Virus record (IMG/VR): IMGVR_UViG_3300008117_000001
Strand: one strand, 5' to 3'
Length of the DNA stretch: 64,000 nt
Source: a virus
The first letter of the stretch is position 1; each line of letters begins with the position of its first letter. Shown here piece by piece: positions 1-64,000 of the stretch. The notes beneath the pieces are model-generated. The model made no database searches. It was not told the origin of the DNA and saw only the letters and a list, made by a program, of their open reading frames with translations. Both the position numbers and the translations under genes were made by a program.

Positions 1-24
1 GATGTACATCGGAATCTGCAACAT
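1..24 (-). CDS. 5' end of a minus-strand gene running off the window (MLQIPMYI...)
   Basis: ATG at 24 on the minus strand preceded by a strong RBS AAAGAAAGGAGG; only 8 codons visible. Confidence 0.4.
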
Positions 25-73
25 TGCACACCTCCTTTCTTTGGTGTAAGGATTTGACCCAGTGTCTATCCTC

Positions 74-114
74 AAAAAAGAAGTTCCCCCAGGATCCGAA
101 GATCCCAGGGGAAC
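74..114 (-). terminator. Intrinsic terminator with cUUCGg tetraloop
   Basis: Minus strand GTTCCCCTGGGATC-TTCG-GATCCTGGGGGAAC (14-bp stem, two G-U pairs) followed by TTCTTTTTT, downstream of ORF 150..458. Confidence 0.8.
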
Positions 115-149
115 AACTCTTCTTGCATCTGCCCTACCAGATGCTTTTG

Positions 150-458
150 TTAACGTGCGGAATGGATCGTGTTGACCCAGTACCACATGCCACTATGATA
201 GTCATAGCCCATCTCCTGAGTAACAGTGACCATACGGCCACTGTACTCCTTGTTCATCCACGCGGGTGAGTCGTGGGTGTGTGTAAAGATCTGGAAGTCA
301 CAGGAGTCAGCACCGGGGAGGGTGGAATGAATCCACACTTCCTTGCCGGTATGACACCCATACTTACCAGTGTACGTACGCCTTCTCGGAAGGACATTGC
401 CCTCCCGATCTGTCGCATACTTACCGATCACGTCTACAAACTGCAAAATGTGAGACAT
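150..458 (-). CDS. Small hypothetical protein (102 aa)
   Basis: RBS AGGAAAGGTAGG before ATG, terminator downstream; no recognisable domain. Confidence 0.7.
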   Translation of the reverse strand: MSHILQFVDVIGKYATDREGNVLPRRRTYTGKYGCHTGKEVWIHSTLPGADSCDFQIFTHTHDSPAWMNKEYSGRMVTVTQEMGYDYHSGMWYWVNTIHSAR

Positions 459-916
459 GACTACCTACCTTTCCTGTTTATTACACATTTCTTTAACGAT
501 AGCAACGTGTTCATCGGAGCTGTCCTTTTATGCTGCATACCTGCACCACTGTAGGGAGTGGACGACCGCTCATTGTCGTTCCTAGCAAGGGTATACCCCA
601 TGGGGGGGTGGCCTCGTTAAAACTTTAAGAGACACATATATACCCATTATCTCCCCCCTATATTTTTTTTCTTATTTTTATCTTAATAAGACTATATATG
701 TTTATACACCCTCGAGTTTAGAAAAGCTCGCAACATGTGAGATTCGTTTCGGTTCAAAAATTTTTCCCTACACAGAATCGCCCGCAAGAAATTTTTTTGG
801 ATATTATTCGCATATGTGTTGCAAGTAATGCTGTAGGTAGCTATAGTTCTACATGTCCGGTTATTGAGGCCGGCGAACATCACTCACTCAATGCTTAACA
901 TAGAAAAGGAATAATA

Positions 917-1006
917 ATGAATTCATATATGGATTGCCCACACTGTGGTACAGAGTTTATTATGAAAGTTTGGTGGTATGGCGAACACAGAGTTTGCTGT
1001 TCTTGA
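917..1006 (+). CDS. Tiny Cys-rich ORF (29 aa, MNSYMDCPHCGTEFIMKVWWYGEHRVCCS), possible Zn ribbon
   Basis: AAGGA RBS upstream; CPHC...CC; below ORF-track cutoff. Confidence 0.35.
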   Translation: MNSYMDCPHCGTEFIMKVWWYGEHRVCCS

Positions 1007-1079
1007 TCAATATAATTCTCATGTATCAAGCAATGAGGTGTATGAGGAGATGGGCTGGGAATCTGGCTACGACTACTGA
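978..1079 (+). CDS. Tiny acidic ORF (33 aa, MANTEFAVLDQ...MGWESGYDY)
   Basis: GGTGG-ATG, overlaps previous tiny ORF, ends before the terminator hairpin. Confidence 0.35.
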   Translation: MANTEFAVLDQYNSHVSSNEVYEEMGWESGYDY

Positions 1080-1103
1080 GTTTTTTCTCTAATAGTCTCT
1101 AGA

Positions 1104-1150
1104 CAAAACGAAAAGGGGTAGGAGCAACGTTACTGTTACTCCTACCCCTT
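1104..1150 (-). terminator. Intrinsic terminator between convergent genes
   Basis: Perfect 12-bp arms AAGGGGTAGGAG (1113-1124) / CTCCTACCCCTT (1139-1150); minus strand followed by TTCGTTTTG. Confidence 0.8.
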
Positions 1151-1179
1151 AAAAATTTTTTGCCGCCGAATAACTATAT

Positions 1180-2745
1180 TTAGCCTACTTGTTGTTCTCC
1201 TCTACGTCTATTTATTCCATACAGTAATCCTAGTCCTCCGGCTACCACTCCAGCTGATAGTGAGTGTGATGACATCAATTTTTGTACTGTTCTAGCAGAG
1301 ATGGGTTTTTTGCTGGTTACCTTGGTGATGGCTTGAGCTGAGTCGTCTAGCATGTTACCGGCAGCTGAGAGAGCTGATGATATTTGTCCGGCGACTTGGG
1401 AAGAGTCGTCTATGGCTGCAGCTGTTGAACCTAAGGCTTTGCTAGCTATTTTGCGTTGAGAGGCTTCGTCTAAGGATTGTTCTATGGCAGCATATCCGGG
1501 ATGATATGTTAGGTCACCGTATGCGATACCGCCACGTAGCCTTTCACCAGCTTTTGTGAGAGCACCAGCGATTCTGCTGTCTCCAACTTCTAGTCTTTCA
1601 TATTGTTTCAAATATCTTTGGGATAGATCTAAAACTTGTCTATCAGAAATGTTGTTGATGGAAACTCTTTTTCCGCGTATAGTTCTTTGTTTTGCACCTT
1701 GAAAAACATTAAGTCTTTGTTCTGGGCTCATATTAAGTAATCTGTTTTGTTCATAGAATATTTCGTTTTCAATATAAGCGTCTTCAACAATTTTCCTGTT
1801 AGCTTCTACACCAATGTTAAAAAAGGCTTCATCGCTAAAAGCTGACATTTCTTTACCTAAAAGTTTTCTCATCTTACTTTTACTGATACCAGGATTTTGT
1901 TCAGCGATCCTTTGACGCAACAAATTTCTTCTATTGTATATGCCCTCATCTATAAAAAAGTCTCTACTGTTTATAGCATCAATGTACCCTTGTGAGGATT
2001 TGGGTCCAGGATCAGGTTTACCTAAAGTTCCTCTAGCTGACTTTACTTGGTTATTGAAAATAGATCTACCCCTTCTTGTTCCAACGGATCGAGCAACAAT
2101 ATCTATCATCTCCTGTTCAGCTTCAGGATTATTTACAAGTTTAATTAAAGCTTCACTACGATTGATAGAAGGAGGAGTTTTTTTACCAGTTTTTAAAGTA
2201 GTATCTTTTTTTGTACTTTTACTTTTCGGAGATTTCAAAGCATCATCGATAGTTTTAGTCGACGGATTCACCTGTTGAGGATCAGGAATGTTTTGTTGAA
2301 CACTAGGAGCAGCAGCACCGGCAGATGGTTGGCTGGCAGCAGTTTGCGCTGCTACGTCTTTAACCCAGGCGGTTCCATTCCAAGTGTAACCCTGAGCAGC
2401 CATTTGTGCTTGCTCATGTAAACCCGGAGTATACTTGACTCGAGGGCCAAGTCGAAAATTCTTAGCATCAAACTTTTTCCCAGTAGCTACGTTATTAACA
2501 ATATTACCAGAAGGCGCCTGAGAAGGCGCAGAAGCACTCTTCAGCGAACTCAGCTCCGCTTTAGCCTGTTTAATATTTATTTCACCAATACCACCCTGAT
2601 GAAAAACAATCTTACCTTTTTTATTGACGCCACCAATAACTTGACCCGGCGAAGCATTAGCTACAGCAGCAGCAAAATCTTTCCAGTTATCAAAATACTG
2701 CAGGCCAAGCTTATTCAGCTCATCCAACTTAGGGTTACTGGCCAT
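1180..2745 (-). CDS. Putative virion-internal/ejected protein, Ala/Gly/Lys-rich, C-terminal membrane helix plus basic tail
   Basis: 521 aa; C-terminus SAGVVAGGLGLLYGINRRRGEQQVG; adjacent to upstream gene 2748..3038. Confidence 0.75.
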   Translation of the reverse strand: MASNPKLDELNKLGLQYFDNWKDFAAAVANASPGQVIGGVNKKGKIVFHQGGIGEINIKQAKAELSSLKSASAPSQAPSGNIVNNVATGKKFDAKNFRLGPRVKYTPGLHEQAQMAAQGYTWNGTAWVKDVAAQTAASQPSAGAAAPSVQQNIPDPQQVNPSTKTIDDALKSPKSKSTKKDTTLKTGKKTPPSINRSEALIKLVNNPEAEQEMIDIVARSVGTRRGRSIFNNQVKSARGTLGKPDPGPKSSQGYIDAINSRDFFIDEGIYNRRNLLRQRIAEQNPGISKSKMRKLLGKEMSAFSDEAFFNIGVEANRKIVEDAYIENEIFYEQNRLLNMSPEQRLNVFQGAKQRTIRGKRVSINNISDRQVLDLSQRYLKQYERLEVGDSRIAGALTKAGERLRGGIAYGDLTYHPGYAAIEQSLDEASQRKIASKALGSTAAAIDDSSQVAGQISSALSAAGNMLDDSAQAITKVTSKKPISARTVQKLMSSHSLSAGVVAGGLGLLYGINRRRGEQQVG

Positions 2746-2747
2746 GG

Positions 2748-3038
2748 TCAGCTCATATCTCTAGGATCAATAACAACATTCATAATCACATTGTCATCGG
2801 CAAGCTCACGAACAACATCGCAAACATCACGACATGTCAATTCACAAATATCCATAACCATAGCCCACTCATCATGAGAAAAAATACAGAAAACCAAATA
2901 ACCATCAGGTTCACCCTGAACAGTCACAACATACTCAGACTGGTTATCTTCCAGAAAATGGGCGAACGAATAAAACTCAGCAGGGTCAGCATTAACCTTG
3001 TCTTTAAAGAAATCAAGTATTCTACGAACAAAATCCAT
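2748..3038 (-). CDS. Small acidic hypothetical protein (96 aa)
   Basis: Clean ORF; GGGTGGTG RBS-like; TACTAT motif 21 nt upstream. Confidence 0.75.
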   Translation of the reverse strand: MDFVRRILDFFKDKVNADPAEFYSFAHFLEDNQSEYVVTVQGEPDGYLVFCIFSHDEWAMVMDICELTCRDVCDVVRELADDNVIMNVVIDPRDMS

Positions 3039-3074
3039 AACACCACCCTTAGTTATGGAATATAGTACCGTAAA

Positions 3075-3167
3075 TCAGCCTACAATATCACGAACAGAAC
3101 TAAACAACAACAAAACCCTTAAATACGCAGCGACCTGCAAATCAGCCTCACTCATCATCTGAGTCAT
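3075..3167 (-). CDS. Tiny ORF (30 aa, MTQMMSEADLQVAAYLRVLLLFSSVRDIVG)
   Basis: GGGAGG RBS before ATG; fills gap between recA and 3038 gene. Confidence 0.4.
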   Translation of the reverse strand: MTQMMSEADLQVAAYLRVLLLFSSVRDIVG

Positions 3168-3302
3168 CAGCTTCCTCCCAACAATCACCACAGTCTCTAC
3201 ATTTTATAAAAAAAATTTTCTGACCGTTGTCATTTCCCGAGGAAATAATAAAATTGGGAGGATAAGAACATTCTGAACAAGTTATAGGTTCAAACTTCAT
3301 TG

Positions 3303-4322
3303 CTAGCCTTTGATCGCACTCACTATCTCTGGAGAATCCTTCAACTTCTCAATAGCATTATCTCTACCTTGAGAAAAGTTTTCACCGTTATAGTAAACCC
3401 ATGCGCCTTTTTGAGTAAGAATTCCCTTATCAATTCCTAGATCAAAAATACATCCAAACTCATCAATGCCACGTGCGTAAACAATATCGAATTCAACGAC
3501 TTTCATTGGCGGAGCCATCTTATTCTTAATGATCTTAGCTTTGACTTTGATACCAGTAGGATCGCCGTGCTTATCTTTCAGATCTTCCTTCTTGCGCACA
3601 TCAATGCGAACAGAAGCTGCATACTTCAATGCAAAACCACCAGGAGTTGTCTCCGGATTGCCGAACATTACACCAATCTTGTTTCTTAGCTGATTAATGA
3701 AAATAATCAAAGTATCATGCTGAGAAGCTAAACCAGTAAGCTTACGCATAGCCTTAGCCATCATGCGTGCCTGTAGTCCCATCTGCATTTGTTCCATCTC
3801 TCCATCAAGCTCTGCTTTGGGAACAAGAGCGGCGACAGAGTCAATAACAATGAGACCTATGTCGCCAGTTCTCAGCAATCTATCAGCAATGTCAAACCCT
3901 TGCTCGCCATAGTCAGGCTGTGCAAGCAGAAGGTTATCTAAATCGATTCCAACGGCCTGCATGTACACAGGGTCAAGAGCATGCTCAGCGTCGATGTATG
4001 CGCACGTGAGGCCCATTTGCTGGGCCTTGGCGACAGCTGTCAGAGCAAGCGTAGACTTACCTGAGGACTCTGGCCCAAATATCTCTACAACTCTACCACG
4101 AGGCAATCCTCCAATGCCTAAAGCGTGGTCAAGTGTTAGTGCCCCTGTTGGAATCGATGACCATGGCTTAACGTTTGTTGAACCAAGTTTGATGACTGCG
4201 CCAGAACCATACTGCTTCTGCAGTTGCGCAATTGCTAGCTCTAAAGCTTTTGAGTCTTCTTTGAGAGTTTTCTTGATGCCCGAAGCGTTTTCATTTTCAA
4301 CGGACGTTGTTTCTTCTGTCAT
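3303..4322 (-). CDS. recA: RecA recombinase
   Basis: GRVVEIFGPESSGKST Walker A, YIDAEHALDP, IVIDSVAALVPKAELDGEM, INQLRNKIGVMFGNPETTPGG, KNKMAPP. Confidence 0.97.
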   Translation of the reverse strand: MTEETTSVENENASGIKKTLKEDSKALELAIAQLQKQYGSGAVIKLGSTNVKPWSSIPTGALTLDHALGIGGLPRGRVVEIFGPESSGKSTLALTAVAKAQQMGLTCAYIDAEHALDPVYMQAVGIDLDNLLLAQPDYGEQGFDIADRLLRTGDIGLIVIDSVAALVPKAELDGEMEQMQMGLQARMMAKAMRKLTGLASQHDTLIIFINQLRNKIGVMFGNPETTPGGFALKYAASVRIDVRKKEDLKDKHGDPTGIKVKAKIIKNKMAPPMKVVEFDIVYARGIDEFGCIFDLGIDKGILTQKGAWVYYNGENFSQGRDNAIEKLKDSPEIVSAIKG

Positions 4323-4357
4323 TAAATCCTACCAATCCTCAGCTTGATGACACATAG

Positions 4358-4366
4358 ATTATACCA
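4358..4366 (-). promoter_or_regulatory. Extended -10 promoter (TGGTATAAT) for recA
   Basis: Consensus TGnTATAAT 35 nt upstream of recA ATG. Confidence 0.65.
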
Positions 4367-4405
4367 CGAAAAGCTAGACGTCCCCAACCAAATGTCCAGG
4401 ACTGA

Positions 4406-4414
4406 TGGTATAAT
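4406..4414 (+). promoter_or_regulatory. Extended -10 promoter (TGGTATAAT), divergent from recA
   Basis: Consensus TGnTATAAT upstream of AGGAG RBS and 53-aa ORF. Confidence 0.65.
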
Positions 4415-4449
4415 ATACCATAGTTTTTACATTATCGATTAGGAGTTAT

Positions 4450-4611
4450 ATGGAAAAGAAAATTAGAGTTGACGAACAACTACACCTAGCATTGTATCTT
4501 CTGAAGAACCGTTTTGACACACCGGTTGACTTAATTAAGTATTGGGCCTTTTCCGGGCCATGCCTAGAAGCTCATCCTTCTATAGAAGATTTTTCCCCAG
4601 AAAGAAACTAA
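4450..4611 (+). CDS. Small hypothetical protein (53 aa, MEKKIRVDEQLHLALYLLKNRF...)
   Basis: Extended -10 and AGGAG RBS; below ORF-track cutoff. Confidence 0.65.
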   Translation: MEKKIRVDEQLHLALYLLKNRFDTPVDLIKYWAFSGPCLEAHPSIEDFSPERN

Positions 4612-4669
4612 CAACATTTTGCGCTTTGTGTTGATTGAACTTGACACACTGTGATAAGCTAGCCATGAT

Positions 4670-4770
4670 CCCCCCTTCCCCCCTTCCCCCCTTACTATAT
4701 ACATATATAGTTACTATATACCTATATACTTATATGGTAATATATAATAATATACTCTATATAAGAGAAC
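4670..4770. repeat. (CCCCCCTT)x3 tandem repeat followed by TA-rich palindromic tract
   Basis: 4670-4693 three exact C6T2 units; 4694-4711 ACTATATA-CA-TATATAGT inverted repeat; further TATATA runs. Confidence 0.85.
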
Positions 4771-4792
4771 GTGCCCATGAAAGAGGTAGTCG

Positions 4793-6211
4793 ATGAACAT
4801 CTATCAAATATTCATACCCGAACTCGGCACTAATGTTAAATTTAAAGTTTTACCAGTAAAAGATCTAGAAGAGTTTGTTAAAAAAAATAAGAGCGCAAAA
4901 GATTTAAGAAAAAAGATATTACAATTCATTGTTTATAATTTAACAACAGATGTTGCTGCCGCCTTAGCCTCAATGTCTAGAGAAGCAGCAGAACGAGCAC
5001 TAGAAGCTGTTTACGCTGGCTGCGTTATGTTGAACCCAAGTTTGGATGTTGAATACTGGCTAAACATAGCTTACTCAACAAATCCAGCCAAGTTTTCCGA
5101 TGGACCAGGTAAAGATTATAATATTGATCAAATTAAAAAATTTCTACGTCAGGCAGAAGCGAAAACAAAATCTACACCTACACCATCTAAGGTGAAGAAA
5201 CTGAACAAGCAAAAGTTCCTAGGGCTAGAGCAATATCTTAAAGACAATGTGATAGGGCAGGACGAGGCAATTGATGAAGTTGTTTCAGCCCTTTTTAGGT
5301 CTCAGGCAGATCTAAATGATCCCAATAGACCACTAGGTGTTTTCTTATTTGCCGGAAGCTCAGGTGTTGGAAAAACTCATTTAGCTAACGCTCTACATAA
5401 ATATCTTTTTGACAGCGAATCATCCATGGTCAGAATAGACTGTGGAGAGTATCAGCATAAGCATGAAAACCAAAAGCTTCTGGGTTCACCACCAGGATAC
5501 ATAGGCCATGATGATGGTGGCCAGCTTACTAATCAAATTAAGAAAAACCCAAACACAGTCGTTTTGATTGACGAAGTAGAAAAAGCGCACGCTGATATCT
5601 GGAATACATTTTTAAGAATATTTGACGAAGGAATGGTTACAGACTCTAAGGGTGAAACTGTCAACTTCAGAAATTGTATTATTATTTTAACTACCAATCT
5701 AGGAAATGATAAAACAGTTGATCATATGATTTCTACCGGCGCCGGCTTTACCCGTAACGTTGTTTTTAAAAGAGAAACCAGAGAAGTTCCAGCAAGATCA
5801 GTTGTGCAGAAAAATGCTAATGAAGCAATTAATAAATACTTTAAACCAGAACTTATAAATAGATTAGATAAAATTGTTATTTTTAATCATTTAAATTATG
5901 AAAATTGCCAAAAAATAGCACAAATGGAAATGAATCTTATAGCAGATAAATTATCCAGAAAAGGCTTGTCAATAGCATACACTGACAATGTTATAAACGC
6001 CCTGATAGACAAGGGTATAGATACAGTAAAAGGAGCAAGAGGTATCTCTCAGATAAGAAGAGATGTTATAGAAACGCCATTAGCTAAAACAATTGTTAAT
6101 AGCAGCATACCAAAAGGTACTATATTTTATATTGACTATCTTGATGATAGTTTTACTTTTGATTTTCAAAAACCAATAAAGAAAAAAATATCACCTAATA
6201 ACGAGGTATAA
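4793..6211 (+). CDS. ClpB/ClpA-like AAA+ ATPase, second AAA (D2) module only, with unrelated N-terminal domain
   Basis: VIGQDEAI, Walker A GSSGVGKT, pore loop GSPPGYIG, Walker B VLIDEVEKAH, ILTTN, PELINRLD, GARG. Confidence 0.9.
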   Translation: MNIYQIFIPELGTNVKFKVLPVKDLEEFVKKNKSAKDLRKKILQFIVYNLTTDVAAALASMSREAAERALEAVYAGCVMLNPSLDVEYWLNIAYSTNPAKFSDGPGKDYNIDQIKKFLRQAEAKTKSTPTPSKVKKLNKQKFLGLEQYLKDNVIGQDEAIDEVVSALFRSQADLNDPNRPLGVFLFAGSSGVGKTHLANALHKYLFDSESSMVRIDCGEYQHKHENQKLLGSPPGYIGHDDGGQLTNQIKKNPNTVVLIDEVEKAHADIWNTFLRIFDEGMVTDSKGETVNFRNCIIILTTNLGNDKTVDHMISTGAGFTRNVVFKRETREVPARSVVQKNANEAINKYFKPELINRLDKIVIFNHLNYENCQKIAQMEMNLIADKLSRKGLSIAYTDNVINALIDKGIDTVKGARGISQIRRDVIETPLAKTIVNSSIPKGTIFYIDYLDDSFTFDFQKPIKKKISPNNEV

Positions 6212-6213
6212 AA

Positions 6214-6717
6214 ATGGCCATGAATCCAAGAAAACTTGCAGCTATGCAAAGGCTTGCTAGAGAGGGCGTTGGTGGAGAACGAAGTGCAGCGCAAGCAGCT
6301 TTGGCGCGCCTCGGTATGCCAGCCTCAACTGGCAATTTGCCTGCAAGAATGGGAGCAAGTTCACCTAGGCCGATAGCTGCTATAGGTCCAGCTGGAGGAA
6401 TGACAAGAGCTAGCGCTCCACCCTTGAGAGGTGGAAGGACTGCAATAGGCACTGCAAATAGAGGACCACTAGCAATAGGTCCAGGCTCTGGAGGTGGCGC
6501 TCTAGTTAGAAGTACAGGCGGAGGTGGCGGAATGAAGCCACCGAACCTTGGTGGCAAAATGCCGGGAGCTAATAATATTCCTGGTCCAAAAAATCCACGG
6601 TTCTCTAGAAAGACACTATTAGGAATGGGATTAGGATTAGGTGTTGCAGCTGGCGTGGCAATGAATAGAAGAGGGGAAGGCGCTTCGTCAGGAAGACAGT
6701 CAATATATAAATATTAA
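6214..6717 (+). CDS. Gly/Ala/Pro/Arg-rich protein with C-terminal membrane helix; putative virion-internal protein
   Basis: 167 aa low complexity; LLGMGLGLGVAAGVAMNRRGE tail. Confidence 0.75.
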   Translation: MAMNPRKLAAMQRLAREGVGGERSAAQAALARLGMPASTGNLPARMGASSPRPIAAIGPAGGMTRASAPPLRGGRTAIGTANRGPLAIGPGSGGGALVRSTGGGGGMKPPNLGGKMPGANNIPGPKNPRFSRKTLLGMGLGLGVAAGVAMNRRGEGASSGRQSIYKY

Positions 6718-6735
6718 AAACGATAGTTAGGAATT

Positions 6736-7158
6736 ATGATGAATGATTGGAAGAAGTTTACAGATGTTAATGGTGATTTTCAGTTAGCAAATTTTCTGTA
6801 TAAAACAATAAATGATTTAATGAAACAGTCTTTAGATATGGGGACACTACTTTCTAATGATCCTCAGAAACTTCGTGCGTTTAAAGAACAAACCAAAAAG
6901 CTCTTTAAATCTAAATGGTTTGAAATAGCTGACTCTTTTGAGTTCTTTGACATAATCGAAAAGTGCTCGTGCTTTAATGAAGAAAAAGATTTTTATTGCG
7001 AAATATGCAAAGGGTCAAGATACAAGATATCTCCCTATTTAACATCAGATGAAATCAGAGAAGTAGGCATTTTCTATAACGCAATCCAGAATGCAGAAGT
7101 AGCCAGTAAACTACAGAAGGGTTTAATGAAGGCTCTAGATGAATTGTCCGAGATGTAA
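6736..7158 (+). CDS. Hypothetical protein with CxC...CxxC Zn-binding motif
   Basis: KCSCF...YCEICKG; AGGA RBS. Confidence 0.75.
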   Translation: MMNDWKKFTDVNGDFQLANFLYKTINDLMKQSLDMGTLLSNDPQKLRAFKEQTKKLFKSKWFEIADSFEFFDIIEKCSCFNEEKDFYCEICKGSRYKISPYLTSDEIREVGIFYNAIQNAEVASKLQKGLMKALDELSEM

Positions 7159-7324
7159 TGGCATGGTCCAAACTGTAACTGAATATTTTGACTTTGCAAA
7201 ACAATATTTAGTAAGAGACACATATTGTTCACGTTGCAAAAGTGTTACAATAGAGAGGTTTCATTCCGATAGTTCTTATGATAGTGAGTGGATTGATTTA
7301 AATGAGCAACATAGAAAAGAGTGA
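7139..7324 (+). CDS. Small Zn-ribbon protein (61 aa)
   Basis: CPRC...CSRC; overlaps neighbours. Confidence 0.65.
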   Translation: MNCPRCNGMVQTVTEYFDFAKQYLVRDTYCSRCKSVTIERFHSDSSYDSEWIDLNEQHRKE

Positions 7325-8018
7325 CAAGGGAAAATTTTTAAAAGATTTTGAATCCCTGCGACCAGATTTGTTCTTTCCTGAAACATGGACAGATGAAGAA
7401 AAAGAAAAGGCCGTTGAATTAGTCCGGCCACAAAAAACCAGAACGTCAATGTTCTCGTCTATTCCGATGAATTGTGAAGCGCATAAATGCACATTCGCAG
7501 ACACATGCCCCTTGCTGAAAGAAAACCTTGCTCCAAGAGGAAAGCCCTGCCCTATAGAAATGTCTATAGTAGCTCAGTTCACTAAAGAGTATATGGAGCA
7601 ACTTGACGTTCATCCCGACAACTTGGTAGAGGTTTCAATGGTCAGAGATCTTGTAGATCAAGAAGTGCAGTATATTCGTAAAACAAAACTTTTGGCTAAA
7701 GAACATTTTATTCAAGAAAATATTATAGGTGTAGACAATGATGGTCAGCCAATATTGAAGAAAGAGTTACACTTAGCTGTAGATTTAGAGGACAGATTAC
7801 ATAAGCGTAGAAAAGATTTAAGAAATCAACTCCTTGCAACTAGAGAGGCTAAAGCAAAGGTTGGTCAAGCGCAGCTCGATAGTGCGCAAGCAATATCTGA
7901 CATACTTTATAAAGTTCAATCTTTAGAGAATCAAAGAGAGAAAGTTCTCAAGCAAAAGTTGGGCATTTATGATAAAGATGATTATATTGAGATAGATTTG
8001 CCGAAAGATATTGATTAA
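7302..8018 (+). CDS. Putative terminase small subunit-like protein with 4-Cys cluster
   Basis: CEAHKCTFADTCP...PCP; helical region ending LLATREAKAK reminiscent of P27-type TerS; same operon as TerL. Confidence 0.5.
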   Translation: MSNIEKSDKGKFLKDFESLRPDLFFPETWTDEEKEKAVELVRPQKTRTSMFSSIPMNCEAHKCTFADTCPLLKENLAPRGKPCPIEMSIVAQFTKEYMEQLDVHPDNLVEVSMVRDLVDQEVQYIRKTKLLAKEHFIQENIIGVDNDGQPILKKELHLAVDLEDRLHKRRKDLRNQLLATREAKAKVGQAQLDSAQAISDILYKVQSLENQREKVLKQKLGIYDKDDYIEIDLPKDID

Positions 8019-11000
8019 TGTCCGAAGAACTTTTTCAAAGATTATCTAGATTAGTTAGTGCTACAACACATGGTCTTCTGAGAAAGAACACGGGTAGATC
8101 TGCTGGAATTGGCGAGTTCATGCTAAATGACCAGATGGCATCCGCAATTTACGGATCCGCAGATGACTTCATGCAGCAGCAAAAGCAATTTGAAGACCAG
8201 TATTACAGAATGCTGGCTGAGCCAGAAAATCTAAAACCTGGAATGGCAAATGTTGTTGATGTAGATCATATTCGTAAAATGGGCAAGATTGATTTCTCTT
8301 ATTTTAATTTTCAAGCCAAAAGAACTTTAATGGGGCAATATAGACAAAATGTTCTTCAGTTAGATAAGCTAATCTCTAATGTTGGCTTCCCAAGTATCAT
8401 GCTCCCGGAAGGAGCAAACGATGTCAGGCTTGGTGTGCTCTTTGATATAGATCAGAAAATGGAGCATCCTGTTTTTACAGTTCTAAATAAAATGATATTC
8501 AACGTTGACCCAATGTCGGAATCTATATCTGACATGACATTTAATACGCAAAACATTATGTCCTCTTCTCAAATACAGAGAAATATGGCGCAAATGTCTG
8601 CTCTTTCTAATGGGACGCTTTTTACTCAAACATCAAAGATAGCAACCATAGACATTGAATCTACAGGTTTAATGTTTGGTTCTCAGGCTAGATCTCTATC
8701 CCTAATACAAAGAACTGGCCTAGATGCTGCAGCTGGACAGATATCGGCTCCTGGTTTTGAGGATATAGATTTTATGTTTCGCTCTCCAAGATTATCTGGA
8801 GTATTGGCAAGTGAAAGCATGACGTTAACTGATTTCATAGCTAAACAAGAAGGTTTCGCTGAAACAGGAAATATTATTGGAAATGAAGATGAATTCATGG
8901 AAAAGATGACAAAGCTATTTGGTTATCTTTCTGATGAAAACAATGTAGATTTCCTTACTGGACACAATATTGGTTATGACATCAATACCCTTCTTGATAC
9001 CACTAGATCAATGAAAGGGTATGGTCAAAATAAAGCTTTAAATACAGTTGTTGATAAATTCTTAGATAGAGTAAATAACAATCCGACCTTTATGGTAGAC
9101 ACACTTGAAATTGGTCGTCAATATATGAGGAACATATTACAAGAGAATATGGATCCACAATTAGACTCTATAGCAAGGGGTCAGCAGTTTATTAAAAGCT
9201 TTTTTGCAGAGGAAACATTAGCTGATATTTCTCGTGGCGGAAAAGCAACATACGCTGCTATGGAAAACTTTATTATGAATACAAATCTATTAGACTTAGT
9301 AGCCGCTGAAGATCATGCTCCAGCTGTCTTTGAAAAAATATTTGGCGGTTCACACGTCGCTGAGACCGACACAATGTTGCAGGACTACATGTTAAAATAT
9401 ATTCATCAAGGTAAATTGGATTTTCGTAAACAGCATTCAACAGTTCAAGGCAAAAAGATATCTGAAGAAGCAATTAATATTGCAAGATTAACAGCATTAA
9501 AATCTTCGGCTATTGTTCCAGAAGCAAACATATCTGATCCACAACAATTATCTCAAGCAGCCCTTAGGTATATTCAAACAGATGAGGGTTTGACCGGCGC
9601 AAGAGTAATGATTACAGCAGAACAGGCAAAAGCTTCTTTTGGCATAGAGAGCCTTGGTAAAGCATTGGATGAACTCGGCGCAGAACAAGAGGTTCAGTCT
9701 GGCTTCATAAAGTATGATAAAGGATCATATAGGATTTTTACTGGAGCAGGAAATCCAATAGAACTAGATAATGCGCAAGCTAAAACATATTTAAGAGACG
9801 TTATAACTAAAGCTCAAGATAGTAGTTATGAACAAGTTGTCAACTTAAATGCCTCTGCGCTAAGAATTAATCCTTTTGAAAAACAAATAATGAGTCTTGG
9901 CTTAACAAGAAGAGAGAACTCCAATATCCTAATAGCACAACATCTCATAGATCAAATAGGGATGCCAACAAATATTGGATCTGTAGATGTAGATTCTTAT
10001 ATTCATAATGTTGGTAATTTCTATGAAAACTTTGCAGATAATCCAAGGGTAATTGGCGATCCTGCAGGCGGAAAAATTAGAAGCGCAATGCAGCAGGTAG
10101 CATCATTAATGAATCCTAAGCCCACATTTTCAATGGGATTCAATATGAATGCACGATCTGCATCTGAAATATTGGCAGAATATGTTTCTCATGGCCAGAC
10201 AATGTCTGGATTGGGAATGGCTAATGCAATTTTTAGTCCAACCGAACTTGCATTTGGAGATTTAATGTCAAGAGCAACCGCTGGCGTGGCTAGAGGTAGA
10301 ATGGGCTCTTTGGATCCACAAGTTAACCCTCTGCCAGATAAGGAAAGTGCAATCTTAAGAAGCTCTATGCGTTACGCAGCATCTCAAGAAATAGGGGATG
10401 TCGTTTCTCAATTTGGTATAACTCACTTCCAATTCCAAGATACTCTAAGAATCATGGAATCCCAGACACAGAAATCGCTAGGAAAAAAGCTAATACTGCC
10501 ATATGAATATTTTAAGTCAATTGAATTAGCATCAGATTCAGGCGCTGCTAACATGGGCGAGGCTATAGCTCAAGGCAAAGTTAATATGTCTTTAAGCTAT
10601 GTTAATAAAACTATATCCAGTCCTGATACTGGTCAAGATGTGGTGCATAATATACTAAACTTAACATGGCAAGAGGGTAGGGATGATTCTGGCCTTACAT
10701 CAAGGAGAATAGCAGAAAAGTTATATGAAGATTTTATTGAAACAGATAATTATAAAAATATTATCAAAGAACCAGGCGACCGTTTAAGAAGTGAAATAGA
10801 AAACTTAAAAACTCTTTTTTCCGGCAAAACGCCAGAAGCTAGAGAGTCTGCAATTCTAGAATTAGAAGGATTAGCTAAAAGAGGCATCGTTGCAGGCTAC
10901 ATGCAAGACACAGGAGCATATAGCCCAATAGCAAAACTGGTTCAGAATGCTGGATCTATGGGCGTAGATCTCACTAGAGATACTGGCAACAAAATGCTTG

Positions 11001-11551
11001 GCAATATAATAGATGATTCTACCGGTGTGCTTAGAGCATTTTTCTTTGACGAAACCACGGCAAGAGCCACCACTCCAAGTGGAACTACTTTTACCAGGAA
11101 TATGCATGCAATCGCTAAGGCATCAGTAAAGGGAGCTAACGACGTTGCCGAAAGGTTATCTGGTGATAGCGATTTATTAAAAACCGCTATGCAAAATATT
11201 AAAGCTGGAACTAGAAAACAGGATATTTCAAAAAGCGTTGAAGTATATAACAATATTAAGCCCCACGCTGGGTTAATCGCATTGGGTGCAGCAGCCATGA
11301 TTGGTGGTTACTATTTAACCAAGAAGAAAGATGAAAGAGATTTATACAACGAAACGCTTGAGCAGCAGCCTGTAGAAACATATAATCAAAATAACGTTAT
11401 AAACGCCTACACATCATCTATAACATCTTTACCTTCCTCAAGAAGGGATCCACTGGTAACAGCTGGAGTTGTTGGTAATTTAGATAGAAATAAAATTGGA
11501 CACACAAAAATGGGAAATAACAAATACAATCACCTTTATGGAGGACAGTAA
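8018..11551 (+). CDS. Large putative ejected/virion protein with DEDDh (DnaQ-like) 3'-5' exonuclease domain and C-terminal membrane helix
   Basis: ExoI DIESTG (D212,E214), ExoII GHNIGYD (D321), ExoIII HVAETD (H446,D451); AGLIALGAAAMIGGYYLTKKKD near C-terminus. Confidence 0.75.
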   Translation: MSEELFQRLSRLVSATTHGLLRKNTGRSAGIGEFMLNDQMASAIYGSADDFMQQQKQFEDQYYRMLAEPENLKPGMANVVDVDHIRKMGKIDFSYFNFQAKRTLMGQYRQNVLQLDKLISNVGFPSIMLPEGANDVRLGVLFDIDQKMEHPVFTVLNKMIFNVDPMSESISDMTFNTQNIMSSSQIQRNMAQMSALSNGTLFTQTSKIATIDIESTGLMFGSQARSLSLIQRTGLDAAAGQISAPGFEDIDFMFRSPRLSGVLASESMTLTDFIAKQEGFAETGNIIGNEDEFMEKMTKLFGYLSDENNVDFLTGHNIGYDINTLLDTTRSMKGYGQNKALNTVVDKFLDRVNNNPTFMVDTLEIGRQYMRNILQENMDPQLDSIARGQQFIKSFFAEETLADISRGGKATYAAMENFIMNTNLLDLVAAEDHAPAVFEKIFGGSHVAETDTMLQDYMLKYIHQGKLDFRKQHSTVQGKKISEEAINIARLTALKSSAIVPEANISDPQQLSQAALRYIQTDEGLTGARVMITAEQAKASFGIESLGKALDELGAEQEVQSGFIKYDKGSYRIFTGAGNPIELDNAQAKTYLRDVITKAQDSSYEQVVNLNASALRINPFEKQIMSLGLTRRENSNILIAQHLIDQIGMPTNIGSVDVDSYIHNVGNFYENFADNPRVIGDPAGGKIRSAMQQVASLMNPKPTFSMGFNMNARSASEILAEYVSHGQTMSGLGMANAIFSPTELAFGDLMSRATAGVARGRMGSLDPQVNPLPDKESAILRSSMRYAASQEIGDVVSQFGITHFQFQDTLRIMESQTQKSLGKKLILPYEYFKSIELASDSGAANMGEAIAQGKVNMSLSYVNKTISSPDTGQDVVHNILNLTWQEGRDDSGLTSRRIAEKLYEDFIETDNYKNIIKEPGDRLRSEIENLKTLFSGKTPEARESAILELEGLAKRGIVAGYMQDTGAYSPIAKLVQNAGSMGVDLTRDTGNKMLGNIIDDSTGVLRAFFFDETTARATTPSGTTFTRNMHAIAKASVKGANDVAERLSGDSDLLKTAMQNIKAGTRKQDISKSVEVYNNIKPHAGLIALGAAAMIGGYYLTKKKDERDLYNETLEQQPVETYNQNNVINAYTSSITSLPSSRRDPLVTAGVVGNLDRNKIGHTKMGNNKYNHLYGGQ

Positions 11552-11553
11552 TA

Positions 11554-12420
11554 ATGCCAGTTAATTTGTCTTCTTTGGGAAAAAGAGTTAAATCATATAT
11601 TGATGATACAGTGAGGCCAGTCGCTCAAAGCAGTCGAGCAAGAGCATCTACTGCGACCGCAGGAATTCGTGGCAGAGCAAAGCAAACATTTGATGATGTG
11701 TCTGAATCAGTTGGAAAAAGATTGGACGAAGAATTTATTCCAAAGTTAGAAGGAACAGCTGAAGCCTTTTCTCAGGGTCGAAGTGGAAGGGCTGTTCGTG
11801 GGGCAGCATCTGGATTAGGTGGAGCTTTGAGTAAAGTCGCTTCAAGTAAGGCTGGCATAGCTGGAGTAGCCATTGGCGCTGGTGCAGTTGGATTTGGATC
11901 TTCCATTGGACAGCCAATAAAAGACGCAGCCTTTGAAGCTGCATTTGACGATACCGAAGCAGATAGATACTTTACTGGAAGAGATTTGGATGCAAGATTT
12001 TTAGCTGGCAGTTTGATGGGTGGAGTTGGTGGCGGTTTGCTGCAAGCTAGTGCGCCCGGAGATTACTTTGCTGCAAACCCGCCAATAAATTCTGATACAT
12101 TTGCAGCCTCAATAGTTGCAGCTAGAACAGCTACAGGCCCAGTTACTGGAACCATGGGGGCAGCAGCAGGAGCGTTCCTTGGTTCTGGTTTTGGAAAAAC
12201 TGGTTCTAAAATAGGAAAAGTTGGTGGCGGACTAGTTGGCGGTGTTGTTGGCGCAAACCTTGGGATCCTTTTGCCTGCTCTTGGTGTCGGAGCATACATG
12301 AATAATAATAGAGAATTCTTTCAAAACTCTCCGTATTCTTCCACCAGGTCTACACAAAGCGCGCTAAATGCTAGCGGAGATATAGTTCTCGGAATGCATA
12401 ACTCAAGAAGAGGTTACTAA
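11554..12420 (+). CDS. Gly/Ala-rich membrane-type protein, putative ejected protein
   Basis: Several Gly-zipper hydrophobic stretches; ends ASGDIVLGMHNSRRGY. Confidence 0.7.
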   Translation: MPVNLSSLGKRVKSYIDDTVRPVAQSSRARASTATAGIRGRAKQTFDDVSESVGKRLDEEFIPKLEGTAEAFSQGRSGRAVRGAASGLGGALSKVASSKAGIAGVAIGAGAVGFGSSIGQPIKDAAFEAAFDDTEADRYFTGRDLDARFLAGSLMGGVGGGLLQASAPGDYFAANPPINSDTFAASIVAARTATGPVTGTMGAAAGAFLGSGFGKTGSKIGKVGGGLVGGVVGANLGILLPALGVGAYMNNNREFFQNSPYSSTRSTQSALNASGDIVLGMHNSRRGY

Positions 12421-12422
12421 TT

Positions 12423-13853
12423 ATGTCCATGATGTATACAGGTGACATGGGTGAAATTGGACCCCTTAATGAATCAACATTTATAGATACTCCAGATACT
12501 CCACTCGGATTTAGAATGATGGAGCATTTGCCAGGATTCAGTACATCCATAGCATTTGGTTCAATGAGAGGTTCAAACACCATGATGTATGGTGGATTTA
12601 TGGATGATCTTGGAGATCCGCAAAAAGTATTAAGCGCAAGACGACAAAAAAGACTAGCAAAAAGAGCCTCTAAACATAGAATCATGGTCGGCGGACAACT
12701 GTCCGGTGCGTCAAATTCTCATTTTGTTGGTTCAGCATCAAGAACTGCAAGTGCCCGCGCAGCTGGAAAAACGCCATTTTTAAGATCATCCAGAGTTAAC
12801 AATATAACAGCAAATCCTAGAGCTTTTTTTAGAGCACACTCTCAAAGCATTTTTGCTACAGAAAAAGCTGGCGCATATTCAATGTTTGGTGGTTATAAAA
12901 TGTTGAACAATAAATACGGTGAACGTTTAGCATCTAAAATTATGAGCGCTGATTTAATGGAGGGCGAAAAAGCTTTTGGTCCAGGCCTTCTTTCTGGAAT
13001 ATCAGCTGGAGTTAAAACAGACGCCTTAGAAAGAAGAGCCATGAAAGGTTCCTCTAGGGCAGCAGCAAAATTATCAAGAGTAGACAATGCAACTGCCTCA
13101 ATGCTGAGAATGAATAATCCAGCGTTGGCTTCAAAATTTGTAGCACCGACATTAGGGTCTTCTGGTGGGGTGGCAACTTTGAGTAATCAAATAGTTGGCG
13201 CATCTTATGGTCAAGTTGGAGCGATGGGAGTTAGGGGTAACTTACAAGCCTCTGCATTAACAGGTGCAGCTACAGGCTTTATGGCAGGATACTCTAGAGG
13301 AGCGCTAGGGTTTGGCGGTACTAGTGGCTTAAGCGGTAGAGCAGCACAAGGTGCTCGGGCCGCAGAAAGCGCTTTTGCTAGCGCAGTTAAATCATTTGGA
13401 GACGATGGGGTAAAGTTAGCAAGTGGACAAGTTTTAAAGGGTGCTGATGAAGCAGTAGCATTCCTGCGATCTACTGGTGGAGGAAAATTCTTTTCCCAAG
13501 TTGGAGCAAAGACAGCCCTAAAATTAGGCGGTAAAGGCGCAGCTGGAATGCTGGCAATGAGAGGTGCAGCACTGGCTATTCCTGGACTTCAAGTTGTTGC
13601 AGCTGCATCTTTAGCATACGATCTTGCTAAAATGGGTGGAGAGTTAGTTAAGAGTGGAATTAATTTTACGAGAGATGCCAATAAATCTTTACAAGGATCA
13701 ATAGCTAAACCTACATTTGGAATGGGATATAGGGATACTGAAGCGGCTGCTACATCAAGAGCTAGAGGGGTTCAGGCAATACAAAACTCTAGACTTAATG
13801 CTAGAAGTATGCTTGGGACAGAAGGCGCAATGATGGCTGCGCATTATGGATGA
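12423..13853 (+). CDS. Gly/Ala-rich basic protein directly upstream of TerL, putative ejected/pilot protein
   Basis: Tape-measure-like composition; hydrophobic AALAIPGLQVVAAASLAY; ATGA-coupled to TerL. Confidence 0.7.
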   Translation: MSMMYTGDMGEIGPLNESTFIDTPDTPLGFRMMEHLPGFSTSIAFGSMRGSNTMMYGGFMDDLGDPQKVLSARRQKRLAKRASKHRIMVGGQLSGASNSHFVGSASRTASARAAGKTPFLRSSRVNNITANPRAFFRAHSQSIFATEKAGAYSMFGGYKMLNNKYGERLASKIMSADLMEGEKAFGPGLLSGISAGVKTDALERRAMKGSSRAAAKLSRVDNATASMLRMNNPALASKFVAPTLGSSGGVATLSNQIVGASYGQVGAMGVRGNLQASALTGAATGFMAGYSRGALGFGGTSGLSGRAAQGARAAESAFASAVKSFGDDGVKLASGQVLKGADEAVAFLRSTGGGKFFSQVGAKTALKLGGKGAAGMLAMRGAALAIPGLQVVAAASLAYDLAKMGGELVKSGINFTRDANKSLQGSIAKPTFGMGYRDTEAAATSRARGVQAIQNSRLNARSMLGTEGAMMAAHYG

Positions 13854-15712
13854 TTATGAGTATATTTACAAAAACACAAGAATTTAGAAACGCTTTAGAA
13901 AAACTCTCTAGAGAAGATTTGCTTGATATTATTCGAATTCAAGATCCTGAGTTAATTAAGCAGGTTAATAGAATTGAATGGGTATTTGAAAATAAACTAT
14001 CTCATTTAGCTTGGAATGATGGAACTCCTGTTTTGGAAAGAAGAATGACGAATAGGGAATTAGCCCTTTTAATTGATGAGCCATTTGAAGTCGATTTGGA
14101 TTTATTGGCAGATGGAATTAGTGCGGAGCATCAAAGACAGCTGCATGTTTCTAAGGATCCAGTTGTTTGGGCAAAACAATTTCTAGAAGCAAATTTGCGT
14201 GTATATCAAATTCTCATATTGCGTGATCCATCTTTAAGAAAAGTATTAAGAGCTGGTCGTCGTTTAGGTAAGACATTCAGCTTGGCAGTGCAGCTGTTGC
14301 ACTACAGCTATACGCACAAAGATGGTAGATCATTAGTTATTGCGCCAATGAAAACTCAAGTTGAACTGATTTATCAGGAAATATTAAGAATTGCTTCTAA
14401 GAATGAAGTAGTGATGAATTCTATAACAAGAAAAGTCACAAGCCCTCAGTTTATGATTCAATTCTCCAACGGTTCAACTATTAGATTCTTTACCTCTGGA
14501 ATGAAAAGCGGAGGCAAGTCTGACGTTGCTCGTGGTCAGGAAGCTCATCTTATTATTCTTGATGAAATGGACTACATGCATGCAGATGACCTTGACGCTC
14601 TGTACGCCATGTTGCAGAAAACCGCAGAAGATCAGCCAGATAAAGTTATGATCGGCGCTTCTACGCCAACTGGCCGTAGAGAAAGATTTTGGGAATGGTG
14701 TAGATCGCCTAGGTTTACCGAATTTTGGTTTCCCTCATATTGCAACCCATATTTTTCTAAGGAGCAAGAAGAAGAGTTCCGGGAACAATATTCGCCAAGT
14801 GGATATCGACACGAAATTGAAGCCGACTGGGGCGAAGACTCAGAAGGTGTATATCCTAGAAAATTTGTTGACAGAGCTTTTATTTCGCCAGCATGGGATT
14901 ATATACCTGAAATAACTTCAGCCAGATCTTTCCATACTATAGGCGTTGACTGGGACAAATATGGTGCTGGAACAAATATTGTGGTTGTCGAAGTATGCTC
15001 TGATAATTATGAAGAATCTAGATTTAGAGGTAAAACAAAAATCTGTTATAGAGAAGAGATAGCTAGATCTGAATATACTTTAACTAAAGCAGTTGATAGA
15101 ATTATTGAACTAAATGAAAGATTTAATCCTAAACATATTTATGTTGACCGCGGATACGGCGAAGTGCAGGTAGAGCTGTTAAAAAAGTATGGAGTCGAAA
15201 ATCCTAGATCTGGCTTAAAAGAAAAAATAAAAGGAGTTGCATTTGGCGAGAGTATAGATGTCAGAGATCCTTATACGAAGTTGATGATCAAAAAAGAAAT
15301 GAAACCATTTATGGTTGATAATCTTCGTCAATTTTTAGAAAAAGAAAAACTAATGATTCCAGATTCTGATGAAGAACTATATATGCAATTAATATCTTAC
15401 GTTGTGGTTAGAACAACGCAAACTGGTCGACCCGTTTTTGAGGCAGCCGGATCAGCAATGGACCATGCTCATGATGCTTTGATGTTAGCGCTTTTAGCTA
15501 TTACTCAAAATTATGGCGAGTTTTCACAAGCGCATTATGCAACAAATACTGAAAGTTTTTCTAATCATTTTTTTGTTCCAGATACTAAAAAAATAGATAA
15601 AGAAGATGATGAAAAAAATAAAATTGTGATTACAGGACGGGCTGACGCATTGAATCCGTCGAAAGGTTTTCGTAGATCTACTTCTACAAAAAGAGTTAGA
15701 AGGATGTTTTAA
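13850..15712 (+). CDS. terL: Terminase large subunit
   Basis: RAGRRLGKT Walker A, LIILDEMD Walker B, ASTP coupling motif, RNase H-like nuclease IGVDW / YVDRGYG / DHAHDA. Confidence 0.93.
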   Translation: MIMSIFTKTQEFRNALEKLSREDLLDIIRIQDPELIKQVNRIEWVFENKLSHLAWNDGTPVLERRMTNRELALLIDEPFEVDLDLLADGISAEHQRQLHVSKDPVVWAKQFLEANLRVYQILILRDPSLRKVLRAGRRLGKTFSLAVQLLHYSYTHKDGRSLVIAPMKTQVELIYQEILRIASKNEVVMNSITRKVTSPQFMIQFSNGSTIRFFTSGMKSGGKSDVARGQEAHLIILDEMDYMHADDLDALYAMLQKTAEDQPDKVMIGASTPTGRRERFWEWCRSPRFTEFWFPSYCNPYFSKEQEEEFREQYSPSGYRHEIEADWGEDSEGVYPRKFVDRAFISPAWDYIPEITSARSFHTIGVDWDKYGAGTNIVVVEVCSDNYEESRFRGKTKICYREEIARSEYTLTKAVDRIIELNERFNPKHIYVDRGYGEVQVELLKKYGVENPRSGLKEKIKGVAFGESIDVRDPYTKLMIKKEMKPFMVDNLRQFLEKEKLMIPDSDEELYMQLISYVVVRTTQTGRPVFEAAGSAMDHAHDALMLALLAITQNYGEFSQAHYATNTESFSNHFFVPDTKKIDKEDDEKNKIVITGRADALNPSKGFRRSTSTKRVRRMF

Positions 15713-17493
15713 TGAGTGATATAGGCGTAAATTCTCAAGAGCAGTATTCTGAAGTTTCTAATAATATTTATGGAGACTACAAATTCCAAGATTCTTTATT
15801 CACAAATCCCACTGGCGCAACCGCTTACAAAGCCGTAGGCAGAAATGCATATAACAGAAATGCGGATACAAGCATAAAACAGGCATATTCAATACCTATA
15901 GATTTTGTTAAAAGAGAAGCAGAATCTGCTCAAATTCTTATAACTGATACAATTAATGATATTGAAAACCTAATGAAGAAGGTTTATATAAATCCGAATA
16001 TCAATAATGATCTTTTGGTTGCGCATCAAAATCTTTGGGATGAATTACATAAAAATTTATATACAACACAACCTCAAGCTGTTTCTGTTTACAATAATCG
16101 CGTTATAGATTCATTGAAAATAAATTCAGTTCAAAATTTACCACAGTCAAATGGAATTGACATATCTGAAAAAGACTTACAGGAATCTGATGGCATAGTA
16201 ACAATTCTGCCATTTCCACCCCCAAGCAGCGATGCCTATAAGGATAGAAAAGATGAAATGGTTAAAGTCAGAATCCCAATTCCTGGTCACATTAATTTTG
16301 AAGAAATAAACTTTGCAGAAAAAATTAATTCAACTACTTCAAGAAAGTTTTTGGAAGAATTTTATTATGCAATAGCACACTCTACCTTTTCGTATTTTTT
16401 GCAATTCAGAAAATTATTAAAGTCTCTTCAAAGAGAAGTATATTCAATACAGTTATCTTTAAATCAAGATTTTAGGGAGGTTTATGAAAATGAACTACAG
16501 CAAAAAGTCGCAGCACACTACGACGCATGGTGCAAAACGGCAAAACATTATTCGAGCAGGATTGCAAAAACAATCATATCCAAACCAGGAGCGATTCCTT
16601 CAACCGAATTGGATAAAATCTCAAAAGAACATGCCGCTAAATTCCAAGCTTTTTTTGCGATTAAATTAAACGCTGTAGATTCTGAAATAGAGGATATATT
16701 ACAATCTCTTAAGAGAGATTTGGAAGAAAATTCTCTAATTTTTTATACAAGATATTTAGCTCCAGGTTTAAAGTTTTCCTCTGAAATAGGAAGTCCTTTT
16801 GATTTGGACTATCAAACAACTTCTTTCAAAAAGAGATTTCCATTTTTAACCGAGGAAATGTTAATAGCTTCAGCGCTTTTAAAAGGAAACTTTACCTCTA
16901 TTATGGCTGATGTTGTTGATAGGCATCATATTGTTATGGGCAAGACAGACGCCCTAATGCAGCTAATTCATGAGAAAAGAAAATATGCGAACTATATATC
17001 TCAGCTTTCCATAAAAGGTTTACCAAAACCTAACGTTTTATTAAATGTTACTAATGACGTTTATGCTCAGATTTTTAGTGGAGCAATGATTAGTTTAACT
17101 AGAAAAGATACGCTTAAATCTGATCACCAGCTTTTATCTGGATTGGACGAGAATGATCATCCTCAATATCTTTTAAGAGACGGTGGACAAATTATTGGTG
17201 ATATACAAGTCGCAGAAGGCATTACTATAGACGGCGTAGATCTCAGTGATCACGCTCATACTGGTGCGGATGGATCCAGAAAAATATCTTCACTTGATAT
17301 TGATTACGGTTTAGCTAGAAGCTCAGATTATGCACAAGATGCTGCTAAAAAACCTGTGTCTGTTAGCGTTGGTCAATTTAATGTAGACATTGTTAATGGC
17401 CTGCCTAGATGCGATGCGGTTATAAATATAGAAGTAACTGATGATATAATAGATAATTATGAATATGAAATTATTTATACGGAAGTAAATTAA
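15712..17493 (+). CDS. Virion structural protein
   Basis: Helical N-terminal part; C-terminal fibre-type DHPQYL...DGVDLSDHAH motif; coupled to TerL. Confidence 0.65.
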   Translation: MSDIGVNSQEQYSEVSNNIYGDYKFQDSLFTNPTGATAYKAVGRNAYNRNADTSIKQAYSIPIDFVKREAESAQILITDTINDIENLMKKVYINPNINNDLLVAHQNLWDELHKNLYTTQPQAVSVYNNRVIDSLKINSVQNLPQSNGIDISEKDLQESDGIVTILPFPPPSSDAYKDRKDEMVKVRIPIPGHINFEEINFAEKINSTTSRKFLEEFYYAIAHSTFSYFLQFRKLLKSLQREVYSIQLSLNQDFREVYENELQQKVAAHYDAWCKTAKHYSSRIAKTIISKPGAIPSTELDKISKEHAAKFQAFFAIKLNAVDSEIEDILQSLKRDLEENSLIFYTRYLAPGLKFSSEIGSPFDLDYQTTSFKKRFPFLTEEMLIASALLKGNFTSIMADVVDRHHIVMGKTDALMQLIHEKRKYANYISQLSIKGLPKPNVLLNVTNDVYAQIFSGAMISLTRKDTLKSDHQLLSGLDENDHPQYLLRDGGQIIGDIQVAEGITIDGVDLSDHAHTGADGSRKISSLDIDYGLARSSDYAQDAAKKPVSVSVGQFNVDIVNGLPRCDAVINIEVTDDIIDNYEYEIIYTEVN

Positions 17494-17494
17494 T

Positions 17495-20400
17495 ATGGCA
17501 TGGTTTAAATATTTTAAGTCAGATGAAATTATTAATTCTGCAACACCTAATTATAATTATTCATACCCATATTGTAAAAGGGGAATCGCAAAGTTCACGC
17601 CAAGGGATACTCTTAGTGTTGGTTTCTGGTTATTTGCAAATATAAAAGATTTGAATATTAATACATATAAAAGTTCTACGCTGCAAACTTTACAAGATGC
17701 TAATTCCTATATTGTGGTGTATGAAAAAGGAACAGTACTCACTCCGGTTAAAACAGTTATAGAGGGTGACTATATTTATTTCCAAACGGCAGAAGAACAT
17801 CCTGTTGCGACAGAAATACAGGGTTCATATTTCATATATTATGCAACACCAAACTTAAGAAAAATAAATGAAGTCGATAATGCGGGCACTGATGATTACC
17901 AAGTCAATTTGGCCCCAGTTTGGGAATCAATCGAATTAAGTCCATTTATTTATGGTGATTTTTATTCTGATAGCGTTTCTGCTATTGGAACAGTTTATTC
18001 TATTTCTTCTGGATCATTACCAACAGGAATTTCCATTAATTCATCTACTGGTCAAATGACCGGAACAGTTACTTCGACGGGAACATATTCTTTTACAGTT
18101 CGAGCTACAACTGATGATGGAAAATATTACAATGAAGCATCATTTTCTGGAACAGTTTACGAATACCCAGAATGGGTAGATTCTACCTTGTCCAATATTG
18201 ATTATAATACATCCTATTCAAATTTGGTTTGGGCAGACGCTTATCCAGCTGTAACCTATTCAATTTCTTCTGGAGCTTTACCATCTGGAGTAACACTAAA
18301 TTCAACAACTGGCCTAGTTAGTGGTTTAAGTATAGATAGTGGTCCATACTCTTTTGTAATTAAAGCAGAAAATGACATTGGATCAGTTACTCAGTCTTTT
18401 TCTGGAACAGTGCAAACACCACCATCTTGGTCTGATCAAACACTCGGAATTGTCACAAAAGCTTCGGCATATAGTGATGGAGTTTCAGCTACTGGAACTA
18501 GTCCAATAACATATTCAGTTTACTCTGGCTCACTTCCTTCAAGTATTTCACTAAACACTTCGACAGGTGCCATTACTGGAACTACAGCTGCAAGTGGGTC
18601 TTATAGTTTTACAATTCGTGCAACAAACTCTTGGGGATATGTTGAAAAAGCTTTTAGTGGAACAATCTATGAAGCTCCAGCTTGGACTGATAGTTCAATT
18701 GCCAATATGATTTATGGTCAAGCTTATAGTGATGGAGTTACTGCTTCTGGCTACCCAGCTATTACATATTCTGTTTCTGCTGGCGCACTACCATCAGGCA
18801 TTACCTTGGATAGTTCTACTGGGGCAATAACCGGAACATCATCAACAGCTGGTTCATATAGCTTTACAGTCAAAGCAGAGAATGCTGCAGGTAATGTCAC
18901 CCAATTATTTACAGATGATTTATATGTTACTCCAGCTTGGACAGATAATACAATTGCTAACATTGAATATAATACTGCTTATTCAGATAGTGTTAATGCC
19001 ACAGGTTCACCAGTTTATAGTATAATTTCGGGCTCACTTCCAAGTGGGATAAATTTGAATTCTTCAAATGGCGCAGTTACAGGAACTGCAACCTATTATG
19101 GTGCGTATTCGTTTGTAATTGAAGCCGAAAATGAGACAGGCAATGTTACTCAATCTTTTAGCGGTTCAATAAATAAGGCTCCAACATGGATTGATGAAAC
19201 TTTAGCAGACGCAACTTTATCTACAGCATACTCTGACGGCATAACAGTAGCTGCATATCCTAGTGCAACATTTTCTGTTACATCTGGGTCTTTACCAAGT
19301 GGACTTTCTTTAAATTCTTCAACTGGAGTGATAACAGGTACTCCATCATCTGCTGGCACCAGTGCTTTTACTATAGCAGCCACTAATACAATTGGCAGCA
19401 TAAGCAAAAGTTTCAACTTTAACGTAAATGCCGCTCCAGCATGGACTGACGAAACACTGACAACTCCAACATACAATACAGCATATAGTAATTCGGTTAT
19501 TGCGTCAGGGTATCCTGCAGCAGTATATTCTATTAGTAGTGGATCTCTACCTACAGGTTTTTCTTTGAATACTTCAACAGGTGAAATATCTGGAACATAT
19601 ACAACTCCGGTTAACGATTCATCTTTTTCTTATACCTTTACTGTTAAAGCGGAAAACTCTCAGGGCAATATCACTAAAGAGTTTACTTGGAGCATTACAA
19701 TTCCATTTACTGTATCAGGTGGAACTTCATATTCTGCTGGATCGGGTTATACAGGTAGATATTTTACTTCAAATGGAAATTTTCAAATATTAACCGGTAA
19801 AAAAAATGTTGAAATATTAGTTATTTCTGGTGGATCAGGTGGTGGCGGAGGTGCGCATTCACTAGATTGGTACGGCACTGGTGATGTTTGGGCCCCTGGT
19901 GGTGGCGGAGCTGCTGGAAATATAGTAAATCAGACACTTTCTAATATGACTGTAGGCACCTATGCTGTTGCTGTTGGGGCTGGCGGAGCTGGTGGAGATA
20001 GAAGCTATGTGCAAACCCCATATGAAAGCTATTCTCCATATACTGCGGTAGGATCATCTGGATCATCTGGTGGTTCATCAAGTTTTACAGTAGTTTCTGG
20101 CTCAGATGTTAGAACAGCGTCTGGTCCTTCTGGTGGGGGTAGCGGGTCTGCAAGATCTGGCGGTTATAGTCCATGGGGTCCATATTATAGTTATCTAGCA
20201 GACGGTGGAAATGGCGCAAGTAATTCTAGTTACTCTGGTGCAGCAGGCCCATTTTACGATAATACAATAGCAGCTGGTGGTGGAGGAGCAGGAGCCGGAG
20301 GAAATGGTGGCTCTCCTCCAAACTATTATACAGGCGGTTCTGCAGGAGCTTCAACATTTTTGATGAATATTACATTTGGATATGGTGGCGGTGGCGGAAA

Positions 20401-20533
20401 CTGGAACTCAAGGCAAGGGTCATATTCTTACCCTGGTTCTGGTGGTGCAGGTGGATCGGGAGCAAACGATGCTACTTATGGTCCAGGTTATACTGGTTAT
20501 GCTGGTGCAGTTTACGTAAGGTGGGTAACATGA
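17495..20533 (+). CDS. Fibre protein with 7 tandem putative Ig (He_PIG-like) domains and Gly-rich C-terminal domain
   Basis: Seven ~84-aa repeats PxW.D.TL...YSD...YSI.SG.LP.G..LN..TG.I.GT; GGGGG-rich tail. Confidence 0.85.
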   Translation: MAWFKYFKSDEIINSATPNYNYSYPYCKRGIAKFTPRDTLSVGFWLFANIKDLNINTYKSSTLQTLQDANSYIVVYEKGTVLTPVKTVIEGDYIYFQTAEEHPVATEIQGSYFIYYATPNLRKINEVDNAGTDDYQVNLAPVWESIELSPFIYGDFYSDSVSAIGTVYSISSGSLPTGISINSSTGQMTGTVTSTGTYSFTVRATTDDGKYYNEASFSGTVYEYPEWVDSTLSNIDYNTSYSNLVWADAYPAVTYSISSGALPSGVTLNSTTGLVSGLSIDSGPYSFVIKAENDIGSVTQSFSGTVQTPPSWSDQTLGIVTKASAYSDGVSATGTSPITYSVYSGSLPSSISLNTSTGAITGTTAASGSYSFTIRATNSWGYVEKAFSGTIYEAPAWTDSSIANMIYGQAYSDGVTASGYPAITYSVSAGALPSGITLDSSTGAITGTSSTAGSYSFTVKAENAAGNVTQLFTDDLYVTPAWTDNTIANIEYNTAYSDSVNATGSPVYSIISGSLPSGINLNSSNGAVTGTATYYGAYSFVIEAENETGNVTQSFSGSINKAPTWIDETLADATLSTAYSDGITVAAYPSATFSVTSGSLPSGLSLNSSTGVITGTPSSAGTSAFTIAATNTIGSISKSFNFNVNAAPAWTDETLTTPTYNTAYSNSVIASGYPAAVYSISSGSLPTGFSLNTSTGEISGTYTTPVNDSSFSYTFTVKAENSQGNITKEFTWSITIPFTVSGGTSYSAGSGYTGRYFTSNGNFQILTGKKNVEILVISGGSGGGGGAHSLDWYGTGDVWAPGGGGAAGNIVNQTLSNMTVGTYAVAVGAGGAGGDRSYVQTPYESYSPYTAVGSSGSSGGSSSFTVVSGSDVRTASGPSGGGSGSARSGGYSPWGPYYSYLADGGNGASNSSYSGAAGPFYDNTIAAGGGGAGAGGNGGSPPNYYTGGSAGASTFLMNITFGYGGGGGNWNSRQGSYSYPGSGGAGGSGANDATYGPGYTGYAGAVYVRWVT

Positions 20534-21045
20534 GTCATTGGGCACAAATAGATGAAAATAATATTGTAATTAGTGTACTTGTTGGTGATAATAATCATGA
20601 TGACGAAGGTTATCAATGGCTGGTTGATAATATTGGTGGACGATGGATAAAAACATCCATTAATACATATGCTGGTATTCATTTACAGGGCAAGCAACCA
20701 CTTCGAAAAAACTATGCTGGTATCGGATATTCATACAATGAAGATATAGATGCGTTTGTGCCACCAAAACCACAAGATAATCCTTCATTTATAATAAATC
20801 CAGAAACCGGACTTTGGAAACCCCCAATAGACATTCCCGATACTATAAATCAGTACATATGGGATGAAAAATCAATTTCCTGGATTCTTGTACGGCAACC
20901 ATTTCCATCTTGGCAATTAGTTAATCAAAAATGGACACCTCCAATTTCATATCCTAATGATAATAAATCTTATACATGGAATGAAGAAACAATGTCCTGG
21001 GTGCAGATTGAGCCTTTATTAGAGCAAGAAGGTGAACCAGAATGA
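20521..21045 (+). CDS. Trp/Pro-rich fibre-associated protein (assembly chaperone-like)
   Basis: HWAQIDENNIV...RKNYAGIGY...DAFVPP, repeated W..P units; a type commonly found after Gly-rich fibre genes. Confidence 0.65.
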   Translation: MGNMSHWAQIDENNIVISVLVGDNNHDDEGYQWLVDNIGGRWIKTSINTYAGIHLQGKQPLRKNYAGIGYSYNEDIDAFVPPKPQDNPSFIINPETGLWKPPIDIPDTINQYIWDEKSISWILVRQPFPSWQLVNQKWTPPISYPNDNKSYTWNEETMSWVQIEPLLEQEGEPE

Positions 21046-21572
21046 CAGTAACATATTCTAATCCTTATTATGGATTTTATTCTAATGTTGACACAGATCA
21101 ATATCTAGTAGATTTAAATTCATCTTCAAGTTATAACTTTTCATTCATTAACTCTATGACAGATTGGGATAATGGGCTATCGAATAAGCCTGGATCAAAG
21201 CTTTATATGAATTTTTCTGGACCAAAGTTTACACTGTATGGTTCTAAGGGTATTAATTATGGAAAGTTTAGAATTAAGTTTACAGCTTTACAAAATGGCG
21301 AAAGTTCAGCAGTCATAGATCTAGATTGGCAGACTATCGACTGTTTCTCCTCTAGTCAAATAGATAATATTAATTTATTTTCTAAAAATGATTTCCAAGA
21401 AAGAGATTATGTAGCCGAGCTAGAGTTATTGTATGACAAAAACATATCCTCTAGAGGTAATAATATTAAAATATCTTCTTACTCTTTTAGTTATAATGTT
21501 TACCTTAAAGTTGGAAGTGAAATAATAAATCAAACAGATAATAGTTTTGCAAAGATTGGTGGAGTTAGATAA
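21042..21572 (+). CDS. Structural protein, beta-sandwich (carbohydrate-binding-like)
   Basis: FSGPKFTLYGSKGINYGKFRI pattern; coupled genes. Confidence 0.55.
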   Translation: MTVTYSNPYYGFYSNVDTDQYLVDLNSSSSYNFSFINSMTDWDNGLSNKPGSKLYMNFSGPKFTLYGSKGINYGKFRIKFTALQNGESSAVIDLDWQTIDCFSSSQIDNINLFSKNDFQERDYVAELELLYDKNISSRGNNIKISSYSFSYNVYLKVGSEIINQTDNSFAKIGGVR

Positions 21573-23950
21573 TGGCTATTATACCTGTAAATATAGAAAA
21601 TCTAAAACCAAATAAAGAATATATCGTTACGGTTAGAAGCAAGAACAATGATGTTAATGTCGTTTCTCCTTACACTGATTCTGTAAGATTTTCCACTCCA
21701 ACAGATTCGACTATTCCAGGTGCTCCAACAAATTTAGTTTTAGCAGCGTCATTCTTAAATGTATTATTTAAGTATACAGACAGTATTGACGAAGATGCCG
21801 CAAAATATGAGTATGAATTATATAAACAAGATCAAGTAGAACTAATCAGCGCACAGTATCAAGTTATTTCTGGCGAAACACCACATAGAACTGGATATGT
21901 TCAAACAAATGTTTTTGTCGTTTCAGTAGATGATAACAGCACAACAACAAGTACCTCTTCCACAACTAATCCCGTTAAGTATTATGGAAGAGTAAGGACA
22001 ATTGATACAGCTGGCAATATTAGCGGATGGACATCTATAGTTGCATCTGGCGATACTCCACTGATTGACGAAGAGTTCATAGGTTCATTGACGGCAGGAA
22101 AAATAACTGCCGGGACAATTGGCGCACATGAAATAATATTAACTCAACCCGGAACTGCAACAACAATCACCAGTCCTGATAATAAAGCTATTTTAAGATC
22201 TTCAGATTATAACGGTTCTTATAATAATACGACAGACACATGGACTAGTGGAACAGCTGGTTGGATTATTTCTGGAGACGGACGCGCAGAGTTTAATAAT
22301 GCAACAATACGTGGAACGTTGCAATTTATAGACGGTTCTGCACCTGGATCAATTTTTTATGGGGCCACACAACCATCTATTCCTAGTCCATTTACCGCAA
22401 AATTAATTTCAGCAATATCAGGAAATGGAACATCGGTTACATATACTACTGGGACAACAGCTCATGGTTTATCTGTCGGTAAAATAGTATCATTAAATAA
22501 CGTTGTTCCAAGTCAGTATAATTTAAAAAATCAATATGTTACCGCGGTAACAACATATACATTTACTGTCACTAGTTCCGCCACTGGAACATTTAATCCA
22601 ATTTATTCTGTTGGAGCAGAAGTTGTGGCAGGTCAAATACCAGAATTTTCAATTTGGTATAACTCAACTAGTGGCGATAATAGATCTTACATTTATGGCT
22701 CAAGTGCATGGAATCAAAGCTTAGGTAATGTTTCTAATTTAAGTCCCCAAAACCAAACGCAAACTGGATTAATTGCTGGAACAACAATAACTGGCGGAGG
22801 AATAACGTTGAGTTCTGGAGGAAATATTAAAGGAGGACAAACAGCTTATGACACTGGAACGGGATTTTTCTTAGGGTATTCAGGGGCAGCATACAAGTTT
22901 TCCATAGGCAATTCCGCAGGCAATAAATTGACATGGGATGGAGCTAGCCTTTCTGTGACTGGAGCTATCAATGCAACTTCCGGAACATTTAGTGGGACAA
23001 TAACTGCTAGCGGAACAATCTCTGGAGGAACGATAACTGGTGCAACTATTAGTGGTTCAACTCTCACAACAGCTTCAACTGGAAATAGGGTTCATATCAA
23101 TACTAATGATATAACATTATATTATAACGGCAATGACGTTAGTAACATCAATTTTTCAGGTAGTACAATATATAGTAATTCTATAGTTTCCGATGGAACA
23201 ATTAGAATGAGGGGGTATTCAAGTAGTGGTGAAGTTAGAGTTGGCCTTAGGCCAGATTTAGATCCTGGAACATATATTTATGGATCTTATGGAACTGTTA
23301 TACAAGGTAATCAAGAATCTACTCTTGCTAAGTATTCTCACCTATCTGTTACAGGTGTTAATCAATGTAACTTTGCTTTGCGGTGTTATAACACTCATAT
23401 ACAACTTAGGACAGCTGACAATGACGCAACCCTTTATATCAGAAGAGCTAATGATACTGCATATGCAAATATGGCATTAGGAACTATGTCAGTAAACGGA
23501 AATGGTATTTCATATAATGGACTAACTGGCTGGGGAGGAACAGCGAATCAAATGGGCATGACATGGATTAGTGCTTTTGGTTCCATAATGGGTCACGTAG
23601 ATAATGCTAACTCTATCGTATTAGGAACGACATCGGACAGAAGATTAAAGGGGAACATTGCATCTACAAATACTGGATTATCAATCATTAATAATTTAAA
23701 TACAGTATCTTATAATCCTTTAAAAGTTTCAAGTTTTGAAGATGGAAAACCAATTGTAGATGGAATCCATGATGAAGTTACAATTATTGGTTTAATAGCA
23801 GATGAAGTTGAATTAGTTGCACCATGGCTGGTATCTGGAGATTTGTCAAAAGGGCAACTACAAAGCGTGAATTACGCGCTAATTACCCCGCTACTTATTA
23901 ATGCCGTTAAAGAACTTTCCTCTAGAGTAGAGAGTTTAGAAAATAAGTGA
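21572..23950 (+). CDS. Tail fibre/spike with FN3-like N-terminus and C-terminal peptidase S74 autochaperone
   Basis: PGAPTNL...YYGRVRTIDTAGNISGW; SDRRLKGNI...GLIADEV...VNYALITPLLINAVKELSSRVESLE. Confidence 0.85.
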   Translation: MAIIPVNIENLKPNKEYIVTVRSKNNDVNVVSPYTDSVRFSTPTDSTIPGAPTNLVLAASFLNVLFKYTDSIDEDAAKYEYELYKQDQVELISAQYQVISGETPHRTGYVQTNVFVVSVDDNSTTTSTSSTTNPVKYYGRVRTIDTAGNISGWTSIVASGDTPLIDEEFIGSLTAGKITAGTIGAHEIILTQPGTATTITSPDNKAILRSSDYNGSYNNTTDTWTSGTAGWIISGDGRAEFNNATIRGTLQFIDGSAPGSIFYGATQPSIPSPFTAKLISAISGNGTSVTYTTGTTAHGLSVGKIVSLNNVVPSQYNLKNQYVTAVTTYTFTVTSSATGTFNPIYSVGAEVVAGQIPEFSIWYNSTSGDNRSYIYGSSAWNQSLGNVSNLSPQNQTQTGLIAGTTITGGGITLSSGGNIKGGQTAYDTGTGFFLGYSGAAYKFSIGNSAGNKLTWDGASLSVTGAINATSGTFSGTITASGTISGGTITGATISGSTLTTASTGNRVHINTNDITLYYNGNDVSNINFSGSTIYSNSIVSDGTIRMRGYSSSGEVRVGLRPDLDPGTYIYGSYGTVIQGNQESTLAKYSHLSVTGVNQCNFALRCYNTHIQLRTADNDATLYIRRANDTAYANMALGTMSVNGNGISYNGLTGWGGTANQMGMTWISAFGSIMGHVDNANSIVLGTTSDRRLKGNIASTNTGLSIINNLNTVSYNPLKVSSFEDGKPIVDGIHDEVTIIGLIADEVELVAPWLVSGDLSKGQLQSVNYALITPLLINAVKELSSRVESLENK

Positions 23951-23956
23951 TATAAT
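23948..23956 (+). promoter_or_regulatory. Extended -10 promoter (TGATATAAT)
   Basis: Intergenic, upstream of AAGGAG RBS and ORF 23980. Confidence 0.6.
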
Positions 23957-23979
23957 AGACTCCTATTTAAGGAGAAAAA

Positions 23980-24162
23980 ATGAACAATGATCTTGATATT
24001 AATATATTAGTTCAAACCTTTAATGAGCGAATGGCCCAAATGATGACAGAGATTGTTATTAAGGAAGCCACCATTAAGCAGTTATCTGCTCAGATTGAGC
24101 AATTAACCGCACAACAAAAAACAGTAAAAACAACAAAAACAAAAACAGATGAATTTGAGTGA
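23980..24162 (+). CDS. Small coiled-coil protein (60 aa)
   Basis: AAGGAG RBS; heptad-like pattern. Confidence 0.75.
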   Translation: MNNDLDINILVQTFNERMAQMMTEIVIKEATIKQLSAQIEQLTAQQKTVKTTKTKTDEFE

Positions 24163-24172
24163 GGTAAATAAA

Positions 24173-24364
24173 ATGTCAGATGTAATTGATGTAAATGAAG
24201 CAGTTGAAGCAAAAAAGGAATTCACCATCGAGATTAAGATCTCAGATGCAAATTTGCAGTATAAGAGCGATTTCAATGAAGCTGAAACAGTGTTTTGGAT
24301 GGAGTCTGTCAAAACGCTTATTCTAAATAACGCGTTTGCTAGATCGCAGCAATCTGGTCAGTAA
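24173..24364 (+). CDS. Small hypothetical protein (63 aa; start revised from 24149)
   Basis: GAGGT RBS precedes ATG 24173. Confidence 0.7.
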   Translation: MSDVIDVNEAVEAKKEFTIEIKISDANLQYKSDFNEAETVFWMESVKTLILNNAFARSQQSGQ

Positions 24365-24388
24365 CTTATAAAAAAAAATCCATAAGGC

Positions 24389-24402
24389 TACTATTATGAT
24401 AG
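24389..24402 (+). promoter_or_regulatory. Candidate phage late-promoter motif TACTATTA (CTAT-N4-ATAG)
   Basis: 27 nt upstream of portal ATG; recurs before other structural genes. Confidence 0.6.
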
Positions 24403-24423
24403 CTTTTATATTGGAGAAGATAA

Positions 24424-26088
24424 ATGGCAGTTCTCGATTTTTTGCCTTTTCGGCAAGTTGATAAAAAGAATAATATTGTAGCAAAAGCTCTTAAACCAGA
24501 AGAAATTAAATCTGTAAGCAAAGCGATGAAAGTCGCTGCCCTTGCACTTGGTTTTCAGGGCAATACATACTATTATAACAATAGAGCTACATTTGAACCT
24601 TCTCCCTATGACTTTGATCGTATTATGCAAGCTGCAGATACAGATTCTTACGTTAAACAGGCAATAAATAAATATAAAGAATTGTTCTGGAAAGAAAGCT
24701 GGTCAATAGTCGGAGAAAATCCGGAAGCTGTATCTTATCTATATCAAAGAATAGATTACATGGAAATGGCCATGAAAAGGCCGTTCTTAGATTTTTTAAT
24801 CGAAATTACTGAACATATTGTAAAGTATGCGAATGTTTTTATAGTTAAGGCTAGAGGTGACATATCGGAATATTTTCCAACTCCAATATCAGGAGTAAAT
24901 GCACCGCAGCCTGTAGTGGGTTATTATTTAATTCCTACGGAACAAGTTAGAATTCTAAGAGATAAGTTTAATAGACCAAGATCTTATCAGCAGGCTACAG
25001 ACCCTCTGACCTACATGCCATCAGAACGAGATCCGGTATGGTCAGCTGATCGTGTTATTCATATGTATTTGGATAAAAAGTCAGGTCGAGCTTTCGGTAC
25101 TCCGTTTCTAAGTTCTGTTCTAGATGATGTTGTTGCCCTTCGTCAGATTGAAGAAGATATCCAGAACCTTGTTCATAGAGAGCTTTTTCCATTATATAAA
25201 TACACCATAGGCACCGCAGACCAGCCAGCAGAGCCTCAGGAAATCTCTAACGCAGCATCTGAGATAGAATCCTTAAGAGCAGAGGGTGGCCTAATTCTTC
25301 CTTACAGACACAATATTGAAGTTATCGGTGCCAACAATAGTGCACTTGAAGCTTCACAATACCTGGAGCACTTTAAGGAAAGAGTTGCAGTTGGGCTTGG
25401 GGTTGCCCCTCATCACCTAGGTATGATGATGAATGGTGGAAACAGATCAGTGACTGATCGTCTAGACACTGCTTTGTATGATAAAGTTAAGCAGTATCAG
25501 AAGATAATGGCAGAAATGATTAGGGTTCATATTTTTAATGAACTTTTACTTGAAGGCGGATTTGACCCCGTAACTAATCCCTTGGAAGAAGGTTCTTCTG
25601 ACAGATGCTATTTCAAGTTTAACGAAATAGACGTTGATACTCAAGTTAAAAAAGAAACGCATGTTATACAAAAGTATGTTAATAATATTATTTCAATCAA
25701 AGAAGCAAGACTAGAACTTGGCATTAATCCTGATTATGAAGAAGATGAAATGTTTGCTGCCATACAGGGTAAAGTTCAAATAGATTTAGCAAAAAACCAA
25801 GCAGAACTAACAATGACAAAGTCGGCTCCTAAAGATGCTGTTATAGATGGCGATAAACAAGCTCCGGCACAAAAAGGTCAAAGAAACTTACCAAATCAAA
25901 GACGTGGCGTCGGAAATGCAACACGTCCAGCAAATCAGCAAGGTAGAAATACTTCACCAAATATCAGAAGATCAGACAATGCATGGTTGACATTAGTTGA
26001 AAATGCCCTTGAATCAGAGTATACTATAGTCTATACAAAAGAGGAAAAGGAAATTGATAATGTCGACAGATCTGACACTAAAGAATGA
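24424..26088 (+). CDS. Portal protein
   Basis: Position and size (554 aa); GRAFGTP...DDVVALRQIE, GVAPHHLG, ISIKEARLELG portal-type motifs. Confidence 0.88.
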   Translation: MAVLDFLPFRQVDKKNNIVAKALKPEEIKSVSKAMKVAALALGFQGNTYYYNNRATFEPSPYDFDRIMQAADTDSYVKQAINKYKELFWKESWSIVGENPEAVSYLYQRIDYMEMAMKRPFLDFLIEITEHIVKYANVFIVKARGDISEYFPTPISGVNAPQPVVGYYLIPTEQVRILRDKFNRPRSYQQATDPLTYMPSERDPVWSADRVIHMYLDKKSGRAFGTPFLSSVLDDVVALRQIEEDIQNLVHRELFPLYKYTIGTADQPAEPQEISNAASEIESLRAEGGLILPYRHNIEVIGANNSALEASQYLEHFKERVAVGLGVAPHHLGMMMNGGNRSVTDRLDTALYDKVKQYQKIMAEMIRVHIFNELLLEGGFDPVTNPLEEGSSDRCYFKFNEIDVDTQVKKETHVIQKYVNNIISIKEARLELGINPDYEEDEMFAAIQGKVQIDLAKNQAELTMTKSAPKDAVIDGDKQAPAQKGQRNLPNQRRGVGNATRPANQQGRNTSPNIRRSDNAWLTLVENALESEYTIVYTKEEKEIDNVDRSDTKE

Positions 26089-26401
26089 ACAGCTAATTTC
26101 TTATTTAGCAACAAATGATTCAATTCGCGCCTTAGAAAAAACAGTAGACAATGGTCAGTCTAGACTTGCTCTTCAGGTAGTTCTTGAAATTGTATCGGAG
26201 CTAACAGAAAGACTTTTTGCCCTAGAGGAAAAGGTTAATTCGGTTGAAGATGAGCCTGAGGAAATATTGGCCGCTAGCGAAGTAGTCATTGAAAGCCAGA
26301 CTCCTACAAAGTTAGAGTCTTCGGTAAAAGCTGAAAAGGATCAATCAAAGTCTGATGAAGCTGTAGCGACAAAGTCTGAGGAAATTAAAGCTTCTAAATG
26401 A
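26060..26401 (+). CDS. Acidic hypothetical protein
   Basis: AAGGA RBS before ATG 26060; coupled to downstream gene. Confidence 0.7.
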   Translation: MSTDLTLKNEQLISYLATNDSIRALEKTVDNGQSRLALQVVLEIVSELTERLFALEEKVNSVEDEPEEILAASEVVIESQTPTKLESSVKAEKDQSKSDEAVATKSEEIKASK

Positions 26402-27177
26402 AACTTCTAATAGGATGTCCAATGTACAAGAGATCTTGGATATTACCTCATTGGATTCGCTGTATCGTTAATCAGTCTCTTCCTATTGAAGATATTGGTT
26501 TTGTTTTTGAGGTTTCTCCAGATGATACTGAAACAATCCAATCTTTAGAGGCATGGAAAAAATACGATAATAGGATACCTTATTTCAATATAAAGATAAG
26601 AAAAGATATACCACACTTTCAGCATGAAAACAATGGAAGACAGTGGACATTGTCTAAGTATCAAAATATGGTTTCCTTAAGAAACTCTTTGCTCTCTACT
26701 GTTAGAGATGTTTCTCCAGAATACTACTTTAGCTTAGATTCTGATATATTATTAACAAATCCAAATACTTTAGAGCTGTTAATTGCACATATTAAGTCCG
26801 GTGCTGACGCAGTTAATCCTCTCATGTTCATGACTCCTTTCGGCACAATGTATCCGAGTGTGATGACATGGAGAGAGGGTATGACTAGAAAAGCATTTAG
26901 ACAGGAAAAGTATTCTCTTGGAACTTATTTTAAGTCTGACGTAATCATGGCTGCAAAAATGATGAACAAGAAAGTATATTCAAATATAGATTACAGTGTC
27001 CATGAGCAAGGTGAGGATGTAGGTTGGTCATGGGAGTGTAAAGAGGCTGGTTATAATTTATTCTGCGCTTCATACATCTATGCTCCACACATAATGTCTG
27101 AGTTAATGTATGGGTCATTTTTGAAGCACGGGGATGAAAGATCAGCGCTAATATTTGAAAACTATACTAAAGTGTGA
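26398..27177 (+). CDS. GT-A fold glycosyltransferase (family 2-like)
   Basis: KLLIGCP N-terminal strand, YYFSLDSDILL DxD motif, GEDVGW acceptor motif. Confidence 0.8.
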   Translation: MKLLIGCPMYKRSWILPHWIRCIVNQSLPIEDIGFVFEVSPDDTETIQSLEAWKKYDNRIPYFNIKIRKDIPHFQHENNGRQWTLSKYQNMVSLRNSLLSTVRDVSPEYYFSLDSDILLTNPNTLELLIAHIKSGADAVNPLMFMTPFGTMYPSVMTWREGMTRKAFRQEKYSLGTYFKSDVIMAAKMMNKKVYSNIDYSVHEQGEDVGWSWECKEAGYNLFCASYIYAPHIMSELMYGSFLKHGDERSALIFENYTKV

Positions 27178-27216
27178 TATATTTATATAAAATTGTTCAA
27201 TGTTATAAAAACAAAC

Positions 27217-27233
27217 TTACTATTAAAATAGAT
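27217..27233 (+). promoter_or_regulatory. Candidate late promoter TTACTATTAAAATAGAT
   Basis: Identical 17-mer at 30682-30698; 28 nt from octamer to protease ATG. Confidence 0.7.
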
Positions 27234-27253
27234 ATTAATAAATAGGGGAATAC

Positions 27254-28702
27254 ATGTCTTTTGATTTTGTAGAAAACTTTACATTACAGCTTCCTGATTT
27301 TTCAAAATCAGATATAGATTTTTCAGAATCATTTAACTCCAGGCACGGCTTGATTATAGAGGTCGCCGCAATACACGAGGGCTTGACTTCTAATTATAAT
27401 CATTATTCAGCCATAGAGTTGGAGAAGGCACTCCAATCATGGGTTGAGCCTTATCCAAAGCCAATTATTCTTAATCATGACTTAAATACAGAGCCTATTG
27501 GCAGGGTAATGGCTGCCAAGATGGACAAAGAGTCAGATGGAAGCGCTTTTGTTAGATTGCAAATTGCAATCACTGATCCTGTTGCAGCCCAAAAGGTTAT
27601 CGATAAGAGATACTTGACGGGTTCGGTTGGAGGAAGGGCTACAAAGGCTGTTTGTAGTATTTCTGGTGAAGATCTAGCGAGAGAAGATGACTCAGGTCGT
27701 CCCCGTATGCCTAAGTTTAAAAAGGGCAAGGTTTACAAGGGCAAGCTAGCATACATTGATATGCAGGATATTTCCTTCAAGGAATACTCTTTTGTAAATC
27801 AGCCGGCAGATCAAAAATCCGGAGTGAGATCCACAAAAATACAAGATGGAAAAACCGAAATCTCAGACTCTGAAGGTTGGATTGCAAAAAGCGCTGCGTT
27901 TGTCCTCAGCATGGATAATGAAGATATTATTTCAATTGAGGAAAATAGATCAATTCTTTCCGACATGAAGAAGAAGGAATCGAAACCCATTTACTTACAT
28001 TTAAAGGGCGCATTTTTAACTGCGTTGGCCCTTCAGGAAAGTGAAAGTTATATAAGTAATGCTAATTCATTACTATCCAATGAAGATTCTGAAAAAAATA
28101 ATTCTGAGGAGACTCATAGCATGAAAGATGTTAATAAAGAAAACTCAGCTGACGATTCAGAAGAGGCGGATGTACAAACTGTAGATTCCGAAAATGCTGA
28201 AAAGCCAGAAGAGTCATCGGTCGAAAAGACTGATGAGAGTCAAGAAGATGCCGAAGAGGCCAGTGAGCTCAGCGATAACAAAGAGGGCGTTGAGCAAGAT
28301 GCTGACACACTTAAGGCAAGAATTAAGCTTCTTGAAGAAGAAAATGCAAAGCTCAAAAGCGCTCTGCATAGAACTCTAGTTGAAAGAGTTGTTGATACTA
28401 AGGTCGGCTTGGGCTTAGAGTCTGTTGATGATCGCGAAAAGCTTATTGAAGAGCATGCTACTCGCACAGCTTCTTCATTGGCTGATACTCTCAGAGATTT
28501 AGCTAAGACTCCAGTAAAAGTAAATAAGAGACTTTCTAATTTTGCTGGCATGCCTGAGGTTACTTCTGAAGCAGAGGTAACTGAATCCGAAGATAATGTA
28601 TTGACTCTTGACAAAGAAGAGGAAATCAGCAAGCCTGGTTCTCCTGTAGATTCTTTTGAGCAAGTTCTAGTAGATGCCCTTATGGGTAGACGTAAACTTT
28701 AA
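27254..28702 (+). CDS. Prohead protease fused to acidic scaffolding domain
   Basis: PIILNHD...PIGRV, YLTGSVGG, KEYSFVNQPAD; C-terminal acidic/coiled-coil region. Confidence 0.85.
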   Translation: MSFDFVENFTLQLPDFSKSDIDFSESFNSRHGLIIEVAAIHEGLTSNYNHYSAIELEKALQSWVEPYPKPIILNHDLNTEPIGRVMAAKMDKESDGSAFVRLQIAITDPVAAQKVIDKRYLTGSVGGRATKAVCSISGEDLAREDDSGRPRMPKFKKGKVYKGKLAYIDMQDISFKEYSFVNQPADQKSGVRSTKIQDGKTEISDSEGWIAKSAAFVLSMDNEDIISIEENRSILSDMKKKESKPIYLHLKGAFLTALALQESESYISNANSLLSNEDSEKNNSEETHSMKDVNKENSADDSEEADVQTVDSENAEKPEESSVEKTDESQEDAEEASELSDNKEGVEQDADTLKARIKLLEEENAKLKSALHRTLVERVVDTKVGLGLESVDDREKLIEEHATRTASSLADTLRDLAKTPVKVNKRLSNFAGMPEVTSEAEVTESEDNVLTLDKEEEISKPGSPVDSFEQVLVDALMGRRKL

Positions 28703-28720
28703 TAATTAAGGAGATAAAAA

Positions 28721-29491
28721 ATGAGTTTAGCAAAGTTCCGCAAGGTTCATAGCAAGACAGGTGCTGGTCGCTTCGTTGTTTCTGAGGGTGTAGCCCCCAG
28801 TGCATACTTACTGCCCCACCCCGGCTTGCCAACATGGTATTTGGACAGTGAAGATGATCGCTTTGAGATCGTCATTCCAAAGGGTACTATTCTTTCAGTG
28901 GTTGCCGACGCCAACGGTGATGCTCGTATTGTTCCAGCTAACGGAACATCTTCAAGCAAGAGCTGGGGCGACGTAATGCCTTCTTGGGACCCACTAGATG
29001 GCGCTACGCCAACATCAACGAGTGGATCATCTGATACAGTTACTGTAGCAGCTCGGTCAATTCCGATTGGTTGCGCACAATATGATCTCTACAGACCATT
29101 TGACAAGGGCACATCGCAAGGTGCTGGCTTTATCACTCACGGCTATGTAGAGTATCCAATGGTTGCTGGCATTAATGACGACGTAACAGTCGGTTCACTA
29201 ATCCGTTCCGACTTCATGGGACGCCCAGTAGCCGCAGCAGCTGCCGATTTCTATAATAGCAGCGCTGTTTACAGCTACTTGCAGGTAGGTAAGGTTGTCG
29301 AAGTCGAAAAGTTTGCTACAAACTTTGACGATGGCCTCCTCAGCTACATGCAGCTTCCATCAGATCCAGGTGCACTAAAGACAGTATACGAACTTACCCG
29401 TAGCGGAAGCTACAGTGGCAAGCTCGGTATTCGTGCTAACTTGGACGTATACAATGTCATTGGTGCATTCCGCGTCAATTTGACACTCTAA
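28721..29491 (+). CDS. Head decoration/cement protein
   Basis: Between protease and capsid, AAGGAG RBS, beta-rich. Confidence 0.65.
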   Translation: MSLAKFRKVHSKTGAGRFVVSEGVAPSAYLLPHPGLPTWYLDSEDDRFEIVIPKGTILSVVADANGDARIVPANGTSSSKSWGDVMPSWDPLDGATPTSTSGSSDTVTVAARSIPIGCAQYDLYRPFDKGTSQGAGFITHGYVEYPMVAGINDDVTVGSLIRSDFMGRPVAAAAADFYNSSAVYSYLQVGKVVEVEKFATNFDDGLLSYMQLPSDPGALKTVYELTRSGSYSGKLGIRANLDVYNVIGAFRVNLTL

Positions 29492-29524
29492 TAAAAACAA
29501 CAACACAGGAGGAATATTCCTAAG

Positions 29525-30583
29525 ATGAGTAAGACAATCCAAGAGCTCCTCTCTGGTCTCCCAGCTTGGGAGACTGCACTGACTGAGGACGGGTATATCG
29601 ATGCAGACAACAGAGTAACCATTAAGGAGGCTTTTGCTTCACCAGATGCAGCAGCCCTTTTCCCCAAGGTTCTCTCTCGTACGCTAAGAGAAGCAGCTGA
29701 GCCACAGCTTCTTGTGACCCCCCTGCTTTCCACAGTTCGTCTCGGTAAGGGGCGTTCTTTGGAGTTCCCAGCAGTCAATGCTATCCAAGCGGCTGAGATT
29801 CCAGAAGGCCAAGAATATCCAGAGCAAGCACTCGCCTTCGCAAAGCAGGTAGAGGGCAAGGTTTCAAAGAAAGGTGTAAAGCTAGCTTTCACCGAGGAAG
29901 TTATCGCTGACTCACTTTGGGACATTGTCGGTCTACATGTTCGCGCAGCCGGTCGCGCTATGGCTCGCCTAAAAGAGCAAATCGCTCTTAGTCGCTTCAA
30001 GGATGCAGCTACTATCGTTTTTGATAACGATAGCGGTTCATATGATGACACAACAGGTCTTGACATTAATGGCGTTGCCAATAAGACAATCACCTGGGAC
30101 GACATTGTAGACATGGCTGCTGTACTTATGGCTGAAAATCATGTACCAACAGACTTTATTCTCCACCCCCTCATGTGGTCGGTATTCCTTAAGGATTCCA
30201 TCTTCCACGCCGGTGGTGCAGCTTCAGGAGTTGGCACAAGCTGGGGATATCGTCCTCAGTCAGCTGACGGCGCCCTTAACGCAACAGCCCCAATGGGTCT
30301 AAATGTTCTTGTTTCACCATTCGTAAGCTTCACCGCTAAGAGTGGCGCAACAGCAGCTAAGTCAGACCTATTCCTCATTGACCGTAACGAAGTGGGAACA
30401 CTTTTGGTCAAGGATGACATGAGCACCGATCAGTTTGACGATCCTAGCCGTGATCTTCGTTCACTTAAGATGAAGGAGCGTTACGACATCGTAATGCTTG
30501 GCGATGGCGAGGGTATTACCGTAGCCAAGAACGTCAGACTCAGCCGTAACTATGAAATCATGGTTACTAACGAGGCAACCTGA
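29525..30583 (+). CDS. Major capsid protein (HK97 fold)
   Basis: 352 aa, AGGAGG RBS; AEIPEGQEYP, KGVKLAFTEEVIADS, DFILHPLMW, KMKERYDI; strong terminator follows. Confidence 0.88.
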   Translation: MSKTIQELLSGLPAWETALTEDGYIDADNRVTIKEAFASPDAAALFPKVLSRTLREAAEPQLLVTPLLSTVRLGKGRSLEFPAVNAIQAAEIPEGQEYPEQALAFAKQVEGKVSKKGVKLAFTEEVIADSLWDIVGLHVRAAGRAMARLKEQIALSRFKDAATIVFDNDSGSYDDTTGLDINGVANKTITWDDIVDMAAVLMAENHVPTDFILHPLMWSVFLKDSIFHAGGAASGVGTSWGYRPQSADGALNATAPMGLNVLVSPFVSFTAKSGATAAKSDLFLIDRNEVGTLLVKDDMSTDQFDDPSRDLRSLKMKERYDIVMLGDGEGITVAKNVRLSRNYEIMVTNEAT

Positions 30584-30629
30584 TAAACAAACCTTAGGGT
30601 CGTTATAGTTACAAATTACCCTAAAGCTT

Positions 30630-30668
30630 GGGGGTGGTGGAGAAATCCGCCACCCCCTCTGCTTTTAT
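30630..30668 (+). terminator. Intrinsic terminator after capsid gene
   Basis: GGGGGTGGTGGA-GAAA-TCCGCCACCCCC 12-bp stem then TCTGCTTTT. Confidence 0.8.
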
Positions 30669-30681
30669 TCTGTTTTGTTTA

Positions 30682-30698
30682 TTACTATTAAAATAGAT
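30682..30698 (+). promoter_or_regulatory. Candidate late promoter TTACTATTAAAATAGAT
   Basis: Exact copy of 27217-27233; restarts transcription right after the capsid terminator. Confidence 0.7.
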
Positions 30699-30719
30699 TT
30701 CATTGATGGAGTGTGTTGA

Positions 30720-31493
30720 GTGAGCTTGTATCTAATAGACAACGCTACCGTAACTGTTAATACAGTTAATATTAAATTTGGTAGAACAATAAAAATAGCA
30801 TCATTAGTTAATGCAAATTTTACCCTTTTTACAGACACTGCAACGCCAGTTCAAATTAGTTCTCCTTTTAGAACAATAAATACAATAACAGATTATAATC
30901 AAATCAGCAGAACTTTAACTCTTTATTGGAATGTTGTACTTTCTTCTAATTCAGATTATATTGTAAAAGTTTCTAATTTAGTTGATTCCTCTGGTCTCAC
31001 TGTACCGCAAGAGCAAATCAGTTTTACTAGCCAAACAAATTCAGCTACTCCATCAGTTCTGCAGGAAACTCAGGGAACTGTTCTTAATGAAGTTCTCATT
31101 GAAGACAAGTCGGTTCGAGTTGATATAGAAACTGGTTATCAAATATTAGCAAAAAATCCAGACTTTTATATTATTTCAACAGATCCTTCAACCGGCAGTT
31201 TCTATTTAAATAATGACGAAAACAATGGAAGAGTTACCATAAACTTTAGTTCCCGTCCCGCATCAAACTTTTTAACTTCAAAGTATTTTAAGGCTCAAAG
31301 AAAGAAGATACAAAAAACACCTTCTAGATGGGAATCCGTTGACGCACAGGTATCAATGCACTCATGGAGAGCAGATGTCTATGTAGATTTTCCATCTGAT
31401 GACGCAACGCCAGTTTATGCTACAGATGGTAAAACATATTTTGAGTCTGGATATAAATATAGGGTAATTGTTTCTTCAGAAGTTGGTCCGTGA
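30720..31493 (+). CDS. Virion structural protein with Ig-like domains
   Basis: GTG start; beta-strand-rich. Confidence 0.65.
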   Translation: MSLYLIDNATVTVNTVNIKFGRTIKIASLVNANFTLFTDTATPVQISSPFRTINTITDYNQISRTLTLYWNVVLSSNSDYIVKVSNLVDSSGLTVPQEQISFTSQTNSATPSVLQETQGTVLNEVLIEDKSVRVDIETGYQILAKNPDFYIISTDPSTGSFYLNNDENNGRVTINFSSRPASNFLTSKYFKAQRKKIQKTPSRWESVDAQVSMHSWRADVYVDFPSDDATPVYATDGKTYFESGYKYRVIVSSEVGP

Positions 31494-31903
31494 TGGCTAA
31501 CGCACTTTACGCTAAAGCTAAAGAGGCGTTATTAGAAGGTCTTTTAGATCTAACTGATAATAATATTAAGGTAGCTTTAGTTAAGAGCACTTATTCTGTA
31601 AACTTAAACACCCATGAATTTTTATCAGACATATCAGGTGCTGCCATTGCAGCGTATTCAAATGTTTTGACTGGCAAATCTACCTCCCTTGGTATATTCG
31701 ATGCAGAAAACATAACAATAGAAGATTACGGCAATTCTGGTTTTTCTTATTTGGTTATATATAGAGATACTGGTACCGCTTCTACTTCTAGACTAATTGC
31801 ATACATCGATACGGCAACTGGCTTACCAGTAACCGCTACTACAGATATTATTTCAATTACAATAAATTGGAGTAATGATATTTATAAAATATTTGGACTA
31901 TAA
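31490..31903 (+). CDS. Minor virion structural protein
   Basis: MANALYAKAKEALL...LIAYIDTATGLPVT pattern typical of phage minor tail proteins. Confidence 0.7.
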   Translation: MMANALYAKAKEALLEGLLDLTDNNIKVALVKSTYSVNLNTHEFLSDISGAAIAAYSNVLTGKSTSLGIFDAENITIEDYGNSGFSYLVIYRDTGTASTSRLIAYIDTATGLPVTATTDIISITINWSNDIYKIFGL

Positions 31904-31912
31904 AGGATATTT

Positions 31913-32251
31913 ATGGCTACTTCATATCCCGGAACATTAGATAACTTTGTAAACCCCACTGCTACAGATAAGTTAAATTCTGTTACAGTACCACACCACC
32001 AGCAGCATACGGATTTAAATGATGCGGTCGAAGCAATAGAAACTGTCCTAGGCTTAAGTCCGGCAGGAGTGCATTTAACGGTTAAAGATAGAATAATTTC
32101 AGCAGAATCAGCTATAGCTGCCCAATCGGTTTTAAATGGTTTAACTGATGTTACTATAACATCAGCAAATCCAGGTGATGTTCTGCGTTATAACGGCTCA
32201 GCTTGGGTAAATTATGATGAAGAAAATCTTGTTGATGGAGGAAACTTTTAA
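31913..32251 (+). CDS. Minor structural/fibre-type protein
   Basis: [10 protein letters not shown]...[16 protein letters not shown]; [10 protein letters not shown]...[13 protein letters not shown] repeat. Confidence 0.65.
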
Positions 32252-32253
32252 CA

Positions 32254-34353
32254 ATGGCTAATACAATTAGAATCAAAAGAAGGGCTTCCGGAGCATCTGG
32301 TGCACCGAGTAGTTTGGAGAACGCAGAACTAGCTTTTAATGAAGTTGATGATGTTCTTTATTACGGTAAAGGCGTTGGGGGCGCAGGCGGAAGCGCCACT
32401 ACAGTTGAAGCAATCGGTGGCAAAGGCGCATTTGTCGGACTTGCCGGAACTCAAACTATTACTGGAAATAAAACATTTTCTGGCACAGTTGCACTTGGTT
32501 CATCTGCAAGCGCTACAACTAAATCAGCAGGAGACAATAGCACGGCAGTTGCTACAACAGCTTATGTAGATTCGGCAATAACAGCTGCATCATATACTTT
32601 TACTCTGGCTGGAGATTCTGGAACTAGCCAAACAATTGATGATAATGAAACTGTAACAATTGCAGGTGGAACAGGCCTTTCTTCGGTCGCTTCATCAACA
32701 AACACTGTAACCATAAATCTAGATAATACGACTGTAACAGCAGGAGCATATGGTTCTGCAACTCAAATTCCAACATTCACAGTCGACGCACAGGGTAGAT
32801 TAACAGCAGCTAGCTATGAGTCAATCTCTACATCATTAACTGTCGGCGCAGATTCTGGAACAGCAGATTCAGTAGCTTTAGCAACTGATACATTGACTTT
32901 TAGTGGCGGAGAAGGAATTGATACAGCTGTAACAAATAACACTATTACAATATCTGGAGAAGATGCAACGACATCAAATAAGGGAATCGCATCTTTTAGT
33001 TCCGATAGCTTTTCTGTTAGTTCTGGCGCCGTAAGTATTAAGCCTAGCGGAGTAAGTAATTCTCAGTTAGTTAATTCATCTATAACAATTGGATCAACAT
33101 CCGTATCCTTAGGTTCAACCAGCAATACGCTTGCTGGCCTGCAGCAGGTAGATATTGACAATATTCGCATTGATGGGAATACAATTTCCGCAACTGATAC
33201 TAATGGTGGAATTTCATTGGACCCAAATGGAACAGGTCACGTTTCTGTTAATAGTGCAAGAATAGAAAATCTTGCAAATCCAGAAAATCCCCAAGATGCC
33301 GCCACTAAAGCTTATGTTGATTCTGCAACCCAAGGTTTACATATTCACGCTACTGTTAAGGCTGCTACTGGAGCTACTTTGGCCAGCATAACTGGCGGAA
33401 CTGTTACATATGATAATGGAACAGATGGCGTTGGAGCTACCCTTACTTTAGGAACTGCTTTAACAGCATTAGATAATTACAATCTCCAAAATGGTGACAG
33501 AATTCTAGTTAAGAATCAGGCAACCGCAGCACACAACGGTATTTATAGATGGGCTACTGGTGGCACAGTACTAACAAGAGCTACTGACTTTGATACAGCA
33601 GCAGAAATTGCTGGTGGCGACTTCGTATTCGTTGATAGTGGAGACAATTATGCCAATACTGGCTGGGTAACTGCAGACGAAGTTAATACAGTTGGAACAG
33701 ACGCAGTTAACTGGATTCAATTCTCTGGTGCAGGAACATATCTTGCTGGAACCGGATTAGTATTAGATGGTTCTACTTTTAATATCAATTTAGCTACAAA
33801 CAGTGGCTTATTAATTACGTCAGATGAATTACAGGTAAATAGCACAATAGCTGGAAATGGTTTAACTTTTAGCAATGGCGTCATTGCTGTTGGTGGAACT
33901 TCTGACAGAATATCTGTAACTTCAGACGCAATAGATATTGCTTCAACTTATGCCGGACAGTCGAGTATTACTACCTTAGGGACAATTACGACAGGCACAT
34001 GGAATGGTACAACTATAGCGATAGCCAATGGTGGAACTGGCTCAACTAATGCATCAGATGCAAGAACTGCATTAGGTCTTGCTATTGGAACAAACGTTCA
34101 GGCATATGACGCCGAACTGGCTGCCATAGCTGGACTAACATCAGCAGCAGATAGACTTCCATACTTTACTGGTTCTGGTACAGCCGCACTTGCTACATTT
34201 ACTTCATTTGGTAGATCACTAGTCGATGATGCAGACGCATCTGCTGCAAGAACAACTCTAGGATTAGGGACAATTGCTACACAAAACTCAAACAACGTTT
34301 CAATTACAGGTGGATCAATTGATGGAATCACAATAGATGGTGGGACATTCTGA
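32254..34353 (+). CDS. Fibre protein with Mtd_N-like N-terminus
   Basis: [10 protein letters not shown]...AELAFNE; [32 protein letters not shown] fibre motifs. Confidence 0.8.
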
Positions 34354-34369
34354 CGTTAAAGGAATATGA

Positions 34370-34822
34370 ATGAAATATGATGGTGATATAACATATAATC
34401 AAGAACATTATCAGTATAATGGATTATATGTAGTATCTCCGCAGGCCTTTGGTCTAACTCCTACATTTGGTAATTTAAATTTATTAAAAGTAATTGTATT
34501 AAAGCCACCTTCTATAACAAGTACATTAGTTTTTGTTCCTTCTCCTTCGGTAATAATACCAACGGGTGTTATAGAAAATTCAGAAACTTCTTCATCAATA
34601 GATTTTTCTGCATTTAATGGATACGGATCAATAGAATTTGATAAAATTAACGCAGACGCATATGCAATATCTGGTTCGCAAGGAATTAATCCAGATAGTT
34701 CTGGTTATGTAGCTATATCCGTAGATAAAAATGAATCCTATGCATTTGCAACTGCAGATACTATAGTTTTTGATAAAAATTCTGCTGGAACAATAGACGT
34801 TACTATTATATCTAACGTATAA
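34370..34822 (+). CDS. Hypothetical structural protein
   Basis: AAAGGA RBS; beta-rich. Confidence 0.6.
   Translation: MKYDGDITYNQEHYQYNGLYVVSPQAFGLTPTFGNLNLLKVIVLKPPSITSTLVFVPSPSVIIPTGVIENSETSSSIDFSAFNGYGSIEFDKINADAYAISGSQGINPDSSGYVAISVDKNESYAFATADTIVFDKNSAGTIDVTIISNV
34801..34808 (+). promoter_or_regulatory. Candidate late promoter TACTATTA
   Basis: 30 nt upstream of ATG 34839, inside the end of the preceding ORF. Confidence 0.45.
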
Positions 34823-34838
34823 ATAAATAAGGGGTTTT

Positions 34839-35741
34839 ATGTCTACAGACAGAATTGTAATAAATGATACAGTCAGAATAACGGTTAAGTTTAAAGATAT
34901 AGACACTTCAGGTAATGAAGTTGACCTATCTCCAGTTCCACCTGTAACTGTTGTTATAAAAAATTCAGCAGGCAGCATAGTTGAATCTGGTAATGCTACT
35001 GCTAGTTCTTCTTCTGTTTATATATATGATTTTACGGCATCTTCTGCAGATACGTATTCTGTTAAATTTACCGGAACTTTAAGTAGTGGCAACTCGGTTG
35101 TTGTTGAGCAAAAATTGTATGTTAGCTCAACAGTCACAGAATATCAGCCAACAATAACCCTCAAATCTGATGAAACAATTATTTTTGCACCAGATGTTAC
35201 TCCGCTATACTTAGATCCGGAAGAGTTAATTCCGTATTTCCCAGACGCTTCGTTATTGGAGATAGGCGAAATAGTGCATAATTACTCTAATGAAGTTAAG
35301 GCTTTATATAATCTCCTGGACGAAGAGGATGGCTCTGGTTTATCTTTTACTGTATTGGAATACATTAAGGCATCAGCAGCATGTGAGCTTAGTAGGACTT
35401 ATGGATTTGGTGGAGATGATGAGGTTTCTGTTCGTTTGGGTGATTTTTCGCTAACTAATAGATCAGTGCCAAGAGCCAAGGTAACCAGAGATAACGCAAC
35501 GACATGGTGTCAAATAGCTGCTTCTTTAAGAAAGGAAATATTAGCTGGAAAAGTGGGCCCAAAGGGATTCCAAATGAAGAATCTGCCCAGCGGAGGGCTC
35601 CCAGTGACTTCGGGCAAGATTCCAGAAGTGGAAACTGGCAAAATAGTTTACTTGTCGGATAGAGAATTGTACGGCCCAGGAAGAAGCGTCCCACCTCAAG
35701 ATGACCCCATGCCAAGAAGAGGTTTCAAGAAGTATGATTGA
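34839..35741 (+). CDS. Ig-like domain plus putative head-tail adaptor (neck) protein
   Basis: N-terminal Ig-like fold; helical C-terminal part ending in SVRLGDFSLT, as in adaptor proteins. Confidence 0.55.
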   Translation: MSTDRIVINDTVRITVKFKDIDTSGNEVDLSPVPPVTVVIKNSAGSIVESGNATASSSSVYIYDFTASSADTYSVKFTGTLSSGNSVVVEQKLYVSSTVTEYQPTITLKSDETIIFAPDVTPLYLDPEELIPYFPDASLLEIGEIVHNYSNEVKALYNLLDEEDGSGLSFTVLEYIKASAACELSRTYGFGGDDEVSVRLGDFSLTNRSVPRAKVTRDNATTWCQIAASLRKEILAGKVGPKGFQMKNLPSGGLPVTSGKIPEVETGKIVYLSDRELYGPGRSVPPQDDPMPRRGFKKYD

Positions 35742-36105
35742 TATAAAAAGAAGTTTTAAAAAAGTTCTTCGAGAATGGGGCCATGATGTTTATATACAAA
35801 GAATATTATCAAATGGTAATCATTCAAGCAAATTCGAAAGAGTTACAACTCGACAAGTTGGTCAATCTGGAGTAAGCAATTCGCTATCCACTACAGAGGC
35901 CCAAGATGGTTTGTTTACAAAATACGATGCAGTCTATTATTTTGAAGACCACATTAACCCAAAAGAGGGCGACAGAATATACGAAAATTTTTCTTTAAAA
36001 GTAAATAAAAATTACACCATGTTTACAGTAGACGCTGTTACTGCAATGAGGGGACGCATGGGTAAGATAGACTATTGGGTCGTGGGCGCTACAAGAGAGA
36101 AGTAA
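35701..36105 (+). CDS. Putative head closure/neck protein
   Basis: FKKVLREWGHDVYIQR...PKEGDRIYE...IDYWVVG; likely start at ATG 35734 (MIDIK). Confidence 0.55.
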   Translation: MTPCQEEVSRSMIDIKRSFKKVLREWGHDVYIQRILSNGNHSSKFERVTTRQVGQSGVSNSLSTTEAQDGLFTKYDAVYYFEDHINPKEGDRIYENFSLKVNKNYTMFTVDAVTAMRGRMGKIDYWVVGATREK

Positions 36106-36106
36106 A

Positions 36107-37702
36107 ATGATAGTTTTATCAAAAGGTCAGACGGCACAATTTAAATTTATTTTTACAGACTATGATGGATCTATCTATGATCCAGCAAATCTTTCTACTC
36201 CAGTAGATGTTGTAGTTTATGTATTAAGAGGCGACACTGGTTCTGGCCCCGTAATTGATGGTCCATTCTCCCTTCTTCTAGATAATGGAAATGAAAATGA
36301 TAATTCAATAGTCAGATCAGCAGTTGGCGAGTATACCTTTACATATAAAGTTCCAGAAAATTTATATGAATATGTTTATACAATAATAGCCAGAACAAGC
36401 AGTACTGCGCAAAACATAAACGCTACAGCGACTTTTCAGGTAAAAAATTCTGTAACATCTGTTTCTTCGGTAACAATAACTTCACCAAAATCATCTGTCG
36501 TCAACTATAAGCCAACCTATCAGCAGTTAGATAGAAGAAACACAAGCACAATATTATTGCTTGGTCACGCTGACGGCATGAGATTAAACTATCCTATTAG
36601 AATTAATTCGATTCAACATGCAGTTGATTTGATGGGCGCCAATACAAATAGCCCTCTTTTGAGAGGAGTCTTAGACGCCTATTCATGTGGGGCTAGAGAT
36701 ATTATGATTTGCGCTGTCGCTCCAATGTCGGAATATGTGGATAGCTACGCTCAAAGAAACTTATCCACAACAGTATTCTCTATTAACGACGCTACGCCAG
36801 GTACTCAAAGCACTTTCTACGAAAGATACTATGACCGCCTAGAGCAAGCATACGCAGATATAATTGATTTAGATTTTGTTGATATTGTAGTTCCATTAGA
36901 AGCTAGTATTATGAATACTGGTGGAGTAGATTTTGTTACTCAATTGGCTAATTACTGTTCTTCTTTTCATAATTCTACTGGCTTTATTCAGATGGGAGTT
37001 ATTGGTTCAAGATCTGATGGAGTAAAGTCTTCGGACATATCTATTTTGGAAGCTAATCCATTATTTACTAATAAATTCACTACTTATCTAGATGGCCAAA
37101 TAGCGTCTGATAAAGGTAGATACGTGGTTCCGATTTATGGCGAATTAGTTTTCCAGCATCCACAAATTAAAATTAGCTATACCTCCAGTGCCGCAGCAGC
37201 ATACGCTGGCATGATCGCAGCGAATCAGCAAGCTAAGGCAATTATTCGTACTAGAGTGCCAGGAGCGCTATCTTTATTTGGGACAGATTTAACATATTCA
37301 GATTATGAGAGATTAGAAGCTATAGGAGTGAACACTGTCTATAGGGGAAGAAAAACCAGAAGAGCTGTTCCTTTTGAGATATATGTTACCAATGAGTACA
37401 CTATGGCCCATGAGGAATCTGTGTTTAGCAAGCTCTTTCAAATGAGACTAGTTGCTGCAGTTGTTAGCGAAATTAAGGGAATAGCAGCTTCTGGTCATGA
37501 TTTGCTAGCATTTGACAGTATTATAGATGATACTAAAAAATATTTACAATATTTAAAAACTAATAAAGCTATACTAGATTATTCTTTTAATGCAAGATTT
37601 TCTGATACAACAAAGGAAAAATTAATTTTTGATATTGAATTAATATCATATTTTGCTATTAAAAAGATTAACTTTTCTTTAGCAGCTGGTCCAGGAGCTT
37701 GA
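36107..37702 (+). CDS. Tail sheath paralogue with N-terminal Ig-like domain
   Basis: IRINSIQHAVDLMG...SPLLRGVLDAYSCGARDI; LEAIGVNTV; C-terminal IFDIELISYFAIKKINFSL parallels the sheath C-terminus. Confidence 0.65.
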   Translation: MIVLSKGQTAQFKFIFTDYDGSIYDPANLSTPVDVVVYVLRGDTGSGPVIDGPFSLLLDNGNENDNSIVRSAVGEYTFTYKVPENLYEYVYTIIARTSSTAQNINATATFQVKNSVTSVSSVTITSPKSSVVNYKPTYQQLDRRNTSTILLLGHADGMRLNYPIRINSIQHAVDLMGANTNSPLLRGVLDAYSCGARDIMICAVAPMSEYVDSYAQRNLSTTVFSINDATPGTQSTFYERYYDRLEQAYADIIDLDFVDIVVPLEASIMNTGGVDFVTQLANYCSSFHNSTGFIQMGVIGSRSDGVKSSDISILEANPLFTNKFTTYLDGQIASDKGRYVVPIYGELVFQHPQIKISYTSSAAAAYAGMIAANQQAKAIIRTRVPGALSLFGTDLTYSDYERLEAIGVNTVYRGRKTRRAVPFEIYVTNEYTMAHEESVFSKLFQMRLVAAVVSEIKGIAASGHDLLAFDSIIDDTKKYLQYLKTNKAILDYSFNARFSDTTKEKLIFDIELISYFAIKKINFSLAAGPGA

Positions 37703-37703
37703 T

Positions 37704-38567
37704 ATGGCATACATTAATAGAGATTTTCCTAGTTTTTCAGAAAACCTTAGATACGGTTATCCTCAGCTTCAAGCCCCTGGATATAGAAGATTAGATCAAG
37801 ATGGTGTAGAGGAAGTATATTCTGGCAATCTAAGCTATCTAGATTTCATTGGTTTAGTTAAAAAACTTTGGGAAGAAAGCTATCCAGCAATACCAATATT
37901 GCCACTAAGTGTAAATAGAGAAACTTCTGTAACTTATAAAGATAATGGTGGAACCGACGTTACTTCTGGAGATCTCTCTTCTGCCCCGTCTTCAACCTAT
38001 GTTGGCCTAGATGAGTTTCCTGCAATTATAGGATATCACTTAGAGTTAAGAAAGGCTCATACAACAGAGCCAAAGCCAAGAATGAGACAAAATGTGCTAT
38101 CTAACACAGTGACTATTTATGGCCAACGTTTTCAGAATATTGTTGGCTTTACTGTAATGTCTAAAGTTGGCACCTTTCAGGGTTCCAATGGAGCAACAAC
38201 TAGAGATGACCTAGATGCAGCAGTTCTATGTGATCAGGTAATTGAGGCATTTGAAGATTTCATGTTGGAATATACATCAATTTTCAAATCCGCCGGAGCA
38301 TCTGAATTGGTCTATTCTAGGCGTTTGTCTGATTCCGAGATTAATCGTGAAGGAAAAGACGTTCATAAGAGAACTGTTACATATATGTTAACTACGGAAA
38401 AGACTTTTGCAATGTCTAATAGAAGAATTGAGCAGATTGTAGTTGACGCTAGAACCTGGATGGCATATGAGAAGCAGTTACTTAGAGATCAGTTGGCTAC
38501 CCCTAATTACGAGGGTACAACTGGGAATATTATCGATCTATTCCAGACTGCAACTCCTAACGTCTGA
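37704..38567 (+). CDS. Putative tail terminator/completion protein
   Basis: RFQNIVGFTV...AFEDFMLEY...ELVYSRRLSD; position before sheath. Confidence 0.55.
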   Translation: MAYINRDFPSFSENLRYGYPQLQAPGYRRLDQDGVEEVYSGNLSYLDFIGLVKKLWEESYPAIPILPLSVNRETSVTYKDNGGTDVTSGDLSSAPSSTYVGLDEFPAIIGYHLELRKAHTTEPKPRMRQNVLSNTVTIYGQRFQNIVGFTVMSKVGTFQGSNGATTRDDLDAAVLCDQVIEAFEDFMLEYTSIFKSAGASELVYSRRLSDSEINREGKDVHKRTVTYMLTTEKTFAMSNRRIEQIVVDARTWMAYEKQLLRDQLATPNYEGTTGNIIDLFQTATPNV

Positions 38568-38627
38568 AATGGTGTATAGAAAAATCCTGCCAGTTTAACT
38601 TTGTAGTTGTTTTTATAAGTTATGTGT

Positions 38628-38635
38628 TACTATAA
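38628..38635 (+). promoter_or_regulatory. Candidate late promoter TACTATAA
   Basis: Intergenic, 44 nt upstream of sheath ATG. Confidence 0.5.
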
Positions 38636-38679
38636 CTGAAGATTCAAAAAAGTTTATTATTTGGAGGATTGAAACCAAT

Positions 38680-39942
38680 ATGGCTATACCTGGAGTAAAA
38701 ACATTAATTAGAGATCGCTTCTACAGTGTGTCGCGTCAGGATACACCTGTTGGTCCTAGAATAGTAGCGATAGCACGTCGTAGCACGGCTAACAATACTG
38801 GTTCAGTAGCAGATCTTGACGTTGTAAGAGTAACTAACGAGGCTGATGTAATCACCGCTTTTGGAGATGGATCAGACGCTCACCGTGCATATCTAGAGCT
38901 AGTTTTGGCTGGAGCTGGAAGAATTTATATTGTACCACTTCCTTCTGATACAAAGTGGGACACTGATCCGGATAGCCCTGTATCTACTGGAACTGTAACT
39001 AGCGTAAGTTATGGTGGCTCGGTTTTCGACGCTGCCTTTATTGCAGCAGAAGCTGCTATTCCCGACATTATTATTCCTTGGGGAAGAGGCGCTCACCCAG
39101 ACGATTGGCAGAGCCCAGCTACGCCTAGCGATGACGCAAAAATTGGCTTTGTTGCAGATAATACGTCAACCCCATCAAGCAACTGGGCCTATCAGGTAGC
39201 TGCAAAGGTGAAGGATATTTCTGAAAACATCAACCCTTGCATCGCAATCATGGGAGTCAAGCCATACGTTTCAACAACAGAAACTATGACTCCTGGTCAA
39301 GTTTCTACACATTTGGCACTGACAAATCTTCCCGACAGAAATGCTAGCGCTTCCTTCAAGGAAGTTGGCCCATATGTGGTTGTAGTCGCTGCGGAAATCA
39401 AGCCCGTAAACTATCAGTCTGGAACAACAGAGTTTGGTTACGCTAACGGAGCCGCTCATGTTGCTGGCGCTTTAAGCTTGCTTCCTTCATATAGTTCACT
39501 AGTAAATAAGGCTCTCTACAATGTAGAGGCTGTTCGTTATGCCCCTTCTAGAACTCAGCAGACTGCTCTCGCTACTAAGGGTGTTAATACTGTTGTCATT
39601 AACTTTAATAAGATTCCAGTATTCGGAGAAGGTTTAACATTTGGTTGGGCAACATCAGACTACACCCGTCTCTCAACAAAGAGAATTGTAGACGACGCCA
39701 CATCAGTTGTAAGACAAGCCTGCCAGAGATTTGTTGGCGAACCATCAAACATTCAAACAAGAAATGCGATGGAGACAGCAATCACTTCTGGCTTGAGAGG
39801 AATGCAAATTGTAGGAGCCTTGCTTGGTAGTGACTTTACAGTCTCGTACATACCAAATGAAAACAAGGCGATTGTAGACCTCATTTTAACACCTGCCTTC
39901 GAACTCAAAGAGATCGAAGTCAGAGTAGCCATTAATCTATAA
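38680..39942 (+). CDS. Tail sheath protein
   Basis: VTNEADVITAFG...AYLELVLAGAGRIYIVP; RLSTKRIVD...FVGEPSN; VDLILTPAFELKEIEVRV. Confidence 0.88.
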   Translation: MAIPGVKTLIRDRFYSVSRQDTPVGPRIVAIARRSTANNTGSVADLDVVRVTNEADVITAFGDGSDAHRAYLELVLAGAGRIYIVPLPSDTKWDTDPDSPVSTGTVTSVSYGGSVFDAAFIAAEAAIPDIIIPWGRGAHPDDWQSPATPSDDAKIGFVADNTSTPSSNWAYQVAAKVKDISENINPCIAIMGVKPYVSTTETMTPGQVSTHLALTNLPDRNASASFKEVGPYVVVVAAEIKPVNYQSGTTEFGYANGAAHVAGALSLLPSYSSLVNKALYNVEAVRYAPSRTQQTALATKGVNTVVINFNKIPVFGEGLTFGWATSDYTRLSTKRIVDDATSVVRQACQRFVGEPSNIQTRNAMETAITSGLRGMQIVGALLGSDFTVSYIPNENKAIVDLILTPAFELKEIEVRVAINL

Positions 39943-39970
39943 TAATTACCGATTAGGAGGGTAAAACAAA

Positions 39971-40633
39971 ATGGCCGCAGAGGAATATACATCAGTAAAT
40001 AAGTATCTCAATACTTATACCACATTCTCAGGTGCAGACATTGTAGCTACATTTGGTGGAGTGGAAATAGGTGCGCTTTCGGGTATCACCTTCTCCGTCA
40101 CTAGAGAAAAGGCTCCAATCTACACCATGGGATCACCCAATCCTCGCTCTTTCTCAAGAGGCAAAAGAGGTATAGCTGGTTCATTGATCTTCACAGTATT
40201 TGATCGCCCAGCTCTATATAAGATGTTAGATCAGAACTATTCGCAAAATAGACCAATGGACTTCTACACCAGAAGCCACAATACACTTCCTGGCGACAAT
40301 GGTCACAGAAGAGGTATTGCTGATGTCAACGAACAGAAGACTGGCGTTGTAAAAAAGGTTCCTTTCTACGCTGACCAGATTCCACCTTTTGACATTACCG
40401 TAACATTTGCCAACGAGTATGGTCAGGCAGCTGTTAGATCAATATTCGGCGTAGAACTTCTTAACGAAGGTTCTGGCGCTTCCATGGACGACATTGTCAT
40501 CGAAGAAACCATGACTTATGTTGCTCGTGAACTTGGTCCTATGTACACAATCAGAAATGACACTCTTGTTGATCCAACCAATTTGGTAGGAATAACACCC
40601 GAGGGATTGAACACAACAATTATCAGACCCTGA
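39971..40633 (+). CDS. Tail tube protein
   Basis: TFSGADIVATF...SVTREKAPIYTMGSPNPRSFSRGKRGIAGSLIFTVFDR...DQIPPFDIT; AGGAGG RBS. Confidence 0.85.
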   Translation: MAAEEYTSVNKYLNTYTTFSGADIVATFGGVEIGALSGITFSVTREKAPIYTMGSPNPRSFSRGKRGIAGSLIFTVFDRPALYKMLDQNYSQNRPMDFYTRSHNTLPGDNGHRRGIADVNEQKTGVVKKVPFYADQIPPFDITVTFANEYGQAAVRSIFGVELLNEGSGASMDDIVIEETMTYVARELGPMYTIRNDTLVDPTNLVGITPEGLNTTIIRP

Positions 40634-40652
40634 TAGTCTTTAGTGTCGTAAG

Positions 40653-40696
40653 AATAGGTGCATGGGAGTTATCTTCCATGCACTTATTTATTTTTT
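40653..40696 (+). terminator. Intrinsic terminator after tube gene
   Basis: GTGCATGGGAG-TTAT-CTTCCATGCAC followed by TTATTTATTTTTT. Confidence 0.75.
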
Positions 40697-40706
40697 GGAG
40701 ATTTTA

Positions 40707-41504
40707 ATGGCAGAAATTAAGACATTTACTTTTAGAAAAAGTAAACAAGAAGAAGCAGTTCAGCAAAGTGGTAATGACCTTTATGACTGGGAAAAATATC
40801 TATCAACAATGTCATACTCTGGGGCAGACGCTGTTGCGACAATCGTTTTGCCGATTATCGGTCCAGATGGAAATGTTGAGTCTCAAGGCGATTCTATAAA
40901 TCTAGGAGAGTTACAGACTATATCATATTCTGTCCACAGAGAAAATTCCCCAGTAAGAACCCTTGGTCACGTTAATGTTCGGGGCTTTATTAAGGGTGGA
41001 AGAACTATAGCTGGCAGCCTCATCTTTACAGTATTTAACGAATACGCTTTTTATAGAATAAAAGAGTTTAAGCAATATCTGGCAAGAAAAACTGGATACT
41101 TTGCCCCTCTAGCGGACATGTTGCCGCCATTTGATATTGTTATTACATTTTTCAATGAATACGGTCTCGGTTCAAAAATGAAAATATTTGGAGTAACAAT
41201 AGTTGACGAAGGCCAAACCCTGTCTGTAGACGACTTAATTACAGAGCAGACCTACACTTACATGGCTAGAGGAATACAACCACTAGTAAGAATGCCAAAT
41301 GACAGCACTGTATCAAGAGATACTTCTTATACAGATGAAATGAAGGCTAGGGATCAAATTAGTACAAATGTTTTTGGCGATTTGATTATAACGGATCTTG
41401 CTCAGCTACAAAGTCAAGCTGAAGAAACAGCTTATTATAATACAAAATATAATAAACCCACAGTTCCAGCCCAGGTTATTCAGCCTGGAAGATTGCACCT
41501 ATAG
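40707..41504 (+). CDS. Tube-like protein 2 (tube initiator-like); start revised from 40662
   Basis: SYSGADAV...QTISYSVHRE...GGRTIAGSLIFTVF...DMLPPFDIV; GGAG RBS before ATG 40707. Confidence 0.8.
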   Translation: MAEIKTFTFRKSKQEEAVQQSGNDLYDWEKYLSTMSYSGADAVATIVLPIIGPDGNVESQGDSINLGELQTISYSVHRENSPVRTLGHVNVRGFIKGGRTIAGSLIFTVFNEYAFYRIKEFKQYLARKTGYFAPLADMLPPFDIVITFFNEYGLGSKMKIFGVTIVDEGQTLSVDDLITEQTYTYMARGIQPLVRMPNDSTVSRDTSYTDEMKARDQISTNVFGDLIITDLAQLQSQAEETAYYNTKYNKPTVPAQVIQPGRLHL

Positions 41505-41516
41505 AAAGGTAACGCT

Positions 41517-42518
41517 ATGCCTGCACCAATAGCTCAGGTTTTTCCTGGGGTATTTTCAAATAACGCTAGAAAAGAATTTAATCCCGTAAACGAAAAGCTT
41601 GATTTAACTTGGAGTGGCGGAACTAATACCGATAAAAGATTTAGTAATTATTATGATTATTATTTCAGCGGAGAAGATATTAGAATCTTTATTGATGGCT
41701 TGTTCCATCCTGATGATGAATTAGATATAGCAACTTTTGCTTTTAATGTGCGCCAGGAAAAGCAACCACTGTATGGTTTCTGGTCATACAATTACGATGC
41801 AATAATGTATGGCACCAGAATTATAACTGGAGAAATTGCCCTATATACAAGATATCCCAGAAGAATGACAGATCTTTTAGAGAAAGCTGCAATAACGAGA
41901 TCTGAATTGGCAACAGACAAAAGAGCTCCTGGAAGAATATTGTCTAATTTAAGAAGTCAGTTAGAAACAGAAGAAGACGAAGCTTTAATGAATAAATATT
42001 GGGAAATGGGCCAATTAGATAGAATCACAGAGGACCCTTTTGCTAAAAACGTTTTAGATTCCGATAAGAATATTTTTAGTGCTCATCCGCCATTTAACTT
42101 TGTTATAGTTTACGGTATGGAAGAGGTGGCTTTGTCGCCAAAAAATCTGTTTCAAACAGATACAAATGATGTAGAATTTAATGGCTCCCTAGATAATTTG
42201 TCTAGGACAATGTTGTCAGATGTTAATCAAAGAGTTGTAAAGTCTACTTCTTTAAGTTCTCCAATGAAAATTGTTGTTCAAGAAGTCAATTTAATTAACA
42301 TGTCGACAGTCTATGCGCCCGGTGGGCAGCCAGTTGTGGAGACATATCAATTTATGGCAAGAGACCATTATTTTACAGAAGTAGATACGACCTTCATAAA
42401 GAGAGCATCTGCTGCAAATGTGTCTTCTGGTCCATTGGCTCCTTTGGCAATTGCGGAGAATTTAAATTATGTAACAAATTGGGGTCAAACGTTAGGTGGT
42501 TTAGCCCCTATAATATGA
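41517..42518 (+). CDS. Tube-like protein 3 (baseplate tube initiator-like)
   Basis: YFSGEDIRIFI...VRQEKQPLYGFWSY...GTRIITGEI...HPPFNFVIVYG...ETYQFMARD. Confidence 0.7.
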   Translation: MPAPIAQVFPGVFSNNARKEFNPVNEKLDLTWSGGTNTDKRFSNYYDYYFSGEDIRIFIDGLFHPDDELDIATFAFNVRQEKQPLYGFWSYNYDAIMYGTRIITGEIALYTRYPRRMTDLLEKAAITRSELATDKRAPGRILSNLRSQLETEEDEALMNKYWEMGQLDRITEDPFAKNVLDSDKNIFSAHPPFNFVIVYGMEEVALSPKNLFQTDTNDVEFNGSLDNLSRTMLSDVNQRVVKSTSLSSPMKIVVQEVNLINMSTVYAPGGQPVVETYQFMARDHYFTEVDTTFIKRASAANVSSGPLAPLAIAENLNYVTNWGQTLGGLAPII

Positions 42519-42521
42519 TTA

Positions 42522-42530
42522 TGATATAAT
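42522..42530 (+). promoter_or_regulatory. Extended -10 promoter (TGATATAAT)
   Basis: Intergenic, upstream of AAGGAG RBS of chaperone gene. Confidence 0.6.
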
Positions 42531-42557
42531 GTACAATGATTAGTTTAAGGAGATATC

Positions 42558-43115
42558 ATGGATAGTAAAAGAAAAGTTGTTTTGCAAAATCTAGAGATTG
42601 AAGACACTACAAGCGCTCAAGAAATTAACTTCACATTGACTGGATCAGATGATCCTAATGCTATTGATGTTGAGCTTGAGGATGATCAGCAATTCCTAGA
42701 CGACATTGCCGACGACAACGAAGACAAGCAGTATACTGACATAGAAGAAGTGCCGGATGAAGAAGAAATTTGGAAAAATGGTCCCAAGGCCGGTCTTGTT
42801 AAAGAGTGGAAAAAGCAATATGGCGACATTTATGTAACTTCAATTACATACGATAAGCATGTCGTCTGGAGAGTATTAAATAGAGCAGAATATAAGCAGA
42901 TCGTCAAAAAAATGGAGCAGCTAGTACAATCCGGGCAGCTCTCTACTGCAGAGGCAAATCTATGGAACGAAGAAACTATAGCAGAATTATGCATGCTTTA
43001 TCCTAGATTTGATAAAAATAACTCCGTTGGCTTTATGGCCGGACTGCCATCATTAATATCCCAAGAAGTACTAGAAGCTTCCGGTTTCGTAGCCCTAGAG
43101 GTAAGACAGTTATAA
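42558..43115 (+). CDS. Tail assembly chaperone 1
   Basis: EWKKQYGDIY...VWRVLNRAEYK...AGLPSLISQEVLEASGF; precedes tape measure. Confidence 0.75.
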   Translation: MDSKRKVVLQNLEIEDTTSAQEINFTLTGSDDPNAIDVELEDDQQFLDDIADDNEDKQYTDIEEVPDEEEIWKNGPKAGLVKEWKKQYGDIYVTSITYDKHVVWRVLNRAEYKQIVKKMEQLVQSGQLSTAEANLWNEETIAELCMLYPRFDKNNSVGFMAGLPSLISQEVLEASGFVALEVRQL

Positions 43116-43116
43116 A

Positions 43117-43746
43117 ATGTTAACAGCTGATATTATTTTTTCTTTAAAAAATAAATACGGCAACATTTATAGTGTTGATATAAAAAATCAAACTGTTGTT
43201 TTTAGAGAATTAACTTTTAAAGAATATGATAAAATTCTTTATCTAAAAACGTTAGAAGATATTGACTCCTCTGATATAGAAGACATCATACTCGAATATG
43301 CTGTCATATACCCAGAGGGTTTTGACACTATGACAATACCTCCCGGTATAGTTGCTAATCTCTCTTCGGAAATACTTGATATTTCCGGTTTCTTTAGCGC
43401 ATCGATTGCTAAAAGAATTCTTGAAGAAAAAAGAGTTGAAGCAAATGATGTTAAGAATTTAATGAAAGCCTTTGTTTTGGCTACTATAACATCATATGCT
43501 CCAGAAGACTTGGAGGATATGACATTTTCTGAATTAGCAGAAAAAGTAGCTTTATCTGAAAAGATTATTGAGATAAAACAGAATGCCAATGGCATGGAAT
43601 CTACTGATCTAAAGATTCAGTTAATTGATCCTGAAGAGGAAGAGCAAAAGAGAAAAATTTCTGCAGCTAGGCATAATCTTTCTAAGAAAGATGGAGAGGC
43701 TCAATATGAAGATCCTATCGCTCAAAAGCTGTGGGGTATGAAATAG
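43117..43746 (+). CDS. Tail assembly chaperone 2 (paralogue of chaperone 1)
   Basis: LKNKYGNIY...FRELTFKEY...PGIVANLSSEILDISGF. Confidence 0.75.
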   Translation: MLTADIIFSLKNKYGNIYSVDIKNQTVVFRELTFKEYDKILYLKTLEDIDSSDIEDIILEYAVIYPEGFDTMTIPPGIVANLSSEILDISGFFSASIAKRILEEKRVEANDVKNLMKAFVLATITSYAPEDLEDMTFSELAEKVALSEKIIEIKQNANGMESTDLKIQLIDPEEEEQKRKISAARHNLSKKDGEAQYEDPIAQKLWGMK

Positions 43747-43759
43747 GTAGGAAACAAAG

Positions 43760-46700
43760 TTGATTAGAGATCCAGGGCCTATTCATAACTTAGGTTATAG
43801 CGTAACATCCAGAGATGTTCCTACAATGATAGACGAAGAAAGGGGCGATGCCCCTAATTCGTCTTTTATCTCAAAGGCCTTAAATAATCACCCTGTTTTA
43901 AGATTTGTATCTACGGCAGCCACTACCATGGCTTCAGCTTTTGTTTTGTCTAAGATAACAAAACAAGGTGGTCTAAAGCTAGCCAAAACAGTTCAAGACA
44001 GAGCGGATAGTGGAGCAAGCAGATTTGCTTCAAATATTGTTAATGTATTTCCTAAAATCAGAAGAGAATTCGACGAACTTTCTGGCGTTAGCCGAATGAT
44101 AGATGGGAATACTCCTGATCAAATAGATCCTTATTCAAGACTTGTTTTTGAAACCGCAGAAGGTAAATTAACTACCGGCGTCATTAAGCATACAGATAGA
44201 GGCTATCACTGGACTGCTGGAGAAATCAGCAAAAGTGGTAAGGGTATAGAATACGAGACTGCGGGAATATGGGGCTTCCGAGAAGAAGCTCAGTCCCGTT
44301 TGGTCTCTATGGCCCGTAGAATGCCCTATGAGCTGCCAGCAATGTATGTTGGCCAGAAAGCTATAGTTGATCCAATTTTTGGCGGTAGAGACGATTCTAA
44401 GGTCAAATGGTACAATCCTGTAGACGTAGTTACGGACTTCGTTAAGGACTCTACCATTAACCTAGTTACCATGATGATTCCAATGGAGGTTGGTGGCGCT
44501 GCCATTGGCAACGCAAGGTCATCCTTATCTAATTTTAGATATTCTATGTCAGACCTAGCTAGGTCTACCGGTACAACTGATTTAAAAACAAGATCTTCAA
44601 GGGCATTTGTCAATCTAGCCGACATGTTGTCAGAGGTTGGTCATGACCTGGCAGACATAACTCAAAAGGGTTTAAAGGTTTCTGCTCAAACTAGTGGAGC
44701 AATTAAAGCTGCAACCACAGAGTATAGTCAGCAAAGAGTTGACATTAATGCAATTCTTTCGCGAACAAGAAACTTAAGAGCAAAACAGATCTATGAGGAT
44801 TCTAAGGGCTCAAAATTAAAAAGAGCTAGAAACGTAGCAACGCAGTATGCGTTTGGCAATGACGCCAGTGGCAATTCTGGGTATTTAGATTTATTTCCGG
44901 GACTAAGAGGTGTTGGAAGTGCCGTAAGGCAGGGTATAAATCAATTCCGTAAAGTTGGCTACGGCTACGATGTAATAACGAGAGCTATTGATTTTGATGC
45001 AGCTGTGCAGAGATATGGCGCAGCTAATCCAAATGCTTTTAGAACAGAACTAAAGGGAATAGTCGGCAACCTTCAGGCGAACTCCTCTAATAGAATGACG
45101 ACTATGGCTAGCAAGATTGCTAGAACATTTGGTGGTCCGGCTGGATCAGATAACTTCTATGCATCAGAGTTTTATAAGGGAATAGAACAAACTGAGTATA
45201 AAAAAGTTTTATATAAATCCTTAATGGAAAGAACTGCAACTTCAGATAGAGATGAGTTTGCAAGAACAATAGCAAAATTTGTTGACGACATTGACGTTAG
45301 CAAAACTGCAATGGAGCCCTCTAGAAGAGTAACTATAGGCGAAACCAAAATACTACTCGATGGAGATGAGCCATTTGATGAAATCATAAATAGATTCAAG
45401 GGCACTCTTGCAAAAACTAGGGCCGATGAGTTCGTACAAAAAGTCGGAAATTCTGATGTACTAAAAGATTCTATTATCGACGCTAACAGACTTTTCACTG
45501 GCGCACAATTCCAGGCAGCATTAAAAGGAAAGGCAAACAAAGCTTATAAGGCATTCCAGGAACAAGGAATGGTTAAGGTAGCTGGAAAAGTCTTAAAAAC
45601 TAAAAAAGCAGATTTTGAAGATTTCCTAGATTTAGATAATCTTTCTTACGCACAAAAAGATTTCTTAGTTAAAAGATCAGCTCAAAGATTAGGCATGAGG
45701 CTAAAGACAGCTGATGGCAGAGATTTAACAAGAGGAGAATTAGGGGAGTCTTTAGGTAAGGTCGGCCTTAACATAAAAGATGCCGGTCAATTAAGAAGTT
45801 TTCTTGTTAGAGAAAAACAAATAAGTTCGGGAGTTTTTGCTAGTGGTTTTAACCTTCTTGGATTAAGAAGAATCACTGTTGATGAAGCAAATCAACGCGG
45901 AGTTTTTGCAAATGTAGACGATGAGACCAAGCGCGTTATAAATCAAATGTCTTCCAGCATGGTAAGGGCTGATCCAACGACAACCGCTGCTAGCGTTTCT
46001 GTTCTTCCAGATGTATTTATAACTAAGACTGGTAGTATTTTAGATGTTTCTGGAATAAGACAGTCTGCAAGAAATGTTGGAAACTTTTTAGCTAACGATT
46101 TAAGAATACCAGTTCTTGGATTTAATCCGGCAGATTTGGCGGCTAAGCAATCTTTTAATGAAATGTCCGGAAGGGCTCCGTTCCAGTTTATTCAAGGTAG
46201 AGTTTCTCAGCCATTTTTACAGGGCGCTGATAAGTCGGCTGATTTCTATTTGTTCTACAGCGGAGGAAGAACAAAAGGTAATGTTATGGCATTTAATTAT
46301 AATGTCATGGCCCAGCAATATACTTCTAGGACTTTAGATGGTACATTTAGACCTTTAGCTAAGAATAGCTCGCAATTGTTAACGAGGGCAGCAAGAAACG
46401 CTGCAGCGGAAAGAGATGCTGAGTCATTAAACTCTTTAAGTTATCAAGAAGGTACATTTAGAAGCAGATTCTTTTCTGGCCTATCAAGATTTGGAATGAC
46501 GCCAGAAAGAGAATTTAGGTTTAGAGAATTTTTTGATATTAACTATGATCAGCCAAACTCTGTATTTGGCTTCTTGTCTAGATTCTCTAGAAGAAATATT
46601 GATCCAGAAAATCCAAGATTCCTTGCACAAGTGATGACTGGCAAGGAAATCCCTACCAAAGCTGGTACAGCAAAAAGAAATATAGTAAAAAGCGCTGATG

Positions 46701-49700
46701 GAACTGTAGAAAAAATTAATGTAATCGATGTTGCCTCTGGCGAAGAAATGGTTTCAGAAAAAGCCTTATTAGAAGCTTTTGAAGGATTCAGAAGAAGAAC
46801 TCGTGCAGCTGGCTTTTCTCGTCGTGCAATGAAGCGAATTGAAGAAGCTGACCCAGCATTAGCTACTTATCATGGACAAAAAATTACCGATCTTCAAAAT
46901 GTTCAGGAAAAAATAGATTTTGCTAACGTCCTGCTTAGAGGCGTAGACAGAGATGCAAATATTCTTAGAAGACAGGGCATCGATCCTGTTGCGCTATATC
47001 AAAGCGGATCCAGGATCAATAAAGTATTAGAGGAAGCAGATCTGTTGTCTGGTTCTCAAATTCGTTCTGTTAGTCCAACAATTATTTCAAGAGAAGATGA
47101 ATTAACAAATGAAATGTTTAAGTTTCTAATTCAAAGAAATGAATTAGTTTCAAATAGCACTAGACAAACATTTGGTCAAAATTTTATTAAAATAAACCAA
47201 GCACTGACAAGCATGGCAAAAGAAATACCAGCTGGTGAACTAGCTGAAGCACAAGCTGCGGCCTTTGGTGCACTAACTAACCTTAACTCGGTAAGAGCAA
47301 ATAGATCTTTCTTAAAAGAGATTGAAGTTCAAAGAAGAGCGTTAGCAAACGTTATTGAATCTTTAGAGTCTGCTCCAGAATTGGCGCAACCATTTATTAG
47401 TGGTTCCATTGAACGAGTTGGGGAAATAGGAAGACTTGGTTTATTTAAAAAATTATTATATCCATCATTAAGTACAGCTTCTTTCAAAATATCTCATCTA
47501 GCAACAGACCCACTTGGTTCCGCAACTGGCCCCGGTGCTGACGTTTTACTAGTTCCTACTTTTGGTAGCGTATTTTCTAGAAATCCAATAGGCGCCCTCA
47601 AGAGCGTTGCTGGTATTAATACGTACAGTAGTCCAGAGAGTTATTCAAATTTATCAGCCGCAGTTTCTCATGGTGTTGAAAGATTAAACAAATACTTTGG
47701 AACAGTAGGCTTACAGCTAGACGTTAATCAGTATGGTTCGCCATTAGACTTGTTTGCTAGGGGCATGGTAGGCAAGAGGGTTTTGCCACTTTATGCTGGT
47801 GGCATGGCCTTTATGACTGCTGACAGAACAATTGGCGGGATGGTCAACGAAAAAGATGCAAGAGGAGAAAGAGTTTATTCTCCATTTTTTGTCGGAGCTG
47901 CCGCAAAAGCTGTTGGAGAAATTCACGCCCTAGGAGCTGGAGCTATGCCCGGCGGTATGAGCTACGAAGAAAAGAGAGAGCAGCTTTTTGAAGGAGAAGT
48001 TCCCATAAGACAGGGTCGTTTTTGGCCCTTGGGCAATACACCCTTTATGGGCGGAAAGATAATGTATTATAGGCCCAGTATTTATCGCAAGATTGAAACT
48101 GGCGCCATGTTTACATCTGACACCTATGGTTCGCCTATTGAAAGAGCTTTATTCTATACTGATATATCACCATTGCGTCCTTTAGATCCTTATCGTTTCG
48201 AAAGAAAACACTATGAAGATAGACCGTATCCTATTACTGGAGAATATTTTTCTGGTCCATTTGGTCCGCTGACTCCCGCCTTAAATGCTACTGTTGGAAG
48301 AGTACTAAAGCCACAAATAAAAATGCATGAGCAAGAGGTTTCTCAAGCATTATCAAATTATGCTCCGGCAGGACAATCTGGCGCATATGATGCTAGCGCT
48401 TATTTGCGACAAATTTCAATGCCTATGCTTCCTGGGCAGGCTCCGCAGCAACAGTTTGGTCAAGCGTCAATTGGCGGAGCTATGCAGGGAGCAGGACCAA
48501 TTATGTCTATGGGCATGTCTTCTGGCGGACCTGGTCCGGGTATGCAGGCATCATCAAACGCCGAGCTAGCAGGTAGAGCTGGAGCTTTGAATACAGCTAA
48601 ATATTCAACGATGCAAAACATAGGGCAGATAAATAGTCAGTATGCCCAAATGGCATATGGTCCGCCGAAAACTCCTGGTATGATGCCACCAAGAATAGTT
48701 GGTGCAGGATCGCCAATTTCTGTTGGTAATCCACAGGTTCAGATACAAGAATTTGGCTATAGAACACAGGAAGCCTTGGGTATATATGGTTTTGCTGGCG
48801 CAGCATTTAGGGAATCCTTTGGTTATGGTCAGGGTGACTTTGAGCCCCAAAGGGCAGTTCTTCAGTCTGCATCTAAAGCTTACGGAATGAGTAGACAGTT
48901 TTGGGACTATAACCTTGGAGGACTTGGTGACGTTCCGATGTTGGGTGGAAGGAACTTTGGTTCAATAGAATTTTCTGAAATAACTAGAAGATTTATACCA
49001 AAAGAAAGAACTGGAGTTGATTATCTTAATCCTATACAAAATACAATGGGACAACAGTATCCATTTTTACCAGGCCCAGAATATTACTTAGACTTTACTA
49101 GAGGAGATCCGTTCACTAAAGTCCAAGAAGGAGAATTGCGTTTGCCAGGAGTGGCATACGAAAGGCTAAATCAACTTCGTTCTGATGAAACTGGAAGATA
49201 TGGTTTATTAGATCAATTTAAGATCTTAGGAGATGTTGCGCCCTACTCTAAACAATATAGATATTTAGATAAAAAAATAGATAGTTATCTTAACGACCCT
49301 TCGGAAAAATTAGAGGCAGATAACATTAGAAATAGAGTAGCCTCTATACAGCAAAAAGAAAACTTCTCCGAATATAGTCATGTTGGTAAAACAGCAGCAG
49401 AGGCTGGAACAAATCCTTTAATTCATAATATATCTCGTGCAGCAGAATATATTGCGCATAGAGATACTTTTATAAATAGAAAGTTTATTAATAAACAAAC
49501 TGCGGTTGAGGATTGGGAAAGAAACAATGTTTATGGCGCAACTTTCCCAGAATGGCAAAGGCCTTTTGAAAGCTTTGTGGAGCCAATGATAAATAAAGCA
49601 GCAGACCGCAATCCAATAGCTGCTTCTGCAAGCTTGGCTGCTGCAGGCCTTTTTGCTGGCAGGACTCAGCCAGGTAAGTTGGTTATGTCTGGCTTGGGTG

Positions 49701-50455
49701 CAGTGACTGGACTAGCAGCTTCCGCCGGGGCAAATCTTCAGGAGGCAATAACTGGGGATAGATTTATTCCAACCGAAAGAAAGAAAGAACTAGCTCTTGA
49801 AGAGTATTCTGATATTTTAACTTATGTCAAAAATACAAGACTAGCCAATATGGCTGAAGCATCTGGTGATGCAGCGGCAGCTTTCCAATTTAGTTCTGCA
49901 GCAAAAAGAACAATGTATGGTGCGCCCATACAGGATATTGGCACTGGAAAATATGGAACAGATGTTGAATCTCTTTCTCTTGCTATTCCTAAAAGAAAAA
50001 GAGAACACTTTAAGGCAATGATAAATGCTCCAGAGCAAGATAGAGAAAGAATACTTTCAACAGCTGGCAGATTAGAAAGAAGAATATACGAAGCTGCATG
50101 GGGTATGCAGGTGGAAAAGCGCCCAGAATTAACAGACTATTTCAGCAGACACGAGCTGCCAGATGAAGGCTGGGAAGGGTGGCATCCCAATACTAATATG
50201 GATTCTGTTAAAATTAAAATAGGCCAACACATGGGTCTTGAAATGTCTCAAATGGGTTACTATCCACAACAGATAAGAGAAGCAAATCTTGCTAATCCAA
50301 GCTATCCTCGGTTCGGTTACTCTTCGGACTCCAATGCAGACGTAGCATATAGATTGCGATCTTTAATGAATGGCATGGGGGTTACTGGTTCCGTAACGCC
50401 TGTGATGAATCCATTTGGTGGTCAACAAGTTGACATAAGTGCAGGAGTTAGATAA
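43760..50455 (+). CDS. Tape measure protein (2231 aa, TTG start)
   Basis: Follows chaperone pair; helical Ala/Gly-rich with hydrophobic segments. Confidence 0.75.
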   Translation: MIRDPGPIHNLGYSVTSRDVPTMIDEERGDAPNSSFISKALNNHPVLRFVSTAATTMASAFVLSKITKQGGLKLAKTVQDRADSGASRFASNIVNVFPKIRREFDELSGVSRMIDGNTPDQIDPYSRLVFETAEGKLTTGVIKHTDRGYHWTAGEISKSGKGIEYETAGIWGFREEAQSRLVSMARRMPYELPAMYVGQKAIVDPIFGGRDDSKVKWYNPVDVVTDFVKDSTINLVTMMIPMEVGGAAIGNARSSLSNFRYSMSDLARSTGTTDLKTRSSRAFVNLADMLSEVGHDLADITQKGLKVSAQTSGAIKAATTEYSQQRVDINAILSRTRNLRAKQIYEDSKGSKLKRARNVATQYAFGNDASGNSGYLDLFPGLRGVGSAVRQGINQFRKVGYGYDVITRAIDFDAAVQRYGAANPNAFRTELKGIVGNLQANSSNRMTTMASKIARTFGGPAGSDNFYASEFYKGIEQTEYKKVLYKSLMERTATSDRDEFARTIAKFVDDIDVSKTAMEPSRRVTIGETKILLDGDEPFDEIINRFKGTLAKTRADEFVQKVGNSDVLKDSIIDANRLFTGAQFQAALKGKANKAYKAFQEQGMVKVAGKVLKTKKADFEDFLDLDNLSYAQKDFLVKRSAQRLGMRLKTADGRDLTRGELGESLGKVGLNIKDAGQLRSFLVREKQISSGVFASGFNLLGLRRITVDEANQRGVFANVDDETKRVINQMSSSMVRADPTTTAASVSVLPDVFITKTGSILDVSGIRQSARNVGNFLANDLRIPVLGFNPADLAAKQSFNEMSGRAPFQFIQGRVSQPFLQGADKSADFYLFYSGGRTKGNVMAFNYNVMAQQYTSRTLDGTFRPLAKNSSQLLTRAARNAAAERDAESLNSLSYQEGTFRSRFFSGLSRFGMTPEREFRFREFFDINYDQPNSVFGFLSRFSRRNIDPENPRFLAQVMTGKEIPTKAGTAKRNIVKSADGTVEKINVIDVASGEEMVSEKALLEAFEGFRRRTRAAGFSRRAMKRIEEADPALATYHGQKITDLQNVQEKIDFANVLLRGVDRDANILRRQGIDPVALYQSGSRINKVLEEADLLSGSQIRSVSPTIISREDELTNEMFKFLIQRNELVSNSTRQTFGQNFIKINQALTSMAKEIPAGELAEAQAAAFGALTNLNSVRANRSFLKEIEVQRRALANVIESLESAPELAQPFISGSIERVGEIGRLGLFKKLLYPSLSTASFKISHLATDPLGSATGPGADVLLVPTFGSVFSRNPIGALKSVAGINTYSSPESYSNLSAAVSHGVERLNKYFGTVGLQLDVNQYGSPLDLFARGMVGKRVLPLYAGGMAFMTADRTIGGMVNEKDARGERVYSPFFVGAAAKAVGEIHALGAGAMPGGMSYEEKREQLFEGEVPIRQGRFWPLGNTPFMGGKIMYYRPSIYRKIETGAMFTSDTYGSPIERALFYTDISPLRPLDPYRFERKHYEDRPYPITGEYFSGPFGPLTPALNATVGRVLKPQIKMHEQEVSQALSNYAPAGQSGAYDASAYLRQISMPMLPGQAPQQQFGQASIGGAMQGAGPIMSMGMSSGGPGPGMQASSNAELAGRAGALNTAKYSTMQNIGQINSQYAQMAYGPPKTPGMMPPRIVGAGSPISVGNPQVQIQEFGYRTQEALGIYGFAGAAFRESFGYGQGDFEPQRAVLQSASKAYGMSRQFWDYNLGGLGDVPMLGGRNFGSIEFSEITRRFIPKERTGVDYLNPIQNTMGQQYPFLPGPEYYLDFTRGDPFTKVQEGELRLPGVAYERLNQLRSDETGRYGLLDQFKILGDVAPYSKQYRYLDKKIDSYLNDPSEKLEADNIRNRVASIQQKENFSEYSHVGKTAAEAGTNPLIHNISRAAEYIAHRDTFINRKFINKQTAVEDWERNNVYGATFPEWQRPFESFVEPMINKAADRNPIAASASLAAAGLFAGRTQPGKLVMSGLGAVTGLAASAGANLQEAITGDRFIPTERKKELALEEYSDILTYVKNTRLANMAEASGDAAAAFQFSSAAKRTMYGAPIQDIGTGKYGTDVESLSLAIPKRKREHFKAMINAPEQDRERILSTAGRLERRIYEAAWGMQVEKRPELTDYFSRHELPDEGWEGWHPNTNMDSVKIKIGQHMGLEMSQMGYYPQQIREANLANPSYPRFGYSSDSNADVAYRLRSLMNGMGVTGSVTPVMNPFGGQQVDISAGVR

Positions 50456-50457
50456 AT

Positions 50458-53400
50458 ATGATGGGAAAAATAGCATCCTTTTTACAAGGGAGACGAGAAC
50501 AGATTCCGGAATATGAATCTATTAACGATTATTTAGCCTCCTATTTGTCTCCTCTTTCTCCAGAAAAACAAGTTAGAGCCGCCAGAAGAATTTTAGGTAA
50601 AATTCCTACTGGACAGAAAAAGCTAATAGAACCATTTGTTGATCCTTCTGATAATATTTTAAAGTATAGATCAGCTTATGATGATCCGGATCCTGCAATT
50701 GGCAGAAAAGTTTTTGATACCGTTGATGATGCTATTCAGTATTTTTCTTCTCTACAGATAACAGAAGTTTATAGAATATCTAAACAAGATGTTCCAGTTG
50801 TTTATAGAGGCTATGCGGAAGTTTTGAAGGATATAGAAAGAAATGCTATTGCACAAAATCTATTTGGAATAGAAGGTTTAGAAATGAACATTGCTATTCA
50901 TAAAGGGCAAATGGATTCCCAGCAGGGCAATGAGGCGCTAAAGGCTTTCTTTAAAACGCAAAAAGAAAAAGGATATGGTCTACTCCTGCCTACTGATGAG
51001 GGGGGTGTAGCAATGAATCTTGTTGCAACAATTGCAGGAAAAAGACAGGTTTTAAATCTGGAGCAAACTTTAGAGGTAATGCAATCAGCGAATGTTTCCA
51101 TCATAGACCCAGATGTTTTAGAAGAAGCAATGAGATCTGGTAACAAAAAACTCGCCTCCTTGATTCAAAAGTTGGACAAGAGATTGCGCGGAGTGTTGTC
51201 ACCAAGAGAAATTTCTATTGCTGGCGACGCAATGAGAAGGGTCCTTGATGAAGTAGGTAAGCCAGGGATGTCATTTGCTGACTCAATTCTTAATACTGAT
51301 CCGGTTTATGAAGCATTAGGATTGGCTCTAGATGTAGATACATTAAAAAATGTTTCTACAATGAAAAATGCCGAAAAAGCCGCAGATGCTGCACAAAGAA
51401 TAAAAGATTCCTGGATGATCAAAGGAACTGATAGATCTAAAGAGTTTTACAAAACAATATTAGATGAAGTTATCCAAGGCCAAAGCGGTCCTTCAAAAAA
51501 GTTGGCTGGAAAAGAAAGTCAAATATATGCAGACGTTACAAGCTACCTCAAGATCGCAATGCAAGATGCGATAGACAGTGGAGATGTTGATATTACGGTA
51601 GGCAAATATGGTACAGATGTTCTAAAGAAAAAATTAGGCTCGTTAAAAGAAACTCTTGAGAAAAAAGCAGGAGGCAGCGAAGCTGCTCTTAAAGCAATAG
51701 ATCAAAAATTCAGTATAATTGATATTCTTCTGGATGAAATTGAAAAAGGATCAGATGGCTCAATGTTGATCAATACTCCGTATACTAAAGCTATTCAAAG
51801 AGGCTATCAAGCTGAATTAGATGAGCTAGATAAGCGTTACGCACAAGCTAAAGATAGACTAGAAAAAGAAGATATTCTTTTAAAGAAAAGAGAAATTCAA
51901 AAATCGATGAGCCAATTAGATGAATCAAAAGGTTTATCTCAAATAACTGTTCGTGGCAACGTCGTATTTGATCAGGGTGATGCAACTAGGCCTGCAAGAA
52001 TATTTTCCCTAAAAGGCGCAGCAATGGATGTTGAATTTACCGGAAGGTATACCAAGTATTCAATTGTTGCACCTAAAGCCACAACAAAGAGGGAAACAAG
52101 AATATCTGGAGTTAGAGATATACTAAATATAAGCGGAACTGGGGAGTCCAAGGGTGCAGTCTACGCAGACCCGATGCTTGATGCATTTCACTCTGCAGTA
52201 TTCGGTTCAACGCAATCGCAAAAGTTGGGCAGAGAATATTCACAGCAAGTACAAAAAGAATTAAACGCAATGTTGAAGGCAAATAGAATTGACGAAAGTA
52301 GCACCTTCTTCCAGTCTTTGCAAAGAGCTGCTAATGAAATGTCTAGCGATCTATTAGAAACTCAACAATATTCACAGCTTATGCACAGGACGTTGGCTCA
52401 AGAAATATTGGCAATACACAAGAGTGGAGTTCCGTTGGATCAGCATCCTAGGGCCATGAATAGAATTTTAGACTTTGCTCAGAAAGAATTTTTTAAACTA
52501 AAGAAAGGAATTCCCCTACCAGTAATGCCCGATGTTTACAGATTTGCCTTAAATGCAGAGTCAACTCAGGTTGGAATTTCTGGTGGAAGAATGTTCCTAG
52601 ATATGGCCGATTCTAATATAGCCATGGATGAAGGATTTAGTATAAATACTACTAGGGTAAGATTTTCTAATCACAATTTATTGATGACCGAAAGAGACGT
52701 AATAAGATTTCACCATGCACTTGGTGGGTTCGACCTTGACGACAAGGGTCTACCAGTACTTGGTACATATATGTCTAACGGTAAAAGGCGTTTGGCCATG
52801 GCAATGGCTCGTCAGCCTACGGGCGCAGGAGAAATGGTAGGATTTGTTGAATTTAGAGACGTAGAAAGCTATAGAGAATTATTTGGTCATAATAAAGACT
52901 TCCTTAAGACATTGGATCAAATGATTTTAGACGAAGAAGAAAAGTTGGCATACCTTCAGGGTTCTGGTGGCTCTCCGGCATTACAGCGATTGAATATATT
53001 AAAAGAAAATTTAACAGGCAAACTTACAGCTGAAGACATGACTCGAATTGATGAGTCAGGTATATTAGATCAGTTGGAAGAAACAATAATAGATGTTAGA
53101 GATAGACTGTATGGTGGCAAAGCTAGAACTTTTAATAGATCATATTTTGAAGCTCTCGGCGTATTAAAGCAAGGCGAAAGTACAGTCAATTTTTTTGCAG
53201 GATCAAGGCTTGTTGATTTTGCTGGAGTTGATCCAGGTTTAGCTTCTTTAGGTTTTCAAAAGTTAAAAACTGAAGTAATGACTCTAAATCTTGAAAATGA
53301 CGTCTTTACAGCCTTAGAGCATTTGATGACAGATCAGCAAAAAACTCAACTAGGGGCCATTAGGAATCAAATTGAGCAACTAAAAGAACCAGCATATGCT

Positions 53401-55542
53401 GGTAGAGCTATACCTGGTTCATTGTACGACGATCCTTCACAAGTAGCTGCGCTGGAAGAGGCTCAAACAAATTTATCTAAAGCTTCAAAAGACTTTTATA
53501 AAACACTGGATGGATTTGGTTTAGATAAAGACAAAAGAGCTATTGCAATGAACAAATATTATTTGGAAGCAATGGAAAAAGCAGCCACTGAAAATGGAAA
53601 TAATCTTGGTAGACACGTCAACAGAGCCACCGTAATTGCAGATGGCTTGAATCAATTCGAAAAAGCATTTGGATCCAATCAAGCAATAAACGACGCTTTG
53701 CGCAGTAAGGGTTATGTTATTGGTCTCCCCGCATCAGAAACTGCTGTTGACATGACTCAGACATTTACCTCTGGAAGACTAACGTTAAAAGCTGAAGCCG
53801 AAACAGCAGCAGACCTACGATATGGTATGGATATTTTTAAGAGAATGTATGGAAATAACTTTGACCTAGAAGAGCATGGGGCAGACAGCGTTAGTAGATA
53901 TGGAAAAATGTTTGGTTACCTGCAAAATAGAGAAGGAAAAACCTTTACTCTTGATAAGGCCTTAATAGATTTTGGCAAACTTAATACAGAAGACTTAAGA
54001 TCCTTTGCAGAGTCTTACATAGCTGGTGCTGAAGAAAGGATTGCAGAAGGTATAGGAATAGAAGAAGATCTAAGTACCATAAAAGCGCTTTTCAATAAGG
54101 GAGACGCACCTGGTAAGCGCCAGTTAATAGATGCGTTGACGCAAACTGGTATTATTGGAAGGGGAAACTTATCTGAGACAATTTCTGTGGCAAAAGAAGC
54201 ATTTGACTATTTAAACGCAACAAGGAAAAGATTTTCCGATAACCTAAATGAACTAAGAGATACTTTAACTGCTGGCATGGGCAAAAATGCTACGGAGGCT
54301 AGAGAGTCAGCAAGGGCTATATTGGATGCAAATAAAGAAATTTTTAAAGAGTTAAATGATTCAACTACCGCATATAGAGAGGCTCAAAAAATTCTTAACT
54401 CTGGGATAGAAGAGGGTAATTTTATCAGTGCTGCTAGAAGAGAAGAATTGTCGATAGGTTTTGAAGGCGCTAGGCTAAGAGCGGAAATACTAAAAACTGA
54501 ATTGGGTGATAATTTACTTAGTGGCATTAATGAGGTTAGATCGCAAAGGCCGTTGACCGGATTTAATTTACTTAATGCGCTTCAATTAGAGGCTTTAGAT
54601 AGGGGGATGAGCCCATATGTTTTTGAAGGACTACAGGATCTAACCGAAAATTCTAATGAAGAATTTGCAAACTTCTTTGCTAGAGTAAATATAGCTAAAA
54701 GGCAAAAAGCAGCTTATATGAAAGCTACTTCTAACTTACAGGTTCAGTCTATGGTGGACAATTTTTTTGCCACCACTTCTTCAATGAGAGATCTACTACT
54801 AGGAGATATTGTTGGAGGTACTCTTTTGGATTTATCACAATATGGTGATATTACTAGCGTTTTTTCTGCTAGTGGCATCAACATTGATGCTACCCAATTA
54901 AGGGCAGCCCTCAATGAAGGGGTAATGGATACTACAGATCAAAATATTGCAACCATAGCAAATGCGATAAGGTCTAGAGCCTTGTACGAAACGCAGATTT
55001 TAGATCCAGCAGTAGATGACTTTTTGAACGGGCAAATATCTGCAGATAAAGTAGTCGGCCCTAAAGATAGACCAACTGGTATAGTGCGAGATGTTTTAAG
55101 AGAGCTGGGGGATCAATCTCCTTCAAATGTAAATCCATCAAAATTTAAACGTTTAGACATGGATTATTTAACTGAACAGTTCTCTAAGCCATCTGTCAAA
55201 AAAGCTGCCATTGGAGCTGGCTTGTTAATAGCTGGAAGCTTTTTATATCAGAACAAAAAAGATAGAACAGCAGAAGATGCAGCTGGTCCACCATTGCTTC
55301 CAGGTGGATCAGCGTACGAAGAAGGGTATCCTACCCCAAATATATCCATGCCCCAAGTTGCCGGAGGGGGCTATTCTTCTGGAATGAGTTATAAAGTTTC
55401 TCTATATGGTTCCAGGGAAGAGGTAGAAAGATTTCAGCAAGCAGCTTCAGGAGTTACTAATGGATCAGTTAACAGTACTATGTATAACAGGATTCCCAGT
55501 GTAACGTCTGATCCATATCAGCAGCTCGCTAGTTCATTTTAA
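50458..55542 (+). CDS. Large virion protein, possible divergent double-psi-barrel RNA polymerase, with C-terminal membrane helix
   Basis: QITVRG...LKG (495-520), GGFDLDDK (756-763), RQPT (785); AAIGAGLLIAGSFLYQNKKD; CDS certain, enzymatic call tentative. Confidence 0.45.
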   Translation: MMGKIASFLQGRREQIPEYESINDYLASYLSPLSPEKQVRAARRILGKIPTGQKKLIEPFVDPSDNILKYRSAYDDPDPAIGRKVFDTVDDAIQYFSSLQITEVYRISKQDVPVVYRGYAEVLKDIERNAIAQNLFGIEGLEMNIAIHKGQMDSQQGNEALKAFFKTQKEKGYGLLLPTDEGGVAMNLVATIAGKRQVLNLEQTLEVMQSANVSIIDPDVLEEAMRSGNKKLASLIQKLDKRLRGVLSPREISIAGDAMRRVLDEVGKPGMSFADSILNTDPVYEALGLALDVDTLKNVSTMKNAEKAADAAQRIKDSWMIKGTDRSKEFYKTILDEVIQGQSGPSKKLAGKESQIYADVTSYLKIAMQDAIDSGDVDITVGKYGTDVLKKKLGSLKETLEKKAGGSEAALKAIDQKFSIIDILLDEIEKGSDGSMLINTPYTKAIQRGYQAELDELDKRYAQAKDRLEKEDILLKKREIQKSMSQLDESKGLSQITVRGNVVFDQGDATRPARIFSLKGAAMDVEFTGRYTKYSIVAPKATTKRETRISGVRDILNISGTGESKGAVYADPMLDAFHSAVFGSTQSQKLGREYSQQVQKELNAMLKANRIDESSTFFQSLQRAANEMSSDLLETQQYSQLMHRTLAQEILAIHKSGVPLDQHPRAMNRILDFAQKEFFKLKKGIPLPVMPDVYRFALNAESTQVGISGGRMFLDMADSNIAMDEGFSINTTRVRFSNHNLLMTERDVIRFHHALGGFDLDDKGLPVLGTYMSNGKRRLAMAMARQPTGAGEMVGFVEFRDVESYRELFGHNKDFLKTLDQMILDEEEKLAYLQGSGGSPALQRLNILKENLTGKLTAEDMTRIDESGILDQLEETIIDVRDRLYGGKARTFNRSYFEALGVLKQGESTVNFFAGSRLVDFAGVDPGLASLGFQKLKTEVMTLNLENDVFTALEHLMTDQQKTQLGAIRNQIEQLKEPAYAGRAIPGSLYDDPSQVAALEEAQTNLSKASKDFYKTLDGFGLDKDKRAIAMNKYYLEAMEKAATENGNNLGRHVNRATVIADGLNQFEKAFGSNQAINDALRSKGYVIGLPASETAVDMTQTFTSGRLTLKAEAETAADLRYGMDIFKRMYGNNFDLEEHGADSVSRYGKMFGYLQNREGKTFTLDKALIDFGKLNTEDLRSFAESYIAGAEERIAEGIGIEEDLSTIKALFNKGDAPGKRQLIDALTQTGIIGRGNLSETISVAKEAFDYLNATRKRFSDNLNELRDTLTAGMGKNATEARESARAILDANKEIFKELNDSTTAYREAQKILNSGIEEGNFISAARREELSIGFEGARLRAEILKTELGDNLLSGINEVRSQRPLTGFNLLNALQLEALDRGMSPYVFEGLQDLTENSNEEFANFFARVNIAKRQKAAYMKATSNLQVQSMVDNFFATTSSMRDLLLGDIVGGTLLDLSQYGDITSVFSASGINIDATQLRAALNEGVMDTTDQNIATIANAIRSRALYETQILDPAVDDFLNGQISADKVVGPKDRPTGIVRDVLRELGDQSPSNVNPSKFKRLDMDYLTEQFSKPSVKKAAIGAGLLIAGSFLYQNKKDRTAEDAAGPPLLPGGSAYEEGYPTPNISMPQVAGGGYSSGMSYKVSLYGSREEVERFQQAASGVTNGSVNSTMYNRIPSVTSDPYQQLASSF

Positions 55543-55552
55543 GGTTAATTAA

Positions 55553-55999
55553 ATGATATTAAGTGTTAAAGATCAAAATAAAACTTTAGCCTCCGCTGCA
55601 AAACAGCCAAAAGACACATCTCACAGAAGCATTACAGCAAACAAGTATGCTGCAAAGATATCTTCTAGTAAAAGTCCTTCTAAAAATGTAGTGTCTGAGT
55701 CTCGTCAAAAAATTCAGGCAACAGGTCAGTCAGATAAGGTCCGAGGTTCTTTTGAAGGTTTAGAAAATTCTTCTCCAGCTCATATCATCATGAATGAAAG
55801 TGGATATAGCGGAAAAAGGCATCAGAAAGCTAGATATTCTAAAAATATTAATACAAAATTAGGTGGCAATTTTAACTTTAATTCTTTTACAAAAGAAACA
55901 AAAAGTAGTATAATAGATAACTATAGTTCTTCTACGATGAAGGATTCTTCAAGTGAAAGATTATCTAAAATTATTAAAAATAATATGGCGTTTGTCTAA
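55553..55999 (+). CDS. Basic Ser/Lys-rich hypothetical protein
   Basis: 148-aa ORF filling the gap; highly basic, possibly disordered or DNA-binding. Confidence 0.65.
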   Translation: MILSVKDQNKTLASAAKQPKDTSHRSITANKYAAKISSSKSPSKNVVSESRQKIQATGQSDKVRGSFEGLENSSPAHIIMNESGYSGKRHQKARYSKNINTKLGGNFNFNSFTKETKSSIIDNYSSSTMKDSSSERLSKIIKNNMAFV

Positions 56000-56007
56000 G
56001 GTGAATT

Positions 56008-59000
56008 ATGTCTAATGTTGAGCAGTCAGAAAATGAAGGAGAACAGAATCTAAACTCTTCTGATCCATTGTCATATGACTATAGCCAAAAGGCTTTTATG
56101 AATATGATGATGATTGGCCCGCTTGGCTTGACTGGCAGTATTGATGACATTACAGGTAATCCACTTGAGGCAATCGAAAGGTTCTTCTCGATAACAAGAC
56201 CAGATGTTATTCCAGATTTAAAAAATTTTGATGATCCAGGTGGAGCAGAGGATTTTAAATCCGATACAGACAATTATCAAAAAAGAATTGAAGCAACCAG
56301 TAGGGTATTTACTTCTGGCGGAACATTATCTTCTCTTGTTGACGATGGCGCTCTCTTAATTAATTTATATAAGAGGCTAGAGTCAACAGGGCTACTGTAT
56401 CTTGCATCATTTGCTTATGAAATAAGTGAATTTGGCAAAAAAAGGCTTCAAAATGTTTACATGACCCAAAAGTCATTGGATTACCATGTAGATCCAGCTG
56501 TAGATACCCAATGGTTAACTCTTTTGAGTCAAGTAGTTTACAGTCTGCAAGCAGATCCAATATCTTTTTCTATTATTAATCATTACCTTCCAGGGTTAAT
56601 GACTTTCGTTTTCGATGCACTAGCTGTCACTGGCGACTATTCTAATGCCGGTAAAGGTGGGGGAAGAGAAGATACTCTCAATAGAGAAGAAGACGCGATT
56701 GAAGAGTTAGAGAAAGCTTTTGGTGTAGCGCCAAATGGTGAACCAATATTCACAATGGCGTTCAGAATTAATGGTGGGAATACTTCGGCAAGAATTCGTA
56801 AGGCTATAGAAGATTTTCCATTTAGAGCAAATATACCTCCTAAAAAGCCCGATATATTTCATCTTCGTTTAGGCGCAGCAAACTTTTATGTTCCGCCTAT
56901 TTCTGTTACAGTTAATTCGGCTTTCAAAACTGGATCACTTACTGGTGGAGCAATCAGGCAAAGAAATACACCCAAATATAATGCAGGATATAAAGAGACT
57001 TCAATTTCTCTAAGACTATTTTTTCCAAACTATCAAGAAATATGGGGCATGCACATAAGTGATGCCTCGTCAATAAATTTGAAAGAAAATTTTAAAATAG
57101 ACTTTAAGAGTAGTGGTGATTCAGAAGAAAAAATAGATAAGTTTCTTTCTTCTTTGCGAGGTCTAATTGCAGCTTTTAAATATTCACCTATACTCCCGAT
57201 AAAAAATGATTATATAAATTCTGTTCATGGAATTACCGCTGTAGCCCTATCTTCTATGTCTATTTCAACAGTGCCTAATTATCCTTTTTCTTTAATGGTT
57301 GATCTTGAGTTACTTAGCTACAATCATAAGCCATTTCTACCTATGGTTAAAGATTTTAACCAAGCCATTCACTGGGGTAAATATAGGCAGTATATGGGCA
57401 AGGCTGCTGGCGCAATGCACAAGTATGCCAATGAGTCTTTCTTGTTGAAGACTTCAGATAATAGAAATTCTGAAGAGAGCGAAGATAATACTGGCTTGAT
57501 TCGCAGTGGGGATTACATATATCAGACTAGCCCTTATGGTTCTTCAGTGACAAGCGAATCGGCAATTGTTGACTCTTCTTTGACTGATGATACAGTTGAA
57601 TTACTTAATACTTATGAGAATGATGTTTTGTATACAAATATAGTTTCTCAGTGGAGAGATGGAAGTAACTTAACTTTTTATACTCCAGCTGAAACTCAGA
57701 CAAAAATGTTCTTGCCAGACACTACTTCTTTTAGAAGTGAACAAGAAAAAATTCTAGATCAACAAAGTTATGGCCTATGGAATGGCTTATTAGCAAAATT
57801 TGGAATCGAGATTTCTCCTAATACGCCAGCAATTAAAGATATAAACCAAGTTAAGTCTCTTTCTTTGGAGCCAACATTTGCTTCTTCTACGGCAACATTT
57901 GTTCGTCAAGCAGTAGACATTATGACCGCTGGAGTTAGTCAATCTGACTACAGGGCTGGTATCTATAGGTATAAGATGCAATCCTTTATTTCCAGCAACT
58001 TAATTAAATTAAGCGCTGAAGAAAAGGAATGGCTACTAAAATACCTTAGTCCAGATGAGATGCCTTACGATGCAGATTACTTCTCGCAATATCCAACAGA
58101 GGGATCATACATTTTAAATGATCCAGTTTTTAATGATGAAAATGATAATGTTAGCTTAAACTTCATTAAAAGAAGTATATGGAATTCTGTTTTTCAATCA
58201 GGCAATATCATAGATACTTTAGTCATTGAAGAAGTTGAAAGAAGAAAAGTTTTAGGTGTCGAAATAGCTGTTCCTGACGAAGAAAAGGTGCGACAGCAAG
58301 TAACTGATGCATTCATGCTTTCCTTGTATAATCGTTTCTTTTCAGACGGTTATGTGCAGAATCTTATGGAGGCTAAGCGTTTAAGAGAGGGAGATTACCA
58401 CTTCCAGGAATGGGAAGTTCCCATGAATCGGGTTGATTTAGATCCTAAAAAAGCTATAGTCAACGGCGTTAGCATAAGTCTTGGCAACAATCTTGCAAAG
58501 CTACAGGTTCAAATGCAGGATGAGCCGACCTATCAATATATAGGCGGAAAAGATTCTTATGTTAATATATCAATGACTGTTTTTGGCGAAAGAGAGCTTT
58601 ATAAGATTAGAGCAATCTTTGATCACATTAACTCTTTAGCCAGACTTGAGCACTCAACTGGTGTTATTGGTTTCTTGGGGATGAAAAATATTATTACTGC
58701 ATTGTGCGGAATTAAATATGTTATTCCTTTGAATTTTAAAGTAGATACTATACCTAATTATCCGCACGTATACAATGTGCAATTGAGCCTTGTCGACTTT
58801 GATATATTCCAGCAGCAAAGAGAAAAGCTTTCATCAAAACAGCAAAGTGATTTTATTGAACATTTTGGTTCAAAGAGAAATCCATTTTTAAGAATTAAGC
58901 AGTTGTGGGGAGCGTTTAATGCATATCCCGATATGCCACTGGAGGTTCGCGATAAAAATGATGAAGTCGTTGGAAACTTAGATCCAGATTTTTATTTTAG

Positions 59001-62000
59001 AAGCTTTGAAATGTTCGATAAAGATGTTATTAATAACTTCATTTATCAACCCGATATAACAAAAGAATTCAAATTTGATTACAGTGATGATTGGGCAAAG
59101 CTCGGGGATGCTCGCGCTATAGAGATCAGAAAAAATCAAGTTAAAAATAGAATTACAGATTTCCTTAGACGCTACGCCTATAGGGATGTTGGAAGCGAAC
59201 CATTTGCCGCAGCTCAAAGAGCTAGCAACAATCAGACATTAATAAATGAAATTATTAGCTACGTTAACAGTAGCGGTATAAGTGTTCATAATTTTGTTTC
59301 TTTATTTCAAGAAGTTATACAAACTCAAACTTCTGAATTTGAAACTTCAGAAAAACAAGGATTATTAACTGACTACATCTTTATTGCAGCACAATCCACA
59401 GAGGATAGTCCAGTATTTGAAGAAATTGTTGGAGCAGGCTATTCTGTTGGTAATCTAAAATATACAAGCGCAGAAACTTTAAATTTAATTAAAGAAGTTT
59501 TATCAGATTCACACTTGGCAAACGAAACAGAAGTTAGCTTTAATCCAGATGAAGTAGATTTCCATAAAGTGATATATATGATTCCGGCAACAAATCCGCA
59601 AGAATCTGGATCAGAATCAGAAGTACCTGCAATGATGCAGTCTGCATTGGGGACCCATTTTGGTTATATCAATAAAGATAATGGAAGATTCTATCTAACA
59701 GTCGATGGTTCAAATGTTCATATAGATGACAACGGGAATAAGAGACTAGCAGAAAATCATATAGAAGATACACAAACTCCAGATAGGGGTTGCACAAATA
59801 CGCTTACTGGAGTTGAGGGCGTACAATCTCTGGATAAATATCAAAAAGCTTATGATGGATCTTTTGGTGGCCACATACAGAAGATGATGAATGATGTCCA
59901 GTATCGAGACATTTCTGGAAGAATGATTAGAGCATTTCCTACTTATATGTTGTGGCTAATTGACGAAGGTGGCTTTTTTGCCGGAGTTAAGCTGTTTGAC
60001 AATTTTTATGGAATGCAATCTATAGTAGATTTTTCTGTTGTATCTTCAGAAGATCTTCTAGGGGACACGTTAATATTTAGAGTGTCCAACATGTATTCAA
60101 AGTTGACTACTCGTCCTTCTACAGAAATATTTAATTCTAGAGACAATCAACCAAGCGATGCACCAATAGATTTTACTCAAGGCATTGAATCTATCTTGGA
60201 TAGAACTTTAAATATAGCTAAAAATATTGTTTCTGGAATGAGAAACGATTATGTAATTGACATTAACAATATTAGACTAAAGCCTGGTGTTCGTGTTCAT
60301 CTAAGAGTCGGATATGGAGCAAATCCAAATTCTCTACAAACAGTTTTCAATGGCGTCATAACAAATGTTGAGCAAGGAGAAATCGTAACAGTTACTGCGC
60401 AGTCTGACGCTATTGAGCTTGGCGCAATAGTTAACTCTACAAACAAAAAAGGTGACACTGGAAAAATAGATGGTGGCATAGATACAGGAATGTATCTTTC
60501 TGAGCCTAGAGATCTTATGGTGAGACTTCTTTCTATGGGTGCGTCAAGATTTAGAGAAGCTTTTGCTAGAGCCACAAATGGAACTGTTTTTTCTGAAAAT
60601 AGATTTGGAATTCGTCATTTTGGTTCAACGTTATATGAACCATTAAGCGAATCTGAAAGAGCAAGAGCTGATGGAATTAGAAATGTAGTCGCTAGTGTTT
60701 ACTCTAACCTTGGACAAGGCGATGTAGGTGGTGCTGCTAATGCCGCATCATTTAAATTAGCTACAAATGTTTTCACAAACAACCCTGTTAGTACATTTTT
60801 CGGAGATGGAAGAATTATGACAAGCATGGGGCAACTCATGTCAAACTTCTGTGCCGAAGTAGACTTGGAAATATTTAAGAGAAATATTTATCCTGGAAAT
60901 GGAACAGGTTTTGCCCAATTCCTTGGTGGAGATATAGATGATGGGTGGCTTACTGCGTCCTCTCTTGTGGAACAGGATGACAAGAAATTAAAGGGACAAG
61001 GGTACCTTGAAAGAGGTGTCGATAGATCATGGAATCGACTTATAGTTGAAGCTCAAAATGAGTCTGTTTCAGCGAGGACGGCCATAGGAACAATGACAGC
61101 TGGCAACAAGCTCGTAGCTGCTGAAGGTAGAGCTAACGCTACAAAAAATATACTTATGGGTGGCTTAGCTGGTTCTATCGGATTGATACCTGGAGTAAGT
61201 TTTGCTGCTGGAGCAGGAATTTCTGGGGGAGGTCTTTTTGGAATTCTCAGAGGAAGAGGCGGAACAAACTTCTTTAGGTTAATGGGAATTATCGCACCAA
61301 ATGCTGACGACGACCTACCTGGTTTTGATGAGGTTTCATTTAGAGCGCAAACATACATGAGAACTGTTTGGGATCTTTTCCAAGTTTGTGCCCGATTGCT
61401 TCCAAACTATATTGTTGCAATTAGACCATTTGAAGATAGATCTACAATTTTTTATGGTAAACCGCACTGGCTTTATACTTCTGGAGTTGTTCCTGTAACT
61501 ACAGGATTTCCTAGTACAGAGAGGGGATCTGAATTAAGTTTGCCAGGCTATCCAAAGTATCGTTCGCCGGACGAAGACATCGAAAATATCATGAATAACA
61601 TCAACAAATCCAGTAACACATTGGCTGACTATGAGGCGTTCAAGAGGTCTAATGAACTTTCTGATACAATGGCCAGTCTTGCGAGTGATCAGTTGAATTC
61701 CGAAGGTGTCTATAAGCCTACGGCATTTTTGAAAGAAAAAATAATTAACTTTAACTCACCGTTAGCTGCAACATTTTCTGAAACACAGCAAGATGGTTCA
61801 ACTAAAATAGTTGCAAAACTACCAACGGTTGTTGGATTAACAAGAGTTGGTTTCCACCTTCCTGTTGGAGATCCCACAACAACAATAGCTCAGGCAGGCG
61901 ATAATCACGCCCAATTAGACAATCTTCCACCAAGATTTAGGTACCCATTCTATACTATAAATGAAACAGTAATATTAGACACGACATCATATACCGTTAG

Positions 62001-64000
62001 AGACGGTGGGGTCTTCGAGAACGCTGCAAGTCACTTCAAGGATATTGGAAAATCTGGAAGAAAGTTTTTGGCAAACGAAGGCGAAGTGCCCATGGACGCC
62101 GAAGAATTTGAGGGATTTGTCAATGAGGCTATGGCAGAAGACAGACGATCTTTCGGTGGTGCAACATTTATGGCAAATATGTTCACCCTACTTCAGTATG
62201 AAAGCAAATTCATTTTAAATAATGAACTAACGCTAGTGCCGTCTTCTGGAATATTAGAATTAGATCGTCCTTTAGGCTTCTCAACTTTTATAGACAATAT
62301 GGTTGATGTGGATGGTTTGTCATTTATTGGCGGAGCAACCTCAACATATGTAAGAATGCCCTTACCATCAGTTTACGCAAATAGACCTAGCATATCTCTT
62401 GATCAAGCTGCTCTTTCTCAGTATTCTGTAACTTCTTCTGAAGCGCAAAGAAATGCAGATGATTATTCTTTCGAGTATGAATTGGCAAACCAAATATCAT
62501 ATGAAGAATGGGGTTCACCTGGTGACCTACCGGCTTCTCAACAAACAGCTGCTGAAGCAGAACAATTCTACATAGCGATGAGATGGCCATATAATCCTGG
62601 TAGTGATGATATCAATGTTTCTGACGAGGCCATACAAAAGTTTAAAGAAAAATATAATTTTACAGATTTGTATGGAACAGCACAAGATTATAAAAATAGA
62701 AAAGTCTTAGTAGTTAGCCCTAGAACTAATAGAGCTGTTGTATGCGCTCCGGCATACTTCCTTTGGGGCGAAGATGATGATGACACAGCAGCTGTTGTTT
62801 CACCCGACGCCGCCTGGTATTTGGGCAACTTTGTATCTAAAGACCTAAGTTTTAAATTGTCAGCTGATGAAGAGGAAACAAGTATATTAGATCAGCTTCC
62901 GTCATGGATTAACACTACACTAAGCGCAGTACAGGCTGTTGGTGATTTTAAAAATAATTTGATAGGTTACGCCGGTAAAGTTTTAAGCTTTACCAGCGGT
63001 GCCGGCATTATAGGAAGTAAGATAGCTAACAGATTAGGTGTATCTATTTTTGGCAACGAAGATGAGCTAAATTACGAAAACGAAAGTGGCTTATCTATAA
63101 ACCCGCAACCAGTAGAGTGTCTCTTTGCCTTTGTTCCAGATGATGTTCCTGTAGGCGTTGTATCTTCCTCTGCAGCTCCTATCAAAAAGTTTAAAGCAAA
63201 AGACGGCCCCTCAATGGCTGATAGCATGATTCTTGGATTTGGAAATTATACAATGACAGAAGATGGCCAACTTGCTGAATTAACAGCAAGGAAAGCTAAT
63301 GCTCAAGATCTTAGAAATGAACTAGGTGGAGGTATTAGTTCAAGATTTGTAATTTATGATAAAGATTTAGTGGATCCACCAAATATATTCTCAGAATGGG
63401 TTCCAGTAAATGCTGAGATCTCTTCTAGTAGATTTGATTTTGGCGGTAATGCGTTAGCCGTACCAGATGGAAGAGATAAACCATTCTCTGGTTATTTTAA
63501 TACTTTGTTAGAAATATCTAGCTTTAGTGATGTTTCAAATATTGATCAGTCTGTTCTTGATGGCGAAGTTGCCGACATGATTGGTGATAGCTCTTTGTCT
63601 AGACAGTATTTGTATTCTATTTTGGATGAAGAATTATCAACAACTGGAGATGTAGATTCCGCCAAAGGAAGAGCTGCATTCTTAAGTGTGTATGATCCAT
63701 TGGATTCTGTTGGAGTAGAAGCTAGATCTTATTATGATGAGAATTTTGACCCTAATGTTTCGGTCATAGCTGGTGATGGAAGAAATCTTAGTGAAGCAAA
63801 TGACATATGGGATCAATTTAGATTTGGATATCACACATACGATAGCGTTAAGGGAATATTTGCAAAAGTTTACGGAATGGATCCAGAGTCCATTGATCCT
63901 TTCCCAGAAGAGTTTTCTAGAATATTAGGATCTTCTATTGAGGATAGTTTTAAAAACTTTGAGGATTCGAACATTCCAATTGCTGGACTGGCTGATACCG
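56008..64000 (+). CDS. Giant baseplate hub protein (>2660 aa, 3' truncated by window)
   Basis: ATG 56008, frame open at all lines checked and absent from ORF track because no stop in window; RLKPGVRVHLRVGYG...TVFNGVITNV hub motif near 60280; RAQTYMRTVWDLFQ near 61340. Confidence 0.85.
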   Translation, partial: MSNVEQSENEGEQNLNSSDPLSYDYSQKAFMNMMMIGPLGLTGSIDDITGNPLEAIERFFSITRPDVIPDLKNFDDPGGAEDFKSDTDNYQKRIEATSRVFTSGGTLSSLVDDGALLINLYKRLESTGLLYLASFAYEISEFGKKRLQNVYMTQKSLDYHVDPAVDTQWLTLLSQVVYSLQADPISFSIINHYLPGLMTFVFDALAVTGDYSNAGKGGGREDTLNREEDAIEELEKAFGVAPNGEPIFTMAFRINGGNTSARIRKAIEDFPFRANIPPKKPDIFHLRLGAANFYVPPISVTVNSAFKTGSLTGGAIRQRNTPKYNAGYKETSISLRLFFPNYQEIWGMHISDASSINLKENFKIDFKSSGDSEEKIDKFLSSLRGLIAAFKYSPILPIKNDYINSVHGITAVALSSMSISTVPNYPFSLMVDLELLSYNHKPFLPMVKDFNQAIHWGKYRQYMGKAAGAMHKYANESFLLKTSDNRNSEESEDNTGLIRSGDYIYQTSPYGSSVTSESAIVDSSLTDDTVELLNTYENDVLYTNIVSQWRDGSNLTFYTPAETQTKMFLPDTTSFRSEQEKILDQQSYGLWNGLLAKFGIEISPNTPAIKDINQVKSLSLEPTFASSTATFVRQAVDIMTAGVSQSDYRAGIYRYKMQSFISSNLIKLSAEEKEWLLKYLSPDEMPYDADYFSQYPTEGSYILNDPVFNDENDNVSLNFIKRSIWNSVFQSGNIIDTLVIEEVERRKVLGVEIAVPDEEKVRQQVTDAFMLSLYNRFFSDGYVQNLMEAKRLREGDYHFQEWEVPMNRVDLDPKKAIVNGVSISLGNNLAKLQVQMQDEPTYQYIGGKDSYVNISMTVFGERELYKIRAIFDHINSLARLEHSTGVIGFLGMKNIITALCGIKYVIPLNFKVDTIPNYPHVYNVQLSLVDFDIFQQQREKLSSKQQSDFIEHFGSKRNPFLRIKQLWGAFNAYPDMPLEVRDKNDEVVGNLDPDFYFRSFEMFDKDVINNFIYQPDITKEFKFDYSDDWAKLGDARAIEIRKNQVKNRITDFLRRYAYRDVGSEPFAAAQRASNNQTLINEIISYVNSSGISVHNFVSLFQEVIQTQTSEFETSEKQGLLTDYIFIAAQSTEDSPVFEEIVGAGYSVGNLKYTSAETLNLIKEVLSDSHLANETEVSFNPDEVDFHKVIYMIPATNPQESGSESEVPAMMQSALGTHFGYINKDNGRFYLTVDGSNVHIDDNGNKRLAENHIEDTQTPDRGCTNTLTGVEGVQSLDKYQKAYDGSFGGHIQKMMNDVQYRDISGRMIRAFPTYMLWLIDEGGFFAGVKLFDNFYGMQSIVDFSVVSSEDLLGDTLIFRVSNMYSKLTTRPSTEIFNSRDNQPSDAPIDFTQGIESILDRTLNIAKNIVSGMRNDYVIDINNIRLKPGVRVHLRVGYGANPNSLQTVFNGVITNVEQGEIVTVTAQSDAIELGAIVNSTNKKGDTGKIDGGIDTGMYLSEPRDLMVRLLSMGASRFREAFARATNGTVFSENRFGIRHFGSTLYEPLSESERARADGIRNVVASVYSNLGQGDVGGAANAASFKLATNVFTNNPVSTFFGDGRIMTSMGQLMSNFCAEVDLEIFKRNIYPGNGTGFAQFLGGDIDDGWLTASSLVEQDDKKLKGQGYLERGVDRSWNRLIVEAQNESVSARTAIGTMTAGNKLVAAEGRANATKNILMGGLAGSIGLIPGVSFAAGAGISGGGLFGILRGRGGTNFFRLMGIIAPNADDDLPGFDEVSFRAQTYMRTVWDLFQVCARLLPNYIVAIRPFEDRSTIFYGKPHWLYTSGVVPVTTGFPSTERGSELSLPGYPKYRSPDEDIENIMNNINKSSNTLADYEAFKRSNELSDTMASLASDQLNSEGVYKPTAFLKEKIINFNSPLAATFSETQQDGSTKIVAKLPTVVGLTRVGFHLPVGDPTTTIAQAGDNHAQLDNLPPRFRYPFYTINETVILDTTSYTVRDGGVFENAASHFKDIGKSGRKFLANEGEVPMDAEEFEGFVNEAMAEDRRSFGGATFMANMFTLLQYESKFILNNELTLVPSSGILELDRPLGFSTFIDNMVDVDGLSFIGGATSTYVRMPLPSVYANRPSISLDQAALSQYSVTSSEAQRNADDYSFEYELANQISYEEWGSPGDLPASQQTAAEAEQFYIAMRWPYNPGSDDINVSDEAIQKFKEKYNFTDLYGTAQDYKNRKVLVVSPRTNRAVVCAPAYFLWGEDDDDTAAVVSPDAAWYLGNFVSKDLSFKLSADEEETSILDQLPSWINTTLSAVQAVGDFKNNLIGYAGKVLSFTSGAGIIGSKIANRLGVSIFGNEDELNYENESGLSINPQPVECLFAFVPDDVPVGVVSSSAAPIKKFKAKDGPSMADSMILGFGNYTMTEDGQLAELTARKANAQDLRNELGGGISSRFVIYDKDLVDPPNIFSEWVPVNAEISSSRFDFGGNALAVPDGRDKPFSGYFNTLLEISSFSDVSNIDQSVLDGEVADMIGDSSLSRQYLYSILDEELSTTGDVDSAKGRAAFLSVYDPLDSVGVEARSYYDENFDPNVSVIAGDGRNLSEANDIWDQFRFGYHTYDSVKGIFAKVYGMDPESIDPFPEEFSRILGSSIEDSFKNFEDSNIPIAGLADT

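What the first reader, a model, noticed from the sequence alone, without database searches (positions are those of the whole stretch)
50458..55542. Candidate virion-packaged RNA polymerase next to the tape measure, with a non-canonical DLDD catalytic loop
Seen: Q495-ITVR-G...L-K519-G, a helix followed by G756-G-F-D-L-D-D-K763 and a strand, and R785-QPT. Known: cellular RdRP and YonO-type single-chain double-psi-beta-barrel polymerases carry Q-x-R...KG and GGDLDGD; beta' carries R-x-P-T and DFDGD; crAss-like phages and Thermus P23-45 package such enzymes, in P23-45 fused to the tape measure. Inference: this protein is an injected polymerase or degenerate relic. Caveats: DLDD is not DxDxD and RQPT lies after, not before, the Asp loop, so the barrel would be permuted or catalytically altered. 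A C-terminal membrane helix suggests a membrane-tethered enzyme after injection.
Basis: partly seen in the sequence, partly recalled or inferred. Interest (0 to 1): 0.82.

Follow-up and report, generated by a model that had tools for sequence, protein, structure and literature searches.

The report
Tail protein with polymerase-like core
A 1,694-residue protein in the tail gene block of a large uncultured phage has a strongly conserved core whose predicted fold most resembles the two-barrel RNA polymerases, so these phages may inject their own polymerase through a contractile tail. No activity has been shown.

Summary
They belong to a family with at least 219 cluster representatives. F-D-x-D-D, R-[Q/D]-P and E792 are kept in every representative examined that covers the site; R695 and D571 are invariant in the 40-sequence core alignment.

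No sequence method links the family to any known one. AlphaFold models of the core (pLDDT 75-77) weakly but repeatedly retrieve single-chain two-barrel RNA polymerases. These are the only solved structures that align across both beta domains:
- Maize RDR2.
- P74-26 gp62.
- P23-45 gp96.
- crAss-like giant proteins, from the viral library.

The second barrel has the canonical beta-beta-alpha-beta x2 order, with the Asp loop in the usual place, so it is not permuted. R-Q-P sits on an extra hairpin after the barrel. DLDD reads best as DxDxD with one residue deleted.

By synteny the gene occupies the slot of the published tape measure of Bacillus phage 0305phi8-36. It ends in a hydrophobic helix and a highly conserved tail. 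It is therefore probably the tape-measure-like protein itself, not its neighbour, which makes it a parallel to P23-45 gp96.

Catalysis, virion packaging and residue geometry are untested. I call it a new variant of a known kind, with moderate confidence. Other first readers flagged the same family on other genomes; none had been followed up.

The parts
50458..55542 (+). Whole ORF, 1694 aa (P0001); member of a conserved family of 1400-1850 aa proteins
50458..51744 (+). N-terminal region, residues 1-429; moderately conserved, fold not examined
51745..51927 (+). Strand 435-439 preceded by near-invariant D433-G434, then helical hairpin 440-489. The start of the QDE-1 alignment range (model 1 to QDE-1 706) would place D433 at QDE-1 D709 if that stretch is ungapped (inference from ranges only)
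51928..52188 (+). First beta domain, residues 491-577: strands 496-505 (Q495, T497, R499), 514-525 (K519), short strands near K544, and 567-569, then invariant D571-P572. Candidate DPBB-B (beta-like barrel)
52210..52488 (+). Helical connector, residues 585-677, between the two beta domains
52492..52851 (+). Second beta domain, residues 679-798. Order: strands 685-694 and 696-700 (invariant R695 between them), helix 701-708, strand 719-723, strands 728-737 and 740-743, helix 745-750, Asp loop, strand 763-773, then an extra hairpin 776-786/793-798. Candidate DPBB-A
52723..52746 (+). G756-G-F-D759-L-D761-D762-K763, the candidate metal-binding loop. F-D-x-D-D is invariant in the family
52810..52821 (+). 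R785-Q-P787-T at the tip of the extra hairpin. R-[Q/D]-P and E792 are invariant
52861..55137 (+). Residues 802-1560. Mostly helical where modelled (802-1000). Holds the length-variable segments (about 961-1000, 1281-1320, 1441-1480). Candidate 'tape' part
55204..55248 (+). Hydrophobic, membrane-helix-like segment, residues 1583-1597, flanked by Lys
55285..55542 (+). C-terminal module, residues 1610-1694 (GPPLLPGGSAYE..YP ... STMYNRIP ... DPY ... F/Y end). The most conserved part of the family
43760..50455 (+). Upstream 2231-aa protein. Its C-terminal half is homologous to 0305phi8-36 gp145 (virion protein). Its length is nearly constant (2134-2247 aa) in 73 related loci. Its stop is 2 nt before the start of this ORF
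42558..43746 (+). Two small genes (185 and 209 aa) in the position of the 0305phi8-36 tail chaperonin pair orf143/144
55553..55999 (+). Conserved 148-aa protein that always follows this ORF
56008..63999 (+). Downstream giant protein, more than 3170 aa in relatives. Homologue of 0305phi8-36 gp147, the T4 gp27-like baseplate hub with lysin domains

Best explanation
The ORF encodes a tail-lumen, tape-measure-like virion protein of a contractile-tailed jumbo phage. It carries, at residues about 430-840, a divergent single-chain two-barrel nucleotide polymerase module.

Proposed mechanism (inferred, not shown): the protein is assembled in the tail between the chaperone-dependent tube and the gp27-like hub, held there by its conserved C-terminal module. 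On sheath contraction it is expelled ahead of the DNA, and the hydrophobic segment 1583-1597 lodges it at the inner membrane. The two-barrel module then synthesises RNA on the entering genome, either for pre-early transcription or to help pull the DNA in.

Proposed catalytic residues:
- D759, D761 and D762 hold the metal ions. The loop reads as DxDxD shortened by one residue.
- D433 would be the fourth acidic ligand, from the first barrel.
- R499, K519 and K544 would hold the product and NTP phosphates.
- The invariant R785-x-P787 hairpin would take over the role of the canonical upstream R-x-P gate loop, which is absent here.
For: Fold:
- Model of residues 430-1000: pLDDT 75.5, pTM 0.67. Model of 491-838: pLDDT 77.5.
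- Foldseek against PDB, model 1: ranks 1-3 are QDE-1 (7y7p, 2j7n) and maize RDR2.
- BFVD: after three uncharacterised phage proteins come crAss-like giant proteins and a phage 'RNA-dependent RNA polymerase'. The cr50_1 giant protein contains the gp66-type polymerase core by tblastn.
- The ends of the alignment ranges put the DLDD loop within about one residue of QDE-1 D1007-D1011, and R499 at R738.

Topology: the second barrel reads beta-beta-alpha-beta twice, with the Asp loop between helix 2 and strand 6. That is where the known enzymes carry DxDxD.

Conservation: acidic and basic residues are invariant across the family, as expected of an active site.

Context:
- Gene order from tail tube to hub is identical in 73 loci.
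- The neighbours are homologous to 0305phi8-36 gp145 and gp147.
- The slot is that of orf146, assigned as tape measure and found in virions by mass spectrometry.
- P23-45 gp96 is a precedent for a polymerase fused to a tape measure.
- Four related genomes, three of them 92-100% complete, show no Rpb1-type or T7-type polymerase and no sigma-70 region 2. The T7-type search had no positive control.
Against: - No sequence method connects the family to polymerases: Pfam, PHROGs, NCBIfam, PDB sequences, the RdRP model, and hhalign against gp66, gp64, gp96 and a crAss core profile.
- The defining DxDxD is not met. No member of the family has it.
- The canonical R-x-P upstream of the loop is missing.
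- I could not inspect coordinates, so clustering of the proposed residues is unverified.
- No recurrent long promoter-like word was found upstream of genes in a close relative, while TATAAT-like words recur. This fits use of the host polymerase for many genes.
- In some related contigs the ORF is broken by frame changes, once inside the second barrel.
Confidence: 0.45

Rival explanations
1. The protein is mainly the tail tape measure or tail-lumen scaffold. Its two-barrel-like core descends from a polymerase but is a relic or has been re-purposed, for example as a nucleic-acid or nucleotide-binding plug or a DNA-end pilot. It does not synthesise RNA.
For: - It occupies the tape-measure slot.
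- It has a helical, length-variable C-terminal half, a hydrophobic segment and a conserved end.
- The metal loop lacks the canonical DxDxD, and the upstream R-x-P gate is missing.
- No phage-specific promoter word was found.
Against: Three Asp, two Arg, one Glu, one Pro and several Lys stay invariant or nearly so down to about 20% identity. That is unusual for a relic and typical of a working active site. The third Asp moves by only one position, and the best local profile alignment reads this as a single-residue deletion.
Confidence: 0.25
2. The fold resemblance is coincidental. The core is an enzyme domain of another kind that uses a DxDD metal site, embedded in a tail protein as many tape measures carry lytic or other domains. 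Examples would be a nuclease, a phosphoesterase, or a cell-envelope hydrolase built on a barrel such as an MltA/3D-type domain.
For: - The fold scores are individually insignificant.
- No sequence link to polymerases was found.
- The motif resembles several other acidic motifs when read alone (my own reading, not tested).
Against: No hydrolase, nuclease or lytic family appears among the fold matches with comparable coverage. The only matches that cover both beta domains are polymerases of four different families, out of 48,161 representatives. The beta-beta-alpha-beta x2 order with the Asp loop before strand 6 fits DPBB-A specifically. Lysin domains are already carried by the hub protein downstream.
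Confidence: 0.22
3. The protein is not a virion component. It is a non-structural enzyme or assembly factor that merely lies in the tail operon.
For: No proteomic data exist for this phage or its close relatives. The assignment rests on synteny alone.
Against: The gene is start/stop-coupled to a homologue of a virion protein and lies between that gene and the hub in all 73 loci. Its positional counterpart in 0305phi8-36 was detected in virions. Only the two small genes upstream fit the chaperone role.
Confidence: 0.06

Closest known systems
Thermus phage P23-45 gp96 (tape measure protein with an N-terminal virion two-barrel RNA polymerase; PDB 8H2M; PMC10770324)
   Different: gp96 has the canonical DFDGD and an upstream R-N-P. 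It is 5002 aa, belongs to a siphovirus with an 800-nm tail, and has demonstrated activity. There is no sequence similarity. Here the tail is contractile (sheath gene), the loop is DLDD and R-x-P follows the loop.
Cellular RNA-dependent RNA polymerases QDE-1 and RDR2 (PDB 2J7N, 7Y7P, 7W82)
   Different: The Pfam RdRP model finds nothing in related genomes even at E 10. QDE-1 has DYDGD and R962-x-P964 placed 45 residues upstream. The eukaryotic enzymes have head, neck and slab domains for which no counterpart was identified here.
crAss-like phage virion RNA polymerase (phi14:2 gp66, PDB 6VR4)
   Same: It is a virion-packaged single-chain two-barrel enzyme inside a giant protein, and its motif ends D-K followed by a strand (GSDFDIDK against GGFDLDDK). 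crAss-like giant proteins appear in the BFVD fold matches. The only local profile alignment falls on this loop.
   Different: The hhalign probability is only 0.2-0.3. gp66 is a podovirus cargo protein, not in a tape-measure slot. It has an invariant R-I-P upstream.
Bacillus phage 0305phi8-36 gp146 (hypothetical tape measure protein)
   Same: It holds the same position between the gp145 homologue and the gp27-like hub, one gene after the paired tail chaperonin genes. It also has a hydrophobic helix about 110-130 residues from the C-terminus.
   Different: There is no detectable sequence similarity. gp146 has no DxDD or DxDxD and no R-Q-P motif. It is 2537 aa.

Membership tests
Two-barrel (double-psi beta-barrel) RNA polymerases, single-chain branch | Two double-psi beta-barrel domains in the order DPBB-B, connector, DPBB-A, forming one cleft | tested here: inconclusive
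Two-barrel (double-psi beta-barrel) RNA polymerases, single-chain branch | DxDxD metal-binding motif between helix 2 and strand 6 of DPBB-A | tested here: not met
   The loop is in the right place but reads F-D-L-D-D-K. D-x-D-D is invariant in the family and no member has DxDxD. The best local profile alignment treats it as DxDxD with one residue deleted, at an insignificant score.
Two-barrel (double-psi beta-barrel) RNA polymerases, single-chain branch | R-x-P gate loop about 35-45 residues upstream of the Asp loop | tested here: not met
   It is present in gp64, gp96, gp66 and QDE-1. Here the stretch between helix 701-708 and strand 728 is variable and has no R-x-P. The invariant R695 lies 64 residues upstream without a Pro. 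An invariant R-[Q/D]-P lies 23 residues downstream on an extra hairpin.
Two-barrel (double-psi beta-barrel) RNA polymerases, single-chain branch | Conserved basic residues (two Lys, or Q/R plus Lys) and an acidic residue in DPBB-B | tested here: inconclusive
   R499, K519, K544 and D433 are kept in at least 90% of sequences, and D571 is invariant. Equivalence to QDE-1 R738, K743/K767 and D709 is inferred only from the ends of the alignment ranges.
Two-barrel (double-psi beta-barrel) RNA polymerases, single-chain branch | Bridge helix and trigger loop after DPBB-A | tested here: inconclusive
   Helices 802-810 and 813-833 follow the barrel. No alignment to a bridge helix was obtained.
Two-barrel (double-psi beta-barrel) RNA polymerases, single-chain branch | Template-dependent RNA synthesis | not testable with these tools
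   Needs purified protein.
Phage tail tape measure proteins | Gene lies between the tail chaperone pair and the baseplate hub, after sheath and tube | tested here: met
   The order sheath, tube x2, 333 aa, 185 aa, 209 aa, 2231 aa, this ORF, 148 aa, hub homologue holds in 73 loci. It is the same slot as 0305phi8-36 orf146, one gene removed from the chaperonin pair.
Phage tail tape measure proteins | Long, mostly helical polypeptide whose length sets the tail length | tested here: inconclusive
   Residues 802-1000 are predicted helical. Residues 1000-1560 were not modelled. The first 840 residues are globular or mixed. Family length varies from 1436 to 1844 aa, whereas the upstream 2231-aa protein is nearly constant. 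No tail lengths are known.
Phage tail tape measure proteins | Hydrophobic, membrane-active segment near the C-terminus | tested here: met
   Residues 1583-1597 have a mean hydropathy of 1.81 over 15 residues and are conserved in the family. 0305phi8-36 gp146 has a comparable segment.

The most novel reading that the evidence does not exclude
This is a previously undescribed family of active two-barrel polymerases. Its metal loop is DxDD, and its R-x-P gate has moved to a hairpin after the catalytic loop. It is built into the tape-measure-like protein of a widespread clade of uncultured jumbo myoviruses and is delivered through a contractile tail to transcribe, or pull in, the entering genome.
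Probability: 0.4. Interest if true: 0.82.

Novelty: new variant of a known kind. Interest (0 to 1): 0.68.

Why it matters
All known two-barrel polymerases, from cellular RNA polymerases to PolD, QDE-1, YonO, crAss gp66 and the P23-45 enzymes, use a DxDxD loop. An active family with DxDD and a relocated R-x-P gate would widen the known chemistry and evolutionary range of the fold.

It would also be only the second case of a polymerase built into a tape-measure-type protein, and the first in a contractile-tailed phage. That raises the question of how an 840-residue globular module travels through a tail tube.

The related genomes, up to about 216 kb, show no other recognisable polymerase or sigma factor. 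The protein is therefore the only candidate for phage-autonomous early transcription in this clade. The family is large enough (219 cluster representatives, 73 viral contigs) to give many constructs for a direct biochemical test.

Tried and rejected
Sequence searches of the whole protein found nothing: Pfam, PHROGs, NCBIfam, PDB sequences and tblastn against 50,697 phage records.

Profile searches of the core also found nothing relevant. The PDB sequence search gave only chance matches to helices. None of the 40 members scanned against Pfam hit a polymerase family.

hhalign gave probabilities of 0.1-0.3 against every target:
- phi14:2 gp66
- 0305phi8-36 gp146
- Moorella phage MTATph1 CDS0027, the positional counterpart
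- P23-45 gp64 and gp96
- a nine-member crAss core profile

The short gp64 match (PVM.D..R.A) lies downstream of that enzyme's catalytic loop, so I reject it as chance.

Other searches that gave nothing:
- The Pfam RdRP, Rpb1 domain 2, sigma-70 region 2 and T7-type polymerase models found nothing in four related genomes. The T7-type search had no positive control.
- The ESM Atlas gave no usable hit, and its structure library was not available.
- No relative was found in 185,579 prokaryotic species genomes, so there is no host clue.
- No paralogue of the core exists in related genomes, so there is no second, non-virion copy.
- There are no internal repeats, and no domains shared with other proteins of the window.
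- A crude search for recurrent words upstream of 81 genes of a 79%-identical relative gave no long shared motif. Only TATAAT-like words recur.

By eye I considered Toprim (E...DxDxxG), HAD (DxDxT), archaeo-eukaryotic primase (hDhD...sxH), metallophosphatase (GDxxDRG/GNH) and PD-(D/E)xK readings of the motif. In each, the order or the partner motifs do not fit the invariant residues. None was tested beyond that.

No whole genome is held for the window.
Full report
**Observation**

The ORF at 50458-55542 (+) is real and encodes 1694 aa. Its ATG follows an AGGAG by 10 nt and the stop codon of the upstream gene by 2 nt, so the two genes are tightly coupled. The protein has no Cys and almost no Trp. 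The only hydrophobic stretch is 1583-1597, which is short for a membrane helix. No DxDxD occurs in this protein or its giant neighbours.

**The family**

Pfam, PHROGs, NCBIfam, PDB sequences and tblastn against deposited phages give nothing. A word-based search found 28 full-length relatives down to 34% identity, and in them all the motifs are invariant. A pattern scan of IMG/VR gave 73 loci on contigs of up to 216 kb.

From these I built a 40-sequence alignment of residues 430-1000 (A2, down to about 20% identity).
- Invariant: V568, D571, R695, L755, G756-D762, R785, Q786, P787, E792.
- Kept in at least 90%: D433, G434, R499, K519, K544, E701, K763.

The loci had been fetched with the motif as the search pattern, so I checked conservation on a set found independently. 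An exhaustive HMM search of 1.84 billion representatives returned 219 hits. Of the 148 newly returned representatives examined, every one that covers the site keeps F/Y-D-x-D-D followed, with one exception, by R-x-P. K763 varies and Q786 can be Asp. This looks like an active site, and no member has the canonical DxDxD.

**Context**

The window is a myovirus-type morphogenesis block: terminase, portal, major capsid protein, sheath and two tube paralogues. All 73 loci have the same order: tube, tube, 333 aa, 185 aa, 209 aa, about 2200 aa, this ORF, about 150 aa, more than 3170 aa.

The C-terminal half of the 2231-aa neighbour matches gp145 of Bacillus phage 0305phi8-36 and its relatives. The downstream giant matches gp147. 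In that phage's record gp145 and gp146 are virion proteins by mass spectrometry. orf146, which sits exactly where this ORF sits, is the 'hypothetical tape measure protein', and orf143/144 are the tail chaperonins. The published analysis assigns orf146 as tape measure on length. It notes that it is one gene removed from the chaperonins, and it identifies gp147 as the T4 gp27-like hub (PMC2147016).

This ORF has no sequence similarity to gp146. Both, however, carry a hydrophobic helix 110-130 residues from the C-terminus. Here the last 120 residues are the best conserved part of the whole family.

So the ORF is most likely the tape-measure-like, tail-lumen protein itself, not a neighbour of the tape measure. 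A caveat is that the upstream protein has the more constant length (2134-2247 aa against 1436-1844 aa). Which of the two is the ruler remains open.

**Fold**

Structure prediction ran on the third attempt. The model of 430-1000 has pLDDT 75.5 and pTM 0.67. A second model of 491-838 has pLDDT 77.5. Both show, in order:
- a strand at 435-439;
- a helical hairpin, 440-489;
- a first beta domain (strands 496-505 and 514-525, and shorter ones up to 569);
- a helical connector, 585-677;
- a second beta domain.

The second domain reads strand 685-694, strand 696-700, helix 701-708, strand 719-723, strand 728-737, strand 740-743, helix 745-750, loop with GGFDLDD, strand 763-773. That is the beta-beta-alpha-beta x2 order of a double-psi barrel. 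The Asp loop lies between helix 2 and strand 6, where gp64, gp96, gp66 and QDE-1 carry theirs. An extra hairpin (776-786 and 793-798) follows, with R785-Q-P at its tip. The barrel is therefore not permuted. The R-x-P sits on an added element, and the canonical R-x-P site upstream is a variable loop in this family.

**Fold searches**

- Foldseek against PDB, model 1: QDE-1 (twice) and maize RDR2 at ranks 1-3, but at E 0.1-0.3.
- Foldseek on the trimmed model is weaker. RDR2 is at rank 7 but has the highest probability and TM-score in the list.
- BFVD: three uncharacterised uncultured-phage proteins match significantly (E 8e-9 to 2e-5). Then come giant proteins of crAss-like phages cr130_1, cr4_1, cr131_1 and cr50_1, and a phage 'RNA-dependent RNA polymerase'. 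I confirmed by tblastn that the cr50_1 giant protein contains the gp66-type polymerase core.

Each score alone is within the noise range stated by the tools. What carries weight is that four distinct two-barrel polymerase families, a handful among 48,161 clusters, recur at the top across two models and three methods, and nothing else covers both domains.

The ends of the alignment ranges are also consistent with the proposed residue equivalences: model 1 to QDE-1 706, model 278 to 1017. If those terminal stretches are ungapped, D433 falls on D709, R499 on R738, and the DLDD loop within a residue of D1007-D1011. The QDE-1 landmarks are from PMC9508822. This is inference from ranges, because I could not see residue-level alignments or coordinates.

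**Sequence-level links**

Sequence-level links to polymerases remain absent. The single local alignment between the core profile and a nine-member crAss polymerase profile pairs GGFDLD-DK with GSDFDIDK. This reads the loop as DxDxD with one residue deleted. Its probability is 0.2. Two conserved Asp-rich motifs attract each other in profile scoring, so it is at most a hint about register.

**Does the phage need such an enzyme?**

Four related genomes, three of them 92-100% complete, have no Rpb1-type domain, no T7-type polymerase and no sigma-70 region 2. The T7-type search had no positive control. Each has a single copy of the core. A crude look at 81 upstream regions of a 79%-identical relative found no long recurrent word, only TATAAT-like ones. 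Much of the genome is therefore probably read by the host enzyme. A handful of pre-early promoters would escape this test.

**Verdict**

- The core is probably (about 65-70%) a divergent two-barrel polymerase fold.
- The protein is probably (about 85%) a virion tail-lumen protein in the tape-measure slot.
- Whether it is catalytically active with a DxDD loop is open.

I put the full chain of claims, an injected and active polymerase, at about 0.45. The main rivals are a re-purposed or inactive relic inside a tape measure (0.25) and an unrelated metal-dependent enzyme domain whose fold resemblance is coincidental (0.22).

The closest functional parallel is P23-45 gp96 (PMC10770324). The closest structural matches are the cellular RdRPs. 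Because the defining DxDxD and upstream R-x-P were tested and not met, I do not file it as an ordinary member. If real, it is a new variant of the two-barrel polymerase kind. No paper in the library describes this family.

Several first readers of this scan flagged the same family on this and other genomes. None of those notes had been followed up, and they are not independent evidence.

Noticed in passing
L027, L032, L033, L038, L048, L050, L054, L057, L062, L066 (related loci): In more distant relatives the homologous gene is read as two overlapping ORFs in different frames, with the break at different places. Often it comes just after the core (about query residue 822). In L054, from a contig rated 100% complete, it falls inside the second barrel between R695 and the Asp loop. 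This could be assembly error, programmed frameshift or a real split.
   Followed up: partly
window 43760-50455: The upstream 2231-aa protein keeps an almost constant length (2134-2247 aa) across 73 very divergent loci. It has no family or solved-structure match, and only its C-terminal 900 residues are shared with Bacillus phage 0305phi8-36 gp145 and Acinetobacter phage ME3. The constant length could mean a ruler function.
   Followed up: partly
window 55553-55999: A 148-aa protein with no family match always sits between this ORF and the hub homologue in the related loci. 0305phi8-36 has no counterpart at that place.
   Followed up: no
window 39971-41504 and 40652-40689: There are two tail-tube paralogues (37% identical). 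PHROGs labels their family 'major head protein', as do the deposited records of 0305phi8-36 and MTATph1. A strong terminator-like hairpin (17 pairs) lies between them.
   Followed up: no
window 56008-63999 (runs off the window): The hub homologue exceeds 3170 aa in relatives. It has a hydrophobic segment near residue 1715 and matches PHROG 20474 ('endolysin') over residues 1290-1541.
   Followed up: partly
window 17495-20533: A 1012-aa protein with seven He_PIG Ig-like repeats and a C-terminal glycine-rich domain, likely a fibre or decoration protein.
   Followed up: no
G001-G004 (related phage genomes of 180-216 kb): None shows an Rpb1-type domain, a T7-type polymerase or a sigma-70 region 2. 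In G001 genes run on the + strand from about 7 to 144 kb and on the - strand from about 147 to 194 kb.
   Followed up: partly
L095 (crAss-like phage cr6_1, NC_055894.1 71003-72382): The polymerase-core segment of this crAss-like phage has six in-frame stops under table 11, which fits stop-codon recoding in that phage. It is unrelated to the window.
   Followed up: no
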